In this document: piece after piece, positions 1 through 64,000 of the stretch
Layout of the letters: each line of letters starts with the position of its first letter
Numbering within the stretch: the first letter of the stretch is position 1
DNA from: Oscillospiraceae bacterium
GTDB lineage: Bacteria > Bacillota > Clostridia > Oscillospirales > Ruminococcaceae
Reading direction: 5' to 3'
Assembly: GCA_045532595.1 (NCBI GenBank)
Contig: JAZSGG010000008.1
Location: 969 to 64,968 of the forward strand
Length of the DNA: 64,000 bases
Program-made: the position numbers and the translations under genes
The notes under the pieces: generated by a model
Databases searched by the model: none
Seen by the model: only the letters and a program-made list of their open reading frames with translations
Told to the model about the DNA's origin: nothing

Positions 1-888
1 TACCACACATTAAGCTATCACAACAGACACACCTACGGCTGCAAGGTGCACAAGGCTGCAATAGACGCAGGCTTCACCTGCCCGAACATCGACGGCAGTA
101 AGGGTGTGGGCGGCTGCATCTACTGCAGCGGCGGCAGCGGATACTTCACCGGGGACAGCACCGTTTCGTTGACTGAGCAGTTTAAGGCAGAAGAACAGCG
201 CATACGGGCGAAATATCCCGATGCGCTGATAACTGCTTATTTTCAGGCACACACGAACACTTATGCGCCTGCAGAAAAGTTGGAAGCACTTTATCGGGAA
301 GCAATAGCCGCTGGGGCAGATAGTCTTGCCATAGCAACAAGAGCGGATTGCATCAACGAGAGTAAAGTACAGCTGCTTAGTTCACTGGGCGTTCCTGTGA
401 CGGTGGAGTTGGGTCTGCAGACCATCCACGACAGCACTGCGGCGCTCATAAACCGCTGCCACACCACAGCAGAATTCACAAGCGGTTATCAGCTGCTTAA
501 AGAACATGGGATAAGGGTCTGTGTGCATATCATAAACGGACTTCCGAATGAAGACATCCCTATGATGCTGCGAACAGCGGAAGCACTGGGAAAGCTAAGA
601 CCCGATGGCGTTAAGATACACCTCATGCACGTTATCAAGGGAACTGCACTTGCTGATATGTACGATTCAGGTAAATATACCCCCATGACAAAGGATGATT
701 ATATTGAAACCGTAATAAAACAGCTGGAGCTTATACCACCCGAAACTGTAATCGAAAGGATAACAGGCGACGGCGACAAACGCACCCTGCTTGCACCGCT
801 ATGGAGCATGGATAAGATCTCAGTTCTCGGCGGTATCGACAAACGTATGGCCGAGCTTGATACATGGCAAGGCAGATCATTTAAATGA
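1..888 (+). CDS. TIGR01212 (YhcC/YtqA-like) radical SAM protein, 5'-truncated by the window edge
   Basis: Frame is open from base 1 (YHTLSYHNRHTYGCKVHKAAIDAGFTCPNIDG...GGCIYC); family CPNxDG..GGCxxC cluster motif and YFQAHTNTY, ELGLQT motifs. Confidence 0.9.
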   Translation, partial: YHTLSYHNRHTYGCKVHKAAIDAGFTCPNIDGSKGVGGCIYCSGGSGYFTGDSTVSLTEQFKAEEQRIRAKYPDALITAYFQAHTNTYAPAEKLEALYREAIAAGADSLAIATRADCINESKVQLLSSLGVPVTVELGLQTIHDSTAALINRCHTTAEFTSGYQLLKEHGIRVCVHIINGLPNEDIPMMLRTAEALGKLRPDGVKIHLMHVIKGTALADMYDSGKYTPMTKDDYIETVIKQLELIPPETVIERITGDGDKRTLLAPLWSMDKISVLGGIDKRMAELDTWQGRSFK

Positions 889-902
889 GAGGAGATGGCT
901 TC

Positions 903-2234
903 ATGCTTCAGAGTCTTGACCGCAGCGGCGGCAGCCTGTATATGCAGATATACAGTGATATACGGCGTGATATTCTGTTTGGTCGGCTCACCGAGGGCGA
1001 GAAGCTGCCTTCCAAAAGAGAACTTGCCGAGCGGCTGAGAGTAAGTCTCATCACCGTGGAAAATGCTTATGCTCAGCTTATTGCAGAAGGCTATATCCGT
1101 GCTGTAGAACGAAGCGGATATTATGTACAGTTCAGCGGTATGCCGATAACACCGCCGCAGGCTGACGTTCCCACGCATGCAGAGAGTCGCCGAGATACTC
1201 AAGATGACAGTTCTGCCTGCAACAGCCTGTTTCCGTTCAATGTATGGGCAAGGCTGATGCGCAGCGTTATCATGGACAAGGGAGAAAAGCTGCTGCTCCC
1301 ATCCGACAGCCGCGGTGTTTATGAGCTTCGGGAGGAGATTGCAAGATACCTGTATCGCTCGAGGGGTATATCTGTATCACCAAAGCAGATAATCATCGGC
1401 GCAGGCGCAGAATATCTCTACAACATGCTTATTCAGCTGCTCGGAAAAGAACGCAGATATGCGGCGGAGGATCCCTGCTATACCAAGCTTTCAAAGATAT
1501 ATGATCTTAATGGCGTCAAATGGGTGCCTGTCAATCTTGATAAACAGGGCATGTCATGCAGAGAGCTTTATCTGAACAACATTTCAGTGGCGCATATCTC
1601 CCCTGCGCACCACTTCCCTACAGGAATCGTAATGCCCATCTCCCGCCGCAGAGAGATCATGAAATGGGCCGAGGAAACACCTGACCGATACATCATTGAG
1701 GACGACTACGACAGCGAATTCCGCTGGAGCGGCAAGCCTGTGCCGACAATGTTCGGCATGGACACTGCGGGACGTGTGATCTACATAAACACATTTTCCG
1801 TGACTATCGCCCCATCGGTGCGTATAGGATATATGTGTCTGCCTGAGGAGCTTTGTGATATTTGGGAAGAGAAGCTATCCTTCTGCTCCTGTCCTGTTCC
1901 TGTTTTTGAGCAATACACGCTGGCGAGATTCATCTCAGGCGGAAGCTTCGAACGGCACATAAGTCGCATGAAAAAGCACTATCGCCGTGTGCGTGAGCTT
2001 GTGCTGGAGCTTTTCGACAGGGCTGACTGCCATATTACCGAGGAAAAGGCAGGACTGCATTTTCTTGTCAGCACAAACGAAGCAGATGCCATAGCAGAAA
2101 TATGCAGCAGCTGCGGAATACGCTTCACCGCTCTCAGCAAATACAGCAGCAAGCCTGTGGACGATCACACATTTGTAGTAAACTATCTGAGTGCGGATGT
2201 GAAAACGCTTGAAAAAACTCTTAACAAAAGTTAA
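903..2234 (+). CDS. MocR/GabR-family regulator (GntR wHTH plus aminotransferase-like domain)
   Basis: LYMQIY...GEKLPSKRELA...VSLITVENAYAQLIAEGYI HTH; IIEDDYDSEFR; start placed at ATG 903 after GAGGAG. Confidence 0.9.
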   Translation: MLQSLDRSGGSLYMQIYSDIRRDILFGRLTEGEKLPSKRELAERLRVSLITVENAYAQLIAEGYIRAVERSGYYVQFSGMPITPPQADVPTHAESRRDTQDDSSACNSLFPFNVWARLMRSVIMDKGEKLLLPSDSRGVYELREEIARYLYRSRGISVSPKQIIIGAGAEYLYNMLIQLLGKERRYAAEDPCYTKLSKIYDLNGVKWVPVNLDKQGMSCRELYLNNISVAHISPAHHFPTGIVMPISRRREIMKWAEETPDRYIIEDDYDSEFRWSGKPVPTMFGMDTAGRVIYINTFSVTIAPSVRIGYMCLPEELCDIWEEKLSFCSCPVPVFEQYTLARFISGGSFERHISRMKKHYRRVRELVLELFDRADCHITEEKAGLHFLVSTNEADAIAEICSSCGIRFTALSKYSSKPVDDHTFVVNYLSADVKTLEKTLNKS

Positions 2235-2248
2235 ACTGAATACAGAAA

Positions 2249-2273
2249 AGCCGCTTCCTTTCGGGAAGCGGCT
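2249..2273. terminator. Bidirectional hairpin terminator between convergent genes
   Basis: AGCCGCTTCC-tttcg-GGAAGCGGCT, 10-bp stem. Confidence 0.7.
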
Positions 2274-2277
2274 ACTA

Positions 2278-4959
2278 CTATTTTCTGATAAACTCCTGTT
2301 TGATCTCAGGAGCGATCTCTGCAATAGGCTCAGGAGCGGGACGTCCTGTATAATAACCCTGAACATAATCAACGCCGAAATCCAGCACAGTTTTAAGTTC
2401 AGCAGCAGTCTCAACGCCCTCCGCAAGCACCTTAATGTTGTTCAGGCGTGCGAAATCAATCGTGCTGTGAACAAACATCTGCTTGTTGACATCCTTATCA
2501 ATATCCTGAATAAGGAAACGGTCGATCTTGATTATCTGTGGCTTATAGCGCATGAGATTTACGATATTGGAATGACCTGCACCGTAATCGTCAATGGCTA
2601 TATCGTTATTGCCATTCACATTGCCGACACTCTTGATAGCAGCAAGCTCTTCGTCAGATACACTGTTCTGCTCGGTAATCTCGAACACAACGTTCTTCAT
2701 CAGACCACCATAACGTTTTACCAGAAGTGCATTATCCTCATCGTTCAGAATGTATCCCGGAATGGAGTTAATAAATACTCTTCTGCCACGGAAGCTTTCC
2801 TGTTCATTCGCATAACGCTCCATAACGTTGAACACAGTTGCCTTTTCAACATCATAAAGACGCTTGTACGCCTGAGCGATCTCAAGCACCTGGAACGGAT
2901 TCATGCCAATGAGCGGATCGGTACGCATGAGAGCCTCATAAGCGTAGATATCACCCGTCTTTGCATCAACGATAGGCTGGAAATGATAGCTGAACATGTT
3001 CTTATCGATCAGAGTGCGGAATGCGCCATAGTTCTCAACAGGAGCCACCTTATCCTTCTGCACCTCGATGATTCCCATCTTGAGGCGGTTCATGTACATC
3101 TCACCGTTTGCAAGAGCAATAAAGCCTGCAAGTGTACCCTCCCATTCGGGATTAACAACAGTACAACCGCAATTCACTTCAATGAAATATTCCTTGCCGC
3201 AGCTGTCGTTATATTTACCCTGCTCCTCAAAGAAGCATGCAGTTGCAGCGTTGATCGTATCGCCTATCTCATCACTGGAATCATAGTAGTTGACAACGAT
3301 GAAATCCTCCTGAGAAATATGTGCGATCATGCAATTCTTGCGATTTGCCATCTTAAGCATTCTTGCAATATTCTTCAGAGCCTCATCCACATCCTTGATA
3401 CCGTAATTCTCATAGATGAAGCGATAATTCGGCAGACCGTAGATCGAAACAGAAAGATACTTCTTCCTGTTATCAGGATCATTATTGAATTCATCAAACC
3501 ACTTTGTCAGGCCCTTAAGATTAGGAAGACCCGTATACTGGTTGATAAGCGTAGCATTCTCAACATCACGCCTGAGAGCATTCTGACGCATAGTTTTCAA
3601 AGTGCAAGTGAACGAGATATTGAGTATCTTACACAGGCGGTTTATCTGCTGAGCAGACATATCTATCTCATCTGTCTTTACTGCGTAGTAACCGCATGCC
3701 TCCGCACCTGCATATATTCCTGTGAACACATACATCTTGTCATCGCTCTCCGCCCATTCACGAAGGTTCGGAGCAACATCCACATAATCAAACTTCTGGA
3801 ACATCTCGATGCCGTCATCATATTTCTGAGAGGATATTGCACACATCTTATCCGTAGCAGAAAGCTTGACATCATTATAAAGATAATCATTATCTTCAAA
3901 AAGTGAAGCCTTCACACATACTGACGAGCATGCCAGTATACAATTATGTGTAAAATCACTGAGCGTCATAAAATCCGCACAGTCGATCATCCTGTCTATC
4001 CATGTGTACATGTACATCTCGTGGCTGTTGGAACTCTGCATGATATTGTATAGATCAGCAGCGTCCTTCGTGATGGATGTGTCAGAAACCTTACAGCCGC
4101 AGGAGCAGGCTATAAGCGGAGTATATGTCTCGGTGAACACACCACAGGAGATAGTACCGATCAGAGAGCCTTCTACCAGTTCCATGCAAAGGCTTACAAG
4201 CTGATCCACATCCTCAAGGCATGTGGTAAGGCGAGGATTATAATACCTCGCATCAGGCATACCATCAAAGCCTGTTACCACAACATCATCGGGAACTGTA
4301 TAACCCCTGACACGCAATTCCTCGCATACGGCGATCGCCATGCTGTCATTAGCACAGAATATCGCCTGCGGCGGTTTCTTTCCACCTGCCAGCAGCTTAT
4401 TGAGTGCAGCTATGGTGGGAAGATCCCAGAACTGACCATAATCCACCTGCTTTGACTTTTCAAAAGGAAGGCCATGCTTTTCAAGCACTCGACGATAGCA
4501 ATCAATTCGATCCTCGGACTGAGGATCACCCTCTATACCTGAGATATAGAAGCTGTCTGTTACATTATGCTCTGTGATAACATGATCGATCACACGCATA
4601 TATGCATCGGTATAATCCTTGATGACAGAATAACAGCCTTCAACCTCTCTGTCCACAACGATGACAGGGATATTTCTGCTGCGTGCACCCTCGATAATAC
4701 CATAGAATATCTCGTCATTGAAGAAATGACGGGAAAAGATAATAAGAGCATCAATAATATCATAATTTATAAGATCATAAACTAATTTTGCGCCGCATTC
4801 ACAATCCTTGGGCTTGTAAAAATCCACTACGCTGTTGAACACCATTACCTTGGTATCAGTGTTTCTGGCAGAATCAAAAAGCTTCTGAACAAATTCAGCG
4901 CGGGCGCGTTCATGAATCTTGGTGACACATACGCCTATAACACGTTTTCCGCCTAACAT
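2278..4959 (-). CDS. LacI-type sugar-binding domain + degenerate GGDEF + EAL c-di-GMP phosphodiesterase
   Basis: N-terminal PQAIFCANDSMAIAV...VPDDVVVTGFDG; GGDEF position reads ISQEDF; EAL motifs YEALMR, FEITE, IDDYGAGHS, IKIDR, AEGVE, QGYY. Confidence 0.88.
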   Translation of the reverse strand: MLGGKRVIGVCVTKIHERARAEFVQKLFDSARNTDTKVMVFNSVVDFYKPKDCECGAKLVYDLINYDIIDALIIFSRHFFNDEIFYGIIEGARSRNIPVIVVDREVEGCYSVIKDYTDAYMRVIDHVITEHNVTDSFYISGIEGDPQSEDRIDCYRRVLEKHGLPFEKSKQVDYGQFWDLPTIAALNKLLAGGKKPPQAIFCANDSMAIAVCEELRVRGYTVPDDVVVTGFDGMPDARYYNPRLTTCLEDVDQLVSLCMELVEGSLIGTISCGVFTETYTPLIACSCGCKVSDTSITKDAADLYNIMQSSNSHEMYMYTWIDRMIDCADFMTLSDFTHNCILACSSVCVKASLFEDNDYLYNDVKLSATDKMCAISSQKYDDGIEMFQKFDYVDVAPNLREWAESDDKMYVFTGIYAGAEACGYYAVKTDEIDMSAQQINRLCKILNISFTCTLKTMRQNALRRDVENATLINQYTGLPNLKGLTKWFDEFNNDPDNRKKYLSVSIYGLPNYRFIYENYGIKDVDEALKNIARMLKMANRKNCMIAHISQEDFIVVNYYDSSDEIGDTINAATACFFEEQGKYNDSCGKEYFIEVNCGCTVVNPEWEGTLAGFIALANGEMYMNRLKMGIIEVQKDKVAPVENYGAFRTLIDKNMFSYHFQPIVDAKTGDIYAYEALMRTDPLIGMNPFQVLEIAQAYKRLYDVEKATVFNVMERYANEQESFRGRRVFINSIPGYILNDEDNALLVKRYGGLMKNVVFEITEQNSVSDEELAAIKSVGNVNGNNDIAIDDYGAGHSNIVNLMRYKPQIIKIDRFLIQDIDKDVNKQMFVHSTIDFARLNNIKVLAEGVETAAELKTVLDFGVDYVQGYYTGRPAPEPIAEIAPEIKQEFIRK

Positions 4960-4996
4960 ACAAGCACTCCTCTCCTGATTTTATATGTATAGGTTA

Positions 4997-5025
4997 ATTG
5001 TATCATAACAATGCATATTTGTCAA
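4997..5025 (-). promoter_or_regulatory. SigA promoter of the EAL gene
   Basis: TTGACA-17 nt-TACAAT on the minus strand. Confidence 0.75.
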
Positions 5026-5104
5026 TTATCTTTTGGATGTCAGATGTATTTTTGTGTAAAATCACCATAATTTTCTGCAGTATTTTCAAACATGTGTTTT
5101 ACGC

Positions 5105-5133
5105 TTGACAAATTTGTCAAAAAGTATTATAAT
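5105..5133 (+). promoter_or_regulatory. Consensus SigA promoter of the TM1266-ABC operon, with a palindrome over the -35
   Basis: TTGACA(5105-5110)-17 nt-TATAAT(5128-5133); perfect palindrome TTGACAAATTTGTCAA at 5105-5120. Confidence 0.85.
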
Positions 5134-5139
5134 AAGTTT

Positions 5140-5326
5140 GTGAATTAAAAGACAAACTCCCCTGACGCTGAAAGCTTACTGACGGCAAAGCGGAGCTGTC
5201 CGTTCACAGACCTTTTTCTGACGCTGAAACCTATCTTGAAGCGAAAGACACGATGCAACTCTGAATATCTCATGATATCTGCGCCTTTGAGTGTTTTTCG
5301 TCCTAAAAACCTCAGGGCGTTTTTTG
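5140..5326 (+). ncRNA. Candidate cis-regulatory leader RNA (tandem modules plus terminator/antiterminator), class unrecognised
   Basis: Two CTGACGCTGAAA-N-AAGCG modules; intrinsic terminator 5282-5325; competing helix 5241-5251:5291-5301. Confidence 0.65.
5282..5325 (+). terminator. Intrinsic terminator (attenuator) upstream of the first gene
   Basis: CGCCTTTGAGTGTTTTT-cgtcct-AAAAACCTCAGGGCG followed by TTTTTT. Confidence 0.8.
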
Positions 5327-5350
5327 ATATTACTTGAAGGAGCAACTGCT

Positions 5351-5602
5351 ATGGAAGAACTGACCCGTGTCGCAATAATTGCAATGATAATCGAGAATGA
5401 CTCCAGTATCACAACGATCAATGAGCTGCTGCACGAATACAGCCGCTACATCATCGGAAGGATGGGTATCCCCTATCGTGAGAAATCACTCAACATCATC
5501 AATGTGGTGATGGATGCTCCCGCAGATTACATATCCGCTCTTTCAGGCAAGCTTGGCAGGCTGGAAGGCGTCACAGCAAAGGCAGTATATAAAAAGCAGT
5601 GA
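5351..5602 (+). CDS. TM1266-family (iron-only hydrogenase system putative regulator, ACT-like) protein
   Basis: INELLHEYSRYIIGRMGIPYREKSLNIINVVMDAP...ISALSGKLGRLEGVTAK; SD GAAGGAG before ATG 5351. Confidence 0.85.
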   Translation: MEELTRVAIIAMIIENDSSITTINELLHEYSRYIIGRMGIPYREKSLNIINVVMDAPADYISALSGKLGRLEGVTAKAVYKKQ

Positions 5603-5631
5603 TTACACTGCAAAAGAAAGGAACAGAAAAA

Positions 5632-6774
5632 ATGAAGATGATGAGAACATTCAAGAGCGCTGTTGCAGCTCTGCTTTGCGCTGCACTGCTGACAGGCTGC
5701 GCAGGCAACAGCACAAGCTCCGACACCGCTGCAACAAATGAAGCTTCCACCGTTGCTACCACTGAAGCATCCACAGCAGAGGCTGAGGATACGGCTACAG
5801 CAGAAGCTGCTGTTACCGTTGAAGACATCGTAAGCACTGAAGCTCCCGAGACTGCTGACACAGAAACTGTTGATACCGAGATCTCCTATCCCGAAAGCAT
5901 CAACGTACTTGCTATGAAGGGTCCCACTGCTATGGGCATGACTCAGCTGATGGACGAGGACGAGACAAAGGGCTATCCCTATGAGTTCTCCATCACCGCA
6001 GCTGTTGACGAGATCGCACCCACAGTCATCAAGGGTGAGGCTGATATCATCTGCGTACCTGCTAACCTTGCATCCGTACTCTACAACAAGACCGAGGGCG
6101 GCGTAAAGGTCCTGGCTATCAACACACTTGGTATCCTCTACATCTGCGAGAACGGCTCCACTGTTACATCCATGGAAGATCTCAAGGGCAAGACCATCTA
6201 CGCAAGCGGCAAGGGTGCTACTCCTGAGTATGCTCTGAACTATATTCTCCAGCAGAACGGTATCGACCCCACTAAGGATGTAACAATCGAGTGGAAATCC
6301 GAGCATTCCGAGTGCCTTGCAGCTCTTACAGCTAACGAGGGCAGCGTTGCACTTCTCCCCCAGCCTTTCGTTACAACAGCACAGATGAAGACCGAGGGCA
6401 TCAACGTAGTTATCAACATCACCGAGGAGTGGGAAAAGCTTGACAACGGCTCCGCATGCCTTACCGGTGCAGTTATCGCAAGAACAGCATTTATCGAGGA
6501 GTATCCCGAGGTAGTTGCAGAGTTCATGGAGAGATACGCTGAATCCGTTGAGTTCGTTACAACAAATGTTGCAGAGGGCGCTCAGCTTGTTGGCAAGTAC
6601 GATATCGTTCCCGCAGCAGTGGCTGAAAAGGCAATCCCCGAGTGCAATATCGTATGCATCACAGGCGATGAGATGAAGGAGAAGATGGCAGGCTACCTCA
6701 ACGTTCTTTTCGAGCAGGTAGCAACATCCGTTGGCGGCAAACTTCCCGCAGACGACTTCTACTACATGGGTTGA
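5632..6774 (+). CDS. NitT/TauT-type ABC substrate-binding lipoprotein
   Basis: Lipobox LLTGC, Thr/Ala/Glu-rich linker, KGPTAMG, GKGATPEY motifs; SD GAAAGGA. Confidence 0.85.
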   Translation: MKMMRTFKSAVAALLCAALLTGCAGNSTSSDTAATNEASTVATTEASTAEAEDTATAEAAVTVEDIVSTEAPETADTETVDTEISYPESINVLAMKGPTAMGMTQLMDEDETKGYPYEFSITAAVDEIAPTVIKGEADIICVPANLASVLYNKTEGGVKVLAINTLGILYICENGSTVTSMEDLKGKTIYASGKGATPEYALNYILQQNGIDPTKDVTIEWKSEHSECLAALTANEGSVALLPQPFVTTAQMKTEGINVVINITEEWEKLDNGSACLTGAVIARTAFIEEYPEVVAEFMERYAESVEFVTTNVAEGAQLVGKYDIVPAAVAEKAIPECNIVCITGDEMKEKMAGYLNVLFEQVATSVGGKLPADDFYYMG

Positions 6775-6805
6775 TAAAACCAACTAAACAAAACAGATAG
6801 AACAG

Positions 6806-6836
6806 GTAGCGGGCGGCATATTGTCGCCCACTAACC
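6806..6836 (+). other. Intercistronic stem-loop after the binding-protein gene (probable mRNA stabiliser)
   Basis: GGGCGGCA-tat-TGTCGCCC, no U-tract. Confidence 0.5.
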
Positions 6837-6860
6837 ATATCTTAACAAGGAGGAAAAAGC

Positions 6861-7637
6861 ATGAAAAACGGCAGACTCAAAAAGAATCTCATCTCAGCTG
6901 CATGCGTTGCATTCTGGCTTATCGTCTGGCAGATAGCCGCAATGCTGTTATCAATGAAGATCAAGAATCTGCACGTTCTGCTGGCTTCTCCGACAGAGGT
7001 CGCTGTGCGGCTGTGGGAGCTTATTCAGACGGCAGATTTTCTGAAAAGCCTGATGTTCTCGCTTGTAAGGATACTCGGCGGCTTCTTCATAGGTCTTGCG
7101 ATAGGAACAGGACTGGCTGCGCTTTCGGGCAAGATCATGTTCTTCCGCAGACTGTTTGCGCCGCTCATATCTGCCGTTAAATCCATACCCGTGGCAAGCT
7201 TTACAATTCTTGCTCTGATGTGGATAAGCTCCAAAAATCTTTCGGTGCTGATATCTGTGCTTATTGCAATACCCATAGTTTACTCCAATATGCTTGAGGG
7301 CATAGACAGCCTTGATCCAAAGCTGAAAACAATGGCGGATATCTTCCGCATACCTGCTGGAAAGCGGTTTATCGGCGTGTATCTTTCTCAGCTGCTGCCT
7401 TATTTCAGATCTGCATGCAGGCTTGCAATGGGTCTTTGCTGGAAAAGCGGAATCGCTGCTGAAGTTATCGGCATGCCTGATGGTTCTATCGGCGAAAAGC
7501 TGTTCATGTCAAAGGTTTATCTTGAAACAGCAGATCTTTTCGCATGGACGCTGATAATAATCCTGCTCAGCTTCGTGTGCGAGAAGCTGTTCATGGCTCT
7601 GGTGGACTTCATCGTCCGCCGTGTGGAACGCATGTAA
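6861..7637 (+). CDS. NitT/TauT ABC permease
   Basis: Hydrophobic; SIPVASF, EAA-like loop, WKSGIAAEVIG. Confidence 0.88.
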   Translation: MKNGRLKKNLISAACVAFWLIVWQIAAMLLSMKIKNLHVLLASPTEVAVRLWELIQTADFLKSLMFSLVRILGGFFIGLAIGTGLAALSGKIMFFRRLFAPLISAVKSIPVASFTILALMWISSKNLSVLISVLIAIPIVYSNMLEGIDSLDPKLKTMADIFRIPAGKRFIGVYLSQLLPYFRSACRLAMGLCWKSGIAAEVIGMPDGSIGEKLFMSKVYLETADLFAWTLIIILLSFVCEKLFMALVDFIVRRVERM

Positions 7638-7648
7638 GGAGGGAGAAT

Positions 7649-8221
7649 ATGACGCTTATCGCTAATAACATCTGCAAAAGCTTCGGCGAAAAAAAGGTGC
7701 TTCAGGATCTCTCTTATAAGTTCCCCGACGGTAGCTTCACCGCTGTGATGGGACCCTCGGGCTGCGGTAAATCAACACTGCTTGCAATATTGATGGGTAC
7801 GCTTTCTCCCGACAGCGGCAACATAGAACCTGACACCGAATACAGAAAGAGTGCTGTGTTTCAGGAAAACAGGCTGTGCGAAAACCTCACGGCCGGAGCA
7901 AATATCCGACTTGTTACGGGAAAACGCTTTTCCCCTGCGGAGATAGAAAAAGAACTTGCTGCACTTGGACTTCAGGATTGCCTGAATACTCCCGTAAAGC
8001 AGCTGAGCGGCGGCATGAAACGGCGTGTAGCTCTGCTGAGAGCTTTATTGGCAGAATACGATGTGTTGTTTCTTGACGAGCCGTTCAAGGGTCTTGACGA
8101 GGTAACAAAGGCGCTTGTTATCGAGCGAGTCAAAGAAAAGACCGCAGGCAGAACGGTGATCATGGTAACACATGACGCCGAGGAATGCAATGCTCTTGCA
8201 CAGAACGTAATTAAAATGTAA
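7649..8221 (+). CDS. ABC ATP-binding protein (NitT/TauT)
   Basis: GPSGCGKST, LSGGMKRR, LFLDEPF; SD GGAGGG before ATG 7649. Confidence 0.9.
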   Translation: MTLIANNICKSFGEKKVLQDLSYKFPDGSFTAVMGPSGCGKSTLLAILMGTLSPDSGNIEPDTEYRKSAVFQENRLCENLTAGANIRLVTGKRFSPAEIEKELAALGLQDCLNTPVKQLSGGMKRRVALLRALLAEYDVLFLDEPFKGLDEVTKALVIERVKEKTAGRTVIMVTHDAEECNALAQNVIKM

Positions 8222-8227
8222 TATCAG

Positions 8228-8252
8228 AAAAGGCGGAGGATATCCGCCTTTT
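8228..8252 (+). terminator. Intrinsic terminator of the ABC operon
   Basis: AAAAGGCGGA-ggata-TCCGCCTTTT. Confidence 0.8.
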
Positions 8253-8333
8253 AATTATGCTGAAATATCATATTCTGCATATATTCGCCTTTTCGGGAAA
8301 ATATAGTACCGACTGAATATGTCAAGGAGGAAT

Positions 8334-10517
8334 ATGATGAACGGCATAAATAAGAACATATCCGTGCGATCTCCGCTGAATGGCAGAGTCGTGAGCCTTT
8401 CAGAGGTTTCGGACACTGTTTTTTCCGAAAAGATACTGGGTGACGGCTGCGCTGTTATCCCGACCGACGGAAAGATATACAGCCCTGTAGACGGCGTGAT
8501 ATCTTCCGTTGCCGAGACTAAGCACGCTTACGGCTTCACAACTGATGAGGGCGTTGAGATACTGGTGCATTTCGGATTGGAGACTGTGTCACTGAACGGA
8601 AACGGATTCATTTCCCATGTAAAAGAAGGCGCAAGAATCAAAGCAGGCGACCTTGTGGCAGAGGCTGACATGGAGCTAATGCAGGAGAAAGGGCTTGACA
8701 CGATCACGTCTGTAATCATTACAGGTGGTTGCGAAGGCTACGATATGCAGGTGGATATCGGTGACATAAAAGTCGGCGATGAGCTTATCAAACTCATCCC
8801 AAACGAAGCGCCCGGCGAGAAGCTTGCCGCTGCAGGCACAGAAGAAGTCCCCGTTGATGATCCTGAGAAGGAGAAAAAACACGGCAAGGGCTTCGATCTG
8901 CTGCAGAAGCTTGGCAAGGTGCTTATGACCGTAATCGCTGTAATGCCTGCGGCAGGTCTCATGATAAGCATCGGCAAGCTTATTGCAATGACAGGCGGCG
9001 ATATCGCTGTTTTAGCAACGATCGGAAGCATTATGGAAAACATCGGCTGGGCGATAATCGGCAATCTGCACATCCTTTTTGCCGTTTCCATCGGAGGCAG
9101 CTGGGCAAAGGAAAAAGCGGGCGGCGCATTTGCTGCGCTGCTTGCATTCATCCTGATAAACAGTGTAACAGGAGCGATATTCGGTGTTTCCTCAGATATG
9201 CTGGCCGACCCTGAGGCTGTGACTTATTCGCTTTTCGGGCAGGAGATGTTAGTATCAAATTACTTTACTTCTGTACTGGGTGCGCCTGCGCTCAACATGG
9301 GCGTTTTTGTGGGCATCATATCAGGCTTTGTGGGCGGTATTGTCTACAATAAGTTCTACAACTTCCGAAAGCTGCCCGAAGCACTCTCCTTCTTCAACGG
9401 AAAGAGATTCGTGCCGCTGGTTGTCATTCTGTGGTCTGTGATAGTTTCGCTGGTGTTGGCGGTGATCTGGCCTGTCATTCAGTCGGGCATCAACGCATTC
9501 GGTATATGGATAGCGGATTCCGCAGACACATCTCCCCTGCTTGCGCCGTTTATCTACGGCACACTGGAAAGACTGCTCCTGCCTTTCGGTCTGCATCATA
9601 TGCTGACTATCCCGATGAACTACACAAGCTTCGGCGGCAGCTATATCATTCAGACAGGCGCATCCGCAGGAACAACAGTATTCGGTCAGGATCCGTTGTG
9701 GCTTGCATGGATAACAGATCTTATCAACTTCAGAAACGCAGGTGATACCGCTGCTTATGAGGCGCTTCTGACCTCAGTTACACCTGCCAGATTCAAGGTA
9801 GGACAAATGATAGGCTCAACAGGACTTCTGCTCGGCATTGCGCTTGCAATGTACCGCAGAGTGGACAAGGACAAGCGAAAGGATTACCGCTCCATGTTCG
9901 TATCAACAGCACTGGCGGTGTTCCTTACAGGCGTTACAGAGCCGATAGAGTTCATGTTTATGTTCTGCGCACTGCCGCTGTATATCGTGTATGCGATTTT
10001 ACAGGGTCTTGCATTCGCACTTTCGGATGTGATAGATCTGAGGCTACACTCCTTCGGCAATCTTGAATTTCTGACACGAGTTCCGATGTCAGTGCAGGCA
10101 GGTCTTGCAGGTGATATCATCAACTTCCTGATAAGCTGCGTTGCTTTCCTTGTGATAGGTTATTTTGTGGCGTACTTCATGATAGGAAGATTCGGTTATG
10201 CAACACCCGGACGTCTCGGAAACTACACTGCAGGCGGCGGAGATGATGACGCACCACGCAGCCCCAACGGCGTATCCTCAGCCGACAGTCAGGCTGAACG
10301 CATTATAGCACTGCTGGGTGGCAGGGAGAATATCACCCTTGTGGACGCATGCATGACAAGGCTGCGAGTGACAGTGAAGGATCCCACGCTTGTTGCGGAT
10401 GCAGACAGATGGAAGGCAGAAGGCGCTCTCGGTCTCGTAAAAAAAGGAGAAGGCATTCAAGCTATATACGGGCCTAAAGCTGACATCCTGAAATCCGACA
10501 TCAACGATATTTTATAG
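8334..10517 (+). CDS. PTS glucose/maltose-family transporter, fused EIIA-EIIC-EIIB
   Basis: EIIA LVHFGLETV; EIIC ERLLLPFGLHH, GVTEPIEF; EIIB DACMTRLR; SD AGGAGG. Confidence 0.92.
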   Translation: MMNGINKNISVRSPLNGRVVSLSEVSDTVFSEKILGDGCAVIPTDGKIYSPVDGVISSVAETKHAYGFTTDEGVEILVHFGLETVSLNGNGFISHVKEGARIKAGDLVAEADMELMQEKGLDTITSVIITGGCEGYDMQVDIGDIKVGDELIKLIPNEAPGEKLAAAGTEEVPVDDPEKEKKHGKGFDLLQKLGKVLMTVIAVMPAAGLMISIGKLIAMTGGDIAVLATIGSIMENIGWAIIGNLHILFAVSIGGSWAKEKAGGAFAALLAFILINSVTGAIFGVSSDMLADPEAVTYSLFGQEMLVSNYFTSVLGAPALNMGVFVGIISGFVGGIVYNKFYNFRKLPEALSFFNGKRFVPLVVILWSVIVSLVLAVIWPVIQSGINAFGIWIADSADTSPLLAPFIYGTLERLLLPFGLHHMLTIPMNYTSFGGSYIIQTGASAGTTVFGQDPLWLAWITDLINFRNAGDTAAYEALLTSVTPARFKVGQMIGSTGLLLGIALAMYRRVDKDKRKDYRSMFVSTALAVFLTGVTEPIEFMFMFCALPLYIVYAILQGLAFALSDVIDLRLHSFGNLEFLTRVPMSVQAGLAGDIINFLISCVAFLVIGYFVAYFMIGRFGYATPGRLGNYTAGGGDDDAPRSPNGVSSADSQAERIIALLGGRENITLVDACMTRLRVTVKDPTLVADADRWKAEGALGLVKKGEGIQAIYGPKADILKSDINDIL

Positions 10518-10523
10518 CATCAT

Positions 10524-10555
10524 AAAAGGGCGACGTAAGACTACGCCGCCCTTTT
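10524..10555. terminator. Bidirectional terminator
   Basis: AAAAGGGCGACGTA-agac-TACGCCGCCCTTTT. Confidence 0.8.
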
Positions 10556-10569
10556 GATATATCATTTCA

Positions 10570-12405
10570 TCAGATCCAGAAAGCATACAGCTCAAAATAC
10601 AGAAGGAAAGCTGTTGTAAGCACACAGAAAATTGCTGTGATGATATGCCTTACCTTTACGGATATCTTCATCTCTTTTGATGTGAATACGTTTTTTATAA
10701 GCAGAACTGCAGCTGCTACCATAGCAAGCATTGACAGCATAACGATGATACTCATTATTACTGTACCGACCGAAGAGAACGGGAATACAAGGAAGTAAAG
10801 CGCAACTGTCAGCACAGAAAGAACGATACCGCCCTGACCCAGCAGTGCGAGCTTAGCCGCTGCATCGCCCTTTCTCTTCTTCAGCATACAGAGATTGATA
10901 ATGAGGAACACCAGATAGATAATACCGATAGCCGCAGTGGCAAATACCCATATAAACTTCAGCATGAATGTTCCGTCGTACATATAATCCGTGAAAGACA
11001 CCTGCAGCAGCGGAGCGTCATCGGAAGTCCTGCCGCCGAATATGACCGTCTTCTGCGAATCCTGTTCAAAGATATATGTATCATCTGCTATTCTTGTAAG
11101 CTTAGCCAGACCGAGAACGCTGTAAACATCCTCATCCTCAGTGGGGGTAGCGCCGAAAAGGGATAAATAGCTTATCATCTTTGCCCAGCCCTTCAGGATA
11201 CCTCTTGCCGATACATAATAGCCTGAAATATCGCTGCGCTCTGTGATCTCGCCGCCTGCCATGCGGGGATTATCCGCAGCATCTCCGAATACTAGCTGAG
11301 GAATGCCGCTGCACATCAGGCTCTCGCCCATCTGATTCGTCACGACCGCAACGCCTGTTTTGCTGACAGGATCAAACATGAGGTTTGCGGAAAAGCCTTG
11401 AGTGTTGCCACCGTGACCCATTACATCCACAGCATAGAAATCATTCCACAGTCCGTGATTGTTTCGGGGGGTAACACCATCGCCATAAAAAGAAGATGCA
11501 GAGAGCATAAGATCGAGAGTCTCCTGCTTTTCAAAAAGCAGGCAGTCATCACTTACAAACGCCTGACCGAATGCGGTGAGATCCGCAAGTGTACCTGTAA
11601 CAGAGCCTGCAGGATACAGCAGGATATAGCTCATACAAGTATCCATCGGCATATCAACTACCTGACCCATCTGCTCCATAACAACGTAGGCCTTTGCCTT
11701 CTCACGCTGAGTGCGCACCCATTCATTGTCACGATAATCCGCAGCAACAGAAGTATGCTCCATGCCGAGCGGCTGCAGGATGTTCTCACGCACATACTCC
11801 GCATAATCCTGTCCGCTCACGCACTCAACTATGTAACCTGCCAGCGCCGCACCCCAGTTGGAATATGCAGTTATCTCACCGGGTTTATTGACCTGAGCAG
11901 GCTCACATGCCTTCAGCGCCTCGCCGAGCGGGATTATATCTGCTTCATCGGCTACCTCAAGTCCGAAAACAGTCTCCTGCCAGCCTGCGTTATGATTCAT
12001 CAGATTGAGCATAGTTATCGGCTCATCATAGCTAAGCTTTTTGAAGAAACCTTCAGGCAGATATGCGCGGACATTTTCATTCAGATCGAGCTTTCCCTGC
12101 TCGTACAGCTGCATTGCACTCACCCATACGAACAGCTTGGATATACTTCCCCACTCATAAACAGTGTCATCGTCTGCCTTGACGGAATTTTCCCTGTCTA
12201 TCTCGCCGAAATGTCCGCTATAGACAACATCCTCACCGACAAAAACAGCTGCGCCAAAGGATGCATACTTACCTTCATTCTCAGCAGCATAAGCTTCTAT
12301 CTCTGCGCCGAAATCAGCAGAAACTGTTTCCACCGCATTAACAGACGAAGCCATCACGCTCAGCGACATCACCGCAACCAATAGCGATGACAATATCTTC
12401 TTCAT
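10570..12405 (-). CDS. Secreted/membrane serine hydrolase (beta-lactamase/AmpC-like fold) with C-terminal TM helices
   Basis: Signal peptide MKKILSSLLV; SISK (SxxK), YSN, GHGG; hydrophobic C-terminus. Confidence 0.85.
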   Translation of the reverse strand: MKKILSSLLVAVMSLSVMASSVNAVETVSADFGAEIEAYAAENEGKYASFGAAVFVGEDVVYSGHFGEIDRENSVKADDDTVYEWGSISKLFVWVSAMQLYEQGKLDLNENVRAYLPEGFFKKLSYDEPITMLNLMNHNAGWQETVFGLEVADEADIIPLGEALKACEPAQVNKPGEITAYSNWGAALAGYIVECVSGQDYAEYVRENILQPLGMEHTSVAADYRDNEWVRTQREKAKAYVVMEQMGQVVDMPMDTCMSYILLYPAGSVTGTLADLTAFGQAFVSDDCLLFEKQETLDLMLSASSFYGDGVTPRNNHGLWNDFYAVDVMGHGGNTQGFSANLMFDPVSKTGVAVVTNQMGESLMCSGIPQLVFGDAADNPRMAGGEITERSDISGYYVSARGILKGWAKMISYLSLFGATPTEDEDVYSVLGLAKLTRIADDTYIFEQDSQKTVIFGGRTSDDAPLLQVSFTDYMYDGTFMLKFIWVFATAAIGIIYLVFLIINLCMLKKRKGDAAAKLALLGQGGIVLSVLTVALYFLVFPFSSVGTVIMSIIVMLSMLAMVAAAVLLIKNVFTSKEMKISVKVRHIITAIFCVLTTAFLLYFELYAFWI

Positions 12406-12452
12406 AATATCAGCCTCCAGATTTGTTGTTATTGTATATGTTCGATATACAC

Positions 12453-12481
12453 AATATACCACCTTTAATATGATTTGTCAA
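12453..12481 (-). promoter_or_regulatory. SigA promoter of the serine hydrolase
   Basis: TTGACA-17-TATATT on the minus strand. Confidence 0.65.
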
Positions 12482-13452
12482 TAGGTTTTTTTATTTTTAC
12501 CACAAATTCTTTCATCTATCCTTCTTGCAAAGGAAAATGTATATGGGATAAAATACTTGCTCCAGAAATTAAGTGCTGTAGGATTAAGAGTTTCAAAATC
12601 CACGCCGAGATGCGTGACGCCCTCGTCAGAAAGAGTGTCACGAATATACCCGAGAAGCGATTGTGCGAGACCTCCGCTGCGATATCTCTCATCAAAATAC
12701 GCACCACAGATATTTTTCATCTTTGCATGTTCGGTAATGAAGTTTTCCCCATCATCCTCCAATGAGATGAAACCTATTATTTCACCATCAGATTCCGCAA
12801 CAAATACACGAATGTCCCTCCTCTGAAACCATTCCTCATAACGTGCCTTATCTGTCGGATAGAATATAGGTGAATTTTCAAGATGCTTCACAAGTCCATT
12901 TCTCAGCTTTCTTATTCTTTCAAATTCATCTGAGAGCAATTCACTGAAATGAACTTCGCTTCCGTGATTTTTCAAGGAAAGCTTTGATATCTCACGCACT
13001 GCGTCACAGCACCGTATTCCAAATCCGTTAAGCACAAACGAGTGTGCGATTTCATCATCATGCGCATATCTGCTCAGAGCGCAGCTATAAACACCGCTGT
13101 TCACAAATTCCTCCGCTACACTCGCAAGCAGCATTGAAGCCAGTCTGCCACGATCTTCATACTCATAGGAAAACGCACTTCCACCGAGAGGCGAAAACAC
13201 ACCCTTAACATCACCTAAAAATCCATCCCATGGGCCTGCGAACAAAAGATATCCCACAAGCTTGCCATCACGCACCGCAACCTTACCGAAAGGCTGACTG
13301 CTAAGCCAATTCAGAACTCCCGTCAGCATTTCGGAAGTATCTTCTTCGGGGAGATCTGGACAATACTTTCTTTCCTCTGCAAGCTCGCTCAGAGCAAGCT
13401 TTACGGCATCGCCGATATATGCTACTGTAAATCTCTCAAACACTATGCTCAT
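12478..13452 (-). CDS. Tandem-domain GNAT acetyltransferase
   Basis: FVAESDGEIIGF...RYRSGGLAQSLL...ALNFWSKY; 4-bp overlap with rsgA. Confidence 0.75.
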   Translation of the reverse strand: MSIVFERFTVAYIGDAVKLALSELAEERKYCPDLPEEDTSEMLTGVLNWLSSQPFGKVAVRDGKLVGYLLFAGPWDGFLGDVKGVFSPLGGSAFSYEYEDRGRLASMLLASVAEEFVNSGVYSCALSRYAHDDEIAHSFVLNGFGIRCCDAVREISKLSLKNHGSEVHFSELLSDEFERIRKLRNGLVKHLENSPIFYPTDKARYEEWFQRRDIRVFVAESDGEIIGFISLEDDGENFITEHAKMKNICGAYFDERYRSGGLAQSLLGYIRDTLSDEGVTHLGVDFETLNPTALNFWSKYFIPYTFSFARRIDERICGKNKKTY

Positions 13453-14408
13453 TTTCTGTACCCCGCTTTCATTCTCTTTGCCTTGAAATTCTCATCATAA
13501 AGCCTTTGATACAGCCGCCAGCGTTTTTCACTGATCTCACCCGCTTCAAGAGCCTGTTTTACGGCACAGCCGGGCTCGGTATCATGCCTGCAATTGCTAA
13601 ACCTGCACAGCGGAAACAGATCCGTTATTTCAGAAAAAGTGTCATCTATTCCCTTGTCGATATCACATACGCCTATCTCTCTCATGCCGGGGGTGTCAAT
13701 TATCGTAACTCCGTTGTCAAGAACGAAAAGCTGCCTGTGAGTAGTCGTGTGGCGACCTTTGCCGTCATCCTCACGGATACTGCTGGTCTTCATTACCTCC
13801 TTGCCTGCGATGGCATTAAGCATCGTGGATTTTCCTACGCCCGACGAACCGATAAGCGCAATAGTAACGCCTTCTCTGAAATACTTCTGCAGATCTGACA
13901 TACCCTCACCTGTAACAGAGCTTACAGCTATCACATCAGTTTTTTCAGAAACGCTGCGCACCTCTGCGATATAGTCCTCAATATTAAAGCAAAGATCTGC
14001 CTTGCTTAGCACCACCACAGGCATACCGCCGCCCTGAACAGTCACCGAAATATATCGTGCTATCCTGCCGATATTGAAATTCTGATTGAGCGAGGTCACT
14101 ATGAACACATAATCAAAATTCGCTGCAATGGGCTGTTCCACAAGAGTTTTCACATAACCGTCCGCATGACCGCTGCGGTCGGGTCGGGAGAGATAGCTTT
14201 TTCTCTCCGATATGCTGTCAATAAGAGAATCTCCATATGGATTGTAGATGACCTCCACATAATCTCCCACAACGGGATAATTGCCGCTGTTGTAGAGAGT
14301 TCCTTTCATTCTGGCGCTTATCTCTCCCATATCCCCCATGAGAGTATAACGCTCACGCTGTACCTCAGATACTCGCATAGTAAGTGTTGTTTTTTCGTTA
14401 GTAGTCAT
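13449..14408 (-). CDS. rsgA: Ribosome small subunit-dependent GTPase A (RsgA family, probable paralogue)
   Basis: SKADL, GSSGVGKST, GRHTTT, DTPGMRE, zinc finger CRFSNCRHDTEPGC; start 14408 or 14429. Confidence 0.9.
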   Translation of the reverse strand: MTTNEKTTLTMRVSEVQRERYTLMGDMGEISARMKGTLYNSGNYPVVGDYVEVIYNPYGDSLIDSISERKSYLSRPDRSGHADGYVKTLVEQPIAANFDYVFIVTSLNQNFNIGRIARYISVTVQGGGMPVVVLSKADLCFNIEDYIAEVRSVSEKTDVIAVSSVTGEGMSDLQKYFREGVTIALIGSSGVGKSTMLNAIAGKEVMKTSSIREDDGKGRHTTTHRQLFVLDNGVTIIDTPGMREIGVCDIDKGIDDTFSEITDLFPLCRFSNCRHDTEPGCAVKQALEAGEISEKRWRLYQRLYDENFKAKRMKAGYRK

Positions 14409-14524
14409 TGTAATAACCATTCCTTTCATATACTTTCATCAATCTTTTGCATTACCTCGGCAATATCCGACAAATGCTGCGGCACGAGAAAAGAAAGGAC
14501 ATCCCAAAATCTGAATTTGGGCGC

Positions 14525-14556
14525 AAAAATGCCGCAGCATGAACACACTGCGGCAT
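14525..14556 (-). terminator. Terminator inside the rsgA leader (attenuator)
   Basis: ATGCCGCAG-loop-CTGCGGCAT then TTTT on the minus strand. Confidence 0.75.
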
Positions 14557-14576
14557 AAATATCTCATAAGAAATAG

Positions 14577-14642
14577 TTATTTCAATATTGCCGAGGTAAT
14601 CCTGCTCTTACAATTATTCGATCTTCTCATAATGTAGGTCAT
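14577..14642 (-). CDS. Putative 21-aa leader peptide MTYIMRRSNNCKSRITSAILK
   Basis: SD GAAAGAGAGGT; lies between a SigA promoter and a terminator upstream of rsgA. Confidence 0.6.
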   Translation of the reverse strand: MTYIMRRSNNCKSRITSAILK

Positions 14643-14706
14643 CTTAATTACCTCTCTTTCCTGAAATTTCAGTTTTCGAAAACATGTGTTTTCAAACACC
14701 TTATTA

Positions 14707-14735
14707 AGTATAACACCATAATAAAGATTTGTCAA
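14707..14735 (-). promoter_or_regulatory. SigA promoter of the leader-rsgA-GNAT unit
   Basis: TTGACA-17-TATACT on the minus strand. Confidence 0.8.
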
Positions 14736-14765
14736 GGGGTTACACTGTTTTTCGGATAAATTCAT

Positions 14766-15332
14766 TTACGCATTATAGTACATATCATAAACCACATATC
14801 CGCTGATATCGCTGAGTGAGCCTTCTGAGGTCTCCATGCACATCATGCACCTCGGCTCCTGCATCGGGAATCCGCTTGTGGGATGGATGCCGAATTCCGA
14901 CGAGGTCTTAAAGCCTACACGGTTATAAAAATGATAGTCACCCTCCACGTTTATGCCCTTGAATCCGTACTTTTTCACTTCCTCGATACCGAGCTTCAGC
15001 ATGGTTATTCCGACGTGCTGATGGAAATAGTCCGCATGAACGGAAACAGGTGCAAGCATAGCAATGCTGCCGTCGTTGATATGACCGCCCTCTTTGGTCT
15101 CAGACAGCGGAAATCTCGAAAACAGGAAATGTCCCACTATCTTTCCGTCAAGCTCTGCTACAAAGGAAAGCTCGGGGATGTAATACTCTGACATTCTGAT
15201 CTCCTCAATCAGAGCGATAATGTCACTGCCGTCGGAATAATCAGTTCCCTCGCTGAACGACCGCAGCACGAGAGAGATGATATCCTTGTAGTCCTTCGGT
15301 GTTTCGGGTCTTATTGTAATGTCGTTTCTCAT
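14766..15332 (-). CDS. GNAT N-acetyltransferase (YhbS-like)
   Basis: IRPETPKDY; LSFVAELDGKIVGH; LAPVSVH; GDYHFYNRVGF. Confidence 0.85.
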   Translation of the reverse strand: MRNDITIRPETPKDYKDIISLVLRSFSEGTDYSDGSDIIALIEEIRMSEYYIPELSFVAELDGKIVGHFLFSRFPLSETKEGGHINDGSIAMLAPVSVHADYFHQHVGITMLKLGIEEVKKYGFKGINVEGDYHFYNRVGFKTSSEFGIHPTSGFPMQEPRCMMCMETSEGSLSDISGYVVYDMYYNA

Positions 15333-15395
15333 TAATTCTCCACTTAATTCATTGTAATTGCTTAGTTCATAACAAGTTTCAATATACACACTTTT

Positions 15396-15980
15396 TTATT
15401 CTTTATGCTCCTCAATTGAAAAATGCGACTGAATCATCTTGGCGACTTCTTCTGCAGCTAAAGCAGTGTTATCAATTTTAATATAGTTTTCAAAGGGCAG
15501 GCTCTCTCCGTCGTAGGAATTGAGACGATATTTCTCACTCGTATTTCTCATTTCCTCCTCACTCCATTCAAGATCGCGTTTAGATTCCTTGTGAAGCAAT
15601 CGGTTTTCGCTTTTGTTTCGGATAAGGCGTTCTTCAAAATCAGCGCAAAGCTCGACAACATAACAGCTTGCTCCATTTGCCTTAAATTGCTCTATTACAT
15701 TCTGCAGATAGTCAAACTCGCTCTGCAAATCGAAAGCACACATATATGTGAATATCAATCCACGGAAATCCCCCTTAGCAAACAGTTCAAACACCGTTTT
15801 CCGAATGGTTTCGTTCAAAATGCACCATTCTTTTTCAGAGGCAGAAAAAAGCTTTCGGGTCAGCTCAATGGACATGTGATTATGAAACAAGCGTAGTCCC
15901 GTAAGCTTTGCAAGCTCCTGTCCCACGGTCATTTTTCCTACAGCGTGAGGACCCAGAATAATTACAAGCGACTTGGACAT
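15396..15980 (-). CDS. P-loop nucleoside/shikimate-kinase-like protein
   Basis: IILGPHAVGKMTVG...LRLFHNH; VELCADFEERLIRNKSENRL. Confidence 0.8.
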   Translation of the reverse strand: MSKSLVIILGPHAVGKMTVGQELAKLTGLRLFHNHMSIELTRKLFSASEKEWCILNETIRKTVFELFAKGDFRGLIFTYMCAFDLQSEFDYLQNVIEQFKANGASCYVVELCADFEERLIRNKSENRLLHKESKRDLEWSEEEMRNTSEKYRLNSYDGESLPFENYIKIDNTALAAEEVAKMIQSHFSIEEHKE

Positions 15981-15981
15981 T

Positions 15982-16416
15982 TTAGTTCTCCTTGTACATA
16001 AACATAATATATTCATTGTCAACAAAGCCGTTTTTATGATAGAAATGAGGTGCAGGTGCATACTTATTCGTGCAAAGAGTAAGTCCTGCAAGCTTATGCT
16101 CCGAAACGTATCTTTCCGCAACCTGTATCAGTGAAGTGCCATGGCCGCTGCGCTGAAGCTCGGGACGTATGAACATCTCATCAATAAACAGCTCGCTGTT
16201 GTTCCACCATATCTTTTCATGTGCAAACAGCGCACCGACGATCTTTCCGTCATCCTCAACTACAAAGCCGACGAACTTACTTGCATAGAAATAATCCGCA
16301 AGATATGCTGCGGCGGTCTCAGCAGTCCAGTGACACTGCCACATCTCATTGTTATATACAGCACAGAGTATCTCTGCGCACTGCGGAATATCCGCTTCCA
16401 GCATTGCTCTTATCAT
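15982..16416 (-). CDS. GNAT N-acetyltransferase
   Basis: LFIDEMFIRPELQRSGHGTSLI; APHFYHKNGF. Confidence 0.85.
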   Translation of the reverse strand: MIRAMLEADIPQCAEILCAVYNNEMWQCHWTAETAAAYLADYFYASKFVGFVVEDDGKIVGALFAHEKIWWNNSELFIDEMFIRPELQRSGHGTSLIQVAERYVSEHKLAGLTLCTNKYAPAPHFYHKNGFVDNEYIMFMYKEN

Positions 16417-16417
16417 G

Positions 16418-16894
16418 TCAGTCCTCCGTCATCACAACCGAGAACGCAAACGGAACAGCCTTTGCCGTTTTGTTTACGAAATCCACGGTATAGCCTGTGC
16501 CATCCTTGTGAAAAAATCCTTCCTGCGGTTTTATGCGAATATAGCACAAATTATCATCATCCTCGTTATTGTGGAGAAAATACCACTTTTCGAACACATC
16601 TATCAGCTTTTCCCTGATAGCTGCATTATGCCGATCCTTCGGATGCCCGATGACCTCCGCCCCACCGCTGAAGGAATGAGCGTTTCTCGTACAGAGCGAT
16701 ACATTGGGATTCCGCCGTATATCCCTGACCTTTTGCGAGAGGCCATACGCCACCACATAGAAGCATTCACCATCAAAATATGTATCAACATAGCGCTGAT
16801 ACGGTGCGTTTCCGTTTATCGTTGCGAGCGCAAACTGGTAGTCACGCCCGAACATCTCCGTCATGACCTGTATTGCTTTTTCATATTCGTTCAT
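16418..16894 (-). CDS. Pyridoxamine 5'-phosphate oxidase-like FMN-binding protein
   Basis: FALATING..PYQRYVD..FYVVAYGLSQKVRDIRRNPNVSL. Confidence 0.75.
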   Translation of the reverse strand: MNEYEKAIQVMTEMFGRDYQFALATINGNAPYQRYVDTYFDGECFYVVAYGLSQKVRDIRRNPNVSLCTRNAHSFSGGAEVIGHPKDRHNAAIREKLIDVFEKWYFLHNNEDDDNLCYIRIKPQEGFFHKDGTGYTVDFVNKTAKAVPFAFSVVMTED

Positions 16895-16898
16895 ATCA

Positions 16899-17693
16899 TC
16901 ACCTGATACTCATTCTTAGCCTTTCATAAGCTGCGCTCCAGTCTCTGTGGGCATTATCAAGAATGATCTTCTCCACAGGCAGCTCAGAGAGTATTCGAAG
17001 CTCCCTTTCCTGCCGCTCTCTAAGACAGGCTATGTAGCCATCAAAGCCTACGGCGGAAATGATCCTGCCGTAAGTGCCGTTCACATGGTAGTCTATTACT
17101 CCGTCAAGCCAGCCCTCACGCTCGGCGGATGCCTTATTCACGCAATCCGCTATATCATCGTTTCTGAGGTATATCACAACGGGACCCATCGGTGAGATAA
17201 TCTCCGCTATCTGTTGTATGTAATCACGGGAAATGCACTCGTCAAAGCCGAAACGCATCATTGTCTCGCACATGGGATTCTGAAGCAGAACGCAGTTAAA
17301 CACATAAACCGTATCAGCATCTGCATTTTTAACGAAGCTGCGCCACTTTTCAAGCATAACAGGCTTTTCAATTTCCCACGGCAGGAAATCATATATCTTG
17401 TGCTTCAGCAGCCTGTCGAAAAGCTCGCCTTGAAAATGCGAGAGCGGCACAGCAAAGCCATCCGCAGCAGGCTCAGAGCTGCATTTTATCGCAGACTGCT
17501 CCTCAGCCGAAAACTCAGATAATGTGCTTTCGCTGAGGTATGCATGAAATTCGTAGTCCGCAGGATGATCTCCGCTGCCCTCGTCCACATAAACGACCTT
17601 GCTATGTTCTTTCAGAAGTTCTGCAACAAATGCAGAAGTCGTGCTTTTACCCGAACACGGAAGCCCCTCGATGATAAATAATCTGTTATTCAT
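16899..17693 (-). CDS. P-loop NTPase/kinase-like protein
   Basis: IIEGLPCSGKSTTS Walker A. Confidence 0.7.
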   Translation of the reverse strand: MNNRLFIIEGLPCSGKSTTSAFVAELLKEHSKVVYVDEGSGDHPADYEFHAYLSESTLSEFSAEEQSAIKCSSEPAADGFAVPLSHFQGELFDRLLKHKIYDFLPWEIEKPVMLEKWRSFVKNADADTVYVFNCVLLQNPMCETMMRFGFDECISRDYIQQIAEIISPMGPVVIYLRNDDIADCVNKASAEREGWLDGVIDYHVNGTYGRIISAVGFDGYIACLRERQERELRILSELPVEKIILDNAHRDWSAAYERLRMSIR

Positions 17694-18438
17694 AAAATCT
17701 CTCTAACTGTTCCTCACTGCGCCTGTATTCCTTGCCATAATCATCACGGATGAGTATCTTGTGATCCACAAGCTCACGGCGGAGTGTTACGGGATCGCCG
17801 TAGGTGTGCCACTCATTAAGCAGGGCGTTGATCTCCTTTTCAGTGTACACCTTGCCGCTTACGAGCTTCTCAGAAAGATACACGAATGCGTGCAGCTTCA
17901 TCTTTCTTTTTGCAGGTAGAGCGGTAAGTCTGCCCTCATTATCAAGGAAGCTTTTAAGTGCGGCCATGCTCTCCCCGCAGCGTGAAATTCGGCGGTATAT
18001 CCTTGCGGTATCGCCGCATTCCTCGACCGCATCGCAGAAATAGTGGAAGCCGCACTTCTCGTAAAACTCAATGTGGGATGTGAGCAGATATACCGTGTTA
18101 CAGCCGAATGCACTCAGCTCCGCGCTTATATAGTCCATCAGGTACTTTGCAAGACCCTGACCACGGTAGTCCTCCTCGGTGAAAACCGCACAGATATTGG
18201 GAGCAAGATCCTTTCTGTCATGGAAATCGTTCTCGATAACGCCCATGCCGCAGACTATCTTTTCACCATCAAGAATAACGTACCACTGCACTCTGCCCGT
18301 TTTATCTTCAATACATTCCTGCATACTCTCAAGATAAGCTTCGACGGGAACGCCCCATTTCTGATTGAACCAAGCTGCGGCAGTCTCTGCCATCTCTGCA
18401 TGGTCACGTATTTTTATCAATCTGTAATTCTTGTTCAT
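17686..18438 (-). CDS. GNAT acetyltransferase fused to a DUF2087-like domain
   Basis: ENDFHDRKDLAPNICAVFTEEDYRGQGLA; C-terminal GRLTALPAKRKMK...YTEKEINALL..WH...DPVTLRRELVD. Confidence 0.75.
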   Translation of the reverse strand: MNKNYRLIKIRDHAEMAETAAAWFNQKWGVPVEAYLESMQECIEDKTGRVQWYVILDGEKIVCGMGVIENDFHDRKDLAPNICAVFTEEDYRGQGLAKYLMDYISAELSAFGCNTVYLLTSHIEFYEKCGFHYFCDAVEECGDTARIYRRISRCGESMAALKSFLDNEGRLTALPAKRKMKLHAFVYLSEKLVSGKVYTEKEINALLNEWHTYGDPVTLRRELVDHKILIRDDYGKEYRRSEEQLERFYE

Positions 18439-18797
18439 ATATAAATCCTCTGATCCATATTGAATATCAGCTGCCATGCGCTGTCCTGCCATTTCCATGT
18501 GGATGTCACACGGAAAAGTCCGGCAAGATCTGCATTCTCAGCACAGTCTGCTATAGTTCTTACGATATAATGCACCTGAATATGACTATCTGTTTCACAC
18601 AGCACTTCAAACTCGCTTATCTCATAGCCCGAGATCCCATATCCCGCCACAAGCTCAGCATACTGAGTGCCTGTGAGCCTTGCGCCGCCGCAAAGCATCA
18701 CCGCATCAGGTGAAACAAGCTGAGAAAACGCCGCAGCATCGCAGTTCTTCGCTGCCTGCCACATAGCATTTTCAAGTGAAAATATATTTTCTTTCAT
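18435..18797 (-). CDS. DUF4440/NTF2-like protein
   Basis: LENAMWQAA...FSQLVSPDA...RVTSTWKWQDSAWQLIFNM. Confidence 0.7.
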   Translation of the reverse strand: MKENIFSLENAMWQAAKNCDAAAFSQLVSPDAVMLCGGARLTGTQYAELVAGYGISGYEISEFEVLCETDSHIQVHYIVRTIADCAENADLAGLFRVTSTWKWQDSAWQLIFNMDQRIYI

Positions 18798-18801
18798 AAT
18801 A

Positions 18802-20115
18802 TCATTCCTCAATGTCTTTGTCAACAGCGAATTGCGAATGTACCTTTTCCACCTCACTGCGGATATCAAGAAAAACCTCCGCTATCTGAGGATCGAAATC
18901 CTCGCCGCTGCCCTGTCTTATTATATCAAAACACTTATCAAGAGGCATTGCATCACGATAACAGCGCTTCTCAGATACCGCATCGAACACATCCGCAACC
19001 GCCATTATCCTTGCGCACAGCGGAATGTCCGTGCCGCTAAGTCCGTCAGGATATCCCCTGCCGTTCCACTTTTCGTGGTGATATCTTGCGACCTCAAATG
19101 CCATCGTGCGGTAATCCTCATCGCCCATGTTGCGGAAGGTCTCACGGATGATATCGCCGCCCCTTGCCGCATGAGTTTTCATTTCAGTATACTCCTCATC
19201 GGTAAGCTTGCCCGGTTTTCTGAGAACAGCATCAGATACAGCTACCTTGCCGATATCATGCATAGGCGCAGCCTTGCACAGGTGCGTGATATAATCCTTT
19301 GTAAGTACCGAGCTGCAGATATCTCTTGCCCGCAGCTCCTCAGCAATAAGCTCGACATATCTGCTTGTCCGCTTTATGTGACCTCCGGTGTTGTTATCAC
19401 GGTTTTCTATGAGGTTTGCAAATCCCATCACAGTTTCGGTGTGCAGCTTTGAAAGCTCCTGCAGAGCGGGCGCCTCGGTGTTCATATAAACGCCCAGTAT
19501 CATAACGGTAACTGCAACACAGGTAATAAGAGTTTCGGGGAATATCATCTGCACTGTTGTAACTGCTGCAAGCACCAGCAGATATGTGAAGATGCTTGCA
19601 CGCTTATGCCCTGCAATGTAATTCCATCGGCGCAGAAATGTTCCCAGTGTAAGGACGATATACACTGCAGCCATAATAAAGCAGGTGTAAGCCGAAACTC
19701 CCATGGAATAATCAGTGTATGCTCCATCAATATATTCCAACGAATGTATATTGCACACGACCATCACCGCATTTATTGCAAACGGCAGACATATCAGCAT
19801 TTTTCCACGCCTGCTTTCAGGAAATGCGCCTGTAATATGAAGCATATACAGGAACAATGCAAATATAACAAGATCAATGCTCAGAAGGAATAAAGCATGC
19901 AGAATATCGTTGACGACAGTCGGAATAGCCTCACGATGATTCACAGTGAAAGCCGTTGCGCCATCCAGTGTAACGCTTACTATTCCCAGCACCAACAGTC
20001 TGAAGAAGGGTGCGACTCCGATTCCCCTGCGATATATACGGCATTCATTAAGATAGATGAACGCTATGTATATCAGCACCACAAGGCAGCTTGCCTGAAG
20101 CCTGATGTGTTCCAT
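18802..20115 (-). CDS. Membrane HD-GYP c-di-GMP phosphodiesterase
   Basis: Multi-TM N-terminus; RDNNTGGH, HDIGK, HHEKWNGRGYP, AVADVFDA. Confidence 0.9.
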   Translation of the reverse strand: MEHIRLQASCLVVLIYIAFIYLNECRIYRRGIGVAPFFRLLVLGIVSVTLDGATAFTVNHREAIPTVVNDILHALFLLSIDLVIFALFLYMLHITGAFPESRRGKMLICLPFAINAVMVVCNIHSLEYIDGAYTDYSMGVSAYTCFIMAAVYIVLTLGTFLRRWNYIAGHKRASIFTYLLVLAAVTTVQMIFPETLITCVAVTVMILGVYMNTEAPALQELSKLHTETVMGFANLIENRDNNTGGHIKRTSRYVELIAEELRARDICSSVLTKDYITHLCKAAPMHDIGKVAVSDAVLRKPGKLTDEEYTEMKTHAARGGDIIRETFRNMGDEDYRTMAFEVARYHHEKWNGRGYPDGLSGTDIPLCARIMAVADVFDAVSEKRCYRDAMPLDKCFDIIRQGSGEDFDPQIAEVFLDIRSEVEKVHSQFAVDKDIEE

Positions 20116-21605
20116 TACTTCGCCAGCCTTTCAAGCTCCTCAGCCATCTGCTTGATATCACGAACCATGAAGCCGAGAGTCTCGATGCCTGCACTGTTCT
20201 CCTGAATAGCGGCTGCCATGTGCTGAACCGCACCGCAGTTGTTCTCAATATTACCGCTGACTCTTTCCAGCTTATCATTGACTTCGCTGCCCTTTACTGT
20301 AACGCTGTCTATAACTGCATTCATATCTGCAATATTTCTGGATATCTCAGCATTGGAACGGCTTATCTGCTCAGCAGATGCACGCATCTGCTGCATGCTC
20401 TCCATACCCTCACGGGTAAGCTCGAAATTCTTTTCCATGGACGCAACTGTACCTGTGATATTCTCTGTTACCTGTCCGATGATATCGCCTATCTCAGAAG
20501 CTGCCTTCTTTGTCTGCTCAGAAAGGCTCTTTGTCTCGCCTGCTACTACAGAAAATCCCTTGCCTGCCGCACCTGCACGGGCAGCCTCGATAGATGCGTT
20601 TATTGCGAGGATATTCGTCTGCATAGAGATATCCTCAATAACCTTGATGATCCTGATGATCTGCTCAGACTGCTCGGAAAGGCGGGAAATAATTGCCTTA
20701 CTCTCTTCTGTACCCTTGCATATCTCATCCATACTGTTGCTTGCAAGAGCCATTTTTTCGTCATTTTCCGCGGTGATGATATCAGCCTTTTCTGTGAGGG
20801 CTGCAATACTGCGGCTCATATCCGAAAGCGCGTCGAGGTCATCGGAAATAAGGTTCATATTATCCTCAACGTTCTTGATGTGATCAAAATTCGCTTCGCT
20901 GTCCCGCATTACATTTGCGGATTCATCTGCGATGCTGCGGTTGGATTCCGCTTCTGCAGAGGATATCTTATCAAGCTCTGTCACAGTCAGAAGAAGCTTT
21001 CCCGATACCTCGAGAGACTTCTCACGCATGATACGCTGCTGCTCTGCGCCCATCAGGTCGCCGAGCATTGATGTGGTACGCTTGCAGAGCATAGTGAAGA
21101 TGGCAGATATTGCAAACAGTATAAGAGATCTGGGAATTATGCCGAATAAGAGAACATCAGTAACGCTCTCAAAATTGTGATCCACCACATGACCTGCAGA
21201 GAAGCAGGAAAGCTGGCCCATAGATACTCCAACTATTGTGGCAAAAGTAGCTATCAGATTAAGCTTACCTGAAAAATAAAGGCTTGCAATAGCTATAGGA
21301 TATACAAACAGCAGAACAGCGTGCCAGGAAAGATACACCGATACTACCATTGTAAAAACCGTTGCACACACTACGATAACATACTTCACCTACAAGCCGT
21401 CTTTTTTCATAAAATTAACAATGACCGTAGGCACTAACAGCATTACCGCACCTTTTATAAACGCCATTATCATCGTATTCAGATCAATGACAAAGATGCC
21501 CATGATATCAAGCACAACTACCAGTGCATATACAAGCACTGTGATCCTCATCACCTTTGCAGCCGCCTTGTTGGCACTTCTTTCGTTTTCTCTTAATAGC
21601 TCCAT
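20115..21605 (-). pseudogene. Methyl-accepting chemotaxis protein interrupted by one in-frame TAG (21390-21392)
   Basis: ORFs 21390-21605 and 20115-21389 are contiguous and in frame: KKDGL*VKYVIV; MCP signature QTNILAINASIEAARAGAAGKGFSVVAGE. Confidence 0.85.
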
Positions 21606-21706
21606 GATACTGTCCTCCGTTTTTATATTTTTTTGCGGACTATAACACGAAGCCGCTCATTATGTAATGAATGGCTCTGCGTCTAAGCGTCCGGCTCTTT
21701 ACGTTA

Positions 21707-21877
21707 TTATTCTTCAGCGTCTTTTTTCACGCTGATCTTCATATCCTCGGCATTTATCACGCACTCCTGCCTGCATTTCGGGCAGAAAAGCGGCAGATTA
21801 AGTATGACCGTATCCTCTCTCAGCTTGACCCGTGTCTTGCTTCCACAGAAAGGACACAATACCCATGTTTCCTCCAT
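21707..21877 (-). CDS. Cysteine-rich KTR domain protein (56 aa, absent from ORF track)
   Basis: Manual translation MEETWVLCPFCGSKTRVKLREDTVILNLPLFCPKCRQECVINAEDMKISVKKDAEE. Confidence 0.85.
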   Translation of the reverse strand: MEETWVLCPFCGSKTRVKLREDTVILNLPLFCPKCRQECVINAEDMKISVKKDAEE

Positions 21878-21887
21878 AGTAGGATAA

Positions 21888-22322
21888 TCACCTGCGCTTT
21901 ATCAAAACTATCTCAGCATCCGTGCCGTTTTCGCCGTACTCGCTTACCATTAGATATCTGCCGTCAGTTGCAACACCATAACACCTGTCGCTGCCCTCTT
22001 TCCGCAGCTGATTTCCGAGATATACTGCGCCGTCCTCCCACAGCTTTACTGCCTGACCATTCGGGAGTGTATATTCACAATTTATGTAGCCGCCAATGAG
22101 AGCATTAAGCTCTGTAAGCTGCTCCATATCTGCTATGCCGAGGGCGTTGAACTCCGATATAAGCTGCTCTTTAAGCTTACAGACAGCTTCGCAGCCACCT
22201 TTCTTTACACATTCTGCGACCACACATTCACCGCCGAATGGACGACCATCCGTTTCAGCGCAACCCTTACAGCTTTCATTAAGAGTGCAATCTCTGCAAT
22301 CGTATCCGCATAATGAATTCAT
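21888..22322 (-). CDS. DUF3795-like Cys-rich protein
   Basis: MNSLCGYDCRDC..C.GC..TDG.PFGGEC. Confidence 0.7.
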   Translation of the reverse strand: MNSLCGYDCRDCTLNESCKGCAETDGRPFGGECVVAECVKKGGCEAVCKLKEQLISEFNALGIADMEQLTELNALIGGYINCEYTLPNGQAVKLWEDGAVYLGNQLRKEGSDRCYGVATDGRYLMVSEYGENGTDAEIVLIKRR

Positions 22323-22381
22323 AGTTCTCCTCCTTTTATAACACACCTGTTTCACATCTTTTGTTTTGCATCACCTGATTT

Positions 22382-22420
22382 ATTATAGCACATAAAAATG
22401 CCCTTGTCAATAACAAGGGC
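22382..22420 (-). promoter_or_regulatory. SigA promoter whose -35 sits inside the TetR terminator hairpin
   Basis: TTGACA(22410-22405)-17-TATAAT(22387-22382); hairpin GCCCTTGT/ACAAGGGC at 22400-22420. Confidence 0.7.
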
Positions 22421-22426
22421 GAAAAA

Positions 22427-23032
22427 TTATTTCTTTTGAGGTATCGTAGTGCAGTCATTTGCTTTGCCTGACTTTATAAGGGAAAGCATGGAAACGAACT
22501 CACGGCTGAGCATATCCTGCACCTCATCCTGTTCGAAACGGCACATTCCCGAAGCGATCAGCGCACCAACGCCATAGGTATAGATCCAGATATGCTTAAA
22601 CAACAGCATTGCATCCTCATCGCCGAGTCCGTAATCGCTGCGTATTGCATCAACGCATCTCACTGCTACATCACCGAGATTAGCATATACATCATCGAAA
22701 GTCTCTGCTTCAGGCTTTTCGCTCATGAACAGCAGACGATACAGCTTCGGCTGTTCCGCAGAAAACATTATCATCTGCAGTCCGATCTGCTTTACCACAG
22801 GCGAATATGCCTCCGCCTTCTTTGCGTACTCCTCAAATCGTGCAAGAGCAGCCTTGCGCACCTCTGCAAACACCTCATCCATACTATTGAAAACAGTAAA
22901 AATAGGTCTTGCAGAGCTACCCAGTTCTGCACCAAGCTCTCTGGAAGTAAGCGCTTTCAATCCCCTGTCAGCAGCGATCTTCAGAGCTGCTTCAACTATC
23001 TCCTCACGGGTGAATTTCGGTTTAGGCGGCAT
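22427..23032 (-). CDS. TetR/AcrR-family regulator
   Basis: MPPKPKFTREEIVEAAL...LTSRELGAELGSSARPIFTVF. Confidence 0.9.
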   Translation of the reverse strand: MPPKPKFTREEIVEAALKIAADRGLKALTSRELGAELGSSARPIFTVFNSMDEVFAEVRKAALARFEEYAKKAEAYSPVVKQIGLQMIMFSAEQPKLYRLLFMSEKPEAETFDDVYANLGDVAVRCVDAIRSDYGLGDEDAMLLFKHIWIYTYGVGALIASGMCRFEQDEVQDMLSREFVSMLSLIKSGKANDCTTIPQKK

Positions 23033-23072
23033 AACATCCCTCTTTCTGAAACACATGTTTTACATCAACTAT

Positions 23073-23101
23073 ATTTTAGCAGAAGTTTCGCTTCTTGTCA
23101 A
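23073..23101 (-). promoter_or_regulatory. SigA promoter of TetR
   Basis: TTGACA-17-TAAAAT. Confidence 0.7.
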
Positions 23102-23110
23102 GAGGATATA

Positions 23111-24616
23111 TTATTTTACAGCCTCAAGAGCTGACTGAACATCCTCAAGAGTAAGCTCCATAAGCTCATCATCAGTGAGTTCCTCATCGGTAGAAAGCCT
23201 GTCTGCCTGATGGTTGATAGCATGCTCGAAAAGGTTACGGATAGTTCTCGCATTTCCGAAATGCTCATTGCGATTGACGTACATTTCATCCAGCTCCTGC
23301 TTCAGCATCGGCTCTGATTCCTCAGATAGCTTGTAACCATTGGTATTGCAGAAGCGCTGAAGTATCTTCATAAGCTCCTCGCCCTCGTAATCGGGGAAAT
23401 TGAAATACTTATTGAATCTGGAGCGCAGACCCGGGTTGGATTCAATGAACTTGTGCATGAGGTCGTCATAGCCTGCAACGATAACTACCAGCTCGTCACG
23501 GTGATCTTCCATGGCTTTGAGGATGGTCTCGATTGCCTCTTTACCGTAGCTGTCCTCCTTGTCATTTGCAAGGGCGTACGCTTCATCTATAAACAGCACA
23601 CCGCCTATCGCCTGTGCGATGACCTCCTGTGTCTTGATAGCAGTCTGACCCAGATAACCTGCTACAAGGCCGCTTCTGTCAGTCTCCACAAGCTGGCCCT
23701 TAGGAAGAATGCCCATCAGGTGATACAGCTTTGCTATCATACGGGCAACGGTGGTCTTACCTGTACCGGGATTTCCTGTGAATACAAGGTGGTACGACAC
23801 TGTAGGCACCTTCATTCCACGCTCGGTACGAAGCTTTGAAACACGAATGAAGTTCAGCAGGCTCTTTACATCATCCTTTACCTTATCAAGACCGATAAGT
23901 CCGTCAAGCTCTGCGAGAACGCTCTCCAGCGTTTCCTTCTCTTCCTCGGCTTCCTTTACTGTTACGCCGACCTTTTCCTCTGCATGTTCTTCGTCAGGCT
24001 TCTCTGCACCTGCGCCCAGCTTTATCTCATGAGAAAGCTTTAATTTGCCAGAAAGCCAGCTGCCTGTTTCTGAGCCAACCTCGGGCAGCTTCGGAGAATC
24101 TATGTAGCTTCTCTCGTTACGAAGAGTAAGCATCTCACGCATCTTGTCGTAGCCTTCACCAACGGGAATATTACTGCTGTCGCAGTAAGCTGAGAGCATA
24201 TCGCAGATATCCCACAACACGGTTGCCTCGTTTATAGTGAAATCACCGTTTGCGGCTGCCATCATCGCCATAAAAACGCTGAGATAACGCACGGTCTCAC
24301 GGCTGTTATCTGTGCCGTTTTCAGCGTCCTTTGCTACGATATCCCTGAAAAACTGAGGTACTTCTGTCTTTATACCGCCATTGCAGGCGCTTGCCAGAGC
24401 ATCCTTTGCCTGCTGCTCGGTTACCTCCTCACCGCTGACAGTGGTGAGAGTCTCAGCATAGCACTCCGCATAGGAACGGTTACCTGCCCAGATTCTGAGT
24501 GAAACCGCCTTCATCCAGCTGCGAAGCTCCGCAGTACGGTCCTCTCCCAGTACTGAAGTAATAAACTCAGATATCTCAGCCAGTGTTGAAGCTATCTTAT
24601 CATTATAATCATTCAT
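23111..24616 (-). CDS. SpoVK/CbbX-family AAA+ ATPase with an extra N-terminal domain
   Basis: LIGLDKVK, HLVFTGNPGTGKTTVAR, GVLFIDEAY, NPGLRSRF, FGNARTIRN. Confidence 0.88.
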   Translation of the reverse strand: MNDYNDKIASTLAEISEFITSVLGEDRTAELRSWMKAVSLRIWAGNRSYAECYAETLTTVSGEEVTEQQAKDALASACNGGIKTEVPQFFRDIVAKDAENGTDNSRETVRYLSVFMAMMAAANGDFTINEATVLWDICDMLSAYCDSSNIPVGEGYDKMREMLTLRNERSYIDSPKLPEVGSETGSWLSGKLKLSHEIKLGAGAEKPDEEHAEEKVGVTVKEAEEEKETLESVLAELDGLIGLDKVKDDVKSLLNFIRVSKLRTERGMKVPTVSYHLVFTGNPGTGKTTVARMIAKLYHLMGILPKGQLVETDRSGLVAGYLGQTAIKTQEVIAQAIGGVLFIDEAYALANDKEDSYGKEAIETILKAMEDHRDELVVIVAGYDDLMHKFIESNPGLRSRFNKYFNFPDYEGEELMKILQRFCNTNGYKLSEESEPMLKQELDEMYVNRNEHFGNARTIRNLFEHAINHQADRLSTDEELTDDELMELTLEDVQSALEAVK

Positions 24617-24655
24617 GGTATTTCCCTCCGTTATCAATTAATACACGCTGACTTA

Positions 24656-24684
24656 ATTATACTATCAAAGCAAAACCATGTCAA
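24656..24684 (-). promoter_or_regulatory. SigA promoter of the AAA+ ATPase
   Basis: TTGACA-17-TATAAT. Confidence 0.8.
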
Positions 24685-24696
24685 GAGTGAATGTAC

Positions 24697-24731
24697 AAAA
24701 AAGAACACCGCACCCTGAGATGCGGCGTTCT
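24697..24731 (-). terminator. Terminator of solute-binding protein 1
   Basis: AGAACGCCGCA-loop-TGCGGTGTTCT plus T-tract. Confidence 0.75.
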
Positions 24732-24742
24732 GAACGAGCGGA

Positions 24743-26257
24743 TTATTTGTATTCGTCGATGATTGCTTCAACGAGAGGAGCTACCTCATTAACCTTCTGA
24801 GTCCAGGATTCCTCTGCGAAGGAACAGTCGATCTGAGTCTGACAGATGTGCTTCTTCATCTCAGCACCGAAGCCGAACAGATCCTCGATAACGAAGGAGA
24901 ACTTCTCGGGATTCTTCATCTCTACCCAGAGATCATAAAGATCCTCATCCCAGGTGATGCGCCACTTCTGCATACCCTCATACTTACCTGCTGTGTAAGT
25001 GATCTTTGCGGGAGCGATGTGATCGTTTCTTATCTGCTCCTTGATAGCGGAATCGGTCTCATACAGGCGATTGCACATGATGAAATCAATGGCACCTGCC
25101 ATGTTCTTTGCACCCTTGGGAACCATAAAGCCATAGCAACTTGAAGCCTGATAATAAGCATCAGACTGGGGATCTCTGGGGTACGGAACAAATGCAAAAT
25201 CAGATACTGTATCGTGGATATCGTTCTCAACGCCTGTTGGGTTCTGGATGTTCTCGGTGGAAGCGATGTATGTCCACTCGGGCTCAAGACCGAGGAACAG
25301 GATCTTATCACTTACAGAAGCGAACACCTGAGGAGATACCCAGTCGCCGTGGGGATGGCTTGTGGGATAAAGCAGACCGCTTCTGCCCATCTCTGCCATG
25401 AACTCAACAGCTCTTGTAACATCAGGATGCTGCAGGTTGTTGACAATGGTTCCGTCAGGCAGCAGATCAACAACGATAACGCCTGTGGTGTTAACGAATG
25501 CATTTACTGTGTTATCGGTGCAGTAATAACCAATGTGATCGTCAGAGATATTGCAGAAATCCATCATAAGCTGACGCCATGCATCCCAGGTCCACTCGCC
25601 GTTCAGATACATCTCATAGGGATCCTGAAGACCGTTATCTGCAATGGTCCTGCGATTATAGTTCAGCGCATAGCTTGTAACGATCCTGTCGGGGAAATAG
25701 TAGTGCTTTCCCTTGTACTCGAATGCGTCTATGAGGTGTCTCATATCAGCCCAGATGGGGTCGTCAATATTCAGATGATCGTCCAGCGGCTCATACATAT
25801 TCTTACTTACGCCGAAGGGGAACGCCTCCAGCTCGTATGTAAGCAGATCGGGAGAATCATCAGCTGCGATAAGGGTAGCGAGCTTGTCAAAGTAGCCATC
25901 GCCGAAGGATGCGCTGATCCATTCGAGCTTTCCGCCGTATACCTCAGACTGGAAGATAGCTAACTGCTCCTTTGTCTTCTGATCGGGAACAAGGTCGTAA
26001 TAACCCAGATACTTTACTGTGCCTGCGTTACCACTGGGAGTATAGGTACTTGTATCAAGATCCTTGATCTCAGCATCAGTCGCAGCATTTGCGTCAGGAT
26101 CTGTGGTGGTATTAGCACCATTAGTTGTGGAAGTCACTCCGGGACCTCCTGCTGTGGTACCTGCCTGAGATGTAGGAGCCTGCTCATCACAAGCTGTCAT
26201 TCCCAGGATCATTGCCGCTGCAAGACAGCAGCTGAGCACTTTTTTGATTCGGTTCAT
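24743..26257 (-). CDS. Carbohydrate ABC solute-binding lipoprotein, paralogue 1
   Basis: Lipobox MTAC; KLATLIAADDSPDL, YNRRTI..GLQDPYE, FAFVPYP. Confidence 0.85.
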   Translation of the reverse strand: MNRIKKVLSCCLAAAMILGMTACDEQAPTSQAGTTAGGPGVTSTTNGANTTTDPDANAATDAEIKDLDTSTYTPSGNAGTVKYLGYYDLVPDQKTKEQLAIFQSEVYGGKLEWISASFGDGYFDKLATLIAADDSPDLLTYELEAFPFGVSKNMYEPLDDHLNIDDPIWADMRHLIDAFEYKGKHYYFPDRIVTSYALNYNRRTIADNGLQDPYEMYLNGEWTWDAWRQLMMDFCNISDDHIGYYCTDNTVNAFVNTTGVIVVDLLPDGTIVNNLQHPDVTRAVEFMAEMGRSGLLYPTSHPHGDWVSPQVFASVSDKILFLGLEPEWTYIASTENIQNPTGVENDIHDTVSDFAFVPYPRDPQSDAYYQASSCYGFMVPKGAKNMAGAIDFIMCNRLYETDSAIKEQIRNDHIAPAKITYTAGKYEGMQKWRITWDEDLYDLWVEMKNPEKFSFVIEDLFGFGAEMKKHICQTQIDCSFAEESWTQKVNEVAPLVEAIIDEYK

Positions 26258-26386
26258 TTCAGTTCCTCCATTACAATTGCGTAATCGTTTACGCATCACA
26301 AACTTATTATACACTAATTATCCGACAAATGCAATAGGTAAATTCAATTTTTAGCTAAATTAGTTTACAAATTTCCGAAAAACATT

Positions 26387-26412
26387 GCCCCATGGCAATA
26401 CTGTCATGGGGC
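26387..26412 (-). terminator. Hairpin downstream of the flagellin
   Basis: GCCCCATGACA-gtat-TGCCATGGGGC on the minus strand. Confidence 0.65.
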
Positions 26413-26434
26413 TATGAAAATAACTGATGCTTTA

Positions 26435-29400
26435 TCATGCCAGAACATCCATAATAGAGCTGTGCTGCTGCTTGCTCTGCTCTATCATTGCATTCTGTGC
26501 CTGCAGAAGTATCTGCTGCTTTGCAATCTCTGCAGTTTCTGTGGCGATGTCTGCGTCACGCAGCGTGGAATCAGCCTGCTCGAGATTCTCCACATAAGCA
26601 GTGTTTCTGGAATGGGTATGGCGGGATCGGTTCTCATTCGCACCCGAAAGCGCACGCCAACGGGACAGATAGTTCACCGCAGCATCTACCCTGTCCATAG
26701 CCTTAGCGGCACGGGGAGCAGTCGTAACGCCTGTGGTATTGATGCGCATAAGGTGATCGTCCACCCTTGTTCTGAGATACCAGATATATGTATCCGTTCT
26801 TCTGCCTGTATGGATGCCGATTTCGCTGTCGCTCTCACGGCTTTCACTGCCGTAGAAGATATCATCAGCGGCATTACCTACGAACTTGTCGATATCATAA
26901 TCACCGTTTTCTATGGTGTAGAACATCAGATGTCCATCCATATTCGTGCAGCGGACTATGCTGTCTGTCTGCTCATACTGGGAATTAAGATACTCGTACA
27001 GCTGATCGCAGGTGTATGTGCCTTCGGGGATAGTGACGGAATATGTAGTTCCGTCAAGATCGTAGCTGAAAGTATCATTCTCGCCCGTACGGATCATGAT
27101 TCCGTTGGTGAGATCTGCCTTACCGATGACTTTCGATGGCGTAGGTGACTGAGTAGCTTCATAAAAGATGCGGTATGCAGCACTGCCTCTGATACCGTCA
27201 ATGATGCATTCAAGATCGTCCACCGTACCGTCATCAGGCACATTGAAGCTCAGCACCAGCTTATCGCCGCTCTTGATGGCTGTATCAGGCTCAGGGAGAC
27301 CCAGATCCGCAAGTCCGATAGTAGCTTTGAATGTATCCTGCGGGAACGGCTCGCCGTTCTTATCCGTCATCTTGTTGATGGCTTCCCTGCCCGCTGTCTG
27401 GATAGCTGCGGCAAGCTCTCCCGGCATATATTCACCTGCGGGGATATTGAATTCCACCTTATAAGTCTCGCCGTCATAACGAAGATCGAAAATGAGCTGA
27501 TCGTTAAGTGCGGGATAGATTATTACATTCTTCTTTGCCTTGAACTCATCATCAGTCTCAGGACCCAGATCGTTTCTTCCAACGATATATGTGAGATAAG
27601 AGCCTGTGGAGGTTCCTGCCTTTTCGCTATGCCTTGTAATGCCTGAATAGCTCGCATTCTGGAACACCTTATCAAACAATCCGCCCTTGAAATTACCGAT
27701 GGTGCGCAGTGGGGTGATCGTCGCACTGCGGATGCCGATATTTCCCGAACCATTGGTATAGACCTCCAGTGAATTTGCAGGGAGCGTCTGATTTATACTG
27801 TTCTGAATAGCCTGAGCAAGACTTGCAGCAGTATATGTGCCTTCCGCTATCTGTACTTCCACGGGATAAGTGTTGCCATCCTGAGTAAATTCGAACGTCA
27901 TTTTATTGTTGTAGCTCTTGATATCTATGCTGCTGATAGAATTCTTGCCGAGAATATAACAGGGACTCTCAACTCTTCGTGTGGATGTGGGAGAGCTTAC
28001 ATTCACCGCACGCTTGAAATAGGGCGATGTATTCGCACTGTTAAGGGAAATACTCTTGCCCAGACCCTTATCATTGGTGGTGATAATGAGATTCGTACCA
28101 TCATCTGTGATAGTGACATTGGCAGCAGCAAGACCGTTTCTCAGCTGAGTGGTAAGGTCTGCCCTGCCGGATGCACCCTTATAGACGCCATGGGTGATAT
28201 CAAACTCATACAAAGTGCCATTTATCGTAAGTGCAACGTGATCGTTGCTGTCGGTGATCTCCACACCGTTGCCGCTGAAAAGCGTACCGTACTGATTATT
28301 GGTTGCCTTTGCGGGATACTTAACGGTATTAGTTGAAGTATCGACTTCTCCTCCGCCTGAGGTACTCGCCTTACTGATATACTTATCAACCGCAGCCGTA
28401 CCGCCGAGATTTGACAGCCTGTAACCATCGCCGCCGTTTACGGTCTTGAATGTCAGACCCTTATTACTGCCCGAGGATGCATAGCTTGCCGTGATCTTGC
28501 CGCTGAGGTCGGGATCAGCAGCTATGGCGGAATTTATGGCATTAGTGAACTCCGTAGCATTATTGTAGGTGCCATCGGGGCTAGGGATGGGGATGTTGAT
28601 TGTCAAAGTTTCGGTAACAGTGTTATCGGGATCGTTAGGATCGGGATGTGTATAATCCATGGTTATGGTATTATCCGCAGATGTCACCGTTTTAGGGAAA
28701 TGGGTATCTATACCCTCTGTGCGGATGGATGCAGGATTCTCCACGTTGCCCGTTGCAGGATTATAGTTCGGTGTGGAGGTACTGATAACCTTTTTGGTGT
28801 AGCCTATCCTGCAGGTGCTGGCTTCATCTATCGTGACATTGCCCGACTCCTTCAGAGGACCTGTAAATATCAATGATTTACCGTCAGTACCCACCTTTAC
28901 CGTAGTTGCAGGTGTGCCGCCGTCTGCTGCAGCTATCTGTGCATTTATCTCTGCGGCAAGATCAGAAAGCGAAGTGTAGGTCGTTTGTGTCAGCCTGAGA
29001 TCATAGGTGTGCTGACCTGCTGTCATCACGAGATTATTATTCGTGCCGTCAATAGCATAGGGAATCTGCGAAAGCGCATTTTTTACAGTAAGCGTTGCAG
29101 GAACATAGACCGTATTATTCTCCACAACTGCACCTGAGCTGGACGCAAGTGAGCTTTTTGTTGCTTTATTAAGTAGCGTTCCCGTTACATTCGAGAACTT
29201 AGCTTCAGCACCCGAATAGTCAGACTTTATAATGATATCGCTGCCACTGGATGTGGCTTTTGCTCTGCCCTTTATAGCTTCATTTATAAGACTCATTGCC
29301 TGAGCAGAGGTAGAGCCTTTGGGAATAACGATAGAATAGGACTCCGAACCCTTATCATCCTCAAGATCAAACGAGAAAGTGATATCCTTTTCGGACTTTC

Positions 29401-31591
29401 CCGGAACTGAGAACTGAGTAAGTACATCATCGAGAGTGATCTTTGCGGGAGTCTTTTCCTTCAGCACGCCGCCTACGATACCCTCGGTCTGCTCATAAAC
29501 AGTTTTACCATCAACCACATCCACATTAGCGCCCGAATAACGGATATATGTATCGCTCTTCTGGGATGTGGAGGACTGTTCCTTCACTTCCTGCGTGCCT
29601 TTAACAGTGGAGCCTGAAGAAGATGTTACATTTGCACGGGATGTGCCAGGAACGGTATTTGAGGAGGTCTGATATGCGCTCTCCGTGCCGTTTACAGTGG
29701 AAATGTTGTCATAATAACGGGAGCCTGCAATGAGCCTGTTGTACGCCGAAGAAGTAGTATCAACAGCTATGCGCTCGATGCAGCTGCTGTTGGGACCCTC
29801 GGCATAAAGCTTCAGTGTATTGGATGCATCAATGCTGAACTGCAGCTTGTCCGCAATATCGGGATAGTTGTTATCGAGATAGTCGTTCATTGCCTGAACC
29901 AGTTCATCAGTGGTGGAATAGGTAGTCGGAGGGATCACCACATCTATGCGGTGAACGGTCTTATCGGCTGCTGCAGCCTCGTTGTCATCGGACACGGTGA
30001 TATCAAAGGAGAGAGTATTCTCAGCCGCAGGGATAGGCACCGTGGGACCCAGCGGCTTATATGCAGTGAAGATAGCTCGGCTGTAGGCAGACGAACCCTG
30101 CGCAGGAGTCACCTTATTGAGCGTAGCCGCATCAAACAGATCATACACCATATAGGGACTGGGGACGTTAGATGTGTTCAGCTTGACATCGCACTTGTTA
30201 CCGAACTGATCGGAAGTGATATCTATTCCGCCTTTTGCATTGAGAGAAACAGTGAAAGGAACATCGGCAGCGTCTATCTGCTGCTGGATGGCATCAATCA
30301 GATCAGTTGGTGATGCGTATATCTTTCTGTCCTCGGAAGCGTCAAGCAGATCAAATCTGAGAGTCTTGTTCTGAGCGGAAGCATCGTCGCCGTAATATTT
30401 GAAATTCAGTACGAAATAATCGTTTCGTCCACGCTCGATGACAAGGTCGTTCACGATACGCTTTGTTCCTGACAGAACTGCTTGGGAATTATCTATTGAG
30501 CCATATTTACAGATATCATAGATGGGAGATGTGATTCCGTCCATCTTAATGAAGTTTCCCGAAAGACCAGTGATAGTGGATTCACTGGCTAGACCTATAA
30601 TAAGCTGCCCTTTATCGTTCTCGGTCTTTACCGCCTCCACATCACCCGGGATGCCTGTCTGAGTGAGCTTCTGATTTATTGCATCCACAAGCTGTGTGCG
30701 GTTGTAATTGCCTGCATCGAGCTTAATGGAATACAATGTGTCGTCTGTGTTTCCCACACGGAAAGCAATGGTATCGTTCTGTCCCGCAATAACAGGCATA
30801 GTGACATTCTCATCACGGAAAACAGTAACGCCCAGCAGATAACCATCCGAAGATCCGATAACGGTGTTATAGAAAAGCGAGGATGCGCTGCCGCTGAGAT
30901 GATCCAGTGAGCCGCCCTCAACCTGCATGGTGAACTGATTATCAACATTGACACCAATGATAAGCTCGGGAGCATCATCAATAAGCTCTGTGTCGATCAT
31001 ATCGGCTATCTCCTCAGGAGAATAGCTGCCATGAGGAATGGTGACAGTGCATTCTTTGGATACGCCGTCAATTATATAGCCGAGAGTAAGCGTGTCATTC
31101 TTTGCATTGATCCTGACAGTCTCGCCGTGCTTTACATCACCCTCCACCTTCTCATAGGCAGAAAGATGCTTTTCAAACAGCGGAACACCATTGAAATCCG
31201 CATTATCCGTCATCTGGTCGATCTCATCCAGCAACTGCTGATACTCAAGATCCAACGCTTCACGGTCAACAGCGTCGTCATAGGTGCCGTTCTCTGCCTG
31301 AACTGCTATCTCCTTCAGGCGCTGCAGGATATTGTGTATCTCCTGCGACGCACCCTCAACGGTGCGCACGAAAGAGATTCCGTCATCTATATTGCGCAGA
31401 CCCTGTCTGAGTCCACGCTTAATGGAACGCAGCTTTTCAGACACAGCAAGTCCAGCCGCATCATCTGCCGCACGATTTATTCTATAGCCTGTGGAAAGAC
31501 GCTCAGAGGACTTCTTCAGCTTCTTCAAGGACTCCGACTGCTTATCCAGTGCATATTGAGTTGTGATCATGTTCTGAATTACAAGACCCAT
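26435..31591 (-). CDS. fliC: Giant flagellin (~1718 aa) with a repeat-built central region
   Basis: N-terminal RLSTGYRINRAADDAAGLAVSEK...QRLKEIAVQAENGT...FNG; C-terminal ENL..ADS.LRDAD.A.E; SD GAGGTG before ATG 31591. Confidence 0.9.
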   Translation of the reverse strand: MGLVIQNMITTQYALDKQSESLKKLKKSSERLSTGYRINRAADDAAGLAVSEKLRSIKRGLRQGLRNIDDGISFVRTVEGASQEIHNILQRLKEIAVQAENGTYDDAVDREALDLEYQQLLDEIDQMTDNADFNGVPLFEKHLSAYEKVEGDVKHGETVRINAKNDTLTLGYIIDGVSKECTVTIPHGSYSPEEIADMIDTELIDDAPELIIGVNVDNQFTMQVEGGSLDHLSGSASSLFYNTVIGSSDGYLLGVTVFRDENVTMPVIAGQNDTIAFRVGNTDDTLYSIKLDAGNYNRTQLVDAINQKLTQTGIPGDVEAVKTENDKGQLIIGLASESTITGLSGNFIKMDGITSPIYDICKYGSIDNSQAVLSGTKRIVNDLVIERGRNDYFVLNFKYYGDDASAQNKTLRFDLLDASEDRKIYASPTDLIDAIQQQIDAADVPFTVSLNAKGGIDITSDQFGNKCDVKLNTSNVPSPYMVYDLFDAATLNKVTPAQGSSAYSRAIFTAYKPLGPTVPIPAAENTLSFDITVSDDNEAAAADKTVHRIDVVIPPTTYSTTDELVQAMNDYLDNNYPDIADKLQFSIDASNTLKLYAEGPNSSCIERIAVDTTSSAYNRLIAGSRYYDNISTVNGTESAYQTSSNTVPGTSRANVTSSSGSTVKGTQEVKEQSSTSQKSDTYIRYSGANVDVVDGKTVYEQTEGIVGGVLKEKTPAKITLDDVLTQFSVPGKSEKDITFSFDLEDDKGSESYSIVIPKGSTSAQAMSLINEAIKGRAKATSSGSDIIIKSDYSGAEAKFSNVTGTLLNKATKSSLASSSGAVVENNTVYVPATLTVKNALSQIPYAIDGTNNNLVMTAGQHTYDLRLTQTTYTSLSDLAAEINAQIAAADGGTPATTVKVGTDGKSLIFTGPLKESGNVTIDEASTCRIGYTKKVISTSTPNYNPATGNVENPASIRTEGIDTHFPKTVTSADNTITMDYTHPDPNDPDNTVTETLTINIPIPSPDGTYNNATEFTNAINSAIAADPDLSGKITASYASSGSNKGLTFKTVNGGDGYRLSNLGGTAAVDKYISKASTSGGGEVDTSTNTVKYPAKATNNQYGTLFSGNGVEITDSNDHVALTINGTLYEFDITHGVYKGASGRADLTTQLRNGLAAANVTITDDGTNLIITTNDKGLGKSISLNSANTSPYFKRAVNVSSPTSTRRVESPCYILGKNSISSIDIKSYNNKMTFEFTQDGNTYPVEVQIAEGTYTAASLAQAIQNSINQTLPANSLEVYTNGSGNIGIRSATITPLRTIGNFKGGLFDKVFQNASYSGITRHSEKAGTSTGSYLTYIVGRNDLGPETDDEFKAKKNVIIYPALNDQLIFDLRYDGETYKVEFNIPAGEYMPGELAAAIQTAGREAINKMTDKNGEPFPQDTFKATIGLADLGLPEPDTAIKSGDKLVLSFNVPDDGTVDDLECIIDGIRGSAAYRIFYEATQSPTPSKVIGKADLTNGIMIRTGENDTFSYDLDGTTYSVTIPEGTYTCDQLYEYLNSQYEQTDSIVRCTNMDGHLMFYTIENGDYDIDKFVGNAADDIFYGSESRESDSEIGIHTGRRTDTYIWYLRTRVDDHLMRINTTGVTTAPRAAKAMDRVDAAVNYLSRWRALSGANENRSRHTHSRNTAYVENLEQADSTLRDADIATETAEIAKQQILLQAQNAMIEQSKQQHSSIMDVLA
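26950..31120 (-). repeat. About 11 degenerate protein repeats inside the flagellin
   Basis: Recurring I-x-x-x-N-D/N-x-L/F-x-F...Y-x-V/I-x-I-P-x-G-x-Y-x-x-x-x-L-x-x-A-I-N, spaced about 110-190 aa; boundaries approximate. Confidence 0.75.
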
Positions 31592-31627
31592 GCATAACAC
31601 CTCTGTATTGCATAATATATCAGGTTA

Positions 31628-31656
31628 ATTATAACACAATTTTGCAGCAAACACAA
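31628..31656 (-). promoter_or_regulatory. Extended -10 SigA-like promoter of the flagellin
   Basis: TGT-TATAAT with TTGTGT 17 nt upstream. Confidence 0.5.
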
Positions 31657-31729
31657 TAGTAATAGAACACATTTGGAAAAAGTTACAAAATCACAACATC
31701 ACGTTTGTGCTAAACATCTCCACAAAATG

Positions 31730-31753
31730 AAGAAACGGCGCTTTTCAGCGCCG
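31730..31753 (-). terminator. Terminator of solute-binding protein 2
   Basis: CGGCGCT-gaaa-AGCGCCG then TTTCTT. Confidence 0.7.
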
Positions 31754-31785
31754 CCCCTTCAATCGTATATTTTCAGGATGATACG

Positions 31786-33294
31786 TTATCTGTATTCGTT
31801 CAGAACTGTTTCAACGAGAGGATAGATCTCCTCGCTTCTCTGAGTCCAGGATTCATCACCGAATGTGGTATCATACATTGCAGTACAGATGTTTACCTTT
31901 ACCTCTTGATCGAAGCCGAAGATATAATCTGTTACATATTCAAACTTATCGCTGTCAACGCACTCTCTCCAGAGATCGTATACCTGCTCATCCCAGGTCA
32001 TCTGCCACTTCTGGATGCCAGCATACTTGCCCTGTGTATAGGTGATGATCTCAGGATTGATATGGTCCTCACGAACCTGATCAATGATAGCCTGATCGGT
32101 CTCAAACAGACGGTTGCAGTAGATGAACTCTACAGCGCCATCGATGTTCTTAGCACCCTTGGGAACCATGTAACCGAAGGTGCCTGTAGAAGCATAATAA
32201 TTGTCTGCCTGAGGATCTCTCGGGAAAGGAACGAAAGCGAAATCGGAAGGTGTGTTGAAGATATCATTATCTACACCTGTGGGGTTCTGGAGCTGTTCGG
32301 TAGCTGCGATATATGTCCACTCAGGCTCCATGCCGAGGAACAGGATCTTATCGGAAACACCGGACCATACCTGAGGAGATACCCAGTCGCCGTGGGGGTG
32401 ATCTGTGGGATACAGCAGACCGTTTCTGCCAAGCTCGGAGAAGAACTCGATGGCTCTTGTGATGTTGGGATGATTGATATTGTTGGTGATGGTTCCGTCA
32501 GGAGAAACATTGATCACGGGTGTGCCTGTTGTTGCAACAAAGGAACTGATGATGGTATCGGTGGAGTAGAAGCCGATGTGGCTGTCATCCTGATTACAGA
32601 ATTCGATCATCATCTCGCGCCATGCATCCCATGTCCACTCGCCTGCCACATACAGATCGTAAGGATCCTGCAGACCTGCGTTCTCGATGGTGCTGCGGTC
32701 ATAGTTGAGGGCGAAGCTGGTTACTATTCTGTGGGGGAAATAGTAGTGCTTGCCGTTAAACGTATAAGAATCGATGATAGGCTTCATATCGGACCAGATA
32801 GCGTCCTCAGCGTTGAGGTGACCATCAAGGGACTCGAACATATTCTTGGTAACGCCATAGGGGAATGCCATAGCCTCGAAGGTCATGAGATCGGGGGAAT
32901 CATCCGCTGCAATGAGTGTTGCGAGCTTCTCATAGTAAGCGTAATCACTGGGAGCGCTGATCCACTCGATGGTGCCGCCGTATACATCGGACTGGAAGAT
33001 CATGCACTGCTCCTTGCCCTTCTGATCCACGGTGATGTCATAGAAGCCGAGGAATTTAACAATGCCTGCATCACCGCTGGGCTGGAATTCGCCTGTATTA
33101 AGCTCCTTCGCCTCGTCGTCTGTTGCTGCATTCTCGTCTGGGTCTGTAGTGGTTGCAGCTGTTGTGGTAGTGATACCGCCGGGACCTGCAACTGATGTGG
33201 TCGAAGGAACGTTTCCGCCCTCATCGCAGGCTGTGATTCCGACTGTCATGCAGATAGCCATTGCACAAGCTGCAAGCTTCTTGAATGTTTTCAT
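31786..33294 (-). CDS. Carbohydrate ABC solute-binding lipoprotein, paralogue 2
   Basis: Lipobox ITAC; colinear with paralogue 1 (e.g. PHGDWVSPQV, GxEPEWTYIA). Confidence 0.85.
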   Translation of the reverse strand: MKTFKKLAACAMAICMTVGITACDEGGNVPSTTSVAGPGGITTTTAATTTDPDENAATDDEAKELNTGEFQPSGDAGIVKFLGFYDITVDQKGKEQCMIFQSDVYGGTIEWISAPSDYAYYEKLATLIAADDSPDLMTFEAMAFPYGVTKNMFESLDGHLNAEDAIWSDMKPIIDSYTFNGKHYYFPHRIVTSFALNYDRSTIENAGLQDPYDLYVAGEWTWDAWREMMIEFCNQDDSHIGFYSTDTIISSFVATTGTPVINVSPDGTITNNINHPNITRAIEFFSELGRNGLLYPTDHPHGDWVSPQVWSGVSDKILFLGMEPEWTYIAATEQLQNPTGVDNDIFNTPSDFAFVPFPRDPQADNYYASTGTFGYMVPKGAKNIDGAVEFIYCNRLFETDQAIIDQVREDHINPEIITYTQGKYAGIQKWQMTWDEQVYDLWRECVDSDKFEYVTDYIFGFDQEVKVNICTAMYDTTFGDESWTQRSEEIYPLVETVLNEYR

Positions 33295-33348
33295 GTTCTT
33301 TTCCTCCTGTTGAGTTATTGCCGTGCGCTTATGCGCAAAATTTACTTG

Positions 33349-34821
33349 TTATTTGTATTCGCAGACGAAATTTGTGAATTCGGATGTTCCATTCACTGCG
33401 TAGAGAGCCATGAGCACTCCTGTAAAGCCTTCTGCCACCTCGCTGGAGAGGTACTTCGTACCGCCGCAGCCGAGATCGGTATACTCGCCATCAGCTTCTA
33501 CGCCGAAGCCGTAAGCATAGTTGTTTGCATGGATGAGCAGCTTTGCTATGCCGCTCTTTATCGATACCGATTTCTGAATGTGCTTGATGCCGCCGATGTT
33601 CAGCTTCAGGATGGCCTCGAAGCCGTTCTCAGTATTACGGACTGCGACCTCGTAATGCTCGTTTTCCGTCATATACATGGTGAGACCGCCCTCGCCATCT
33701 GTAACATTGATGTCGCAGCTTATTTCAGCTACAAAATCTCGCTGGCGCAGACCGATGAATGTGGGAGAATCCACCATATCAAGGGTGATATCCGTGCCGT
33801 GGAGAACTGCCTTGCTTTCGGAAAGCTCGTAATTTTCCATGTGCGGATGGCGCATGAAGCACCATTCGATGTTCCATGATGTATTCTCAAAAGTATAGAG
33901 CTTCTTTTCATTCTGTTCGGTACCGTATTTGTTCTCATAGGAGTCTGCGGTGGTGCCGTCTGTTCCGGCAGTGAACCAGCCGTCCTCATGGAACTGCACA
34001 GGTGTCAGGAACACTTCTCTGCCGAGGTGGTGAAACGGCTGCCAGATGCCGATCTGACGGAAGCCGAGACACAGGATATGCCAGTTGCCCATCTCGTCAC
34101 AGATGAGATCGCCATGACCGATGCCCTGAATGATGTTCGGAGCCTTGTTGCGGTTGGTCAGCACGGGATTCTTCGCATAGCCCTCAAAGGGTCCCCACAC
34201 GCTTTCGGAGCGTGCATAGGTTATCATGTGTCCGTACTCAGTGCCGCCCTCAGCTGCCATGAGATAATAGTATCCGTTTATCTTGTACATGTGAGGACTT
34301 TCAAGGTATCTTCCGCCTGAACCCTGCCACAAACAACGTCTGGGAGAAAGTCTCTCGCCCGTTTCGATGTTGATCTCGCACTGGATAACACCGCCCTTAC
34401 CCTCATCGTCCTGTCCGTTGCTCATGAAGTATGTATGACCGTCCTCAAAGAAGAGAGAGGGATCAATACCGCCCTGATCCACATAAATGGGATCGGACCA
34501 CTCGCCGTAGATATCATCTGTCCAGACATAGAAATTCTGATGGGTGGTGTCGTTTGTTGTCACCATGTAGAATCTGCCATCATGATAGCGGATGGTGGGA
34601 GCAAATACTCCACCTGAGCTGTTGATCTTCTCCAGCATCACCTGATTCTTTCTGGTGAGAACGTGGCCGATCTGCTTCCAGTTTACAAGATCCTCGCTTT
34701 CGAACAGAGGAACTCCGGGGAAATACTGGAACGAGCTGCACACGAGATAATACTTTCCGTTTGCAAAGCACACGCTGGGGTCGGGATAAAAGCCCTTAAC
34801 TACGGGATTGTTATATGTCAT
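33349..34821 (-). CDS. GH43 beta-xylosidase/arabinofuranosidase, no signal peptide
   Basis: NPVVKGFYPDPSVC, FAPTIRYH, GIDPSLF, LESPH, AAEGGTEYGH; C-terminal beta-sandwich. Confidence 0.9.
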   Translation of the reverse strand: MTYNNPVVKGFYPDPSVCFANGKYYLVCSSFQYFPGVPLFESEDLVNWKQIGHVLTRKNQVMLEKINSSGGVFAPTIRYHDGRFYMVTTNDTTHQNFYVWTDDIYGEWSDPIYVDQGGIDPSLFFEDGHTYFMSNGQDDEGKGGVIQCEINIETGERLSPRRCLWQGSGGRYLESPHMYKINGYYYLMAAEGGTEYGHMITYARSESVWGPFEGYAKNPVLTNRNKAPNIIQGIGHGDLICDEMGNWHILCLGFRQIGIWQPFHHLGREVFLTPVQFHEDGWFTAGTDGTTADSYENKYGTEQNEKKLYTFENTSWNIEWCFMRHPHMENYELSESKAVLHGTDITLDMVDSPTFIGLRQRDFVAEISCDINVTDGEGGLTMYMTENEHYEVAVRNTENGFEAILKLNIGGIKHIQKSVSIKSGIAKLLIHANNYAYGFGVEADGEYTDLGCGGTKYLSSEVAEGFTGVLMALYAVNGTSEFTNFVCEYK

Positions 34822-35001
34822 AGTAATGCTCTCCTATGTTTTTACTTAATTTAAGTATATCACTCAAATGCTTTGAACGCCTTACATTTCCCGACTGAAA
34901 ATAGCACTTTTCTGCCATAGTTCATATATAAAACAGAAAACGAATAAAATACTGTACCGTCGCATACTATTTTCCAAAGGACTTGTACACGGAGGGAATT
35001 T

Positions 35002-35679
35002 ATGACTACTGAAGATATCAAAAACGCTCCTGCACCTCAGCCTGAGATATTCGTATCCGAGGGAAGCTATTATATCATGGACAGGCGTACCAACAAGCAG
35101 GACACGCCTGCAGTGAACGAAGAGGATTCTGAAAATACTACGCCGCCTATCTCATCCCGACGAAAACACAGAGAATACGAAACAGGTACAGCAGGCTATC
35201 TGATACTGGCACTCTTAGGCGCTGCAGCAGGCATTGCAGTAGCACTCCTATATCCTATCGAAGGCGCTGTAATATTGCCTGAAGGCGAAAGCTTTCTCGC
35301 TGCTTTTACGGACAGGCTGCTGCAATGCGGCGGTTTTCTGCTGGCGGAATATCTGCTTGGATATTTTGCTGCAGGCGCTCTGCTGGTGTGGATGATACCT
35401 CCTGTATACGGTCTCGGCGCAGGACTCATGGCAGCTATTTCAGTAACATCAGGGCATTACCTTTGCATCCTTCCACTGCTTATATATACCATCATTATTT
35501 CAACGGCTGCCCGACGCTCAGCAGAATTCTCCTCCCTGCTGCTGAGCGTTGCTACAGGAAGAAGCAGCATATTAACAGACGGCTCCATCGGCAGCAGCTA
35601 CACGATGAGATTCTGCTTTTCAGCTTTGGCAATGATAGCGGCAGCTATCGTTGAGTCTCTTATCTTGGCTGCGGCGTGA
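35002..35679 (+). CDS. Hypothetical membrane protein (possibly SpoIIM-like)
   Basis: Acidic N-terminus then several TM segments; family assignment is weak. Confidence 0.55.
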   Translation: MTTEDIKNAPAPQPEIFVSEGSYYIMDRRTNKQDTPAVNEEDSENTTPPISSRRKHREYETGTAGYLILALLGAAAGIAVALLYPIEGAVILPEGESFLAAFTDRLLQCGGFLLAEYLLGYFAAGALLVWMIPPVYGLGAGLMAAISVTSGHYLCILPLLIYTIIISTAARRSAEFSSLLLSVATGRSSILTDGSIGSSYTMRFCFSALAMIAAAIVESLILAAA

Positions 35680-35691
35680 CCTCGCATACAC

Positions 35692-35722
35692 AAAAAGAGC
35701 AGTACCATAGTACTGCTCTCTT
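35692..35722. terminator. Bidirectional terminator
   Basis: AGAGCAGTAC-cata-GTACTGCTCT. Confidence 0.8.
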
Positions 35723-35737
35723 CTTGTTCTGTCTTTA

Positions 35738-36016
35738 TCAGAAAAGCTCCTTGGCAAGCCATACATACGCTGTATCCAGCGCTTCGTAGAGATTTGCCAT
35801 CTCGCCCTTTCTCATCTTGGAGAAATCAACGGGATCTGTTCCTGTAGGTACAAGCTGTACCATTACCTTTGTGGGGATATCTACATCCTGAAACTTCTCG
35901 CTCTCACGGATAGTGAGCTTTGTCACGAACTTATCACCCATGCTGCCGTAGTACATCTCATTGCCGCTGCGAACAAGCGGGAAGCCTCTGTAATAGAAAA
36001 AATTGTTTTCAGCCAT
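35738..36016 (-). CDS. Small hypothetical protein
   Basis: SD GGAGGT; last gene of the ABC/DUF4340 run. Confidence 0.7.
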   Translation of the reverse strand: MAENNFFYYRGFPLVRSGNEMYYGSMGDKFVTKLTIRESEKFQDVDIPTKVMVQLVPTGTDPVDFSKMRKGEMANLYEALDTAYVWLAKELF

Positions 36017-36076
36017 GTGAATACCTCCGTCTATATTTGAATTTGAAGCCGTAGCTTCAGGAATAATTGATCTTTA

Positions 36077-37648
36077 TCACCAGTTGAGCTGCAGCTCGCC
36101 GCCGTTTATCAGTGCATCAATATTATCGAGCAAGCGGTCGGTGTAGATCTGGCGCACCTTGAACAGCACCTTTCCGTTCACACGGACGATGTTCTTGCGG
36201 TCATCCGACTGATAGAACTCGATCACGTCGCTTTCAGTATTGTATACCTCATGATATTCGTCACGATACTCGAACTTTACAGTGATGTAAGGAGCATACT
36301 CGCCGTCAGTGAGATAAAGCTCATCGCCTATCGCAGAGATAAGCTGCTGATAAAGCTGTCTGAACTTATCGCCGTTAAGCTCTGTGCCGTCAAGAGTGAA
36401 GCTGTTCTGCTTTGCGTCTCCTGTAACGGTGAACAGGTATTCCCTTTCGGGAGTGGTGATGGTGAGCCTATCTATCGTATAGATATAAGGCGATACGGGA
36501 CGTCTTGAAACGATATCCTCAAGAGTCATCGTACACCATGGCAGTGAGCTTGTGGCAAATGCATAGATGCCGTTATTGCCTTCGATCATGCCGTAATAGC
36601 CGGTAACCGTGGTGAGCGTGGGTGTATCATCAGCATCGGTATCAGTTGTGGTTACTATCTGATCGCCGATGTAGAGGATATTGCGCTTTCCGCCGTACTT
36701 AAAGGTCACCTTGCAGAAGGGATCATCAAGACCTGTTGCCGCAAGAAGCTCCTCATCAGCTTCAACAGACACGCAGGACGCTGCTGTAAGACCATACAGA
36801 CCGTAGCAGTAGTTCTGTCCCTTGGTAGAATCGACCTCGGCAAGCACGGGGCTTGTAACTCTGTGGGAATTGAAGGTGGTGATAACGGAATTGATATCCT
36901 GCGCCTCATCCTGAATATCGTACATATAAGAGATCTCAATAGGCTCATCAAAATCCTTACGCTCGACTACCATGTAGTCAAGCTCCTTGGGATTCTCAGG
37001 ATTGTATCCATCGGTGAACACCAGATTCACGAAATCATTGATAGCATAGAACGCCTTGTTTACGGTGTAATAACCGATCTGATAAACATCGCTGCTGCCA
37101 TCCTTGCGGCAGTACACGAAGTTCTCGGCAGCAGGGTTTCTGATGCCGAAGTGTACGGTCTCGGAAGTGCCGTCCTCAAAGCTTATCTTTGCAGTTGCAA
37201 GCGGCTGCTGGAGTCCGTACTTATCAAGATCCTCAGCGGCTTCCTCAACAGTCTTGTTGGCGGTCATTCCTGCCATAGTGTTCATCAGTGCCTTGACTGT
37301 GGTGTCGTTAGGCTGCAGACCTGCCATCTCGGGGCTTACCCAGAAATATTCATCCACTGCGGAAACGACGCCTTCGGCATCTGTTGAAGAAACAGTGCGT
37401 TCATCCCTGTTGAAGGTGTAGCTGCCTGTCTCGTTCTCTATCTGCAGGGTGATGACCTGAGAGCCATCCTTATTTGTGAGGATCGCTGCAGTATCTTCTG
37501 CATCGCTTACTACAGCGGAAGAGTCGGAGGAGGTCTCCTCCGAGCCTTCGGGCTTTGTCATCACCAGCACAAGGCATACAACGCCGAGTACCAGTAAAAG
37601 TCCTGCTGCAATAATAATAGTTTTTGTGTTTTTTGAAAGCTTAGCCAT
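36077..37648 (-). CDS. DUF4340-domain membrane-anchored protein
   Basis: Single N-terminal TM; DLDKYGLQQP, LAATGLDDP repeats. Confidence 0.8.
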   Translation of the reverse strand: MAKLSKNTKTIIIAAGLLLVLGVVCLVLVMTKPEGSEETSSDSSAVVSDAEDTAAILTNKDGSQVITLQIENETGSYTFNRDERTVSSTDAEGVVSAVDEYFWVSPEMAGLQPNDTTVKALMNTMAGMTANKTVEEAAEDLDKYGLQQPLATAKISFEDGTSETVHFGIRNPAAENFVYCRKDGSSDVYQIGYYTVNKAFYAINDFVNLVFTDGYNPENPKELDYMVVERKDFDEPIEISYMYDIQDEAQDINSVITTFNSHRVTSPVLAEVDSTKGQNYCYGLYGLTAASCVSVEADEELLAATGLDDPFCKVTFKYGGKRNILYIGDQIVTTTDTDADDTPTLTTVTGYYGMIEGNNGIYAFATSSLPWCTMTLEDIVSRRPVSPYIYTIDRLTITTPEREYLFTVTGDAKQNSFTLDGTELNGDKFRQLYQQLISAIGDELYLTDGEYAPYITVKFEYRDEYHEVYNTESDVIEFYQSDDRKNIVRVNGKVLFKVRQIYTDRLLDNIDALINGGELQLNW

Positions 37649-39319
37649 TTATCTGTGCCTCCTGCGTACCCAGATAACGATACCGAGTACGATAACGATA
37701 ACGGGAATAACGATGCAGAGGAACACTGCAAGTGTGTTTGCGGTGCCTGCTGTCATATCAAAGCCGCTTATGGAGAAGGACTTGGGTGTGATGGTGATGC
37801 CCTCTTCCCTGCCACAGATATAATTGAACATGTTCACAAGGAATGCGCTGTTGTTTGCATTGCTGTACTCAAGGAACATATCCAGTGCGAAATATTCCGA
37901 ACCAAACGCAACAAGTCTGCTTACATTCTGATTGGTGCTGTGCACTCTGTAAGCCACAATGGCGTTATTGAATACGCCTGATTCAGCAGTATCAAGGCTG
38001 AATTCCTCATCGCCCTGCTGAGTCAGCGGAGACAGGAACGCATTATCGTAGGACTTCAGGATGATCTCCTGCTCGATATTGCCCTTTGTGCCGCCCTCCC
38101 AGATCTGCTTGACGGGACGCATATTCATGCCATAGAAATACAGGTTATTGCCATAGGTGCTGCCTGCATAGTTGGTATCGCATACATCCTGCAGATGGAT
38201 ATAGGGATTGAGAGTACCTGTCAGCGCAATTATCTTGCTGGTATCGCTCTGGCCGATCGCCTCATAGCCTACGGATAATCCCCAGTCGTTAAGGAATCCC
38301 TCAATATTGGGAGTCTCAGGCTGGCTGGTGGATGCAAAATAAACAACGTTCTTATCAAACTGGCCGCCGTTATCAAGGAATCTGTCAAGCTTTGTGAGGT
38401 TGTCAACATCAACATCCATTGTCGGTGCGAACATCACAACGAAGTCGATATCAGTGTCGATCTCCTCTACCTGAGTGAGATTGATCGTCTCCACCTCGTA
38501 GCCGTTCTTCTTCAGAAGATCTCTGAGTGCTGTGCTGTCAAGCTCGCCGTAGCCCTCTGTGAAAGCAATGCGTACAAGCTCGTCATTAGCCACATACATC
38601 ATAGCGGAGACTGCCTCCTGCTCGATGTTAGAATAGATATAGTCGTTTGCATTGAAGCTTGTTCCCGAATAGTAGGCTGCATAGTATGCTTCGTAATATG
38701 CCTCCTGATCAATGGTGATATACTCATCGGCAGGAATGATACGGTATCTGCCTGTATCCTTGCACTCAACCACGATGTAGTTTGCTTCAAGGGTCTCGCC
38801 TGTGAAACGGGAGGTGAAGTTAGGATTCTGATCCAGCAGCAGATAATCGAGAGTGATGCGGTCGTTAGCAACCTCCATCTTTTTCAGGATCTCGTTTACC
38901 TGCTTGTATACAGTACCCATTGCCTCGTAATCGGATTCGGAATTGAGCAGCGTGATCGTGATATCATGGTCAAGCTCTTTCACGAAGTTTTCGGTCTTTT
39001 CGTCGATGGTATACATACCACCTGCGGAAAGATCGGCACTTGCGTTAAAACGATCGGACAGAATGCCCACTATAACGTTCACCAGAACGAGAACGCCGAT
39101 GAACACAAGTGTGAAGATCACTGCAAAGGTACCATGCTTGAAGTTGCGGATATTGAACTTCTTGCCGTTTTCGGATTTCTTTGCCTCAGCCTTCTTTTCT
39201 GCTTCAGCCGCTACGACAGCTTCAAGATCGGGAGCAGCCACAACAGGCTCCTGCTCCTTCTCAACCGCTTCGTTCTGCTTTGCTTCGAGTTCTATCTTGT
39301 TTGTTACTTTCTTGCTCAT
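37649..39319 (-). CDS. GldG-like ABC auxiliary component
   Basis: DLSAGGMYTI, FTEGYGE, C-terminal TM ending WVRRRHR. Confidence 0.8.
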   Translation of the reverse strand: MSKKVTNKIELEAKQNEAVEKEQEPVVAAPDLEAVVAAEAEKKAEAKKSENGKKFNIRNFKHGTFAVIFTLVFIGVLVLVNVIVGILSDRFNASADLSAGGMYTIDEKTENFVKELDHDITITLLNSESDYEAMGTVYKQVNEILKKMEVANDRITLDYLLLDQNPNFTSRFTGETLEANYIVVECKDTGRYRIIPADEYITIDQEAYYEAYYAAYYSGTSFNANDYIYSNIEQEAVSAMMYVANDELVRIAFTEGYGELDSTALRDLLKKNGYEVETINLTQVEEIDTDIDFVVMFAPTMDVDVDNLTKLDRFLDNGGQFDKNVVYFASTSQPETPNIEGFLNDWGLSVGYEAIGQSDTSKIIALTGTLNPYIHLQDVCDTNYAGSTYGNNLYFYGMNMRPVKQIWEGGTKGNIEQEIILKSYDNAFLSPLTQQGDEEFSLDTAESGVFNNAIVAYRVHSTNQNVSRLVAFGSEYFALDMFLEYSNANNSAFLVNMFNYICGREEGITITPKSFSISGFDMTAGTANTLAVFLCIVIPVIVIVLGIVIWVRRRHR

Positions 39320-39335
39320 AGCTGTGCCTCCTTTC

Positions 39336-40073
39336 TCAGCTCCAGCGGCGGCGTTCGAGGACACGCACCGTCAGGAAATTAAAGAGTACGATGAGGCTCA
39401 GGAAGAACACTATATTCTTCAGGCTGAAAATGCCGTAGGTGAACTCCTGATACTTATAGAACACAGAGAGGGACAGGATAAGCTCCTGCAGCCACTCCCA
39501 AGGAACATAATTTGCCAGAACATCGAAAAGGCAGAGTGCGATATTTGCACCGATGCTGCCGATAGCTGCGATCATCTGATTCTCTGTAAGGCTGGAAATG
39601 AAGATGCCTGCAGAGATGTAAACGCCGCCCATAAGGGAGATTCCGACAAGGTTTCCGAACACGGACGCCCAGCCGAAGGTGGCCTCAATGCCTGTCTGCG
39701 CTGCGGTATCCGCAACTGCGCCTGCAAGGAACAGCGCATACACCAGCAGCACTGCAACTCCTAACAGGAAGATAAAGAAAGCAGCAAGGAACTTGCCCAT
39801 TACCAGACCGAATAAGCTTATCGGAGCGGTGAGAGTAAGCTGATCTGTTTTCTGACGCTTATCATCAGCCATGGTTCTCATTGTCAGCACGGGGATGAGT
39901 ATCATCATGATGAAGAACATCCACAGGAAGGTGCTGCCCATATCAGAAAGACCCGCTGTAAGGCATGTCATCCACAGGAAGAGTCCCGAGAATGCATAGA
40001 ACACTGCAAGGAACACATATCCCAGAGGAGATGTGAAATATGATGCGAATTCACGCTTTAAGATTGCTGTCAT
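39336..40073 (-). CDS. GldF-like ABC-2 permease
   Basis: KREFASYFTSPLGYV, QKTDQLTLTAP, LTENQMIAA. Confidence 0.85.
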   Translation of the reverse strand: MTAILKREFASYFTSPLGYVFLAVFYAFSGLFLWMTCLTAGLSDMGSTFLWMFFIMMILIPVLTMRTMADDKRQKTDQLTLTAPISLFGLVMGKFLAAFFIFLLGVAVLLVYALFLAGAVADTAAQTGIEATFGWASVFGNLVGISLMGGVYISAGIFISSLTENQMIAAIGSIGANIALCLFDVLANYVPWEWLQELILSLSVFYKYQEFTYGIFSLKNIVFFLSLIVLFNFLTVRVLERRRWS

Positions 40074-41038
40074 CTGCCTGCACCTCCGTTATCTACATTT
40101 CCATAGAAGTCGCCGGTGGTGAGCTTCAGGAAGATCTCCTCCAGTGTAAGCTCGGAGGAGCGCATCAGAAGGATCGGGTAGCTGCGTTCTGCCATGCGCT
40201 TGAATATCTCACGGCGGATATCACAGCCCTCCTTCGCATTGAGGGAAAATTCTGTAACAGTCTTGTCAACAGTGCGGTTGATGTGTACCTCCACCATATC
40301 GGGGATGCCACTCAGAAGGCTCTGTACCTCCTTTGCGGGACCCTCGATCTGAACGATCAGCTTATGATCAGCAGAGAGGTTATGGGAAAGATTCTCAGTA
40401 GTGTCGTTTGCAACGAGCTTACCCTTGTCGATAACAACGATGCGGTCACAAACAGCCTGCACCTCGGAAAGGATATGCGAGGAAAGGATAACAGTGTGAT
40501 TCTTTCCCAGCTTCTTGATGAGCGTTCTTATCTCGATTATCTGCTTGGGATCGAGACCAACTGTAGGCTCATCGAGTATCAGCACCTTGGGATTTCCCAC
40601 AAGCGCCTGTGCCAGTCCGACACGCTGCTTATAACCCTTGGAAAGATTGCGGATAACACGATTCTTTACATCGGTTATCTTTACAAGTCCGCATATCTCG
40701 TTCAGGTGAGAGCGTCTGGGCATCTTACACTTTTTAAGATCGTAAACGAAGTTAAGGTACTCCATTACGGTCATATCAAGATAAAGCGGCGGCAGCTCAG
40801 GGAGATATCCGATATCCTTCTTGGCTGTAACAGGATCCTCCAGAATGTCAACTCCGTTGATGAGCGCCTGTCCCCCCGAAGAGGAAAGGTAGCCTGTCAG
40901 GATATTCATCGTGGTGGATTTACCTGCACCGTTAGGACCGAGGAAGCCGAGTATCTCGCTTTCATTGGCGGTAAAGCTGATATTATCAACAGCAAGCTTA
41001 CTGCCGTAGCTCTTGCTAAGATTTTTAACTTCTATCAT
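40070..41038 (-). CDS. GldA-like ABC ATP-binding protein
   Basis: GPNGAGKST, LSKGYKQRVGLAQA, LDEPTVGLDP. Confidence 0.92.
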   Translation of the reverse strand: MIEVKNLSKSYGSKLAVDNISFTANESEILGFLGPNGAGKSTTMNILTGYLSSSGGQALINGVDILEDPVTAKKDIGYLPELPPLYLDMTVMEYLNFVYDLKKCKMPRRSHLNEICGLVKITDVKNRVIRNLSKGYKQRVGLAQALVGNPKVLILDEPTVGLDPKQIIEIRTLIKKLGKNHTVILSSHILSEVQAVCDRIVVIDKGKLVANDTTENLSHNLSADHKLIVQIEGPAKEVQSLLSGIPDMVEVHINRTVDKTVTEFSLNAKEGCDIRREIFKRMAERSYPILLMRSSELTLEEIFLKLTTGDFYGNVDNGGAGR

Positions 41039-41126
41039 ATAGCCTCCGAATTAAGTAAATTGGATAAAATACCATATTAAAGTATAATATCCGCAAGTGA
41101 TAGTCATGTGATTTATCTATGAAATA

Positions 41127-42578
41127 TCAGGCATTTGCCGCTTCGAGAAGCTCGATGCCCTTCTTAATTCGTGCTATAGTCTCATCCTTGCCGAGGATCA
41201 CTGCAAGCTCAACACCTCCGCCGGGAGTGAGCAGCTTTCCGCTGACTGCAACTCTGAGAGGCCACAGCATATAGCCGTTCTTCACACCCTCGGTCTCGAT
41301 AAGCTTGAAAAGTGCATCGTGAACCGTATCGTGATCGAATGCGTTCAGGCCCTCCAGAACGGGAAGGATCTTCTTTAATGCCTCGAGAGCAGTGGTGGGA
41401 TTTGTCTTCATCTTCTTGCTGGTATACAGCTCAAGGTCGTATGCGGGCAGTTCATCAATGAAATCCACCTGTGCAGGGATGTCAGTGAACAGCTCTGCTC
41501 TGGGCTGCAGTGTTGTGCAGAGAAGCTTCAGATCAATATCCTCACGCTTGCAGGTCTGACGGATATATGGAGTAGCGTACTCCATGAACTGCTCGATAGG
41601 CAGCGCTCTTACATACTGTGCATTGATAGCCTTCAGCTTCAGACCGTCAAAGATAGCGGGAGACTTGGAGATGCCGCTGAGATCGAATGCCTCGATCATC
41701 TCATCCAGTGTGAATATCTCCTGCTCGCCCTTTGGCGCCCAGCCCAGCAGCAGGATATAGTTCAGGATAGCTTCGGTGAGATATCCCTTGTCGATAAGAT
41801 CCTGGAAGGATGCGTCGCCGTCACGCTTGGCAAGCTTGTGCTGTGCGTCCTTCATGATATGCTCAACATGGATATATACAGGGGGCTTCCAGCCGAATGC
41901 CTCATAAAGCAGGTTATACTTAGGTGTGGAGGAAAGATACTCATTACCTCTTACAACGTGAGTGATCTCCATGGTGTGGTCGTCCACAACGTTTGCAAAG
42001 TTGTATGTGGGCATACCGTCGGACTTCAGCAGCACCTGATCGTCAAGATCAACGTTCTCTACTGTGATGTCACCGTAGATCTCATCGTTGAAGGTCGTAG
42101 TACCCTCGGTGGGGATCTTCTGTCTGATAACGCATACAGCACCCTCAGCACGTCTCTTCTCTGCCTCCTCACGGGAGAGATCACGGCAGGCACAGCGGTT
42201 TGCAGATGCAAGACCGTTGGGCTTGGTGTCGTCGTCATCATCTGTCTTGTCACAGAAGCAGTAGTATGCATGACCGCTCTCAACAAGCTTCTCCGCATAC
42301 TCCTTGAACATTCCCATGCGCTCGCTCTGAACATAGGGGCCGTAATCGCCGCCCACATCGGGACCCTCATCCCAGTTCAGGCCGCAGGTGCGCAGAGTCT
42401 TGTAGATAACATCTGTAGCACCCTCCACATAACGCTCACGGTCGGTATCCTCAATACGCAGGATGAACGTTCCCTTGTGCTTCTTAGCAATAAGATATGT
42501 GTAAAGCGCCGTTCTCAGGTTGCCGATATGCATATATCCTGTGGGAGAGGGCGCAAATCTGGTTCTTACTGTAGCCAT
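41127..42578 (-). CDS. gltX: Glutamate--tRNA ligase
   Basis: RTRFAPSPTGYMHIGN, LRIEDTD, PTYNFANVVDD. Confidence 0.96.
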   Translation of the reverse strand: MATVRTRFAPSPTGYMHIGNLRTALYTYLIAKKHKGTFILRIEDTDRERYVEGATDVIYKTLRTCGLNWDEGPDVGGDYGPYVQSERMGMFKEYAEKLVESGHAYYCFCDKTDDDDDTKPNGLASANRCACRDLSREEAEKRRAEGAVCVIRQKIPTEGTTTFNDEIYGDITVENVDLDDQVLLKSDGMPTYNFANVVDDHTMEITHVVRGNEYLSSTPKYNLLYEAFGWKPPVYIHVEHIMKDAQHKLAKRDGDASFQDLIDKGYLTEAILNYILLLGWAPKGEQEIFTLDEMIEAFDLSGISKSPAIFDGLKLKAINAQYVRALPIEQFMEYATPYIRQTCKREDIDLKLLCTTLQPRAELFTDIPAQVDFIDELPAYDLELYTSKKMKTNPTTALEALKKILPVLEGLNAFDHDTVHDALFKLIETEGVKNGYMLWPLRVAVSGKLLTPGGGVELAVILGKDETIARIKKGIELLEAANA

Positions 42579-42622
42579 TTCTCATATTCCTTTCATTTAA
42601 TTGACACATTGTGCGTGTAATG

Positions 42623-43525
42623 TTAAAATAAAGCAGCCTCTTTATCAGCAGCTATCTGAGCCTTCAGCTCCTGCAAGGAAGCAAACTTCCTCTCAGGTCT
42701 GAGGTAACTGATAAGCGACACTGATATATTTTGTCCGTAGAGATCACCATCAAATCCGATGATGTGAGTCTCCATGACTGCACCCGTACCGTCCCTGCGA
42801 TCCTCTACAGTGGGCTTTATGCCAATGTTCGTGATGCTGCGGTAGTTCCTGCCGTCAATGGAAACGAAGCTCTTATACACGCCGAATTTAGGGATGATAT
42901 TGGTCTCGGGGATGATCTGATTGATCGTGGGAAAGCTCAGTGTGTGACCGATCTTGTTGCCATGCACTACAGGCAGGCGATACCACAGATCATAACCGAG
43001 GAGCTTATTAGCCTCCTCCACCTTGCCATTTCGGATAAGCTCACGGATATATGTTGAGCTTATCGGTACTCCCTCGTGGCAGACATCCTGCACGACCTCG
43101 ACCTTAATCCCGTATTTTGCGCCTATCTCAGCAAGAAGCTCGGGAGAACCGCTGCCGCCCTTGCCGAAACGGAAGGAGCGTCCACAGCAGGCAAAGCCCG
43201 CATTCAGCTTTTTAACAAGTATCTCACGGATGAAATCCTCTGCGGGATAGCCGCAGACCTCCGCAAAATCAGGCGCATAAAGATACTTCACGCCGACTCT
43301 CTGCATAAGCTCGCACTTATTCTCAAAGGAAATGATATCCTCGGGCTGCATGAACTTCGGCAGCGTAGTATCACAGTTGAAGGTAAACACCGCTGGCTTC
43401 ATGTCCCTCTGAGAAAGAGCAGCGGTTATTACCCCGATATGACCGAGATGCAGCCCATCGAAATATCCGAGAGCCACAGCGGTCTTTTCTGACGGCACAT
43501 CAGCGCCGTATGTTATATTAATCAA
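42623..43525 (-). CDS. ribF: Bifunctional riboflavin kinase/FAD synthetase
   Basis: GYFDGLHLGH, ISSTYIR, FPTIN, ETHI..FDGDLYG. Confidence 0.93.
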   Translation of the reverse strand: MINITYGADVPSEKTAVALGYFDGLHLGHIGVITAALSQRDMKPAVFTFNCDTTLPKFMQPEDIISFENKCELMQRVGVKYLYAPDFAEVCGYPAEDFIREILVKKLNAGFACCGRSFRFGKGGSGSPELLAEIGAKYGIKVEVVQDVCHEGVPISSTYIRELIRNGKVEEANKLLGYDLWYRLPVVHGNKIGHTLSFPTINQIIPETNIIPKFGVYKSFVSIDGRNYRSITNIGIKPTVEDRRDGTGAVMETHIIGFDGDLYGQNISVSLISYLRPERKFASLQELKAQIAADKEAALF

Positions 43526-43549
43526 TTCAATACCACCATTTCAGTGATG

Positions 43550-44434
43550 TTATTCGGTGAAAAATCTCTTGACTGAGACAAGCTCGTCATCGGAATTGAC
43601 CTTTGCAAGTCCCACAAAGCTATCCCCTGCATAAACACGGCAGAGCTGCTCTGTTTCAGGGCGAGCTGCAAGCCTTGCGGCATCAAGCCTTACTCCGTTG
43701 AGATACAAGCGCTGCTGCACCTCATCAAGAGCAAGCTTCGGCAGCGGTGCAAATACCTCCTCAGTGGGAAGCAGCCAGCCTTGCAGAGTCTCTGCATCTG
43801 CTGCACGCACCTCTTCTATGGTCTTGCACTGCGAAAGCTCAAAGCCGCAGGCTCGTGTCCTGCAGAGAGCGGTCATCACAGCGCCTGTGCCGAGAGCCTC
43901 GCCGATATCGTGGATCAGAGTACGGATGTATGTTCCGGATGAACAATCCACCTCTATCACGCCATCGGTGCCATCAAATTCCATCACATCAAGCCTTGAT
44001 ATGGTTATCGGTCTTGCTTCACGCTCGACCTCTATTCCCTGCCGTGCAAGATCGCACAGCTTCTGTCCGTTTACCTTTAGAGCAGAGTACATAGGCGGTA
44101 TCTGCATTATCTCCCCACGGAACCTTGGCAAAACTTCCGAAAGCTCCTCAGAGGATACCTTGCGATCGCTTATGCACTTAGTCTCGCCCCAGATATCCTG
44201 AGTATCGGAGATAAGACCCAGCCTGAAGGATGCACGATAGCTTTTATCCGTATCGGGAATGATATCCACCGCTTTGGTTGCTCCTCCCACGAACACAGGC
44301 AGAACGCCCGTTGCCATGGGATCCAGCGTGCCGCCGTGACCTACTTTTTTAGTGCCGAAGCATCTGCGCATCACAGCTACCACGTCAAAGGAAGTGAACT
44401 CCTGCGGTTTATTTATACAGATTATTCCCGTCAT
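43550..44434 (-). CDS. truB: tRNA pseudouridine(55) synthase
   Basis: KVGHGGTLDPMATGVL, QIPPMYSALK, CSSGTYIRTL. Confidence 0.96.
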   Translation of the reverse strand: MTGIICINKPQEFTSFDVVAVMRRCFGTKKVGHGGTLDPMATGVLPVFVGGATKAVDIIPDTDKSYRASFRLGLISDTQDIWGETKCISDRKVSSEELSEVLPRFRGEIMQIPPMYSALKVNGQKLCDLARQGIEVEREARPITISRLDVMEFDGTDGVIEVDCSSGTYIRTLIHDIGEALGTGAVMTALCRTRACGFELSQCKTIEEVRAADAETLQGWLLPTEEVFAPLPKLALDEVQQRLYLNGVRLDAARLAARPETEQLCRVYAGDSFVGLAKVNSDDELVSVKRFFTE

Positions 44435-45396
44435 ACTATCTCCGCCTGTCTGAGAGCCTCTGTGCAGGCTGCGGTAAGCTGTGCAACAGCCTCATCGTAA
44501 CCGCAGGTAAAGGAGCATCCCGACGCTCTTGCATGACCGCCGCCGCCAAACTGCTGAGCGATCTTCGAAACATCTATACGCTCGCTCGAACGCAGCGAAG
44601 CCTTGAACAGTCCAGGCTTCTTCTCCTTCATGGAGATACCGATATCCACGCCCTCGATCTGACGGGGAATGGACGCCATTGCGCCCACATCATCGCTGTC
44701 GATATCGGCAATGCCCGCCAGAGTATCCAGCGTTACAGTTACCATTGCGATGTGTCCGTCAGCGAAATATCTCATGTTTCTGAGGACCTCCTGCTCAAGC
44801 TTTATACGGCCCTGCGTTTTAAGCTCGAACATGGCGTAGTTTATCGGAGCGATCTCAGCACCGCACTCCATCAGCTTTGCTGCGACGATATGCGTCTGAG
44901 GCTTTGTATTGCTGAATTTGAAGCAGCCTGTATCAGTAGCAACACCTGTATAAAGGCAATTTGCAATGATCCTGTCGATAGGTGTGCCGAGGGCGGTAAT
45001 CACCTCGAACATAAGCTCGCAGGCGGAAGCATAATGCTCCCTGAGCAAAAGCTGCTTTGCATAGTGAGTATTTGACACATGATGATCAATACAGAGATCC
45101 ACCTTGTCAGCGAAGGTTGCGCTGAGGTCGCCGAGAAGCTTCACATCAGCCACATCGACTGCGACATAGGTGTTGATATCAAAGGACATCTGAGTGTATC
45201 CCTCACGCATGTAGTCAAATCTGTGAGGAATCTCATCGGGACAGATGACGTCTGCCTTCTTGCCCATTCTCTGAAGTGCGGTACACAGCGCAAAGCCGCA
45301 GCCGAGAGTATCACCATCGGGGCTTGCATGCATAAGGATAAGGAAATTATCATGCGATCTCAGAAACTCTGCAGCTTCATTAATCTCAATCTTCAT
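44431..45396 (-). CDS. DHH-family phosphoesterase (NrnA-like)
   Basis: HASPDGD, IDHH, TDTG, GGGH. Confidence 0.9.
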   Translation of the reverse strand: MKIEINEAAEFLRSHDNFLILMHASPDGDTLGCGFALCTALQRMGKKADVICPDEIPHRFDYMREGYTQMSFDINTYVAVDVADVKLLGDLSATFADKVDLCIDHHVSNTHYAKQLLLREHYASACELMFEVITALGTPIDRIIANCLYTGVATDTGCFKFSNTKPQTHIVAAKLMECGAEIAPINYAMFELKTQGRIKLEQEVLRNMRYFADGHIAMVTVTLDTLAGIADIDSDDVGAMASIPRQIEGVDIGISMKEKKPGLFKASLRSSERIDVSKIAQQFGGGGHARASGCSFTCGYDEAVAQLTAACTEALRQAEIV

Positions 45397-45784
45397 CCTC
45401 TGCCTCCATTTCTTCGGTATCCGCATCCTCTGCCTGTGCGGGCTTCGGAAGCTTGGAAATGATATCCTCAATGTGAGCAGCATATTCAAGGGAGTTATCC
45501 TCCTTGAAGATAAGCTCGGGGATCTTGCGCACACGGATCTTGCCCGCAATGCACTTCTTGAAGTAACCCGAAGCCGCTGTCATGCCCTCCACTGCCTTGT
45601 GTGTTCTTCCTGCGCCGCCGAGACACGCAATGTGTACGGTGCAGTAGGAAAGATCGTTCGTCACCTCGCAGTGGGTAACTGTTACGAAATTCTTGGATAC
45701 ACGGGGATCCTTCACGCCTGCAACGGCTGCGGAGATCTCACGCTTTATATCCTCATTGAGTCGTTTGATATTAAAGTTAGCCAT
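45386..45784 (-). CDS. rbfA: Ribosome-binding factor A
   Basis: KDPRV...VTNDLSY...RKIPELIFKEDNS. Confidence 0.95.
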   Translation of the reverse strand: MANFNIKRLNEDIKREISAAVAGVKDPRVSKNFVTVTHCEVTNDLSYCTVHIACLGGAGRTHKAVEGMTAASGYFKKCIAGKIRVRKIPELIFKEDNSLEYAAHIEDIISKLPKPAQAEDADTEEMEAEDED

Positions 45785-45858
45785 TATTTATTGACCTCCT
45801 TTACACAATGACGCTCCTGCGCTGTTTGACAGCGCAGAAACTATCACAAAAAGCTTTA

Positions 45859-48771
45859 TTAATCACGGTATTCTTCCATCACATAAGCCTCAAAGATATC
45901 GCCTTCCTTGATGTCTGTGAACTTCTCGAGGCTTACACCGCACTCAAAGCCAGCGGTAACTTCCTTAACGGAATCCTTGAAGCGCTGCAGACCTGCAATG
46001 TGATCGTCGCCAACGATGATACCGTCACGAACTATACGGACCTGACCGTTACGGGCAACCTTACCCTCAAGAACGTAAGAACCTGCTACGATACCAACAT
46101 TTGTGATTTTGAATACCTGACGCACCTCGACACGGCCAAGCTCCACCTCACGGTACTTGGGAGCCAGCATACCCTTCATAGCGGTGGTGATATCCTCGAT
46201 AGCATCGTAAATTACACGATACAGACGGATCTCAACGCCGTCACGCTTAGCATTCTCAGCAGCAGACGGATGAGGTCTTACGTTGAAGCCTACGATGATA
46301 GCGCCGGAAGCCATAGCCAGCATTACGTCGCTCTCGCTTACCGCACCTACTGCGCCGTGGATAACTCTTACTCGCACTTCCTCGTTGGTGATCTTTTCAA
46401 GAGACTGCTTAACAGCCTCAACAGATCCCTGTACGTCAGCCTTGACGATGATAGGCAGCTCCTTTACAGTGCCGCTCTCGATGGAGGAGAACAGATTATC
46501 AAGTGTAACCTTCTGGTATGCCTTGAACTGCTCTTCCTTAGCGTCATGCTTACGTTTCTCAACCAGCTCTCTTGCGAGCTTCTCATCCTCTACAGCTGCG
46601 AAGGTATCGCCTGCGGAGGGAACCTCTGCAAGACCCATGATCTCAACAGGAACGGAAGGACCTGCTACCTTTACTGTTCTTCCCTGATCGTCACGCATTA
46701 CTCGTACACGACCAACCGATGTGCCTGCGATGATGACATCACCTGTGTGCAGTGTACCGTTCTGAACGAGTACTGTTGCGATAGGACCTCTGCTCTTATC
46801 AAGACGTGCCTCGATAACAGCGCCCTTTGCGAGTCTGTTGGGGTTTGCCTTGAGTTCAAGAACGTCGGCAACAAGACCAACCATCTCAAGCAGAGTATCC
46901 ATGCCGTAGCCTGTCTTAGCGGAAACAGGAACGCAGATAACGTCGCCGCCCCAGTCCTCGCATACCAGCTCGTACTTTGTCAGCTCTTCCTTTACACGAT
47001 CGGGATTTGCAGTCTCCTTATCCATCTTATTGATGGCAACGATGATGGAAACGCCTGCAGCCTTTGCATGGTTGATAGCCTCAACGGTCTGGGGCATGAT
47101 GCCGTCGTCCGCTGCAACTACAAGGATAGCGATATCTGTGAGGTTTGCACCTCTTGCTCTCATTGTTGTGAACGCTTCATGTCCGGGGGTATCAAGGAAG
47201 GTGATCTCTCTGTCATCAACGGCTACCTTGTATGCACCAATGTGCTGTGTGATACCGCCTGCCTCAGTAGCGGTAACGGAAGCCTTTCTGATATAGTCCA
47301 GAATAGATGTCTTACCGTGGTCAACGTGACCCATTACAACAACTACAGGAGATCTGGGTTCGAGGTTCTCAGCGGTATCCTCTACCTCCTCGAACAGACG
47401 CTCCTCAATTGTAACTACGACTTCCTTCTCGACCTTTGCGCCCAGCTCTTCAGCTACGATGCAGGCTGTATCGAAGTCGATGGTCTCGTTGAGGTTAGCC
47501 ATAACGCCCAGCAGGAACAGCTTCTTGATTACCTCTGTTGCTGTTACCTTCAGACGGGTAGCAAGCTCGGATACTACGATCTCATCAGGGATCTGTACCT
47601 TCAGCTGCTGCTTTCTTGCACGCTCAAGCTCCAGACGCTTCAGCTTCTGAGCCTCGGTCTCACGCTTGTTGTTATAGCCGCCCTTGTTCTTATTCTGGGA
47701 CTTCTGGTTGATCTTCTGCTTGCGCTGGAAGTTATCATTGCTGTGGCGGGAAGCGGGAGCAATGTTCTCATAGCGCTCGTTATACTTATCAAGCTCAACA
47801 TAGGAGCCTCTTGTATCGACCATCTTGGTCACCTGCTCGCCACGCTGAACTGCCTCACCCTTCTGCTTCTGCATTGTAGGAGGTGTATTTACCTTGATCT
47901 TGGAAGAATCAATAGCAGGCGCATTAGGAGCGGGCTTGGGTGCAGGCTGAGCTGCAGCGGGTCTGTTGCGGTTATCGTTTCTGTTGTCACGATTGAAGCC
48001 GCCCTGACGGTTATCGTTTCTGTTATCTCTGTTGAACTGCGGTCTGTCACCGTTCTGACGATTGTCACGATTGAACTGGGGACGCTCGCCGTTTCTATTA
48101 TCACGGTTGTCACGGTTGAACTGAGGTCTGTCGCCGTTCTGACGGTTATCGGGACGACGATCTCTGTTATCCTGACGAGGTGCTCTGTCAGCAGGCTTAG
48201 TCTCCTGCTTGGGAGCTTCGGGCTTCTTTTCTTCAGCCTTGGGAGCAGCTTCTGCCTTAACTTCAGGCTTCTTCTCCTCTTCCTTAACTTCAGGCTTCTT
48301 GGTCTCGGGTTTTGCTGCTTCAGCCTTGATCTCAGGCTTCTTTTCTTCAGCCTTGGGAGCAGCAGCCTTTGCATCAGCCTTCTTTTCCTCGCCCTTAGGC
48401 GCTTCAGTCTTAACTTCCGGCTTCTTCTCCTCAGCCTTGGGGGCAGCCTTCTTTTCCTCTGCCTTTGCTTCAGCTACAGGAGCTTCCTCGGCCTTGGCAG
48501 CCTTCTTCTTGGCAGCAGGCTTCTTCTCCTCAGGCTTGGGCTTCTCTGTCTTGATGTCAGCGGTCTTATTGAAATAGTCGGCGAAATCCTTCACCTCATG
48601 CTTGCGGGAATACTTTTCAAGCACATAGCTGATCTCTTCAGGAGACAGGGCGGTCTGAGCCTTCTTGGGAGTTCCCCCGAAAGCCTTATCCAGCAGCTCG
48701 ATAATCTCGCTGCGGTCTGCGCCCATATCCTTTGCAATGTCCTGAACACGATATTTATTGTTTGTTGGCAA
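45859..48771 (-). CDS. infB: Translation initiation factor IF-2
   Basis: [33 protein letters not shown]. Confidence 0.97.
47960..48570 (-). repeat. Low-complexity tandem repeats in the IF-2 N-terminus
   Basis: Several [11 protein letters not shown] units and three to four QFNRDNR units. Confidence 0.8.
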
Positions 48772-48808
48772 TGTAAAAATCCTCCAATACTAGTTAGTTC
48801 AAATCAGA

Positions 48809-49108
48809 TCATATGTTCTTCTTGATGGAGCTGAACAGCCCTTTGTCAAGGATCAGGAAGATAGCGGCACGCTTGCCGACTGCTTCCTGTGCTTCGTCCA
48901 TAGTGAACGGTGCTTTTGCGATCTCGCAGCCGTATCTTTCAGCGGCGAAGCGGATCTCCTTTTCGGTCTTGGGTGAAACATCCTCTGCCAGAAGCAGGCC
49001 CGCCGCCTTGCTCTTGGGCGAAGCCATCTCCTCTACCACTGCATCGAAGCCCATAACGAGCTTTCCTGCACGGCGGCAGAGTCCGAGTGTGGTCAGTATC
49101 TTATTGAT
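48809..49108 (-). CDS. ylxQ: L7Ae-family RNA-binding protein; homology extends upstream of ATG 49054 to an ATC codon
   Basis: In-frame INKILTTLGLCRRAGKLVMGFDAV; upstream in-frame TGA at 49115-49117; SD AAGGAG at 49119-49124. Confidence 0.85.
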   Translation of the reverse strand: MNKILTTLGLCRRAGKLVMGFDAVVEEMASPKSKAAGLLLAEDVSPKTEKEIRFAAERYGCEIAKAPFTMDEAQEAVGKRAAIFLILDKGLFSSIKKNI

Positions 49109-49370
49109 CCGAACTCAGCTCCTTCTCTATAGTGTCGTATATCTCCTCGGGAACAGCGCATTTCAGCGAACGGTCAAGCTTTCTTGCCTTGCGCACCTGC
49201 GAGAAGCATTCTGCGTCACGGCAGATATAAGCGCCACGGCCTGCTTTCTTGCCTGTACTGTCAAGGGATATCTCTCCCTCCTTGCTGCGCACTATACGCA
49301 CAGCACCTTTTTTGCCTATCATCTCGCCGCAGCCTAAGCATTTGCGCAGCGGAACACGCTTTTCCTGCAT
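49101..49370 (-). CDS. ylxR: YlxR/RnpM RNA-binding protein
   Basis: PLRKCLGC...GRGAYIC. Confidence 0.93.
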   Translation of the reverse strand: MQEKRVPLRKCLGCGEMIGKKGAVRIVRSKEGEISLDSTGKKAGRGAYICRDAECFSQVRKARKLDRSLKCAVPEEIYDTIEKELSSDQ

Positions 49371-49383
49371 ACGTTTTTTCTCC

Positions 49384-50562
49384 TTATTCTTCGGTCTGAA
49401 CCTCTGTCTCTTCGTACTCAGGCTCGGGAACCTCGATCACCTCAAGATCCTCAGGTGTTACCTTGCTCTCTGCCTTGATGTCGATCTTATAGCCTGTAAG
49501 CTTTGCAGCCAGCCATGCATTCTGACCCTTGTTACCGATAGCCAGAGAAAGCTGATTATCAGGGACGATAGCCTTGCATGCACGAACTCTGGGATCGTTG
49601 ATAACTACACGGCTAACCTCAGCGGGCTTCAGAGCCTGCTTGATGAACTCCTCGGGATCCTCGCTGTAAAGTACAACGTCGATCTTCTCGCCCTTGATCT
49701 CCTTTGTTACTGCTGTGATACGGCTCTTTGCGGGACCGATGCAGGTGCCGACAGCGTCAACATTGGGATCGTTGCTGATAACAGCGATCTTGGAACGGGA
49801 GCCGGGTGCACGGCTGATGGACTTGATCTCCACGATGCCGTCATAGATCTCGGGACATTCAAGCTCAAACAGACGCTTGATGAGGCCCTTGTCTGTTCTT
49901 GTGATCCTGAGGGACTGCTTCTTTGCGCCCTCCTTGTATTCTCTGGAAACACCTGTGATGAATACCTTTATTACCTGACCCTCAACCAGCAGCTCGCCGG
50001 GGATCTGGTCATTTCTCATCAGCAGAGTCTCATTCTTGTTGATCTCAATGGTTGCATGGCCTGTCTTAGGCTCTACACGGGTAACGACAGCAGATACTGC
50101 CTCGTTCTCGTACATGCCCCACAGCTCGGAAAGCTGCTGACGCTCAACATCACGGAAGCCCTGCTTGATGAGATCCTTCGCATTCTTGGCAGCGATACGC
50201 TTGAACTCATGAGTATCAATGGGGCAGCGAACATGATCGCCTACCTGCAGCATGGGATCGATCTTTCTTGCTTCCTCAAGCACGATCTCGATCTCAGGCT
50301 CGTACAGGCTGTCAACTACCTCGATTACTTCCTTCAGAACGCTTACATCGAAGATCTGCTTTTCAAGGTCGATGTTTACCTGAACAGCGTCGCTCTCCTT
50401 ATCCTCGATGTGAAGATTTGTCTTTAAGCTCTTTTCGATAGCGAGCTTGATCTTCGCAACGAACACATCCTGGTCGATTCCCTTTTCAGCAGCCAGATCA
50501 GCGAGCGCATTGAAAAATTCGCCTATCTCGTTTTCCTTGGGTGCTACCTTTTTCTTAGCCAT
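49384..50562 (-). CDS. nusA: Transcription termination/antitermination factor NusA
   Basis: S1 and KH domains; SRAPGSRSKIAV, SLAIGNKGQNA. Confidence 0.96.
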   Translation of the reverse strand: MAKKKVAPKENEIGEFFNALADLAAEKGIDQDVFVAKIKLAIEKSLKTNLHIEDKESDAVQVNIDLEKQIFDVSVLKEVIEVVDSLYEPEIEIVLEEARKIDPMLQVGDHVRCPIDTHEFKRIAAKNAKDLIKQGFRDVERQQLSELWGMYENEAVSAVVTRVEPKTGHATIEINKNETLLMRNDQIPGELLVEGQVIKVFITGVSREYKEGAKKQSLRITRTDKGLIKRLFELECPEIYDGIVEIKSISRAPGSRSKIAVISNDPNVDAVGTCIGPAKSRITAVTKEIKGEKIDVVLYSEDPEEFIKQALKPAEVSRVVINDPRVRACKAIVPDNQLSLAIGNKGQNAWLAAKLTGYKIDIKAESKVTPEDLEVIEVPEPEYEETEVQTEE

Positions 50563-50583
50563 TTTCCGTTATTCCTCCATTAC

Positions 50584-51075
50584 TTAAAAATCAGTGTCAT
50601 CAAAATCGTCATAATTTATGCCTGAGATATCCGTCGGGATGATGTCAAGCGTGCCGAAATCGCCGCTCACGGTGAGCTTTTCGCCGTCATACGCATCCAG
50701 TATGCAGCTGAACACTTTTGACGGAGCGCCGTCAAGCAGCTTATAGGTCTTGATCTTCACTTTCTTACCGATAGAAAGCGAAAGCTGTGCCAGCCTCCTT
50801 ATCGGACGCTCGATGCCTGCAGAGCCGATCTCAAGATAATCTATCTTGTCGATGAACTCCTGCTTGTCGATCTCCTCGTTGATAAGTCCGTCGATAGACT
50901 CGCAGTCGTCAATGGAGATACCCTCCGCCCGATCAATGAATACTCTCAGATACCACTTTGCGCCTTCCTTTGCGAACCACACATCCCAGAGAACAAAGCC
51001 ATGCGACTCCACTATAGGACGTACCGCAGCCTCCGCAGCAGCCTCGATCGTGCTGAAGCCCTTTGCCAAAGCCAT
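50584..51075 (-). CDS. rimP: Ribosome maturation factor RimP
   Basis: LRVFIDR..GISIDDCE, LEIGSAGIERP; first gene of the nusA operon. Confidence 0.93.
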   Translation of the reverse strand: MALAKGFSTIEAAAEAAVRPIVESHGFVLWDVWFAKEGAKWYLRVFIDRAEGISIDDCESIDGLINEEIDKQEFIDKIDYLEIGSAGIERPIRRLAQLSLSIGKKVKIKTYKLLDGAPSKVFSCILDAYDGEKLTVSGDFGTLDIIPTDISGINYDDFDDTDF

Positions 51076-51128
51076 TTTAAGACCCCTTTCGTTTTGTTAT
51101 AACGATAGTATTTTCCCAATTAAAACTT

Positions 51129-51202
51129 AAAGACCGGGGCGAACCCCAGTCTTTAGCCTAATCTATCATATGTATTATAACACTATTTATAAATAAAATC
51201 AA
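51129..51202 (-). promoter_or_regulatory. rimP operon promoter and leader hairpin
   Basis: TTGATT-17-TATAAT (51202-51174); hairpin AAAGACTGGGG/CCCCGGTCTTT at 51129-51154. Confidence 0.65.
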
Positions 51203-51234
51203 GAGGTTTTTTGAAAAAAGTTATACTTTTAAGC

Positions 51235-51262
51235 AAAAGACGTGCAGCCGAAGCCGCACGTC
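51235..51262 (-). terminator. Terminator of the zinc-ribbon gene
   Basis: GACGTGCGGC-ttcg-GCTGCACGTC plus TTTT. Confidence 0.8.
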
Positions 51263-51269
51263 AGAAATA

Positions 51270-53342
51270 TCACCATGTATGGGTCATTGTTGTATGAGCC
51301 GCATATTCAGTGCCGTAATAACGCTCGATGTACTCGTCGATATCGTAACCACCTGTCACGCCCTCGATAAGGTCATCGACATCATCCATGCCAAGCTCAT
51401 TGAGAGCAGCTGCAAAAGTCTCGTCAGCAAGGATCTTTTCAGCATAGTATGTAGCAACCTGCTCAACGAACTCGATACCCTCATCATCTGCGATATCATC
51501 AATATCAATAGCGTTATCGCCCTCGAAATCGCCTGATGCAACCTTCTTGCCTGCAGGCTCTGCCGCAACATAAACGCCGTAATAGCCGAGAGGCTCACTC
51601 TCGAATGCCACATCATATCTGATACCTTTACCCGAAGGAGAGGTCTTTATAACAAGCGCTGCACCATCAAAAACAGAATCCAGATCAAAGCTTTCATCGC
51701 CTATAGTAAACTCTTCCTCGCTGATATCGTAGTCAATAACGGATTCAATCAGATCAGAATCGATAAGCAACTTGAATGTACCTACATAAGTCTCCTGACC
51801 GAATGCCTTATGAGTGCCGAAATCGCTATATTCAAAGTTCAGCTTGATATCAATCTCATCCTCGATAGCAATCGTCATTTCAGCAACGCCGGATTTTGCA
51901 TCTGTCTTTTCGGCCACGAGGAACACTTCAACATCGGAATCATAATTCATCTCAGTAGTAAATCCTACAGCGAAGTAATCAGAAGAATTGAGAGCGGATA
52001 AAACGATCTCTTCATCCTTAGTATATACACTGAGTTCTACACCTGCAAGCTTATTCGCAGCTGTTACATATCCTCTGAAGCAGAACTCCACATCAGAATC
52101 ATCCATTCCATAGATGAAATCCTCTAAGCCTGCAATAAGATCTTCCTCGTAATCGAAATCCTCGATATTATCCTCCAGCAGATCGCAGATATAATCATTA
52201 TCGGAAAGCACTCCGATCATATCCTCAAGCATATCATGCATGGTATCTGCCTCGAATATTATCTCAGAACACAGACCCTCAAACCTTGCGCCATCTATCT
52301 TCAGGCTGCTCTTTTCAACGGAAACATCAGCCTCCTCATAATACTCATCAAACACCTCTTCAAGCTGCTTGACAAGGGAGGAAAGCTGTTTGAGATCAAG
52401 TGCCACCTTCTCATTCTCCACTATCTCGGGAAGCTCGGGGCCTTCTGCAACCAGTGCAGCCTTTGTAGCATCGGGGAATGTGATAAATATCTCACCATCA
52501 GCGCCATAAAATACTGTCATATCGAACAGGGGTGACTTTTCCTCGCCAAAGGTCATGGCGAACTGGTAATCCTCTGCGCCTGTCTTTTCAGTAGCTGTAT
52601 AGCAACAGGTATTGAGCTTCTGCACGAGAGCCTTCAGCAGATCAGCATCAATATCGACATTGCTTTCGCTGATCATATCTTCAAGGCCGTTATACACATC
52701 ATCAGTAGGACGAACATCAAAACCTGCTTTCATAGTGACGCCATCTACGCCTGCTGCCGCATTTGCCATTGCAAGCATAGCCAGAGACGCCTCAGCAGAG
52801 GTATCATAATCTTCAGAGGCAGCTGCAAAAGCACTGCTTACAGAATTTGTTGCAGTATCTACTACAGAAGGATCGGAAGCAACAGTTCCGATAGCATCCA
52901 TAAGAACGGACTTTGCATAATCCTCTTCGCCCATGAAGGTCTTGAGAAAGCCTGCCTTATTTGTAAAGAATACCGCTACAACGATAGCGATGACCGCTAC
53001 CACGCAGCCGAGAACAATGAAAAGCAACGGCTTCTTGCTCTTTGCAGCGGAAGGCGCATATGCGGAATATCCTGCTATGGGATCAGACTCGGGGATCTGC
53101 TGCGCAGCTGCATCACCCACAACATATTCAGGGATCTGCTGTCCGACTGCTCCCTCTTCAACATAGGACGCTTCCTGCTGAGCAGAATACTCTTCGACAG
53201 GCTGGGAATAGTACTGTGTGGCAGTATCAGCTACAGAAGCGGTATTGATTTCAGATACAGCATCCTCAATAAGGCTGTTACCGCAGGCTGCACAGAATTT
53301 CGCCGTATCAGGCAGTTGTGTACCGCAATACTTACAAATCAT
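51270..53342 (-). CDS. Zinc-ribbon-domain membrane protein with a large acidic extracellular region
   Basis: CKYCG...FCAACG, one TM helix, D/E-rich C-terminus. Confidence 0.8.
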   Translation of the reverse strand: MICKYCGTQLPDTAKFCAACGNSLIEDAVSEINTASVADTATQYYSQPVEEYSAQQEASYVEEGAVGQQIPEYVVGDAAAQQIPESDPIAGYSAYAPSAAKSKKPLLFIVLGCVVAVIAIVVAVFFTNKAGFLKTFMGEEDYAKSVLMDAIGTVASDPSVVDTATNSVSSAFAAASEDYDTSAEASLAMLAMANAAAGVDGVTMKAGFDVRPTDDVYNGLEDMISESNVDIDADLLKALVQKLNTCCYTATEKTGAEDYQFAMTFGEEKSPLFDMTVFYGADGEIFITFPDATKAALVAEGPELPEIVENEKVALDLKQLSSLVKQLEEVFDEYYEEADVSVEKSSLKIDGARFEGLCSEIIFEADTMHDMLEDMIGVLSDNDYICDLLEDNIEDFDYEEDLIAGLEDFIYGMDDSDVEFCFRGYVTAANKLAGVELSVYTKDEEIVLSALNSSDYFAVGFTTEMNYDSDVEVFLVAEKTDAKSGVAEMTIAIEDEIDIKLNFEYSDFGTHKAFGQETYVGTFKLLIDSDLIESVIDYDISEEEFTIGDESFDLDSVFDGAALVIKTSPSGKGIRYDVAFESEPLGYYGVYVAAEPAGKKVASGDFEGDNAIDIDDIADDEGIEFVEQVATYYAEKILADETFAAALNELGMDDVDDLIEGVTGGYDIDEYIERYYGTEYAAHTTMTHTW

Positions 53343-53390
53343 AATTATACTCCTTAATATTATATACTATATTTTCCAAAGCCACATATA

Positions 53391-53419
53391 AGTATATCAC
53401 ACAACCACATTCCTGTCAA
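53391..53419 (-). promoter_or_regulatory. SigA promoter of the zinc-ribbon gene
   Basis: TTGACA-17-TATACT. Confidence 0.75.
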
Positions 53420-53742
53420 CAAATGTCGGCATTACAGAAACACAAACATATTTTAACAAGGAGACGGTTTTTTGTGCAAATTAATTACAACGCATATATC
53501 AGGTGCATTTTTGACACAAGTTAATCAGTATCGTTTTCAGGTCAATACAGAATACTCATTGGTTTGGCACAAGGCAAAATTCAAACTCAACTGCGGTCGA
53601 TGTCAAAGCAAAAGAAACTTCACTTTTTTACTGATAAATACGCTAAAAACTGGTGTTAGATGTCAGCTAAATCAGTGTTATGAGATACAATTAAACCATA
53701 AGACATATTTTTACTTAAAAATAATTCAGGAGGTTTGAGATC

Positions 53743-53988
53743 ATGTTCAACAACAGAACACAGGATGGACGAAATAATATAGCGGGCGTTAAAGTTGCTG
53801 CCCTCCGTAAAGCACTAAAAATATCCCAGCGTGAAGTTGCTGACAGACTACAGCTGATCGGTCTTGATATAGATAAGAACGCAGTACAGAGAATCGAATC
53901 GGGTCAGCGCTTTGTTACCGATATCGAGCTTATCTCGCTGGCTAAGGTTTTTTCTGTTACCATTGAAGATCTTCTTAACAGAGATTGA
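53743..53988 (+). CDS. XRE-family HTH regulator
   Basis: LRKALKISQREVA...VQRIESGQRFVTDIEL; SD AGGAGG. Confidence 0.88.
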   Translation: MFNNRTQDGRNNIAGVKVAALRKALKISQREVADRLQLIGLDIDKNAVQRIESGQRFVTDIELISLAKVFSVTIEDLLNRD

Positions 53989-54003
53989 TGATTCCAAATA
54001 CCA

Positions 54004-54027
54004 AAGGCGGACTGAAAAGTCCGCCTT
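54004..54027. terminator. Bidirectional terminator
   Basis: AAGGCGGACT-gaaa-AGTCCGCCTT. Confidence 0.8.
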
Positions 54028-54044
54028 GTTTTATTCTCATAAAC

Positions 54045-55076
54045 TTATACAACGCCGAGGAACTCCTCCAGTGTAAGACCACTGTCGTTCACAAGCTTCG
54101 CTGTGCTTTTGCCGAGATATCTGATATGCCACGGCTCATACATATAGCCTGTGATATCGGACTTGCCTTTGGGATAACGGATGATGAAGCCGTAATCAAC
54201 ACAATTCTGTGCCAGCCACTTGCCCTCTGCCGTCTTACCGTAGGATTGCTTCAGAGAGGTGATATCCATTGCAAGACCTGTCTGATGCTCGGAATGACCC
54301 GGACGGGCGGAATATGTCTCCGCCACAGCCTCACCATCAACAGAACACCAGTATCTGAATGTGCTTTCCTGCTTTGTATAGGAGCGGAAGCCCGAAACTA
54401 TGCTCATATCATAGCCTGACGCACGCTTCATGCGTACATATGCAGTGTATGCTTCGCTGTCCAGACCATCGCCGTATGTCTTAGGCAGAGAAAACTCCTT
54501 ATTCACAAGCAGGATGCCGCCCACATAAGTAACGCCGTCGATCTCAACAGGCTCGGGAGCGTCTATCTTTGCCGTAACAGTACCTTTACAGCGGATATCC
54601 TCAAAATCATTCAGCACACTGATACAGCCGGCACCCTTTATAACGCCTGCTGGATTGACCCACAGCTCACCACCGAGCTTAACCGTGCCGCTGCTTAGTA
54701 TCTTGGTCTTTCCCGTGCAGCTGAAAAGTGAACCCTCCTGCATATCAAGCTCACCCCTGATATACACGCTGCCGCCCTCTGCGACCTTCAGGTTGCCGCC
54801 CAGCGTAAGGGTCACGCCTGTATCGATGTAAAGCACTCCGCCGTTACGGACATACATCGTCTGTCCCTGCTCGACCGCCATATTCTTTGTGATCTTACGG
54901 GTCTTTGTTATATTGATATTCTTCGGCTTTGCTGCCGTACTCGTTTCAGCGTTCTGTGACACTGCTGCGGAATACTCTCTCTCGACCATAACACTATCCG
55001 CCGAAGCAGACACACATCCTGCCGCAACCACCGAACACATCAGCAGAGCCGCCGCCACAACACATCTGAACTTCAC
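54045..55076 (-). CDS. M15B D-Ala-D-Ala carboxypeptidase (VanY/LdcB-like) with an N-terminal beta-rich domain
   Basis: SGFRSY, SARPGHSEHQTGLAMD, EPWHIRY; GTG start after AGGAGG. Confidence 0.9.
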   Translation of the reverse strand: MKFRCVVAAALLMCSVVAAGCVSASADSVMVEREYSAAVSQNAETSTAAKPKNINITKTRKITKNMAVEQGQTMYVRNGGVLYIDTGVTLTLGGNLKVAEGGSVYIRGELDMQEGSLFSCTGKTKILSSGTVKLGGELWVNPAGVIKGAGCISVLNDFEDIRCKGTVTAKIDAPEPVEIDGVTYVGGILLVNKEFSLPKTYGDGLDSEAYTAYVRMKRASGYDMSIVSGFRSYTKQESTFRYWCSVDGEAVAETYSARPGHSEHQTGLAMDITSLKQSYGKTAEGKWLAQNCVDYGFIIRYPKGKSDITGYMYEPWHIRYLGKSTAKLVNDSGLTLEEFLGVV

Positions 55077-55146
55077 AGGAAACACCTCCTTTATATATAA
55101 AACGAAAAACACACGCTATAAGTTGCACAAGCTGCCAATTTTTATT

Positions 55147-55222
55147 AGTATAACACAGATGTCCTATTTTTGTCAACGCCGATAACATGCCGATTGACGC
55201 ATTTAAGAATTTGTGCTATACT
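55147..55222. promoter_or_regulatory. Overlapping divergent SigA promoters
   Basis: Minus: TTGACA-18-TATACT (55176-55147); plus: TTGACG-17-TATACT (55194-55222). Confidence 0.65.
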
Positions 55223-55247
55223 TGTTAAGAAATATGAAAGGATGGAT

Positions 55248-55754
55248 ATGATAATGATAACAGTTCGTGGCTTTCTGCCGACAGATATTACTTCAATGCT
55301 GAAGATATGGAACGACATTGTGGAACAGGGCGAAGCATTCCCACAGGAAGAAACGCTTACTCTTGATACAGCTATGACATTCTTCGCCGAACAGAGCCAT
55401 ACAGGAGTGGCGACAAACGACAACGGCGACATTTTGGGATTATATATCCTGCATCCGAACAACATCGGCAGATGCGGACATATTGCCAATGCAAGCTATG
55501 CGGTGGCAGCGGACTGCAGAGGGCAGCACATCGGCGAGGCTCTCGTTACAGACTGCCTGAAGAAATGCAGGGAGCTTGGCTTCGGCGTACTGCAGTTCAA
55601 TGCGGTGGTAAGCACCAACATGCCTGCGCTGGCGCTTTACAAAAAGCTGGGCTTCACACAGCTGGGTACGATCCCTGCAGGCTTCAGGAAGAAAGACGGA
55701 AGTTTTGCTGATATCATACCTCATTATATAGATATAAGAACACTCGGAATATGA
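55248..55754 (+). CDS. GNAT N-acetyltransferase
   Basis: GLYILHPNNIGRCGHIANASYAV...QFNAVVSTN..ALALYKKLGF. Confidence 0.88.
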   Translation: MIMITVRGFLPTDITSMLKIWNDIVEQGEAFPQEETLTLDTAMTFFAEQSHTGVATNDNGDILGLYILHPNNIGRCGHIANASYAVAADCRGQHIGEALVTDCLKKCRELGFGVLQFNAVVSTNMPALALYKKLGFTQLGTIPAGFRKKDGSFADIIPHYIDIRTLGI

Positions 55755-55756
55755 CA

Positions 55757-55790
55757 GAAAGATCGGAAAGTACACACTTCCCGATCTTTC
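55757..55790. terminator. Bidirectional terminator
   Basis: GAAAGATCGGAAAG-tacaca-CTTCCCGATCTTTC. Confidence 0.75.
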
Positions 55791-55793
55791 TCT

Positions 55794-56876
55794 TTATGCA
55801 AAGCAGTCTGCTATATTTTCAGGCATTAGCCATGCTGTATCCCATACCGCATCGTAAGCAAGCTCCAGATTATCCTCAGAATACTCCATCTGCTTTGAAT
55901 AGAGCTTCAGATTCAGTATCCTTTGCCATTCGGTAAGTTCCCCACCAATGTCACTCAGGCAATCCGACAATGCGACCGCTAGTACAGACATCATAGCAAA
56001 GCCGAAACGACTGACGATCTCACCTTCAAATACGCCATTCAGGAAATAGCGATAGCAGAAATACACCACCAGATGCTCATATCTCCACAGCTCTTCCCTG
56101 TTTTTTTCAAGAAATCCGCCGAACGCAGCTGCAAGCTGATCGCAGTTGGCTTCAATACACTCGGCATGAGCGTCCCACTCTGCGCCGATGCTTTCAGTGC
56201 GGCTCCAGAGATGTATCAGCTCCTTTATCACAGATGCAAGCTCATTGTTATCGAGCTTCTCTGCTTCTGAAAACTGCACATCAGGAACGTTCAGTTCACC
56301 ATTATCAAGGCATTCCTGCAGCTCCCGTACATACTCCGCAGCGCTTCTCAGCCTGTCCGCAAAGGGGTGTTCCCTGTTCTGCAGGATGGAAAAAAGGCGC
56401 TCTCTTGCCGCTGTCAGATATTGCAAAAGCTCCTCGGAGCAGGTCTCATCCCACTCCTCGTCGATCTCGGACTCCTTAAAGCTAAGCGGTGTGCTGTCCG
56501 AAAACAGCAGGCGGCAGACCTCCTCACAGCAAAGCCCCAGACCTGCTTCCTTTATTCCGTTATACCAGCCGAAAAATCTCGGATGCAGTGCACAGATATC
56601 ACACAGGCTATCCTCGCCTTCGTGCAGTATCAGCTCGCATCTGCCGTCCTCACGCAGAAGCGCACAGCGCTCACCCTCACCGAATGCAAAGGTGCAGACA
56701 TCATCACGACGATGTATCGCAGCACGCAGGCGCTCGCCGAAATCGCCGCCGACCTTATCGAATCGCTCCAGCGAGACAGGATCTATATCTATCTCCCAGC
56801 CGATGCAACAATTATCCGTGCAGCGCTCGGCTATGCAAACAAAATCATCGTAAAATCTTGGTTTAATAAGTTTCAT
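55794..56876 (-). CDS. fliB: FliB-family flagellin lysine-N-methylase-like Fe-S protein
   Basis: P.FY..F.CIA..C.DNCCIGWEIDID, C.LL..DG.C.L, LCDIC.LHPR, L.CEEV. Confidence 0.8.
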   Translation of the reverse strand: MKLIKPRFYDDFVCIAERCTDNCCIGWEIDIDPVSLERFDKVGGDFGERLRAAIHRRDDVCTFAFGEGERCALLREDGRCELILHEGEDSLCDICALHPRFFGWYNGIKEAGLGLCCEEVCRLLFSDSTPLSFKESEIDEEWDETCSEELLQYLTAARERLFSILQNREHPFADRLRSAAEYVRELQECLDNGELNVPDVQFSEAEKLDNNELASVIKELIHLWSRTESIGAEWDAHAECIEANCDQLAAAFGGFLEKNREELWRYEHLVVYFCYRYFLNGVFEGEIVSRFGFAMMSVLAVALSDCLSDIGGELTEWQRILNLKLYSKQMEYSEDNLELAYDAVWDTAWLMPENIADCFA

Positions 56877-56897
56877 GCTCATATTGCTCCGTTAAGA

Positions 56898-59060
56898 TCA
56901 GAATTCCACATCATCCAGCTCATCGGGATAATAGGACAACGATCCGTCTTCCTCTACCACAAATGTGACAAAGGGAGTAAAATACCAGTTGCCATAGATA
57001 TCGTAGAGCGTGATGCTGTAGGTGTATTCAGCCGACGGGAGCGCCTGATAGGAAAGCTTTGTTGCATCGGTGATAACATACTCATCACCTGTTATGTAGC
57101 CTTCGTTCTCGTCATCAACATAGATATATACAGGCTGGATCACATCGCCCTCCTGCAGTGCCACGATATCACGGGACGCCATACCTGTCAGTGCATCGAC
57201 GCCCGCCCATGCGCCGACAATATTCCAGGAAGAGGTATTCCAGTTATATTCGATACGCAGGTTATTATACTCGCCATTAAGCATTATCTCGCAGGTATAG
57301 ATGCTGTAATCATCATTCTGATCTATGACCTCGATAGCAAGCGGCTGACCGTCGTCAAGACTGATCCAGCTGCCGTTGAAATTATCTCCTATAAGCCTTT
57401 TGTTCCTGTCGCATATAACATCATCATCCGAACCGAGGTAGATATAACCGAGACTGTCGCTCCACATAAATACGCTGCAGGCAGCAAAGGCAAGGTTTTC
57501 CATGCTCTCAAGCTTTACTGTATATGTGGAATCTGAGGAAAAATACACATCCTCGATCGTTATAGTACTGTTTTCATCATAATCAGCAAAATCATCTGTA
57601 TTGGTAGAATAATCTCCGCCTGTGTATCCGATATCCCAGATATCCTCAAAATCACCAAAAAAGCCCTCATCGGAATAGTCATAGGCGTCATATCCCGACG
57701 CACAGTAGGCTGCCTTATCAACAAAGGCAAGATAGAATGTGCTGGGACATATCTCCGCAAAGATAGAAAGCTCATACGAACCCTGTACCGCCAGAGGATA
57801 GTATACCGAAAGACCTGTAGCATCACTGTGAAGTCTGCCGTTCTTCATATATACTACCGCTTCATCCAGCAGCTCTATTACTTCGTCTGCATTATCGCAG
57901 AATTTATCACACTGAGCCATCATACTACCGAGATCCACCATGTTCGAGTAGCCCTCACTGCTGTTGTTTCCGCCGAAATTGTCAGCCTCTCGCACAGCAC
58001 GAACCACATCGGTGAATTTGCGGTATTCATACATATCCTTTGCTGCATGGTTGAATGCACGAAGCAGGGGATCGATCTTTGAAAGATCCACAACGGAGAA
58101 GGTCGCCCAGGAATCGGACATCATCATCTCGCACTGTCTGTAATAGGAGTTGCCCAGCTCAGTGCCGAGCTGAACACCGTCTGCGCTCTTATTATATGCA
58201 AGATAGCTCTGCAGCGCAGTGTAATCCCAGCCGCCTGCAGGCTCGGACTCCTGAGAAGCTATCATGTAATTCGCATACGGAACAAGTATATTGGCTGTTT
58301 CAAGAGTAGCCATCAGGCAGGCGTCAAAGCCGATGAACTCGAACTTTTCAGTCATGCTGTCAAAGCTGTCGTTGAGCGCCTTGTCGATTTCGGAAAGCGT
58401 CAGGCTGTCATAGTTGAAGCGCTCATCGAAGCAGACTCCGCTGATACTTCCGCCCCCGTGATTCCAGAAGATAAGTCCCATGTTATTGGCAGGGTAGTTT
58501 TTAGCGCCCCACTTGACAAAATCCGAAAGAGTAGAGGGATCGCCCATATTGGAAACAAGCTTTTCATCCACAAGCTCAAGACCATTCTCACCAACAATAA
58601 AACGCTGGCAGCGCAGCTCATTGAACGAAGCGTCGTACCAGTCGTTGGTGCCGCCTGTCTGGAATATGATATTCACGCCATCGGCACACTTGGCACTGAG
58701 AAGCTCCTGAATATCCAGATACGCTGCAATAGCCTCGCTTTCGAGATCGGTGCCGCAAAGGTATACCAGTACAGTCCAGTCATCGCCGCCCATGGGTCTC
58801 TCCTGCTCTCTGGAAAGACGATCAATATTATATTCGCCATCCACCATAGAAAGCTTCGAGCCGCTATCCACATAATCCGAACGATCCGAGCCTGTCTGCT
58901 CGGGAACATTGCTCTCCTCCTTGACAGTCGTTTTCGGGCGTGTGAAGAGCGTGGTTTCGTCTGGCACACGCTCGCTTATTTCGGCAGTGTTCATTCCACA
59001 ACCGCTGAGGCAAAAGCACAATGCAAGCGCTGCAGCCATAGCTCTTATATATCTTTTCAT
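56898..59060 (-). CDS. Clostripain-family (C11) cysteine peptidase lipoprotein
   Basis: Lipobox LSGC; VYLCGTDLES, WNHGGG, GFDACLMA. Confidence 0.9.
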   Translation of the reverse strand: MKRYIRAMAAALALCFCLSGCGMNTAEISERVPDETTLFTRPKTTVKEESNVPEQTGSDRSDYVDSGSKLSMVDGEYNIDRLSREQERPMGGDDWTVLVYLCGTDLESEAIAAYLDIQELLSAKCADGVNIIFQTGGTNDWYDASFNELRCQRFIVGENGLELVDEKLVSNMGDPSTLSDFVKWGAKNYPANNMGLIFWNHGGGSISGVCFDERFNYDSLTLSEIDKALNDSFDSMTEKFEFIGFDACLMATLETANILVPYANYMIASQESEPAGGWDYTALQSYLAYNKSADGVQLGTELGNSYYRQCEMMMSDSWATFSVVDLSKIDPLLRAFNHAAKDMYEYRKFTDVVRAVREADNFGGNNSSEGYSNMVDLGSMMAQCDKFCDNADEVIELLDEAVVYMKNGRLHSDATGLSVYYPLAVQGSYELSIFAEICPSTFYLAFVDKAAYCASGYDAYDYSDEGFFGDFEDIWDIGYTGGDYSTNTDDFADYDENSTITIEDVYFSSDSTYTVKLESMENLAFAACSVFMWSDSLGYIYLGSDDDVICDRNKRLIGDNFNGSWISLDDGQPLAIEVIDQNDDYSIYTCEIMLNGEYNNLRIEYNWNTSSWNIVGAWAGVDALTGMASRDIVALQEGDVIQPVYIYVDDENEGYITGDEYVITDATKLSYQALPSAEYTYSITLYDIYGNWYFTPFVTFVVEEDGSLSYYPDELDDVEF

Positions 59061-59097
59061 AAAACACCATCCTGTTTATCATAATAATGCTCAATTA

Positions 59098-59126
59098 ATT
59101 ATATCAGCAAATACTGCCTATGTCAA
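59098..59126 (-). promoter_or_regulatory. SigA promoter of the clostripain-fliB unit
   Basis: TTGACA-17-TATAAT. Confidence 0.8.
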
Positions 59127-59131
59127 GGAAA

Positions 59132-59159
59132 TACCCGATATCCGTCGGGATATCGGGTA
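59132..59159 (-). terminator. Hairpin downstream of the GH5 gene
   Basis: TACCCGATATCC-gtcg-GGATATCGGGTA, 12-bp stem. Confidence 0.7.
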
Positions 59160-59163
59160 AGCA

Positions 59164-60768
59164 TTATGAATGGTTCACAAACCAGTCTCTCATGAATTTG
59201 CCGTTATCAGTGAGATTACTGTCGTTCCAGCCGCCTGTTGGACTTGCTCCGGGCTTCAGCAGCGATGCAGCCTCCGACTTATCGCACAGTGACCAGTTCA
59301 TATAGCTGATGTTCAGGCTGTCAAGCAGCTCTAGCCATTTCCTGCCCTGCTCAAAATCGTTCCTGCCGTTGCCTGACGCATCGCAGTTACCGAATTCCGT
59401 TACCATAACAGGGAGTCCGCTGTTGTGGCAGTTCTTCAGCCTGTCACGCAGCCAGTCGGTATGAGTAGCAGCATAGTAATGCAGAGCATACATCACATTA
59501 TCGTAGCTGAGCGGATCCGCAAGCGCCTTGTCGATATCCTGCGACCAGGTGGGAGTGCCTACGATAATCACACTGTCGGGATCATTTGCACGGATAACAG
59601 GGATGACCTCCTCTGCATAAGGCTTTACATCACCGCTCCATGATGCATAGCCGTTAGGCTCGTTGCAGATCTCGTAGATGATATTGGGGTATTCCGCATA
59701 CTTTTCGGACATATACTTAAAGAATCTCAGCGAATCAGCCTTGCGTACCTGCGGTGACTGATCCTGAAGGATGTGCCAGTCCACAATGACATACATATCA
59801 AGCTCTATCGCCGCATCAACGGCATTCTGAACTGTCTGCTCTATGCCCGCCTTAGTGGCATCGGTATAGCCCTCACCTGCGCCTGTATACATTGCAAGGC
59901 GGATGACGTTTATCTTCCACTCATCACGCAGATATCTGAACACATCCTTATTTGCAAAGGCAGGAAACCACTGTATACCATGGGTGGAAACACCACGAAG
60001 CTGAACAGGATCACCGTTTTTATCCACAAGATCGGTACCCTTTACCGAAAGCTGACCGTGTACAGATACAAGTCCTGCCCTGTTTGTTGCTTCAACAACA
60101 GGCGTCTGAGGCTTCGGTGCTGCGGTGGTAGTAGTTGCAGTGGTTGTTGTAGTCTGCTGCGGCTTAGGCTGAGCAGGTGCGGAAGCCGCTTCTCCATCAA
60201 CGGAAATAGCCGATACGGCCTTCGGAGTCTTTACGATAAATCCGAATGTTGTCTCTGCACCTTCAGGGATAACACCGTTATATTCAACATTCAATGCGGA
60301 AACTTCGCTTCCCTGCGCAGAAATAACGACATTCCAGGACTGCATTATCTCTGCCTGCTGACCGAGATCAAGCTTTATGCTCCATTTTTCTGTGGGTGCG
60401 CCTGTGTTATTTATGATCACCACATCCACCTGACTGCACTCCATACCATCCTCCTGCCAGGTATTAGGGATAGTGCAGGAGACCGCCAGCGACTTTTCGG
60501 CAGGCTTTTCCTCAGGAGAAACATCCTCAACGTCAGCTGTTGTGTTGTTCTCCACAACAGTGTTCTCAGGCAGCTGCTCTGTAACAGGTGCAGAAGTGTT
60601 TTCAACGGGAATGCTTTCCTCAGGCGCATCATCCTGTACCGTTGCAGCAGAGGATGTATTTTCAGCGACTGACTGCCCCTCAGACACTGTATTTTCCGAG
60701 CATCCGACAGAAGTAAGCGCAATAGCCGCAGCAAGCATAACTGCTGCAAGCTTTCTCAATATCTTCAT
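59164..60768 (-). CDS. Lipoprotein endoglucanase, CBM2-GH5 (GH5_2-like)
   Basis: Lipobox SVGC; CBM2-like W..W..N motif; Thr-rich linker; LRGVSTHG, IYEICNEP, VTEFG. Confidence 0.9.
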   Translation of the reverse strand: MKILRKLAAVMLAAAIALTSVGCSENTVSEGQSVAENTSSAATVQDDAPEESIPVENTSAPVTEQLPENTVVENNTTADVEDVSPEEKPAEKSLAVSCTIPNTWQEDGMECSQVDVVIINNTGAPTEKWSIKLDLGQQAEIMQSWNVVISAQGSEVSALNVEYNGVIPEGAETTFGFIVKTPKAVSAISVDGEAASAPAQPKPQQTTTTTATTTTAAPKPQTPVVEATNRAGLVSVHGQLSVKGTDLVDKNGDPVQLRGVSTHGIQWFPAFANKDVFRYLRDEWKINVIRLAMYTGAGEGYTDATKAGIEQTVQNAVDAAIELDMYVIVDWHILQDQSPQVRKADSLRFFKYMSEKYAEYPNIIYEICNEPNGYASWSGDVKPYAEEVIPVIRANDPDSVIIVGTPTWSQDIDKALADPLSYDNVMYALHYYAATHTDWLRDRLKNCHNSGLPVMVTEFGNCDASGNGRNDFEQGRKWLELLDSLNISYMNWSLCDKSEAASLLKPGASPTGGWNDSNLTDNGKFMRDWFVNHS

Positions 60769-60806
60769 AGGTCTGTCCTTTCTCAAACATCAATAATATA
60801 ATATAT

Positions 60807-60869
60807 AGTATACATCTAAATCAGTTTTTTGTAAAGCCCCTTGACAAACTGCCGCCTATATTGTATGAT
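60807..60869. promoter_or_regulatory. Back-to-back SigA promoters for GH5 and GH9
   Basis: Minus: TTTACA-17-TATACT (60835-60807); plus: TTGACA-17-TATGAT with TG (60841-60869). Confidence 0.75.
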
Positions 60870-60899
60870 ATGTAAAATATCACCAACACGGAGGCTGCT

Positions 60900-62507
60900 A
60901 TGAATCAGGAGAAACATATTTTCATAAATCAGGCGGGATATCTTCCGCACATGGCAAAGCGCGCAACTATAACAACACCCTGCGACAGCTTTCAGGTAAC
61001 TGACTCAGACGGAAATACAGTTTTTTCGGGAAAGACCGAATATATAGGCTACAGCGACAAATCAGGCGAAGAACTGCACATCGCAGATTTTTCAGCAATA
61101 AAGGGATGCGGAACATATCATATTCTCTTGCCCGATGGCGAGATCTCCGATGATATCATCATAGGGGATGATGTATACAGATCCTGCTTTGATGATGTGA
61201 CAAAGGCTTTCTATTACCTCAGATGCGGCTGCGGACTTGACGAGCGCCACGCAGGTGTATTCAGGCACGGTGCCTGCCACACAGGTAAGGCGCTGATATG
61301 GACTGACGGCAGCGAGGCACCCGATGTTACCGGCGGCTGGCACGATGCAGGCGATTACGGAAGATATGTCACTGCGGGAGCCTGTGCGCTCTCCCACCTG
61401 CTGTATGCATATATCTTCTACCCCGAAGCATTTGAAAAACAGCACCTGAACATTCCCGAAAGTGGCAGCAAAGAGCCTGATATCCTCAGCGAATGTCGTG
61501 TGGAGCTTGACTGGATAATGAAGCTGCAGCGCAACGACGGCGCCGTATATCACAAGCTGACCACTCAGCACCATGCACCGTTCGTAATGCCCGAGGAGGA
61601 TACCGCTCAGCTTTATCTGCTGCCTCCATCCTCTATGGCAACAGCCGACACTGCCGCCGTTCTTGCACTTGCAAGCAGAGTATACCGCAGCTCTGATGCT
61701 GCTTATGCGGACAGGCTTCTGGAAAGAGCGCTGCTGAGCTATTCCTGGCTTGAAGCAAACCCCGACTTCCTTTACGAAAACATACAGGAATGCACCACAG
61801 GCAGCTATGGAGAAAGAGAAGATGTCGGCAATCGTTTCTGGGCGGCGGCTGAGCTTTTTGCTGCAACAGGCGACGAGAAATATCACACTGCGATAAAGGA
61901 ATACAGCCACCGTCAGGATATACATATATCGCTCGGCTATACGGACATGGATGGCATCGGAATGCTTTCGTATATTCTCTGTAACAAAGCCGATGATGAC
62001 ATCTGCAGCATTTTCAGACAGCACATTATAAACAGAGCAGATAACTTAGTTAGTGAGGCAGAATGCTGCGGCTACGGATGCTCAATGAAAGAATTCGAAT
62101 TTGGATGGGGCAGCAATATGGGCGTGCTGAAAAACGCCATGCTGATGCTAATCGCCGAGCGACTCACAGGCAATGAAAAATACAGTGTCGCCACCGCAGA
62201 CCAGCTGCATTATCTCCTCGGCAGAGACCCGCTGGGCATAAGCTATGTAAGCGGTACAGGAGTCCGCCCGATCAATTATCCACACCTGAGACCCACTGTT
62301 GCTGACAACATAGATGAATGCATCCCAGGAATGGTGAGCGGAGGTCCGAACAAATACCGCAGCGACCCTGACGCAAAGCTGCTGATACAGGAAGGAACTC
62401 CTGCAATGAAATGCTTCGCAGATGACCACAGATGCTATTCACTCAACGAGATAACCATATACTGGAACTCGCCTGCCGTCTTTGTACTGGCGCATTTCAA
62501 CAAGTAA
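60900..62507 (+). CDS. GH9 glycoside hydrolase with an N-terminal Ig-like domain, no signal peptide
   Basis: FINQAGY, GGWHDAGDYGRY, PHLRP, NEITIYWNSP. Confidence 0.92.
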   Translation: MNQEKHIFINQAGYLPHMAKRATITTPCDSFQVTDSDGNTVFSGKTEYIGYSDKSGEELHIADFSAIKGCGTYHILLPDGEISDDIIIGDDVYRSCFDDVTKAFYYLRCGCGLDERHAGVFRHGACHTGKALIWTDGSEAPDVTGGWHDAGDYGRYVTAGACALSHLLYAYIFYPEAFEKQHLNIPESGSKEPDILSECRVELDWIMKLQRNDGAVYHKLTTQHHAPFVMPEEDTAQLYLLPPSSMATADTAAVLALASRVYRSSDAAYADRLLERALLSYSWLEANPDFLYENIQECTTGSYGEREDVGNRFWAAAELFAATGDEKYHTAIKEYSHRQDIHISLGYTDMDGIGMLSYILCNKADDDICSIFRQHIINRADNLVSEAECCGYGCSMKEFEFGWGSNMGVLKNAMLMLIAERLTGNEKYSVATADQLHYLLGRDPLGISYVSGTGVRPINYPHLRPTVADNIDECIPGMVSGGPNKYRSDPDAKLLIQEGTPAMKCFADDHRCYSLNEITIYWNSPAVFVLAHFNK

Positions 62508-62551
62508 TCGTTCCAAACCTTGGACATATCGACGATTGTAAGTAAAACTTA

Positions 62552-62580
62552 TTGACAACAGTCTATAATCGGTTTATACT
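62552..62580 (+). promoter_or_regulatory. SigA promoter of the second EAL gene
   Basis: TTGACA-17-TATACT. Confidence 0.75.
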
Positions 62581-62613
62581 TATTTATTATAATACTAGTA
62601 AGGAAGTTTTAAT

Positions 62614-64000
62614 ATGAAAAACTGGGAAACCATATTCGGATCTGCCTGGGCGACATTTGCAAAGAATATCCCCGAGATAGGTGCATTTCTTGTGGATCAC
62701 AAAAACAGCACCGTCAAAGCCGACAAAAACATTGCAAAGCTTCTGGACGTTTCAGTACTGCCAGATCATGATACATTCATGAACATTATCGACAATCTGC
62801 GCCGGGAGGACAGCAATTCAAGGCTAAAAATATTTATCGCCGAGGATGATGATAGTCTCACTGCAGGTTACATCGGCGTTCCCCCTGAAACCTCACTTAC
62901 ATTCAACAGCCAGCTGCCCGTATATTCCTATGCGCACTTTGTCTCTGCAATAACACAGGACACTGCCAATTCCCTGCTTGCTCTCCTGCAGATACAGGAC
63001 TACTCAGGAGCAAAGCTTTCAGGCAGCGATATTTCACTTGCGCTTGCAGGAATCATTGCTGCATCACCGCAGGATGCTATTCTGTCAGCTGCCTCCAAAA
63101 ATAAGTTCTGGTTTTATATCCCGAATTTTTCAGACGAAAAAATAATGTGGCTGGAACGCCTTCAGGCATCCATGCGAAAATATGTAGCGCAGAACTCTGA
63201 GAAAAATTCCAGAAACATCACATTCACCGCAGGCTGCGGTGCTGACTCATCCGTTTATTCCCAGCGTATGCAGACTGCCGAATTTGCGCTGTATGAGGCC
63301 GAAGCCATAGGCGCAGGTAGTATTTTGGTATATTCCGCCGAACGCTACAGCCAGCAGAAGACCGAATACGAGAACATGAAGCGTTTCTCTCAGCTTATCG
63401 ACAACAACCTTTTCACATACCACTTCCAGCCGATAGTCAGCGCAAGAAACGGCGATATCTATGCTTACGAAGCGCTCATGAGAACAGATCCTTCCATCGG
63501 CATGTACCCGCTTGAGATCCTGAGCGCTGCCACAAAGCTCGGCAGACTGTATGACATTGAAAAAGCAACCATACGCAACTCTCTTTCGTTCATAAGCGCC
63601 AATCAGGAAGCCTTCGCAGAGCGAAAGCTGTTCATTAATTCCATTCCCGCTCACATACTCAGCACCACAGACTGGGAGACTATTGTAGGCGAATACGGCG
63701 AACTGATGGAGAAGCTCGTTATCGAAATGACCGAGCAATCCGAGATGGATAACGACCGCCTTGCTATCATCCAGAACAGACTTAAAAGATGTAACATCCA
63801 GCTTGCAATCGATGATTACGGCACAGGCTATTCGAACACCACCAATCTTATCAGATATGGTCCAAGCTATGTCAAGTTAGACCGCTCGCTTATTGAAGGC
63901 ATCAATGAAAACCAGAAGATGCAGAAGCTCGTGGCTGGTATAATGGAATTTATCCATGAAAACGGCTATGCGGCTCTCGCTGAGGGTGTAGAGACCTATG
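62614..64000 (+). CDS. Degenerate GGDEF + EAL protein, 3'-truncated by the window edge (absent from ORF track)
   Basis: Manual translation MKNWETIFG...FTYHFQPIVSARNGDIYAYEALMR...IEMTE...IDDYGTGYS...VKLDR...AEGVET. Confidence 0.9.
   Translation, partial: MKNWETIFGSAWATFAKNIPEIGAFLVDHKNSTVKADKNIAKLLDVSVLPDHDTFMNIIDNLRREDSNSRLKIFIAEDDDSLTAGYIGVPPETSLTFNSQLPVYSYAHFVSAITQDTANSLLALLQIQDYSGAKLSGSDISLALAGIIAASPQDAILSAASKNKFWFYIPNFSDEKIMWLERLQASMRKYVAQNSEKNSRNITFTAGCGADSSVYSQRMQTAEFALYEAEAIGAGSILVYSAERYSQQKTEYENMKRFSQLIDNNLFTYHFQPIVSARNGDIYAYEALMRTDPSIGMYPLEILSAATKLGRLYDIEKATIRNSLSFISANQEAFAERKLFINSIPAHILSTTDWETIVGEYGELMEKLVIEMTEQSEMDNDRLAIIQNRLKRCNIQLAIDDYGTGYSNTTNLIRYGPSYVKLDRSLIEGINENQKMQKLVAGIMEFIHENGYAALAEGVETY

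Follow-up and report, generated by a model that had tools for sequence, protein, structure and literature searches.

The described systems closest to the leader examined in the present study are protein-dependent attenuators and tandem riboswitches. In the pyr operon of B. subtilis the hairpin stabilised by PyrR is an anti-antiterminator located upstream of the antiterminator and terminator, and the regulator is encoded in the operon, with RNA sites both before pyrR and just after it. HutP of the hut operon and TRAP of the trp operon are small oligomeric, ligand-activated proteins that bind repeated short RNA elements in the leader and decide termination; hutP lies immediately before its RNA site. 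Among riboswitches, tandem arrangements, such as those of the glycine class, have been reviewed (PMC9481103). We analysed a 64-kb window (the whole stretch of DNA presented above, 64,000 nucleotides) in which two similar structured modules share one leader and a single terminator platform, as in tandem riboswitches, upstream of a gene of the TM1266 family. The leader differs from these riboswitches in that it has no Rfam riboswitch match, tandem copies are exceptional in its motif family, and ligand binding is putative.

All features described below lie on the forward (+) strand. A sigma-70 promoter (TTGACA-17 nt-TATAAT, 5105-5133) matches the consensus at 12 of 12 positions and is conserved in the related loci L002-L004, L047 and L048; transcription is likely to begin near 5140. 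From the -10 box to the first TM1266 ATG (5351) the distance is 217 nt, which bears out the consensus promoter and leader of ~210 nt proposed in the original prediction, and a ribosome-binding site (GAAGGAG, 5337-5343) can be read directly from the sequence. The gene (83 aa, 5351-5602) is followed by those for a lipoprotein-type substrate-binding protein of a NitT/TauT (SsuA-like) ABC transporter (5632-6774), an ABC transporter permease (6861-7637) and an ABC transporter ATPase (7544-8221; 7544 is the start of the listed open reading frame, the likely start being an ATG near 7649). A PDB sequence search with the SsuA-like binding protein returned nitrate- and sulfonate-type relatives only, giving no clue to the ligand. 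An unrelated PTS gene lies downstream of the transporter genes, and no hyd genes were found within the 64-kb window. The window's leader aligns end to end with those of L002, L003 and L004, and a small spacer hairpin (AUAUC-UCAU-GAUAU, 5265-5278) is conserved in the closest relatives only. Leader-peptide attenuation was considered and rejected: the only ATG frames seen by eye in the leader comprise 3 and 21 codons (the latter from ~5272), neither is preceded by a visible Shine-Dalgarno sequence, and the surrounding spacer is conserved only in the closest relatives.

A total of 126 loci around TM1266 homologues were gathered, and many TM1266 leaders have in common a motif with the consensus 5'-(P0)-CUGA-[P1, 4 bp]-GAAA-[loop]-UUGA-[P1']-RAAG-(P0')-3', in which the loop is either 5-12 nt long or forms a small extra helix. 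Tandem purine mismatches (G.A/A.G or G.A/A.A), followed by U-A pairs, border P1 on either end, and since each strand reads YUGA-N4-RAAR the duplex is nearly two-fold symmetric. The unpaired nucleotides are strictly conserved in the motif alignment, and the outer helix P0 is variable in sequence and register yet visibly compensatory (UCCGUA/UACGGA, CUCGUA/UACGGG, CUGUA/UACAG, GCAUC/GGUGC or GAUGC). A pattern scan of one genome per species, with the unpaired core fixed and two P1 positions left free as R/Y on both strands, recovered at least 120 instances, nearly all from Oscillospiraceae, Lachnospiraceae and Ruminococcus, with some from Victivallales/Lentisphaeria, Flexilinea and Peptococcaceae; the scan samples one sequence subclass of the motif and counts related genomes separately.

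Both free P1 positions covary. Among the matches listed, the first was A-U in 69, G-C in 40, G.U in six and A.C in five (Fisher p 7e-20, ignoring relatedness), and the second C-G in 74, U-A in 43, U.G in two and C.A in one (Fisher p 6e-29, again ignoring relatedness). Covariation of P1 in TM1266 leaders, a check suggested by the original prediction, was likewise found in a second, pattern-independent sample of 35 model matches from TM1266-centred loci: 96.6% of the pair cells are canonical, three pairs show changes in both partners, the observed covariation score is not attained in any of 500 shuffles, and the score collapses when the partners are slid by one to three columns.

A conserved structured aptamer with covariation is what a riboswitch would offer, and this is what the motif presents. 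On such a reading the hairpin would bind a small molecule or metal ion directly and thereby cause termination, candidates being Fe2+ or a metabolite linked to the supply of iron, sulfur or the H-cluster; TM1266 would merely be the most frequent of the co-regulated genes, and the window's pair of modules would act as tandem aptamers and steepen the response. The conserved core, its invariant unpaired nucleotides and the covarying helix all fit this explanation, and a small, highly conserved hairpin combined with a variable expression platform is a typical riboswitch design. The hairpin is, however, tiny and close to symmetric, its loop varies and tertiary contacts are not apparent; for this and further reasons given below we regard direct ligand sensing by the RNA as less probable than binding by a protein, although it is the main rival reading.

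A covariance model (R1) was built from 110 of the pattern matches. It is a narrow model from which the window's clade was absent, because module 2 of this clade has UGAA where the pattern required UGAG. Even so, R1 has a sole significant match in the window, at 5210-5259 (40.1 bits, E 4.7e-8), the runner-up scoring 10.8 bits. The match corresponds to module 2 (5218-5247), the canonical copy, which consists of CUGA (5218-5221), the P1 5' strand CGCU (5222-5225), GAAA (5226-5229), the loop CCUAUC (5230-5235), UUGA (5236-5239), the P1 3' strand AGCG (5240-5243) and AAAG (5244-5247). Judged from sequence comparison, module 2 is a member of a widespread RNA motif in which two tandem G.A mismatch blocks flank a covarying 4-bp helix.

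The second copy announced by the original prediction is also present. An exact 12-mer, CTGACGCTGAAA, starts at 5162 and at 5218 and has no third copy in the window; the 12-mer CUGACGCUGAAA stands twice in the leader, once in each module. Module 1 (5162-5190) comprises CUGA (5162-5165), a bulged C (5166), the helix GCUG (5167-5170) with CGGC (5183-5186), an upper part made of an AA/GA mismatch block, AG/CU pairs and the loop CUUA (5175-5178), and a 3' part with CUGA (5179-5182) and AAAG (5187-5190). It is slipped by one register and has no R1 match at E<=10. The pairing of CGCT with AGCG that had been proposed for both modules therefore stands for module 2 (5222-5225/5240-5243) and has to be revised for module 1, where the fold and the relative L002 give GCUG/CGGC: in L002 this helix is kept through a compensatory double change from G-C to A-U, whereas a pairing of CGCU with AGCG at 5189-5192 would break. 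In L003, R1 assigns 34.3 bits to module 1 and 21 bits to module 2, and in L004 it matches both copies with 25 and 16.5 bits (module 1 having the 16.5), so the tandem arrangement is real in the window's clade. Homology to module 1 of L003 and a match to the strict descriptor described below identify module 1 of the window, at the level of sequence, as a diverged second copy. Elsewhere tandem copies are exceptional, R1 having exactly one match in each of 100 pattern-scan loci; two copies were also seen by eye in two other lineages (L117/L081 and L094/L116).

In the minimum-energy folds module 1 is enclosed by a long basal helix (5140-5206) with the strands GUGAAU 5140-5145/GUUCAC 5201-5206, GACA 5151-5154/UGUC 5197-5200 and CUCC 5157-5160/GGAG 5192-5195, which contain the three basal stems predicted earlier (GUGAAU/GUUCAC, GACA/UGUC and CUC/GAG). 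The corresponding strands of the relatives are different yet complementary (UCAGA/UCUGA and UUGUG/CACAA in L003, AUAUCAG/CUGAUAU in L004). A loose structural descriptor has five matches on both strands of the 64-kb window, three of them in the TM1266 leader, and a strict one (CUGA, stem of >=3 bp, RAA...UGA, complementary stem, AAR, spacing <=30 nt) has two, which are exactly modules 1 and 2. Because the descriptors and the independent R1 match single out the leader modules, the elements are, as far as sequence comparison can tell, more than chance. Since the 5' strands of the two modules are identical, the 3' strand of module 1 could also pair with the 5' strand of module 2; this cross match was seen and represents a possible third state of the leader.

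Downstream of the modules is an intrinsic terminator (5281-5325), consisting of an interrupted stem (5281-5319, -16.7 kcal/mol) followed by U6 (5320-5325). The segment GCGAAAGACAC (5241-5251), which overlaps the P1 3' strand and AAAG of module 2, is the 5' strand of an antiterminator whose 3' strand, GUGUUUUUCGU (5291-5301), supplies the terminator with its loop and the upper part of its 5' strand. This alternative pairing spans 11 bp and as a two-segment duplex amounts to -15.7 kcal/mol. When 5214-5303 is folded, representing the nascent transcript before the terminator 3' strand is made, this pairing is the minimum-energy structure. The module 2 hairpin in the window reaches only -6.5 kcal/mol. 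As the 3' strand of the motif is shared with the antiterminator, hairpin and antiterminator are mutually exclusive, and we infer that only module 2 is wired to the expression platform.

The same organisation recurs across the family. An intrinsic terminator, defined as a hairpin of -8 kcal/mol or better with a U-tract, follows the motif in 109 of the 115 copies with enough downstream sequence, with a median distance of 68 nt from the motif end to the U-tract in the terminator-bearing copies. In these 109 leaders the motif 3' segment (P1 3' strand, RAAG and a 14-nt tail) pairs better with the terminator 5' strand of its own leader than with that of another (mean duplex energy -12.3 kcal/mol for cognate versus -9.4 kcal/mol for non-cognate combinations, permutation p ~2e-4). 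Antiterminator pairing involves the last base of P1, RAAG and the 6-7 nt beyond it, in 60-80% of leaders. The energetics of the window, the frequency of terminators and the cognate pairing thus uphold the alternative pairing, the U-tailed terminator and the aptamer/antiterminator/terminator OFF logic of the original prediction, and we consider it highly probable that the element is a conserved cis-acting attenuator with OFF logic.

It could be argued that the hairpin senses nothing and is instead a constitutive part of the leader structure in front of a leaky terminator, serving for instance to stabilise the RNA, to mark a processing site or to pause the polymerase. Metatranscriptome contigs from two runs cover the coding region only, at a depth of 2-4, and so carry no information on termination. 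A constitutive element is at odds with the specific complementarity of the motif 3' strand to each leader's own terminator and with the strict conservation of the unpaired motif nucleotides, which together indicate a regulated choice between two folds, and we consider this explanation very improbable.

A different platform is suggested by five loci. In L017, L019, L023 and L029 (gut MAG loci labelled Alphaproteobacteria) and in L024 (binned as Limosilactobacillus) a motif-like hairpin covers the Shine-Dalgarno sequence, its 3' end lying 3 nt before the AUG. This may be a translational version of the element, an assignment that is tentative because these short folds do not exceed shuffled sequences in stability. 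A terminator platform in most copies combined with an apparent RBS-sequestering platform in one lineage is a mix typical of riboswitches, and is a point in favour of that alternative.

Rfam 15 (4227 models, gathering thresholds) gave no match in the 64-kb window and none in 18 related loci. At E<=10, the leader and a canonical relative matched only low-scoring unrelated families (lncRNA, sRNA, CRISPR repeat and others), all far below the family thresholds. The Rfam 15 result excludes the known riboswitches, hammerheads, T-box, ribosomal leaders and the NMT1 (xanthine) motif, in line with the earlier statement that the leader lacks the signatures of TPP, SAM-I, FMN, cobalamin and several other classes. 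The 5'-UGA-3'/5'-GAA-3' blocks beside a G-C pair resemble domain 2 of the hammerhead and the NC stem of the kink-turn. In contrast to the hammerhead, the motif has no three-way junction and no cleavage-site context, and Rfam gave no match to a hammerhead family or to any family containing a K-turn; a kink-turn of the kind bound by L7Ae/YbxF can be discounted since both mismatch blocks are symmetric 2x2 loops without the 3-nt bulge. The distal block, UGA-G...C-GAA, has what we take to be the same sequence as the A9/G10.1 divalent-metal site of the hammerhead, a likeness that would suit a metal-sensing riboswitch. A literature search found no paper describing the motif. For TM1266, TIGR03959/PF21699, hydrogenase regulator and hydE/F/G riboswitch, the literature searched contained only incidental mentions in gene lists. 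Taken together, the comparisons support the view that the motif is a new conserved structured leader element outside Rfam 15.

The element was originally proposed to control the TM1266-ABC operon of the window, but it is not specific to this operon. The motif precedes operons of the types TM1266-hydE-hydG-hydF, TM1266-hydG, TM1266-hydE-ABC and TM1266-nifH-like, and is also found directly before hydF, hydE, iron-chelate/B12-type ABC permeases, SsuA-like binding proteins and nifH-like genes; in several of the latter operons two NifD/K-like genes were observed downstream. Most copies control hyd genes, and because nifH-like and other ABC genes are controlled too, the substrate of the NitT/TauT transporter, suggested at first as a possible ligand, is an unlikely one. 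A coherent regulon of hydE/F/G, iron-chelate-type and SsuA-like ABC transporters and NifH/NifDK-like proteins would be compatible with a riboswitch for a metal or related metabolite, but a shut-off of the H-cluster maturases at high iron would make poor physiological sense.

The most constant feature of the motif is its position relative to TM1266. Among the 120 pattern-scan matches listed, with related genomes counted separately, a TM1266 gene starts within 450 nt downstream in 76 and ends just upstream on the same strand in 30 (median gap from stop codon to CUGA 34.5 nt); it was located elsewhere in the 8-kb block in none and was not detected in 14. These 14 comprise three probable chance matches (L147, L222 and L227), seven copies too near the end of the fetched block to be assessed and four genuine exceptions without an adjacent TM1266 gene (L128, L135, L150 and L212). 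With 76 and 30 copies abutting the gene and four genuine exceptions, ~96% of the assessable copies (106 of ~110) touch TM1266. In the 30 loci with the upstream arrangement the gene downstream of the motif is hydF, hydE, an ABC gene or a nifH-like gene, and TM1266 directly precedes the hairpin without being part of the regulated unit. The reverse link is looser: the motif or a variant recognised by eye is present at no fewer than 55 of the 126 TM1266 loci, a lower bound since the crude descriptor misses many variants visible by eye, and the other TM1266 genes are internal operon genes or motif-less. By the strict descriptor or R1, roughly half of the TM1266 genes in the TM1266-centred loci have no motif beside them, many of these bearing by-eye variants.

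This distribution bears on what the hairpin binds. Adjacency on either side of TM1266 is not expected of a metabolite riboswitch, which leaves unexplained why 106 of ~110 assessable copies adjoin one particular gene of 80 aa and why in 30 of them that gene lies ~35 nt upstream, outside the regulated unit; moreover, the motif was not found before hyd operons lacking an adjacent TM1266 gene, except in two cases (L128 and L212). The copies without an adjacent TM1266 gene, at least four in number, fit the riboswitch reading. The hairpin might instead be bound in trans by a small RNA or by a protein other than TM1266, which would then be a passenger engaged in cofactor maturation; proteins of several unrelated families recognise tandem G.A motifs. 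Yet TM1266 is the constant neighbour: the downstream genes vary (hydE, hydF, hydG, ABC, nifH-like) and no further gene shows a consistent association with the motif, which makes a factor of this kind improbable. A candidate regulator encoded beside its RNA site, the layout expected of protein-dependent attenuation, is seen at 106 of the 120 copies, a correlative observation. On the whole, the comparative evidence from these genomes favours an RNA-binding-protein site over a riboswitch, and thus the second of the two alternatives offered in the original prediction, which had named the TM1266 product as an example of such a protein.

The layout parallels that of described attenuation proteins. 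As with PyrR, the motif occupies two placements relative to TM1266, before the gene and in the intercistronic gap after it, and the OFF logic is the same; the RNA is unrelated in sequence and structure, PyrR has a phosphoribosyltransferase fold whereas that of TM1266 is ACT/NikR-C-like, and RNA binding by TM1266 is only proposed. The 30 loci with the order TM1266-motif-X share the placement of hutP, whose gene is immediately upstream of the RNA target, but HutP is an antiterminator while stabilisation of the present hairpin favours termination. Both TRAP and HutP read single-stranded triplet repeats, unlike a structured tandem-G.A hairpin, and neither is related to TM1266 in sequence or fold.

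Assignment of the window protein to the TM1266 family is secure, with scores of 107.5 bits for PF21699 (cut-off 27) and 108.5 bits for TIGR03959 (cut-off 60.8) and a sequence match to PDB 2NZC (E 5e-13), a solved but uncharacterised T. maritima protein with four chains. Its predicted structure (pLDDT 94.6) superposes on 2NZC with query-normalised TM-scores of 0.88-0.90, and the next-nearest folds are the nickel-binding C-domains of NikR (query-normalised TM-scores 0.78-0.85) and ACT domains, both of which are ligand-sensing oligomerisation modules of regulators. Ribosomal protein S6, weakly matched both as a free structure and within a ribosome, was the only RNA-associated protein in the fold search. 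The nearest structural kin of TM1266 are regulatory domains that bind metals or amino acids and not RNA, which speaks against an RNA-binding role. Unlike NikR, TM1266 lacks the ribbon-helix-helix DNA-binding domain, and has no DNA-binding domain at all; binding to RNA would give this fold a new role. The family is very conserved (7620 clusters at E<=1e-10), with invariant residues that include R6, N24, R37-M38-G39, P41, G66, G69, G73 and K77, among which invariant Arg/Lys (R6, R37 and K77) and Gly-rich loops stand out. The net charge of the window protein is near zero, as 10 acidic and 10 basic residues were counted by eye, which is another point against RNA binding. A single histidine (H28) is invariant or nearly so and there is no invariant cysteine column, for which reason no NikR-like set of Ni-binding residues is seen in the alignments. 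No functional study of TM1266 was found in the literature search, and the name 'regulator' seems to derive from the likeness to NikR and from the neighbourhood of hyd genes. Among cultured species, Clostridioides difficile encodes a TM1266 protein (PMC11633334), and the gene name also occurs in a paper on Clostridium sporogenes.

Based on these observations, we propose, with a probability of roughly 0.5, that the hairpin is the binding site of TM1266 as an RNA-binding attenuation protein encoded beside it. TM1266 is favoured as the binder, and as the trans-acting partner of the motif in the window, because adjacency on either side is the layout of attenuation proteins and their sites, because a short and nearly two-fold symmetric RNA duplex suits an oligomer (2NZC has four chains and NikR C-domains are tetrameric), and because the protein has a ligand-sensing fold without a known output domain. 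Unaided, the more stable antiterminator would displace the weak hairpin during transcription and the operon would be read through. Once a factor clamps the hairpin, the terminator would form and transcription would stop before TM1266 and the ABC transporter genes. This factor would be an oligomer of TM1266, with its ACT/NikR-C-like fold and probably loaded with a small effector, in a manner resembling PyrR or TRAP. In the window's clade, module 1 would provide a second binding site, carried on the long basal helix that begins at the transcript 5' end, and allow cooperative binding, while in other genomes the same hairpin would gate hydE, hydF, hydG, nifH-like and ABC-transporter genes. The broader proposition, that TM1266 founds a new class of RNA-binding attenuation proteins that have an ACT/NikR-C-like fold and clamp the hairpin to shut off hydE/F/G, nitrogenase-like proteins and ABC importers in gut Clostridia and Victivallales, is one to which, on the genomic evidence, we give slightly less than even odds.

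The maturation of [FeFe]-hydrogenase by HydE, HydF and HydG has been intensively studied biochemically, and nothing was found in the literature searched on how it is regulated. The pairing of the motif with TM1266 turns this gap into a testable hypothesis that involves TM1266 and a 30-nt hairpin. The regulon so indicated also takes in nitrogenase-like proteins and two kinds of ABC importer, and the element would either extend the ACT/NikR fold to RNA binding or represent a riboswitch class not described before. The hosts of the motif are abundant hydrogen producers of the gut and rumen, and if attenuation by TM1266 is the true reading, it would constitute the first known regulatory circuit for hydrogenase maturation.

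The 5' strands of the two modules in the leader of the TM1266 operon, module 1 (5162-5173) and module 2 (5218-5229), are identical 12-mers, so that the 3' strand of module 1 (5179-5190) could pair with the 5' strand of module 2 instead of its own. This alternative pairing is a possible third conformation of the leader, in which the 3' strand of module 2 would be free for the antiterminator.

Divergently transcribed on the reverse strand is a gene for an 893-aa protein (2278-4959) in which GGDEF and EAL domains, which act in c-di-GMP turnover, are joined to a sensor domain of the periplasmic-binding-protein/LacI-like type. The gene has its own near-consensus promoter on that strand (TTGACA-17-TACAAT with a TG extension; 4997-5025). 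Immediately 3' of the ABC operon lies a gene for a 732-aa PTS protein (8319-10517; TIGR02003 'PTS-II-BC-unk1', 895 bits) with the unusual domain order IIA-IIC-IIB. No homologue of hydE, hydF, hydG, nifH-like genes or FecCD was found in the whole 64-kb window (1-64000), and the SsuA-like ABC transporter is the only system served here by TM1266 and its leader.

Five TM1266 loci from other genomes (L017, L019, L023, L024 and L029) carry a motif-like hairpin, C[U/C]GAC-UCC-AAAG-A6-CUGA-GGA-AAAGG, about 40 nt 5' of the TM1266 ATG. Its 3' end stops 3 nt short of the AUG and the Shine-Dalgarno sequence lies inside it, an arrangement that may represent a translational form of the motif switch; the predicted fold is no more stable than those of shuffled sequences. 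TM1266 is also present on a contig from a MAG bin labelled as Limosilactobacillus gorillae (L024) and on one labelled Loigolactobacillus rennini DSM 20253 (L130), the latter carrying the motif as well. Since L024 is near-identical to gut loci labelled Alphaproteobacteria, its occurrence under this label probably reflects mis-binning, contamination or transfer.

Downstream of the motif, as in six further loci (L166, L195, L221, L135, L210 and L154), the [FeFe]-hydrogenase H-cluster maturase genes hydE or hydF often share an operon with a gene for an ATPase of the NifH/CfbC-like type and with a pair of NifD/K-like (Oxidored_nitro) genes, and these motif-gated operons also include an iron-chelate/B12-type ABC transporter (FecCD permease, Peripla_BP_2). 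The content of these operons suggests that a nitrogenase-like system is under common regulation with H-cluster maturases.

Follow-up and report, generated by a model that had tools for sequence, protein, structure and literature searches.

In the trp leader of Escherichia coli, RNA segments compete for pairing as 1:2, 2:3 and 3:4, and expression is OFF when the leader is untranslated or translated fast and ON when a ribosome is delayed before segment 2. In translational attenuation of the erm/cat type (ermC, ermB and ermD), a leader peptide precedes the gene, the Shine-Dalgarno sequence of which (SD2) is hidden and becomes exposed when a ribosome occupies the leader. The operon controlled by the upstream open reading frame (uORF) toiL of E. 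coli includes a GNAT, YjhQ, and in the WblC/WhiB7 regulon acetyltransferases are induced alongside an RsgA paralogue.

The vmlR leader of Bacillus subtilis comprises an anti-antiterminator with a uORF, an antiterminator with an apical hairpin, a terminator and an SD-sequestering structure (PMC9226507). Arrest of ribosomes at initiation induces it, and a long-range pairing relieves its SD sequestration (PMC9226507). The toiL uORF of topAI-yjhQ senses stalls at several positions from several antibiotic classes and refolds the RNA near the downstream ribosome-binding site, with Rho-dependent termination inside the ORF (PMC12121999). SCO6149, a second RsgA/EngC paralogue in the WblC/WhiB7 regulon, is induced by translation-targeting antibiotics (PMC7157823).

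The leader described here, on the minus strand of a 64,000-nt stretch of Oscillospiraceae DNA (hereafter the window), is probably a new form of ribosome-dependent attenuation. Its elements stand in the same order as those of the vmlR leader, which bears out the likeness to known ribosome-dependent attenuators that an earlier note on this DNA had pointed out (PMC9226507).

RESULTS

Leader anatomy

The sequence was re-checked, and the promoter, SD, 21-codon uORF, terminator and rsgA were all found where the earlier note had placed them; all coordinates below refer to the minus strand of the window. The sigma-70-type promoter (14707..14735) consists of TTGACA (14735-14730), a 17-nt spacer and a TG-extended TATACT (14712-14707). 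With an 11/12 match, it ranked in the top two of the 11 promoter-like sites found across 5 kb, and the positions of TTGACA and the -10 box were kept across related loci. The transcription start site would lie near 14700. Folding predicted a 5'-proximal transcript hairpin, H0 (14674..14696; UUUGAAAAC-acau-GUUUUCGAAA), with compensatory changes at five of its eight pairs (RNAalifold). Because its sequence varied while the pairing was kept, we took H0 to be an RNA hairpin and rejected it as a DNA operator for a repressor.

The extended SD of the uORF, SD1 (14647..14660; GAAAGAGAGGUAAU), carries GAAAGAGAGGT at 14660-14650, and its core GAGGUAAU (14654-14647) doubles as the 5' strand of the predicted anti-antiterminator. 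The uORF itself (14577..14642) runs for 21 codons from ATG at 14642 to TAA at 14579-14577 and encodes MTYIMRRSNNCKSRITSAILK. Its 3' end contains arm A (14585..14600; AUUACCUCGGCAAUAU), an anti-SD-like toggle with SD1, T5 and A' as alternative partners, in which the segment CGGCA (14593-14589) is the part pairing with T5. The stop codon of the uORF is held in the hairpin H1 (14557..14579), which adjoins the terminator and would form the apex of the antiterminator. The intrinsic terminator T (14524..14556) begins 20 nt past the uORF stop codon and consists of the arms T5 (AUGCCGCAG, 14556-14548) and T3 (CUGCGGCAU, 14537-14529) followed by U5.

About 115 nt separate the terminator from the rsgA start codon. 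Directly 3' of the U-tract lies the hairpin H2 (14503..14521; CCCAAA...UUUGGG), followed by a conserved CU tract (14487..14500; GUCCUUUCUUUUCU), a candidate anti-SD against the SD2 of the main gene. Next come T5' (14474..14484; UGCCGCAGCAU), a second, downstream copy of the terminator 5' arm complementary to T3, and A' (14451..14466; AUAUUGCCGAGGUAAU), the distal partner and decoy of arm A. SD2 and the main start (14406..14427) comprise GAAAGGA at 14427-14421 and ATG at 14408-14406; upstream in-frame ATGs were excluded as the rsgA start by the frame in locus L009, and the block GAAAGGAAUGGUUAUUACAAUG around SD2 and the start was conserved even where a GNAT gene was the cargo. In the window, A and A' form a perfect 16-nt inverted repeat (14600-14585/14466-14451), and T5' forms a perfect 11-nt inverted repeat with 14540-14530 (14540-14530/14484-14474); the earlier note had seen neither. 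A repeat or MITE origin of the 16-nt inverted repeat was rejected, further copies being absent from the window.

Conservation and competing helices

The complete layout was found in 31 non-redundant loci of animal-gut Clostridia, the hosts being uncultured MAG lineages. Since it recurs in these loci and folds better than shuffled sequences (z = -3.46 for the leader of the window), we regard it as more than a chance arrangement. A genome scan with the exact pattern of the two arms returned no matches; a looser uORF pattern gave mostly chance matches, which were filtered with nhmmer. Of 14 matches in metagenomes, a single one proved to be a genuine leader, no leader was found in plasmid searches, and a locus search from a single GNAT protein yielded only a decayed copy, L017. 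RNA-seq coverage consisted of low-depth contigs of one metatranscriptome, one of which spans the terminator and is possibly DNA-derived. Among the Rfam 15 covariance models, Spot 42 scored best on the leader, but its 19.8 bits fell far short of its gathering score of 80 and came from the terminator alone; nothing in the whole 64-kb window reached a gathering score.

The earlier note had proposed to check whether the uORF is conserved upstream of homologues; it was present in all 31 leaders with a length of 19-24 codons. Between AUG and arm A lay 12, 13, 14, 16 or 17 codons, never a fraction of one, and synonymous changes were seen at codons 2 and 3. Judged by these two signatures, the uORF is translated. 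Codons 1 to ~11 form an A-rich sensing window and codons 15-20 hold arm A. The N-terminal peptide was not conserved in diverged members, and a Ser-to-Leu change in the 3' part was compensated in the pairing partners; on this sequence pattern, the conserved 3' part is constrained as RNA and not as peptide. Two other coding arrangements were considered and rejected. In the first, stop-codon readthrough, a miscoding ribosome would run into the terminator; the post-stop frame was shifted by indels between loci, and further stops were found soon after the uORF stop in L097 and L009. In the second, a longer ORF would run on from T5' or from H1 until it entered the main gene; its peptides differed by locus, and we ascribe the open frames to the A-poor composition.

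Comparison of the leaders brought out helices predicted to exclude one another in a chain, SD1–A–T5–T3–T5', with A–A' in addition, which the earlier note had missed. Helix support was computed on an alignment of the 31 leaders (A3) as the fraction of cells paired and the number of pairs with compensatory change. The most consistently paired helix was T3:T5' (97.9% of cells; compensatory change at three pairs), followed by the putative antiterminator A:T5, CGGCA:UGCCG (96.8%; one pair), H1 (95.5%; three pairs), the terminator (91.4%; four pairs) and A:A' (86.6%; four pairs). Across the leaders, T was conserved and covarying, with 9-10 bp in its GC-rich stem and a U-tract of U5-6 behind it. Compensatory change was seen at six of the six pairs of H2, which is absent from L053 and hence dispensable. 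In the controls, none of 500 shuffles reached the observed paired fraction or covariation score, and slid controls were 26-58% paired. The comparison of loci thus established the anatomy of the leader and its conservation, a coding signature in the uORF and the covariation of A:A', T3:T5', T, H1 and H2. As A' and T5' covary with A and T3, the two sides of the terminator are functionally tied.

The SD1:A helix was paired in 91.8% of cells, and covariation cannot test it because its core never varies: AGGUAA in SD1 was invariant in 31/31 leaders. Arm A AUUACCUCGG was nearly invariant, and its sole changes were compensated in the partners. For CU:SD2, 85.1% of cells were paired with weak covariation, and a frequent U-to-G change breaks a central pair.

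RNA folding and ribosome position

Folding of the free nascent RNA before the emergence of T3 gave SD1:A a probability of ~0.95-1.0 and the antiterminator at most 0.05 in 28/30 leaders. With a ribosome placed on SD1/AUG1 at the same stage, the antiterminator reached at least 0.5 in 24/30 leaders; the predictions for L008, L109 and L140 were of a poor antiterminator. Scanning stall positions by folding with masked footprints, we found that the antiterminator was allowed with P-site codons 1 to ~11-12, and that arm A was covered by the ribosome from about codon 13 on. These models suggest that the position of the ribosome in the uORF decides which structure forms.

Once T3 was present, equilibrium folding gave T a probability of at least 0.97 at every ribosome position, and the antiterminator, which consists only of 4-5 bp with H1 at the apex, persisted in no more than 3/30 leaders. 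Because it loses to T at equilibrium, the antiterminator would have to act kinetically. Equilibrium folding had at an early stage led us to conclude that there was no antiterminator, a conclusion revised after the comparison with vmlR and the folding before T3 emergence.

Pairing of CU with SD2 was present in the ensembles of 14/16 leaders. In nearly all leaders, State I had SD2 paired, and States II and II' left it free or half-free. In the folding results, SD1:A co-occurred with CU:SD2, and A:A', the formation of which excludes CU:SD2, co-occurred with free SD2. The states of the window were near-isoenergetic (-71.5, -72.2 and -71.4 kcal/mol). Taken as models, these folds point to a coupling of the upstream switch to SD2.

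Downstream genes

The first gene after the leader of the window (13449..14408, minus strand) encodes an RsgA-family GTPase (PF03193, 2.8e-46). Its TIGR00157 score of 160.7 bits exceeds the equivalog cutoff of 100, which places it among the 30S-biogenesis GTPases RsgA/YjeQ/EngC (GTPase core plus C-terminal zinc-finger region). Residues 61-312 align with solved RsgA structures, CRFSNCRHDTEPGC is present, and E. coli RsgA gave a higher score than B. subtilis YloQ. The protein is probably a second RsgA paralogue.

The second gene (12478..13452, minus strand) encodes a tandem-GNAT acetyltransferase of 324 aa with PF00583 in its C-terminal half. Its AF2 model (pLDDT 85.9) shows two GNAT-like domains, the nearest solved folds being VipF, a glucosamine N-acetyltransferase, MAB_4324, MshD and Eis-like proteins, a likeness at the fold level only (TM 0.4-0.66 and 10-17% identity for VipF, 5kf1, MshD and Eis2). 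The protein matched no NCBIfam equivalog, an exact-protein look-up returned no record, and its 344 homologues were all generically named (‘GNAT family N-acetyltransferase’). Some GNAT homologues lacked the leader altogether. Across loci the cargo after the leader was always the same. Of the rsgA-GNAT module proposed in the earlier note, the conserved translated uORF and the terminator in front of it stood, whereas rsgA was absent from about half of the loci, in which the GNAT gene directly follows the leader; the tandem GNAT is the constant cargo. In the window, both genes lie inside an island of small-molecule-modifying genes.

DISCUSSION

On balance, we consider it probable that the leader acts in cis as a ribosome-dependent attenuator, controlling both transcription and translation by a trp/vmlR-like logic. 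Transcription from the TTGACA/TATACT promoter would produce a leader RNA with a very strong SD1 and a translated uORF of ~21 codons. When the uORF is free of ribosomes, SD1 (GAGGUAAU) would pair with arm A (AUUACCUC...) as an anti-antiterminator, T would form and transcription would stop. Under normal translation, the ribosome would cover arm A during the synthesis of T, and transcription would stop as well. A ribosome held at the start codon or at codons 1 to ~11 would block SD1:A and leave arm A exposed, and CGGCA of the exposed arm would pair with UGCCG of T5, with H1 at the apex, to form the antiterminator and let the polymerase read through. In the readthrough RNA, A' would capture arm A and T5' would capture T3; this fold is topologically incompatible with CU:SD2, so SD2 would become accessible for translation of the RsgA paralogue and/or the tandem GNAT. 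Any ground-state RNA that escapes termination would keep its SD2 paired. By analogy with the described systems, the natural signal is plausibly translation stress, e.g. ribosome-targeting antibiotics.

The leader shares with vmlR not only the order of its elements but also, according to the folding, induction by a ribosome at or near initiation. However, its uORF has ~21 codons instead of 3, the SD of its own uORF serves as the anti-antiterminator strand, whereas that SD is single-stranded in vmlR, and the terminator 5' arm and the SD each have an explicit second copy downstream (T5' and A', respectively), the two forming a putative latch. The cargo is an RsgA paralogue and a tandem GNAT, whereas that of vmlR is an ABC-F protein; no sequence similarity to the vmlR leader was detected, and the NusG pause motif TTNTTT was not found in H1. 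Four competing segments and the same OFF/ON logic, as proposed here, are shared with trp, except that segment 1 is the SD region and not uORF codons, runs of regulatory codons are absent and an extra translational layer lies past the terminator. The leader has in common with erm/cat attenuation that a leader peptide is encoded and that SD2, buried in the predicted ground state, would be freed by refolding once a ribosome occupies the leader. In contrast to erm/cat, there is no conserved arrest peptide, an intrinsic terminator stands between the uORF and the gene, and the CU tract predicted to mask SD2 is distant from it and not a neighboring segment. Like toiL, the uORF is proposed to be a generic reporter of ribosome stalling, but the terminator in the leader is intrinsic and not Rho-dependent, and both sequence and host phylum are unrelated. 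In the WblC/WhiB7 case, induction is by a transcription factor without a cis leader on rsgA, and the genes are not in one operon.

A fuller version of the preferred reading, in which a generic early-stall sensor with a latch controls a hitherto unrecognized two-part defense against 30S drugs, is offered tentatively and seems to us rather unlikely as a whole. In this version, a transient delay in the first ~11 codons would let the polymerase pass T, and the A'/T5' trap would make a lasting, translatable conformer. The GTPase would then act at the decoding center of a drug-bound or mis-assembled 30S subunit and the GNAT would acetylate an inhibitor of the amino-sugar type.

It is distinctly unlikely that a trans-acting factor sets the switch, be it through autoregulation by the RsgA paralogue or GNAT, direct 30S sensing by the SD-like and anti-SD-like elements or a small-molecule riboswitch. 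In its favor, SD1 has an unusual length, and a stabilizing factor may be required by so weak an antiterminator; arm A and the CU tract also resemble the standard 3' terminus of Firmicute 16S rRNA, AUCACCUC in the case of arm A and CCUUUCU in that of the CU tract. Against this stand the lack of an Rfam match and the presence of simple helices only, without a conserved complex ligand pocket. The conservation of the uORF length in whole codons points to translation as the input, and the leader is found both in operons that contain rsgA and in operons that lack it.

An amino-acid-sensing attenuator of the trp/his type, in which slowing at hungry codons (most plausibly Asn, or Lys or Met) gives readthrough, has the same logic of four competing segments as the classical attenuators, but we hold it to be very unlikely. 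Codons 2-12 were enriched in Asn (3.5x), Lys (2.9x) and Met (5.4x), and most of the diverged uORFs keep about two Asn codons. The enrichment was nevertheless scattered, with no runs of codons for any one amino acid in the sensing window, and in a region that is 50% A it is explicable by selection for an unstructured loop. Moreover, the sensing window of L157 lacks Asn, and the cargo, inside its island of small-molecule-modifying genes, has no link to Asn, Lys or Met supply.

The earlier note had singled out K-S-R as a macrolide arrest motif, so that a nascent-peptide arrest at this +x+ motif would relieve the terminator. The motif is present in the window, and the N-terminus of the uORF (MTYIMRR) resembles the ErmDL leader peptide (MTHSMRLR). 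The comparison of loci did not sustain this claim: K/R-S-K/R occurs at codons 12-14 in only 12/31 leaders, and the other 19 have M-S-R, E-S-R, I-S-R, V-S-E and others. A ribosome stalled with Ser13 in the P site would also cover arm A, which makes the antiterminator impossible, and RNA pairing explains the conserved part of the peptide, the N-terminus of which is not conserved in diverged members. We therefore regard a macrolide arrest sensor as highly improbable. Finally, although a strong promoter and a strong terminator lead one to expect a ~175-nt transcript as the main product, we hardly credit the idea that promoter, uORF and terminator make up a small gene of their own, for an sRNA or a 21-aa micropeptide, with T as no more than the end of that gene and rsgA/GNAT expressed separately, given that A' and T5' downstream of T covary with A and T3 upstream, that no promoter was found between T and SD2 by a promoter scan or, for conserved sequence, by eye, that the cargo is constant and that the peptide is poorly conserved.

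With the ribosome-dependent attenuator as the preferred reading, the leader would represent a new translation-sensing leader family in gut Clostridia, for which Rfam has no entry and a literature search found no paper. Its design is unusual in that the SD of its own uORF is the anti-antiterminator strand, an anti-SD-like toggle lies inside the uORF and two decoy arms follow the terminator; these covariation-supported arms would link the transcriptional decision to the translation of the downstream gene. The leader marks the RsgA paralogue and the tandem GNAT as candidates for a role in translation stress or intrinsic resistance in Oscillospiraceae of the rumen and gut, a parallel to the WhiB7 regulon with its antibiotic-induced RsgA paralogue. 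Confirmation of such a role would add inducible resistance determinants to the resistome of the animal gut and give a function to second RsgA copies.

Anatomy and distribution of the leader

Read on the minus strand, the order proposed in the earlier note (promoter, Shine-Dalgarno (SD) sequence, 21-codon upstream open reading frame (uORF), terminator, rsgA-GNAT) was recovered in full. The promoter comprises TTGACA (14735-14730) and, after a 17-nt spacer, a TG-extended TATACT (14712-14707), an 11/12 match that ranks in the top two of the 11 promoter-like sites returned by a 5-kb scan. The uORF SD (SD1, GAAAGAGAGGT) lies at 14660-14650 (-), and the uORF, encoding MTYIMRRSNNCKSRITSAILK, runs from ATG 14642 to TAA 14577 (-). 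The GC-rich terminator hairpin T (AUGCCGCAG/CUGCGGCAU followed by U5; 14556-14524, -) starts 20 nt past the uORF stop, and the RsgA-family GTPase gene, with the GNAT gene next, starts ~115 nt beyond the hairpin at ATG 14408 (-); we took this as the true start because the upstream ATG of the conserved GGAAUGG block is out of frame in the related locus L009. Arm A, in the uORF 3' end (14600-14585, -), forms a perfect 16-nt inverted repeat with A' (14466-14451, -), and the terminator 3' arm (T3; 14540-14530, -) forms a perfect 11-nt repeat with T5' (14484-14474, -), a downstream copy of the terminator 5' arm (T5). The fold of the leader had a z-score of -3.46, better than 100/100 shuffles. No Rfam family matched the leader, and none reached its gathering score on either strand of the whole 64-kb window.

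Searches with RsgA relatives, with a uORF pattern filtered by an nhmmer profile and with a GNAT profile together yielded 31 non-redundant leaders, from MAGs of Oscillospiraceae, Acutalibacteraceae, Ruminococcus, Ruminiclostridium, Acetatifactor and Lachnospiraceae that were for the most part of animal-gut origin, ruminants included. A cargo-independent metagenome scan added one leader copy and no new cargo, and plasmid searches gave no match to the leader.

A single low-depth metatranscriptome contig spans 14247-14730 and may derive from DNA. In run X2, 14539 is joined to 14636 in one contig, whose shorter side is only 24 nt; the 96 nt left out hold the bulk of the uORF, arm A, H1, T5 and some T3 bases. 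Another contig matches 14516-14660 only, with unlike flanks. These X2 contigs may represent a naturally occurring deletion allele of the leader and another copy of it in different surroundings.

Conservation of the uORF

The uORF proved conserved, the first AUG past SD1 opening a frame of 19-24 codons in 31/31 leaders. This AUG was separated from arm A by 12, 13, 14, 16 or 17 codons, always whole codons, and the stop lay 3-5 codons beyond arm A. Codons 2 and 3 varied synonymously (ACC/ACA/ACU and UAC/UAU), and diverged N-termini differed (MKILNIK, MFQNERS, MIDDMMMF, MAYFENK, MTCFRS). Codons 2-12 were 50% A and rich in Asn, Lys, Met and Thr, with no amino-acid runs. At the C-terminus, the conserved stretch S-[RKE]-I-[TA]-[SL]-[AV] coincides with arm A, whose coding nucleotides showed no synonymous variation in the 31 leaders; rare non-synonymous changes there, such as the Ser-to-Leu change UCG to UUG in the L148-151 lineage, were compensated in the RNA partners. 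From this coding signature, the uORF appears to be translated, its conserved feature being mostly something other than the peptide. The argument that K-S-R acts as a macrolide arrest motif fails, as the motif occurs in just 12/31 leaders.

Competing helices

Pairing was counted as the percentage of paired cells in the 31-sequence alignment. Compensatory changes were found in four pairs each of A:A' (86.6% paired) and T5:T3 (91.4%), in three pairs each of T3:T5' (97.9%) and hairpin H1 (95.5%), and in 6/6 pairs of hairpin H2 (85.2%). The A:T5 antiterminator (CGGCA:UGCCG, with H1 nested within) was 96.8% paired with one compensatory pair. SD1:A was 91.8% paired, and covariation was uninformative because its core is invariant. 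Pairing of the CU tract with the SD of the main gene (CU:SD2) reached 85.1% with weak covariation, a common U-to-G variant breaking one pair. For every count, 0/500 shuffles matched the real alignment in paired fraction or in covariation score, and sliding the partner columns lowered pairing to 26-58%. The L148-151 lineage carried a single change through A, A', T5, T3 and T5' together, and T3 and T5' co-changed independently in L053, L156 and L009.

Predicted folds of the full-length RNA fell into two families: State I, which combines SD1:A, T and CU:SD2, and State II/II', with A:A' and either T or T3:T5'. A:A' excludes CU:SD2 because the two are topologically incompatible. Across sequences, SD2 was 74-100% paired where SD1:A probability was high and 0-25% paired where A:A' probability was high; when the helices were enforced, nearly every leader had SD2 paired in State I and free or half-free in II and II'. 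For the window leader, the energies of these three states lay within 1 kcal/mol (-71.5, -72.2 and -71.4).

Predicted dependence on ribosome position

In equilibrium folds of the nascent RNA with a footprint at any codon, the terminator always formed (probability at least 0.97). In the published vmlR leader, the uORF lies within an anti-antiterminator; the other elements are an antiterminator with an apical hairpin, a terminator, and a hairpin that sequesters the SD and is relieved through long-range pairing (PMC9226507). We tried the vmlR topology on 30 leader RNAs ending just before T3. In 28/30 free RNAs, SD1:A stood at ~0.95-1.0 and the antiterminator at no more than 0.05; a ribosome placed on SD1/AUG1 (the uORF start) brought the antiterminator to at least 0.5 in 24/30 and at least 0.76 in 21/30. 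L008, L109 and L140 were predicted to form it poorly. The reading that the leader lacks an antiterminator, drawn from equilibrium folding, was dropped after the comparison with vmlR and the folding of pre-T3 RNA. When only RNA 3' of the ribosome was folded, stalling permitted the antiterminator at P-site codons 1 to about 11-12, the CGGC of arm A being under the ribosome from about codon 13. According to these models, the short A:T5 antiterminator would have to act kinetically.

Cargo and genomic surroundings

Roughly half of the leaders stand before rsgA followed by the gene for a 324-aa GNAT; the rest, lacking rsgA, lie directly before the GNAT gene. The GNAT, kept where rsgA is missing, is therefore the constant cargo. 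No leader was found at some GNAT homologues (R. albus AR67, L133, L138 and loci behind a chemotaxis-receptor gene), and no uORF leader at a distant rsgA-GNAT pair in L161 (Bacillota). The L161 pair does carry a terminator-like hairpin, GACCGCAG...CUGCGGUAUUUUU, preceded by AAUGAUUAUG (L161 1140-1260; L162 about 2200-2330), an arrangement that resembles the H1/T junction of the leader and could be a remnant or coincidence. Decayed module copies were found in L017 (leader retained; rsgA and the GNAT N-terminus deleted), L007 (3984-4214; GNAT without residues 1-235), L009 (3960-4946; internal stop in GNAT) and L155 (1781-2042; rsgA fragments only). The block GAAAGGAAUGGUUAUUACAAUG (window 14406-14427) is near-identical before rsgA or GNAT, GNAT-only loci included, which suggests an rsgA deletion sparing the first codons or a block that is part of the regulatory RNA.

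The window RsgA (PF03193, 2.8e-46; TIGR00157, 160.7 bits against a cutoff of 100) is complete and alignable with solved RsgA structures. It scored higher with E. coli RsgA than with B. subtilis YloQ, a pattern that would fit a separate paralogue lineage. All 344 GNAT homologues were named just "GNAT family N-acetyltransferase". A confident AlphaFold model (pLDDT 85.9, pTM 0.83) has two GNAT-like domains, with VipF, C. acetobutylicum glucosamine N-acetyltransferase, MAB_4324, MshD and Eis-type proteins as nearest solved folds (TM 0.4-0.66, 10-17% identity). Such fold similarity would allow for an acceptor of the amino-sugar or aminoglycoside-like type.

In the window and L179, the module sits among small GNAT, DUF2087, P-loop kinase-like, PNPOx, glyoxalase and cupin genes. 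At 14766-18498 (-) of the window, a co-directional series comprises small GNATs (15389..14766, 16416..15982), P-loop kinase-like ORFs (16121..15396, 17693..16899), a PNPOx-like ORF (16894..16418) and a GNAT fused to DUF2087 (18498..17686). A similar island precedes rsgA-GNAT in L179 (2806-6690), from a related genome, with five GNATs, DUF2087, DUF4440, glyoxalase and cupin. A second 11/12 promoter, TTGACA-17-TATATT (12453-12481, -), overlaps the tandem GNAT stop codon and is followed by a gene (10570-12462, -) whose 630-aa product has a beta-lactamase fold and a C-terminal region that is hydrophobic.

Proposed mechanism

The leader is very likely a ribosome-dependent attenuator; this part of the first reading was supported, and its macrolide motif was not. 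As in classical attenuators, termination would follow both when the uORF is not translated and when its translation is unimpeded, and a ribosome delayed early in the uORF would cause readthrough. A' and T5' would serve as decoys, locking the induced fold and leaving SD2 exposed, and transcripts leaking through in the ground state would not be translated. Precedents are the S. coelicolor WblC/WhiB7 regulon for the cargo, with an antibiotic-induced RsgA/EngC paralogue, SCO6149, distinct from housekeeping SCO5211 (PMC7157823), and the E. coli toiL uORF, which signals stalls caused by antibiotics of at least five classes (PMC12121999), for the sensor. What is new is the SD-containing anti-antiterminator, an anti-SD-like toggle within the uORF, together with post-terminator decoy arms backed by covariation, and the cargo. 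By analogy, the most plausible input would be a translation-stress or antibiotic signal.

Follow-up and report, generated by a model that had tools for sequence, protein, structure and literature searches.

A giant flagellin from a gut Oscillospiraceae bacterium carries eleven diverged tandem domains

A single gene in the 64-kb stretch of Oscillospiraceae DNA analyzed here (hereafter the window) encodes a giant flagellin of 1718 aa (~185 kDa, pI 4.7), in which eleven homologous domains, or units, stand between two flagellin ends. The protein is a genuine FliC/Hag-family flagellin with intact D0/D1 helical ends, and it is an uncharacterized member of the known giant-flagellin class rather than a new kind of system. 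Taken as a whole, the observations are probably best explained by a filament flagellin whose 11 duplicated IN-type domains would run out and back as a hairpin and give the filament a thick acidic coat. The gene, its parts, and its flanking elements are listed below in the direction of transcription.

31728..31761, minus strand: intrinsic terminator of the upstream solute-binding-protein gene
31628..31656, minus strand: candidate sigma-A-like promoter, TTGTGT, 17 nt, TGnTATAAT (extended -10), proposed from a consensus match only
31598..31603, minus strand: ribosome-binding site GAGGTG
26435..31591, minus strand: giant flagellin gene, 1718 codons plus TGA stop
31130..31591, minus strand: N-terminal D0/D1 helical region, residues 1-154 (Pfam Flagellin_N at 11-141)
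30797..31129, minus strand: unit 1, residues 155-265 (hhalign and unit HMM), proposed core-proximal
30455..30805, minus strand: unit 2, residues 263-379 (hhalign and unit HMM), proposed core-proximal
30050..30454, minus strand: unit 3, residues 380-514 (hhalign and unit HMM), second motif degenerate
29639..30046, minus strand: unit 4, residues 516-651 (hhalign and unit HMM), lowest conservation among the units
29399..29638, minus strand: insert, residues ~652-731, a Ser/Thr-rich beta-strand segment between units 4 and 5
29072..29398, minus strand: unit 5, residues 732-840 (hhalign and unit HMM)
28712..29071, minus strand: unit 6, residues 841-960 (hhalign and unit HMM)
28289..28705, minus strand: unit 7, residues 963-1101 (hhalign and unit HMM), in-frame 12-nt indel polymorphism at 28577
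27935..28276, minus strand: unit 8, residues 1106-1219 (hhalign and unit HMM)
27566..27934, minus strand: unit 9, residues 1220-1342 (hhalign and unit HMM)
27110..27535, minus strand: unit 10, residues 1353-1494 (hhalign and unit HMM), proposed core-proximal
26768..27109, minus strand: unit 11, residues 1495-1608 (hhalign and unit HMM), proposed core-proximal
26438..26767, minus strand: C-terminal D1/D0 helical region, residues 1609-1718 (Pfam Flagellin_C at 1632-1717)
26378..26412, minus strand: terminator-like hairpin past the stop codon, GCCCCATG, 10-nt loop, CATGGGGC, T run, found by eye, the loop being too long for the terminator scan

The open reading frame at 26435-31591 is uninterrupted on the minus strand, and the plus-strand translation of the same stretch is riddled with stops. 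Translation starts at the ATG at 31591, which has a GAGG(TG) ribosome-binding site upstream at an 8-nt spacing and agrees with the N-termini of the orthologues. The candidate promoter ends 36 nt before this ATG and was missed by a generic scan because its -35 hexamer matches at three of six positions, and the terminator of the solute-binding-protein gene makes the flagellin gene transcriptionally separate from that upstream neighbor. Misassembly, a concern raised in the preliminary description of this DNA, is excluded, as three other runs yielded independent contigs that are colinear with the gene; the one of 8188 bp covers 24700-31756 and differs only by substitutions and a single in-frame 12-nt deletion. 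An exact-sequence look-up of the flagellin returned no record, and an Rfam search of the window gave no match.

Both ends of the chain are those of a flagellin, as had been proposed from the sequence at the outset. Pfam Flagellin_N (PF00669) scores 116.2 bits over residues 11-141 (cut-off 26.6), aligning profile positions 7-136 of 139, and Flagellin_C (PF00700) matches residues 1632-1717 with 43.7 bits against a cut-off of 23 (positions 1-86 of 86). The N-terminal D0/D1 region has a mean identity of 0.61 to 87 orthologues with a dN among the lowest of all regions, and the C-terminal region forms two long helices in the AlphaFold model (model residues 785-877).

The outer region comprises 1446 aa, and a unit HMM run on the protein recognizes exactly 11 units of 106-143 aa each. 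Comparison of orthologue-derived sub-alignments of the 11 units with hhalign gave in-register matches, with most pairs at 90-99% probability and E down to 2e-19, so that the earlier estimate of about 11 tandem surface domains is borne out by two methods; all 20 of the motif strings quoted with that estimate are present, once each, within residues 161-1521. Pairwise identity between units is 15-23%. Self-BLASTP of the protein found no internal repeats, meaning that the units are strongly diverged and that profile methods are required to detect them, and phmmer with the central 1459 aa against PDB sequences returned nothing. A control segment (residues 640-725) gave no hhalign match to units 1-4 or 6-11, its sole match being to unit 5, in the C-terminal half (75%). 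The insert at residues ~652-731, modeled as a run of short strands with pLDDT >90, is a separate beta-rich element and no full unit, resembling the C-terminal half of one.

AlphaFold models of the giant flagellin (pLDDT 86.4 and 82.1) give all 11 units one common fold: a beta-hairpin, a short strand, a 14-aa helix, and three strands. The unit consensus reads ...IPxGxYxxxxLxxAINxx..., with the I-N pair conserved in the helix, and this helix sits in the middle of the unit in the predicted secondary structure, not at its end as first described. Foldseek matches the unit to the flagellar cap protein FliD (6iwy, probability 0.99-1.0), to the Vibrio flagellins 9n8g and 9n8a (probability 1.0; for 9n8g, rmsd 3.3-3.6 A over 96-119 columns), and to Sphingomonas p5 (3k8v, probability 0.92), a flagellin whose beta-domain carries the Flagellin_IN motif (PMC9751261). 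In sequence, the unit profile matches FliD weakly but consistently (E=0.005-0.04), and the link between unit and FliD is remote and mainly structural. The units of the window flagellin do not reach the gathering score of Pfam PF07196: unit 2 is the sole weak match on the whole protein (E=0.34 at 274-314), and searching single units yields one of 11 (E=0.059). A 12-unit relative (P0139) barely passes, at 23.4 versus 22.7 bits, and a few homologues have precomputed PF07196 matches. The likeness to the flagellin/hook IN motif that had been noted earlier thus holds by fold (Foldseek 0.92-1.0), with a sequence link that is marginal, and we assign the units to the flagellar IN type on their predicted fold.

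Full-length orthologues fall into ~90 clusters of 1690-1830 aa with identity down to 33%, and all of these clusters keep 11 units by the unit HMM. Their source is in every case uncultured gut Oscillospiraceae/Ruminococcaceae; the cluster names themselves carried hardly any taxonomy, and a profile scan of contigs mostly picked up INRAADDAA, a pattern common to flagellins in general (at least four loci). One cluster counts 3842 members among public gut assemblies, so the giant flagellin may be abundant as a flagellin antigen in the guts of animals. Gut samples from sheep or other herbivores (runs X1-X3 and X16) contain nearly identical sequence. Averaged over 87 orthologues, identity runs 0.57, 0.56, 0.49, and 0.39 through units 1-4, drops to 0.37 in the insert, and continues at 0.42, 0.50, 0.52, 0.47, 0.50, 0.59, and 0.58 through units 5-11, which is a symmetrical profile with units 1-2 and 10-11 best conserved. 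Between the orthologous loci L001 and L006, dN is 0.05-0.06 in units 1, 2, 10, and 11 versus 0.11-0.19 in units 3-9, and in two of three pairs dN is lowest in the D0/D1 ends. Over the whole gene, the three pairs compared gave a dN/dS of 0.055-0.125, and the maximum among computable regions was 0.22; as dS is saturated in all available pairs, these ratios are rough, and what can be used is the dN ranking and a ratio well below 1. None of the units gives a signal of diversifying selection by dN/dS in the three pairs, and the values indicate purifying selection in all units.

Within the family, the number of unit copies in complete flagellins ranges from 3 to 12, with modes at 8 and 11. The end units of 8- and 12-unit relatives map one-to-one onto units 1, 2, 10, and 11 (scores 105-220), unit 9 maps as well in the 12-unit relatives and in one of three 8-unit relatives (P0091), and the middle units map poorly. 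The nearest relatives in isolates come from two cultured Bacillaceae, Neobacillus sp. PS3-34 (P0096, 1220 aa) and Robertmurraya andreesenii DSM 23948 (P0095, 1215 aa). Both belong to the same unit family and their units 1, 2, 7, and 8 correspond to units 1, 2, 10, and 11 of the window flagellin, but they have 8 rather than 11 units, lack the long insert, share 30-35% identity over about one third of the query, and stem from another Firmicute family and from outside the gut. The Neobacillus gene adjoins fliT-fliS-fliD-flaG and other flagellin genes and co-occurs with 284-aa and 823-aa flagellins; the unit HMM detected neither the neighboring FliD nor the 823-aa flagellin.

The contrast between conserved one-to-one end units and a variable middle suggests that the domains are laid out as an out-and-back hairpin, and, since both chain ends must reach the filament core again, this would be the most likely course for the chain. 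The hairpin is drawn from these conservation patterns, as the low AlphaFold pTM (0.34-0.42) means that the arrangement of the domains is not predicted. We infer that the protein is exported unfolded via the flagellar type III system and then polymerizes in the usual way into the filament core. The 11 anciently duplicated alpha/beta domains of ~110-140 aa take the position of the normal hypervariable region. The conserved shell lying innermost on D1 would consist of units 1-2 and 10-11, and units 3-9 with the insert would make up a more variable distal part in which units would have been gained and lost in evolution. From mass and geometry, a thick filament can reasonably be inferred: our geometric estimate gives ~26 nm as the minimum, with perfect packing, and ~34 nm if packing is 50%, and at least 35 nm would be likelier. 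Each subunit has a net charge of -71, and the coat would be strongly acidic and rich in Ser and Thr. Such a coat may most likely serve to stiffen the filament mechanically or to propel the cell through viscous digesta, and to cover the D1 core, with sugar binding less likely, and the giant flagellin is probably one among several flagellins of its genome. The amino-acid cost per subunit is about six times that of a minimal (~280-aa) flagellin, and because 11 domains are kept down to 33% identity at this cost, the coat must pay for itself.

The genomic setting bears on whether a filament is involved at all. The presence of an MCP gene in the window points to chemotaxis in this organism. Against a filament, no flagellar structural gene other than the flagellin is present in the 64-kb window, and six Oscillospiraceae orthologues likewise have no flagellar gene within 10 kb. 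In a filament-independent reading, the flagellin ends act as an export signal only and the product is a secreted or surface protein (an adhesin, decoy, or matrix component). In its favor, the flagellin gene stands alone as a monocistronic orphan, its promoter is sigma-A-like, and it has no flagellar neighbors. There are also parallels elsewhere, including the cell-surface alginate-binding flagellins of Sphingomonas A1 (p5/p6; PMC9751261) and Campylobacter FlaC, described as a secreted flagellin without a motility role (PMC4863622). The unit itself occurs in a 2684-aa protein without flagellin ends (P0229) and is therefore not confined to filament subunits. We nevertheless consider this reading unlikely. 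The D0/D1 regions are of full length and among the best conserved parts, which fits the constraints of polymerization, and the conservation gradient from inner shell to outer units is as expected from a filament surface. Promoters are sigma-A-like at the window gene and at L001, L006, and L008, but those at two other orthologues (L007 and L010) are of the canonical sigma-28/SigD type (TAAA-N15-GCCGATA), and the Neobacillus relative is located in a filament gene cluster. In the one run labeled as transcriptomic (X11), depth over the flagellin gene was 0-5 and the remaining window was equally flat, indistinguishable from DNA or background; the exception was cross-mapping on the conserved infB.

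The preliminary description had gone further on function and read the units as an adhesin or glycan-binding array, that is, as 11 domains that bind plant fiber, glycans, or mucin. Such binding is compatible with the filament flagellin proposed above and would suit an organism rich in fiber-degrading enzymes (GH5-CBM2, GH9, and GH43 in the window); glycoside hydrolases also adjoin several orthologues. Also in its favor is a faster evolution of the distal units, by a factor of 2-4 relative to the proximal ones. The domains themselves, however, gave no hint of a carbohydrate-binding or adhesin module. No unit matches a CBM, lectin, Ig-adhesin, or enzyme family, and Pfam yielded no CBM, lectin, or adhesin family even when single units were searched with E allowed up to 10. 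Trp is absent from the outer 1446 aa, the conserved Tyr is part of the core motif of the fold, the surface is strongly acidic, and an LPXTG motif is absent from the protein. The fold is the flagellum's own structural domain type, and purifying selection acts on all units with no diversifying signal. The array interpretation was thus not upheld by these searches, and a binding function seems to us improbable. Just as improbable is its most elaborate form, a 'bottle-brush' filament of 40-50 nm in a widespread uncultured gut lineage, built mainly from thousands of copies of this protein with their 11-domain hairpins projecting, with the fast-evolving distal units binding plant fiber or mucus and propulsion combined with attachment; if true, it would be the thickest unsheathed filament known, an architecture well beyond solved structures, and a new route of gut fiber attachment. 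A test for flagellinolysin was negative as well, with no HEXXH motif and no peptidase family match in the giant flagellin.

Another axial component with flagellin-like ends, for example a giant FlgL/HAP3 junction protein or a cap-like protein, is very unlikely. Flagellin_N is also found in FlgL, many FlgL entries stand among the long Flagellin_N (pf00669) proteins of Thomson et al., and the units look like FliD head domains. FlgL models do match the window protein (TIGR02550, 74 bits), but flagellin models outscore them about twofold (NCBIfam Hag model, 164 bits), all of these scores being under the full-length cut-offs because of the 1450-aa insertion. In addition, Flagellin_C is aligned end to end, and neither FliD_N nor FliD_C has a Pfam match in the protein. 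That the gene is a misassembled repeat region or a decaying pseudogene, as its length, repetitive look, metagenome-type source organism, and lack of an identical recorded protein might raise, is refuted as far as computation goes and has a negligible chance of being right, given ~90 intact orthologue clusters of the same length, colinear independent contigs whose sole indel is in frame, a dN/dS far below 1, and repeat units that share too little identity (15-23%) for assembly to collapse through them.

The series from 3 to 12 copies with conserved inner units is a tool for questions of outer-domain packing and out-and-back topology, and it also lets one ask how thickness affects swimming in viscous gut contents. 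The 8-unit forms in two cultured Bacillaceae offer experimental access to these questions. The 11-unit family did not turn up in our literature searches on gut Firmicute flagellins that are large or have tandem domains.

Among known systems, giant flagellins are defined as those of >1000 aa (PMC6248924), a length that the 1718-aa window flagellin exceeds. Flagellins up to 1965 aa, several of them Firmicute, were catalogued in 2018, so the window protein joins a known class. The entries of Thomson et al. include Desulfosporosinus youngiae (1965 aa), Desulfosporosinus sp. (1652 aa), and a gut MAG, Butyrivibrio sp. CAG:318 (1623 aa), all three in UniProt by 2017 (PMC6248924). These long flagellins share the size class and phylum of the window protein, and none is characterized; compared by size and source, the Butyrivibrio entry could belong to the 11-unit family or to a neighboring 10-12-unit family. 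Giant flagellins are indeed known from marine gammaproteobacteria, as the preliminary description had stated, but the Firmicute entries of 1965, 1652, and 1623 aa show that they are not confined there. In that group, the giant flagellin of Bermanella marisrubri builds its thick filament, and Oleibacter marinus, which also encodes one, has an equally thick filament (PMC6248924). Both filaments are at least 30 nm wide, compared with the 24-nm Salmonella filament that serves as the thickness reference (PMC6248924). The likeness lies in a length of >1000 aa, canonical D0/D1 ends, and a center enlarged partly by internal domain duplication. The marine proteins, however, are ~1020-1190 aa long and contain two duplicated 'DE' regions along with a novel insert, against 1718 aa and 11 homologous units in gut Firmicutes, and our searches saw no sequence relationship between the central regions.

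At the level of the single domain, the best structural match is the D2/D3 head of the FliD (HAP2) cap (PDB 6iwy, 5h5v, 9m6i, 5fhy), although FliD has FliD_N/FliD_C helical ends and forms a pentameric cap, whereas the window protein has flagellin ends. The Vibrio cholerae flagellins FlaA-D (9n8g, 9n8a) and Sphingomonas A1 p5 (3k8v) carry a single outer beta-domain with the fold of the unit; they have one such domain each and the window flagellin has 11, most of them below the Pfam threshold. Hook-associated proteins and flagellins usually have one to five IN motifs (PMC9751261). In the flagellin of Geovibrio thiophilus (PDB 9AU6), D5 duplicates D4, itself a relative of FliD D2 (PMC11532411). 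This is the largest outer region solved, and solved filaments stop at four outer domains (PMC11532411). Like the window flagellin, it draws several outer domains (D2-D5) from the flagellum's own repertoire and has a strongly acidic surface. Its ~800 aa, however, form a 24-nm filament with four nested outer domains of mixed Ig-like and beta-sandwich type, whereas the window flagellin carries a tandem array of 11 domains that are alike.

Positions 26435-31591, the coordinates given in the preliminary description, hold a single unbroken open reading frame, though on the minus strand (the plus-strand translation is full of stops), and its product is a flagellin of 1718 aa (~185 kDa, pI 4.7). Pfam Flagellin_N matched residues 11-141 (116 bits) and the whole Flagellin_C profile matched residues 1632-1717 (43.7 bits), NCBIfam flagellin models scored 150-164 bits versus 74 bits for FlgL, and AlphaFold predicted two long helices at the C-terminus. 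The recurring motif strings listed in the preliminary description are all present in the protein, and self-BLASTP detected no internal repeat in it because identity between units is only 15-23%. An alignment of 87 full-length orthologues was divided into the 640-725 segment and 11 putative units, and hhalign comparison of these sub-alignments revealed that nearly all unit pairs match in register (most at 90-99% probability, best E-value 2e-19) and that the 640-725 segment matches the C-terminal half of unit 5 and no other unit. Unit counts from an HMM seeded with the window protein's own units were exactly 11 for the window protein, again 11 for every ~1700-aa orthologue, 8 for a group of ~1200 aa and 10-12 for a group of ~1610-1650 aa. 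In-register matching and HMM counts thus bear out a giant flagellin with 11 tandem surface domains, although the AIN helix assigned earlier to the end of each unit lies mid-domain in the unit consensus, I..xND.l.F..(D)G..y.v.IP.GtYt...L..AIN..l......v....G.L.i....G. Trp is missing from the outer 1446 residues, which have a net charge of -71 and are 10-29% Ser+Thr. HEXXH and LPXTG motifs are absent from the protein, and the suggestion of an adhesin or glycan-binding array finds no support so far, as Pfam gave no match of any unit to CBM, lectin, adhesin or enzyme families.

Two AlphaFold2 runs, each fed 90-sequence alignments, covered residues 142-1105 (pLDDT 86.4, pTM 0.42) and 841-1718 (pLDDT 82.1, pTM 0.34), and because pTM is low these models do not predict the relative placement of domains. 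All units were modelled alike, with a beta-hairpin followed by a short strand, a ~14-residue helix and three strands; residues ~630-720 are confidently modelled (pLDDT >90) as successive short strands. Foldseek against the PDB placed FliD cap proteins among the top ranks (6iwy, probability 0.99-1.0; also 5h5v and 9m6i), together with Vibrio cholerae flagellin outer domains (9n8g and 9n8a, probability 1.0; rmsd 3.3-3.6 A across ~100 columns for 9n8g) and the Sphingomonas cell-surface flagellin 3k8v (probability 0.92). Sequence links were weak: the unit profile matched P. aeruginosa FliD at E=0.04, and with a 66-sequence unit profile the E-values were 0.005 for FliD chains of entries on the Salmonella cap-filament and related FliD caps, and 0.046 for the S. 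maltophilia flagellin. The window units did not reach the threshold of Pfam Flagellin_IN (PF07196), one unit only appearing at E=0.059, and a 12-unit relative barely passed it. Given this structural likeness and weak sequence link, we call the modelled units IN-type by fold and not PF07196 members at that model's own threshold, so that the IN-motif likeness proposed earlier stands on Foldseek matches to FliD and flagellin outer domains and falls at the Pfam threshold.

Searching 5.8 billion proteins with the window protein returned ~90 clusters of 1690-1830 aa at 99-100% query coverage, with identity down to 33%; one orthologue cluster holds 3842 member sequences, and the few named clusters are 'Oscillospiraceae bacterium' or 'Ruminococcus sp.' MAGs. 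The 120 best matches of the window IF-2 are all uncultured Oscillospiraceae/Ruminococcaceae MAGs (identity <=93%), and gut, faecal and sheep-gut metagenomes contain DNA near-identical to the window. Misassembly, a concern named in the preliminary description, is excluded by contigs from three independent runs that are colinear with the flagellin gene and depart from it by ~3% substitutions and, in unit 7, a single in-frame 12-nt deletion. This deletion relative to the window, at position 28577, was seen in independent assemblies of two metagenome runs (X1 and X3) and lies near a conserved G-T-Y motif. Searching 1.84 billion representatives with the unit profile gave 723 proteins at E <=1e-3 (120 at <=1e-30) with a maximum of 12 copies per protein; 86 of the best 150 are complete flagellins with 3-12 units each, with modes at 8 (23 proteins) and 11 (26 proteins). 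One relative, P0229 (2684 aa, no Pfam match), carries nine copies at 202-903 and 1686-2039 and has neither the flagellin N- nor C-terminal region, so the unit domain occurs outside flagellins too.

In contrast to the usual flagellin 'hypervariable' region, the centre of the giant flagellin is conserved throughout, with mean identity per unit of 0.37-0.59 versus 0.60-0.61 for D0/D1 across the 87 orthologues, and dN/dS is well under 1 in every region where it is estimable, although dS is saturated. Conservation is symmetrical about the midpoint of the array: units 1, 2, 10 and 11 (identity 0.56-0.59, dN 0.05-0.06) flank units 3-9 (0.39-0.52, dN 0.11-0.19), and the insert between units 4 and 5 is the least conserved part. 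The terminal units of 8-unit Bacillaceae relatives and of the 12-unit group correspond one-to-one to units 1, 2, 10 and 11 (Smith-Waterman 105-220); unit 9 also has a counterpart in the 12-unit relatives and in P0091, one of three 8-unit relatives, and middle units of the 8- and 12-unit relatives have no clear counterpart in the window protein. As both chain ends must come back to D1, the simplest reading of these sequence comparisons would be an array running out and back as a hairpin, its inner shell conserved and its distal part the presumed site of unit gain and loss. From mass alone (outer domains of 159 kDa for every 4.7 A of axial rise), the filament would be at minimum ~26 nm wide, or ~34 nm at 50% packing; because the same formula needs packing <=0.45 to return the 24 nm seen in Salmonella and G. 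thiophilus filaments, a width of at least 35 nm is likely. A filament-forming flagellin bearing a hairpin of IN-type domains is the best explanation, and one we consider reasonably probable.

In Neobacillus sp. PS3-34, an isolate with a complete genome, the gene for an 8-unit relative adjoins fliT, fliS, fliD and flaG; flagellins of 823 aa and 284 aa and FlhB-like and FliK-like genes belong to the same locus, where the 8-unit protein alone carries the unit. This setting links the lineage with the flagellar system and indicates that such proteins can be one among several flagellins. The locus (CP133267.1, 1-23663) holds at least four flagellin genes: three of 284, 823 and 1220 aa, and a fourth that is apparently broken into two ORFs of 79 and 196 aa and is closely followed by a LAGLIDADG endonuclease ORF. 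Directly 3' of the 8-unit gene is a 2121-aa ORF with faint Ig/fn3-like matches only.

The window gene is bounded by the following signals.

31761-31728, minus strand: terminator of the upstream solute-binding-protein gene, 15-bp stem
31628-31656, minus strand: candidate sigma-A-like promoter by consensus match only, TTGTGT, 17 nt, TGnTATAAT (extended -10)
31591, minus strand: start codon ATG, GAGG(TG) upstream with an 8-nt spacer
26412-26378, minus strand: hairpin then T run 3' of the stop codon, read by eye

The ATG agrees with orthologue N-termini (MALVIR.., MSLVIR..), and from the upstream terminator and the hairpin past the stop codon the gene is predicted to be monocistronic. The promoter candidate ends 36 nt 5' of the ATG and was passed over by a generic promoter scan because its -35 hexamer is weak. 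Sigma-A-like promoters (TTGnnn-N17-TATAAT) occur in the window and at three orthologous loci (L001, L006, L008), and textbook sigma-28/SigD promoters (TAAA-N15-GCCGATA) occur at two others (L007, L010), 46-49 nt 5' of the ATG and upstream of position 10001, which hints that regulation of the gene may have left the flagellar hierarchy in some lineages. Flagellin gene depth in the sole transcriptomic-labelled run was 0-5, the same as the rest of the window.

No flagellar structural genes occur within the 64-kb window, and the giant flagellin is a lone gene at six orthologous loci too, in differing neighbourhoods. Two solute-binding-protein genes flank it; GH43, AAA ATPase, TetR, MCP and HD-domain genes are near, and GGDEF-EAL, GH5-CBM2, GH9 and the nusA-infB operon lie farther off.

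2278-4959, 18802-20115 and 20115-21389, minus strand: GGDEF-EAL protein with periplasmic-binding-protein sensor, HD-domain (possibly HD-GYP) protein, methyl-accepting chemotaxis protein (MCP)
33349-34821 (minus), 59164-60786 (minus), 60900-62507 (plus) and 56898-59060 (minus): fibre-degrading enzymes and C11 peptidase
36077-41038, minus strand: four-gene operon, ABC ATPase, ABC-2 permease, GldG-like ABC_transp_aux + DUF7088, DUF4340 protein
45808-48825, plus strand: 1005-aa ORF antisense to infB over nearly its full length, no Pfam match
45859-48771, minus strand: infB (IF-2, clear)
51270-53342, minus strand: 690-aa ORF, N-terminal zinc ribbon only
55794-56882, minus strand: 362-aa ORF, no Pfam match

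The three signalling genes are typical of a motile or surface-switching lifestyle; the HD-domain gene is directly downstream of the MCP gene, their ORFs meeting at 20115. Of the enzymes, GH43 has a beta-xylosidase C-terminal domain, GH5 a CBM2 and GH9 a CelD_N domain; together with the 720-aa clostripain-family C11 peptidase they are consistent with the gut fibre degrader envisaged earlier. We regard the antisense ORF as most probably an artefact of codon bias.

Our literature search found no description of the Oscillospiraceae 11-unit flagellin family. Thomson et al. 2018 (PMC6248924) defined giant flagellins as >1000 aa, reported 30-nm filaments in two marine gammaproteobacteria, raised the topology problem posed by tandem duplications, and tabulated Firmicute flagellins of 1965, 1652 and 1623 aa as well as Methylobacterium 'flagellin hook IN repeat' proteins of 1562 aa. 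A review puts the usual number of IN motifs at one to five in hook-associated proteins and flagellins (PMC9751261), and in a 2024 outer-domain survey the largest solved outer region was G. thiophilus D2-D5, with D4 derived from FliD D2 (PMC11532411). Giant flagellins are a known class that already has Firmicute members, which tempers the claim to novelty; what is new here is the defined 11-unit architecture, in which the number of units is strictly conserved, the contrast in conservation between inner shell and distal part, the series of relatives with 3 to 12 units, and the 8-unit models in culture.
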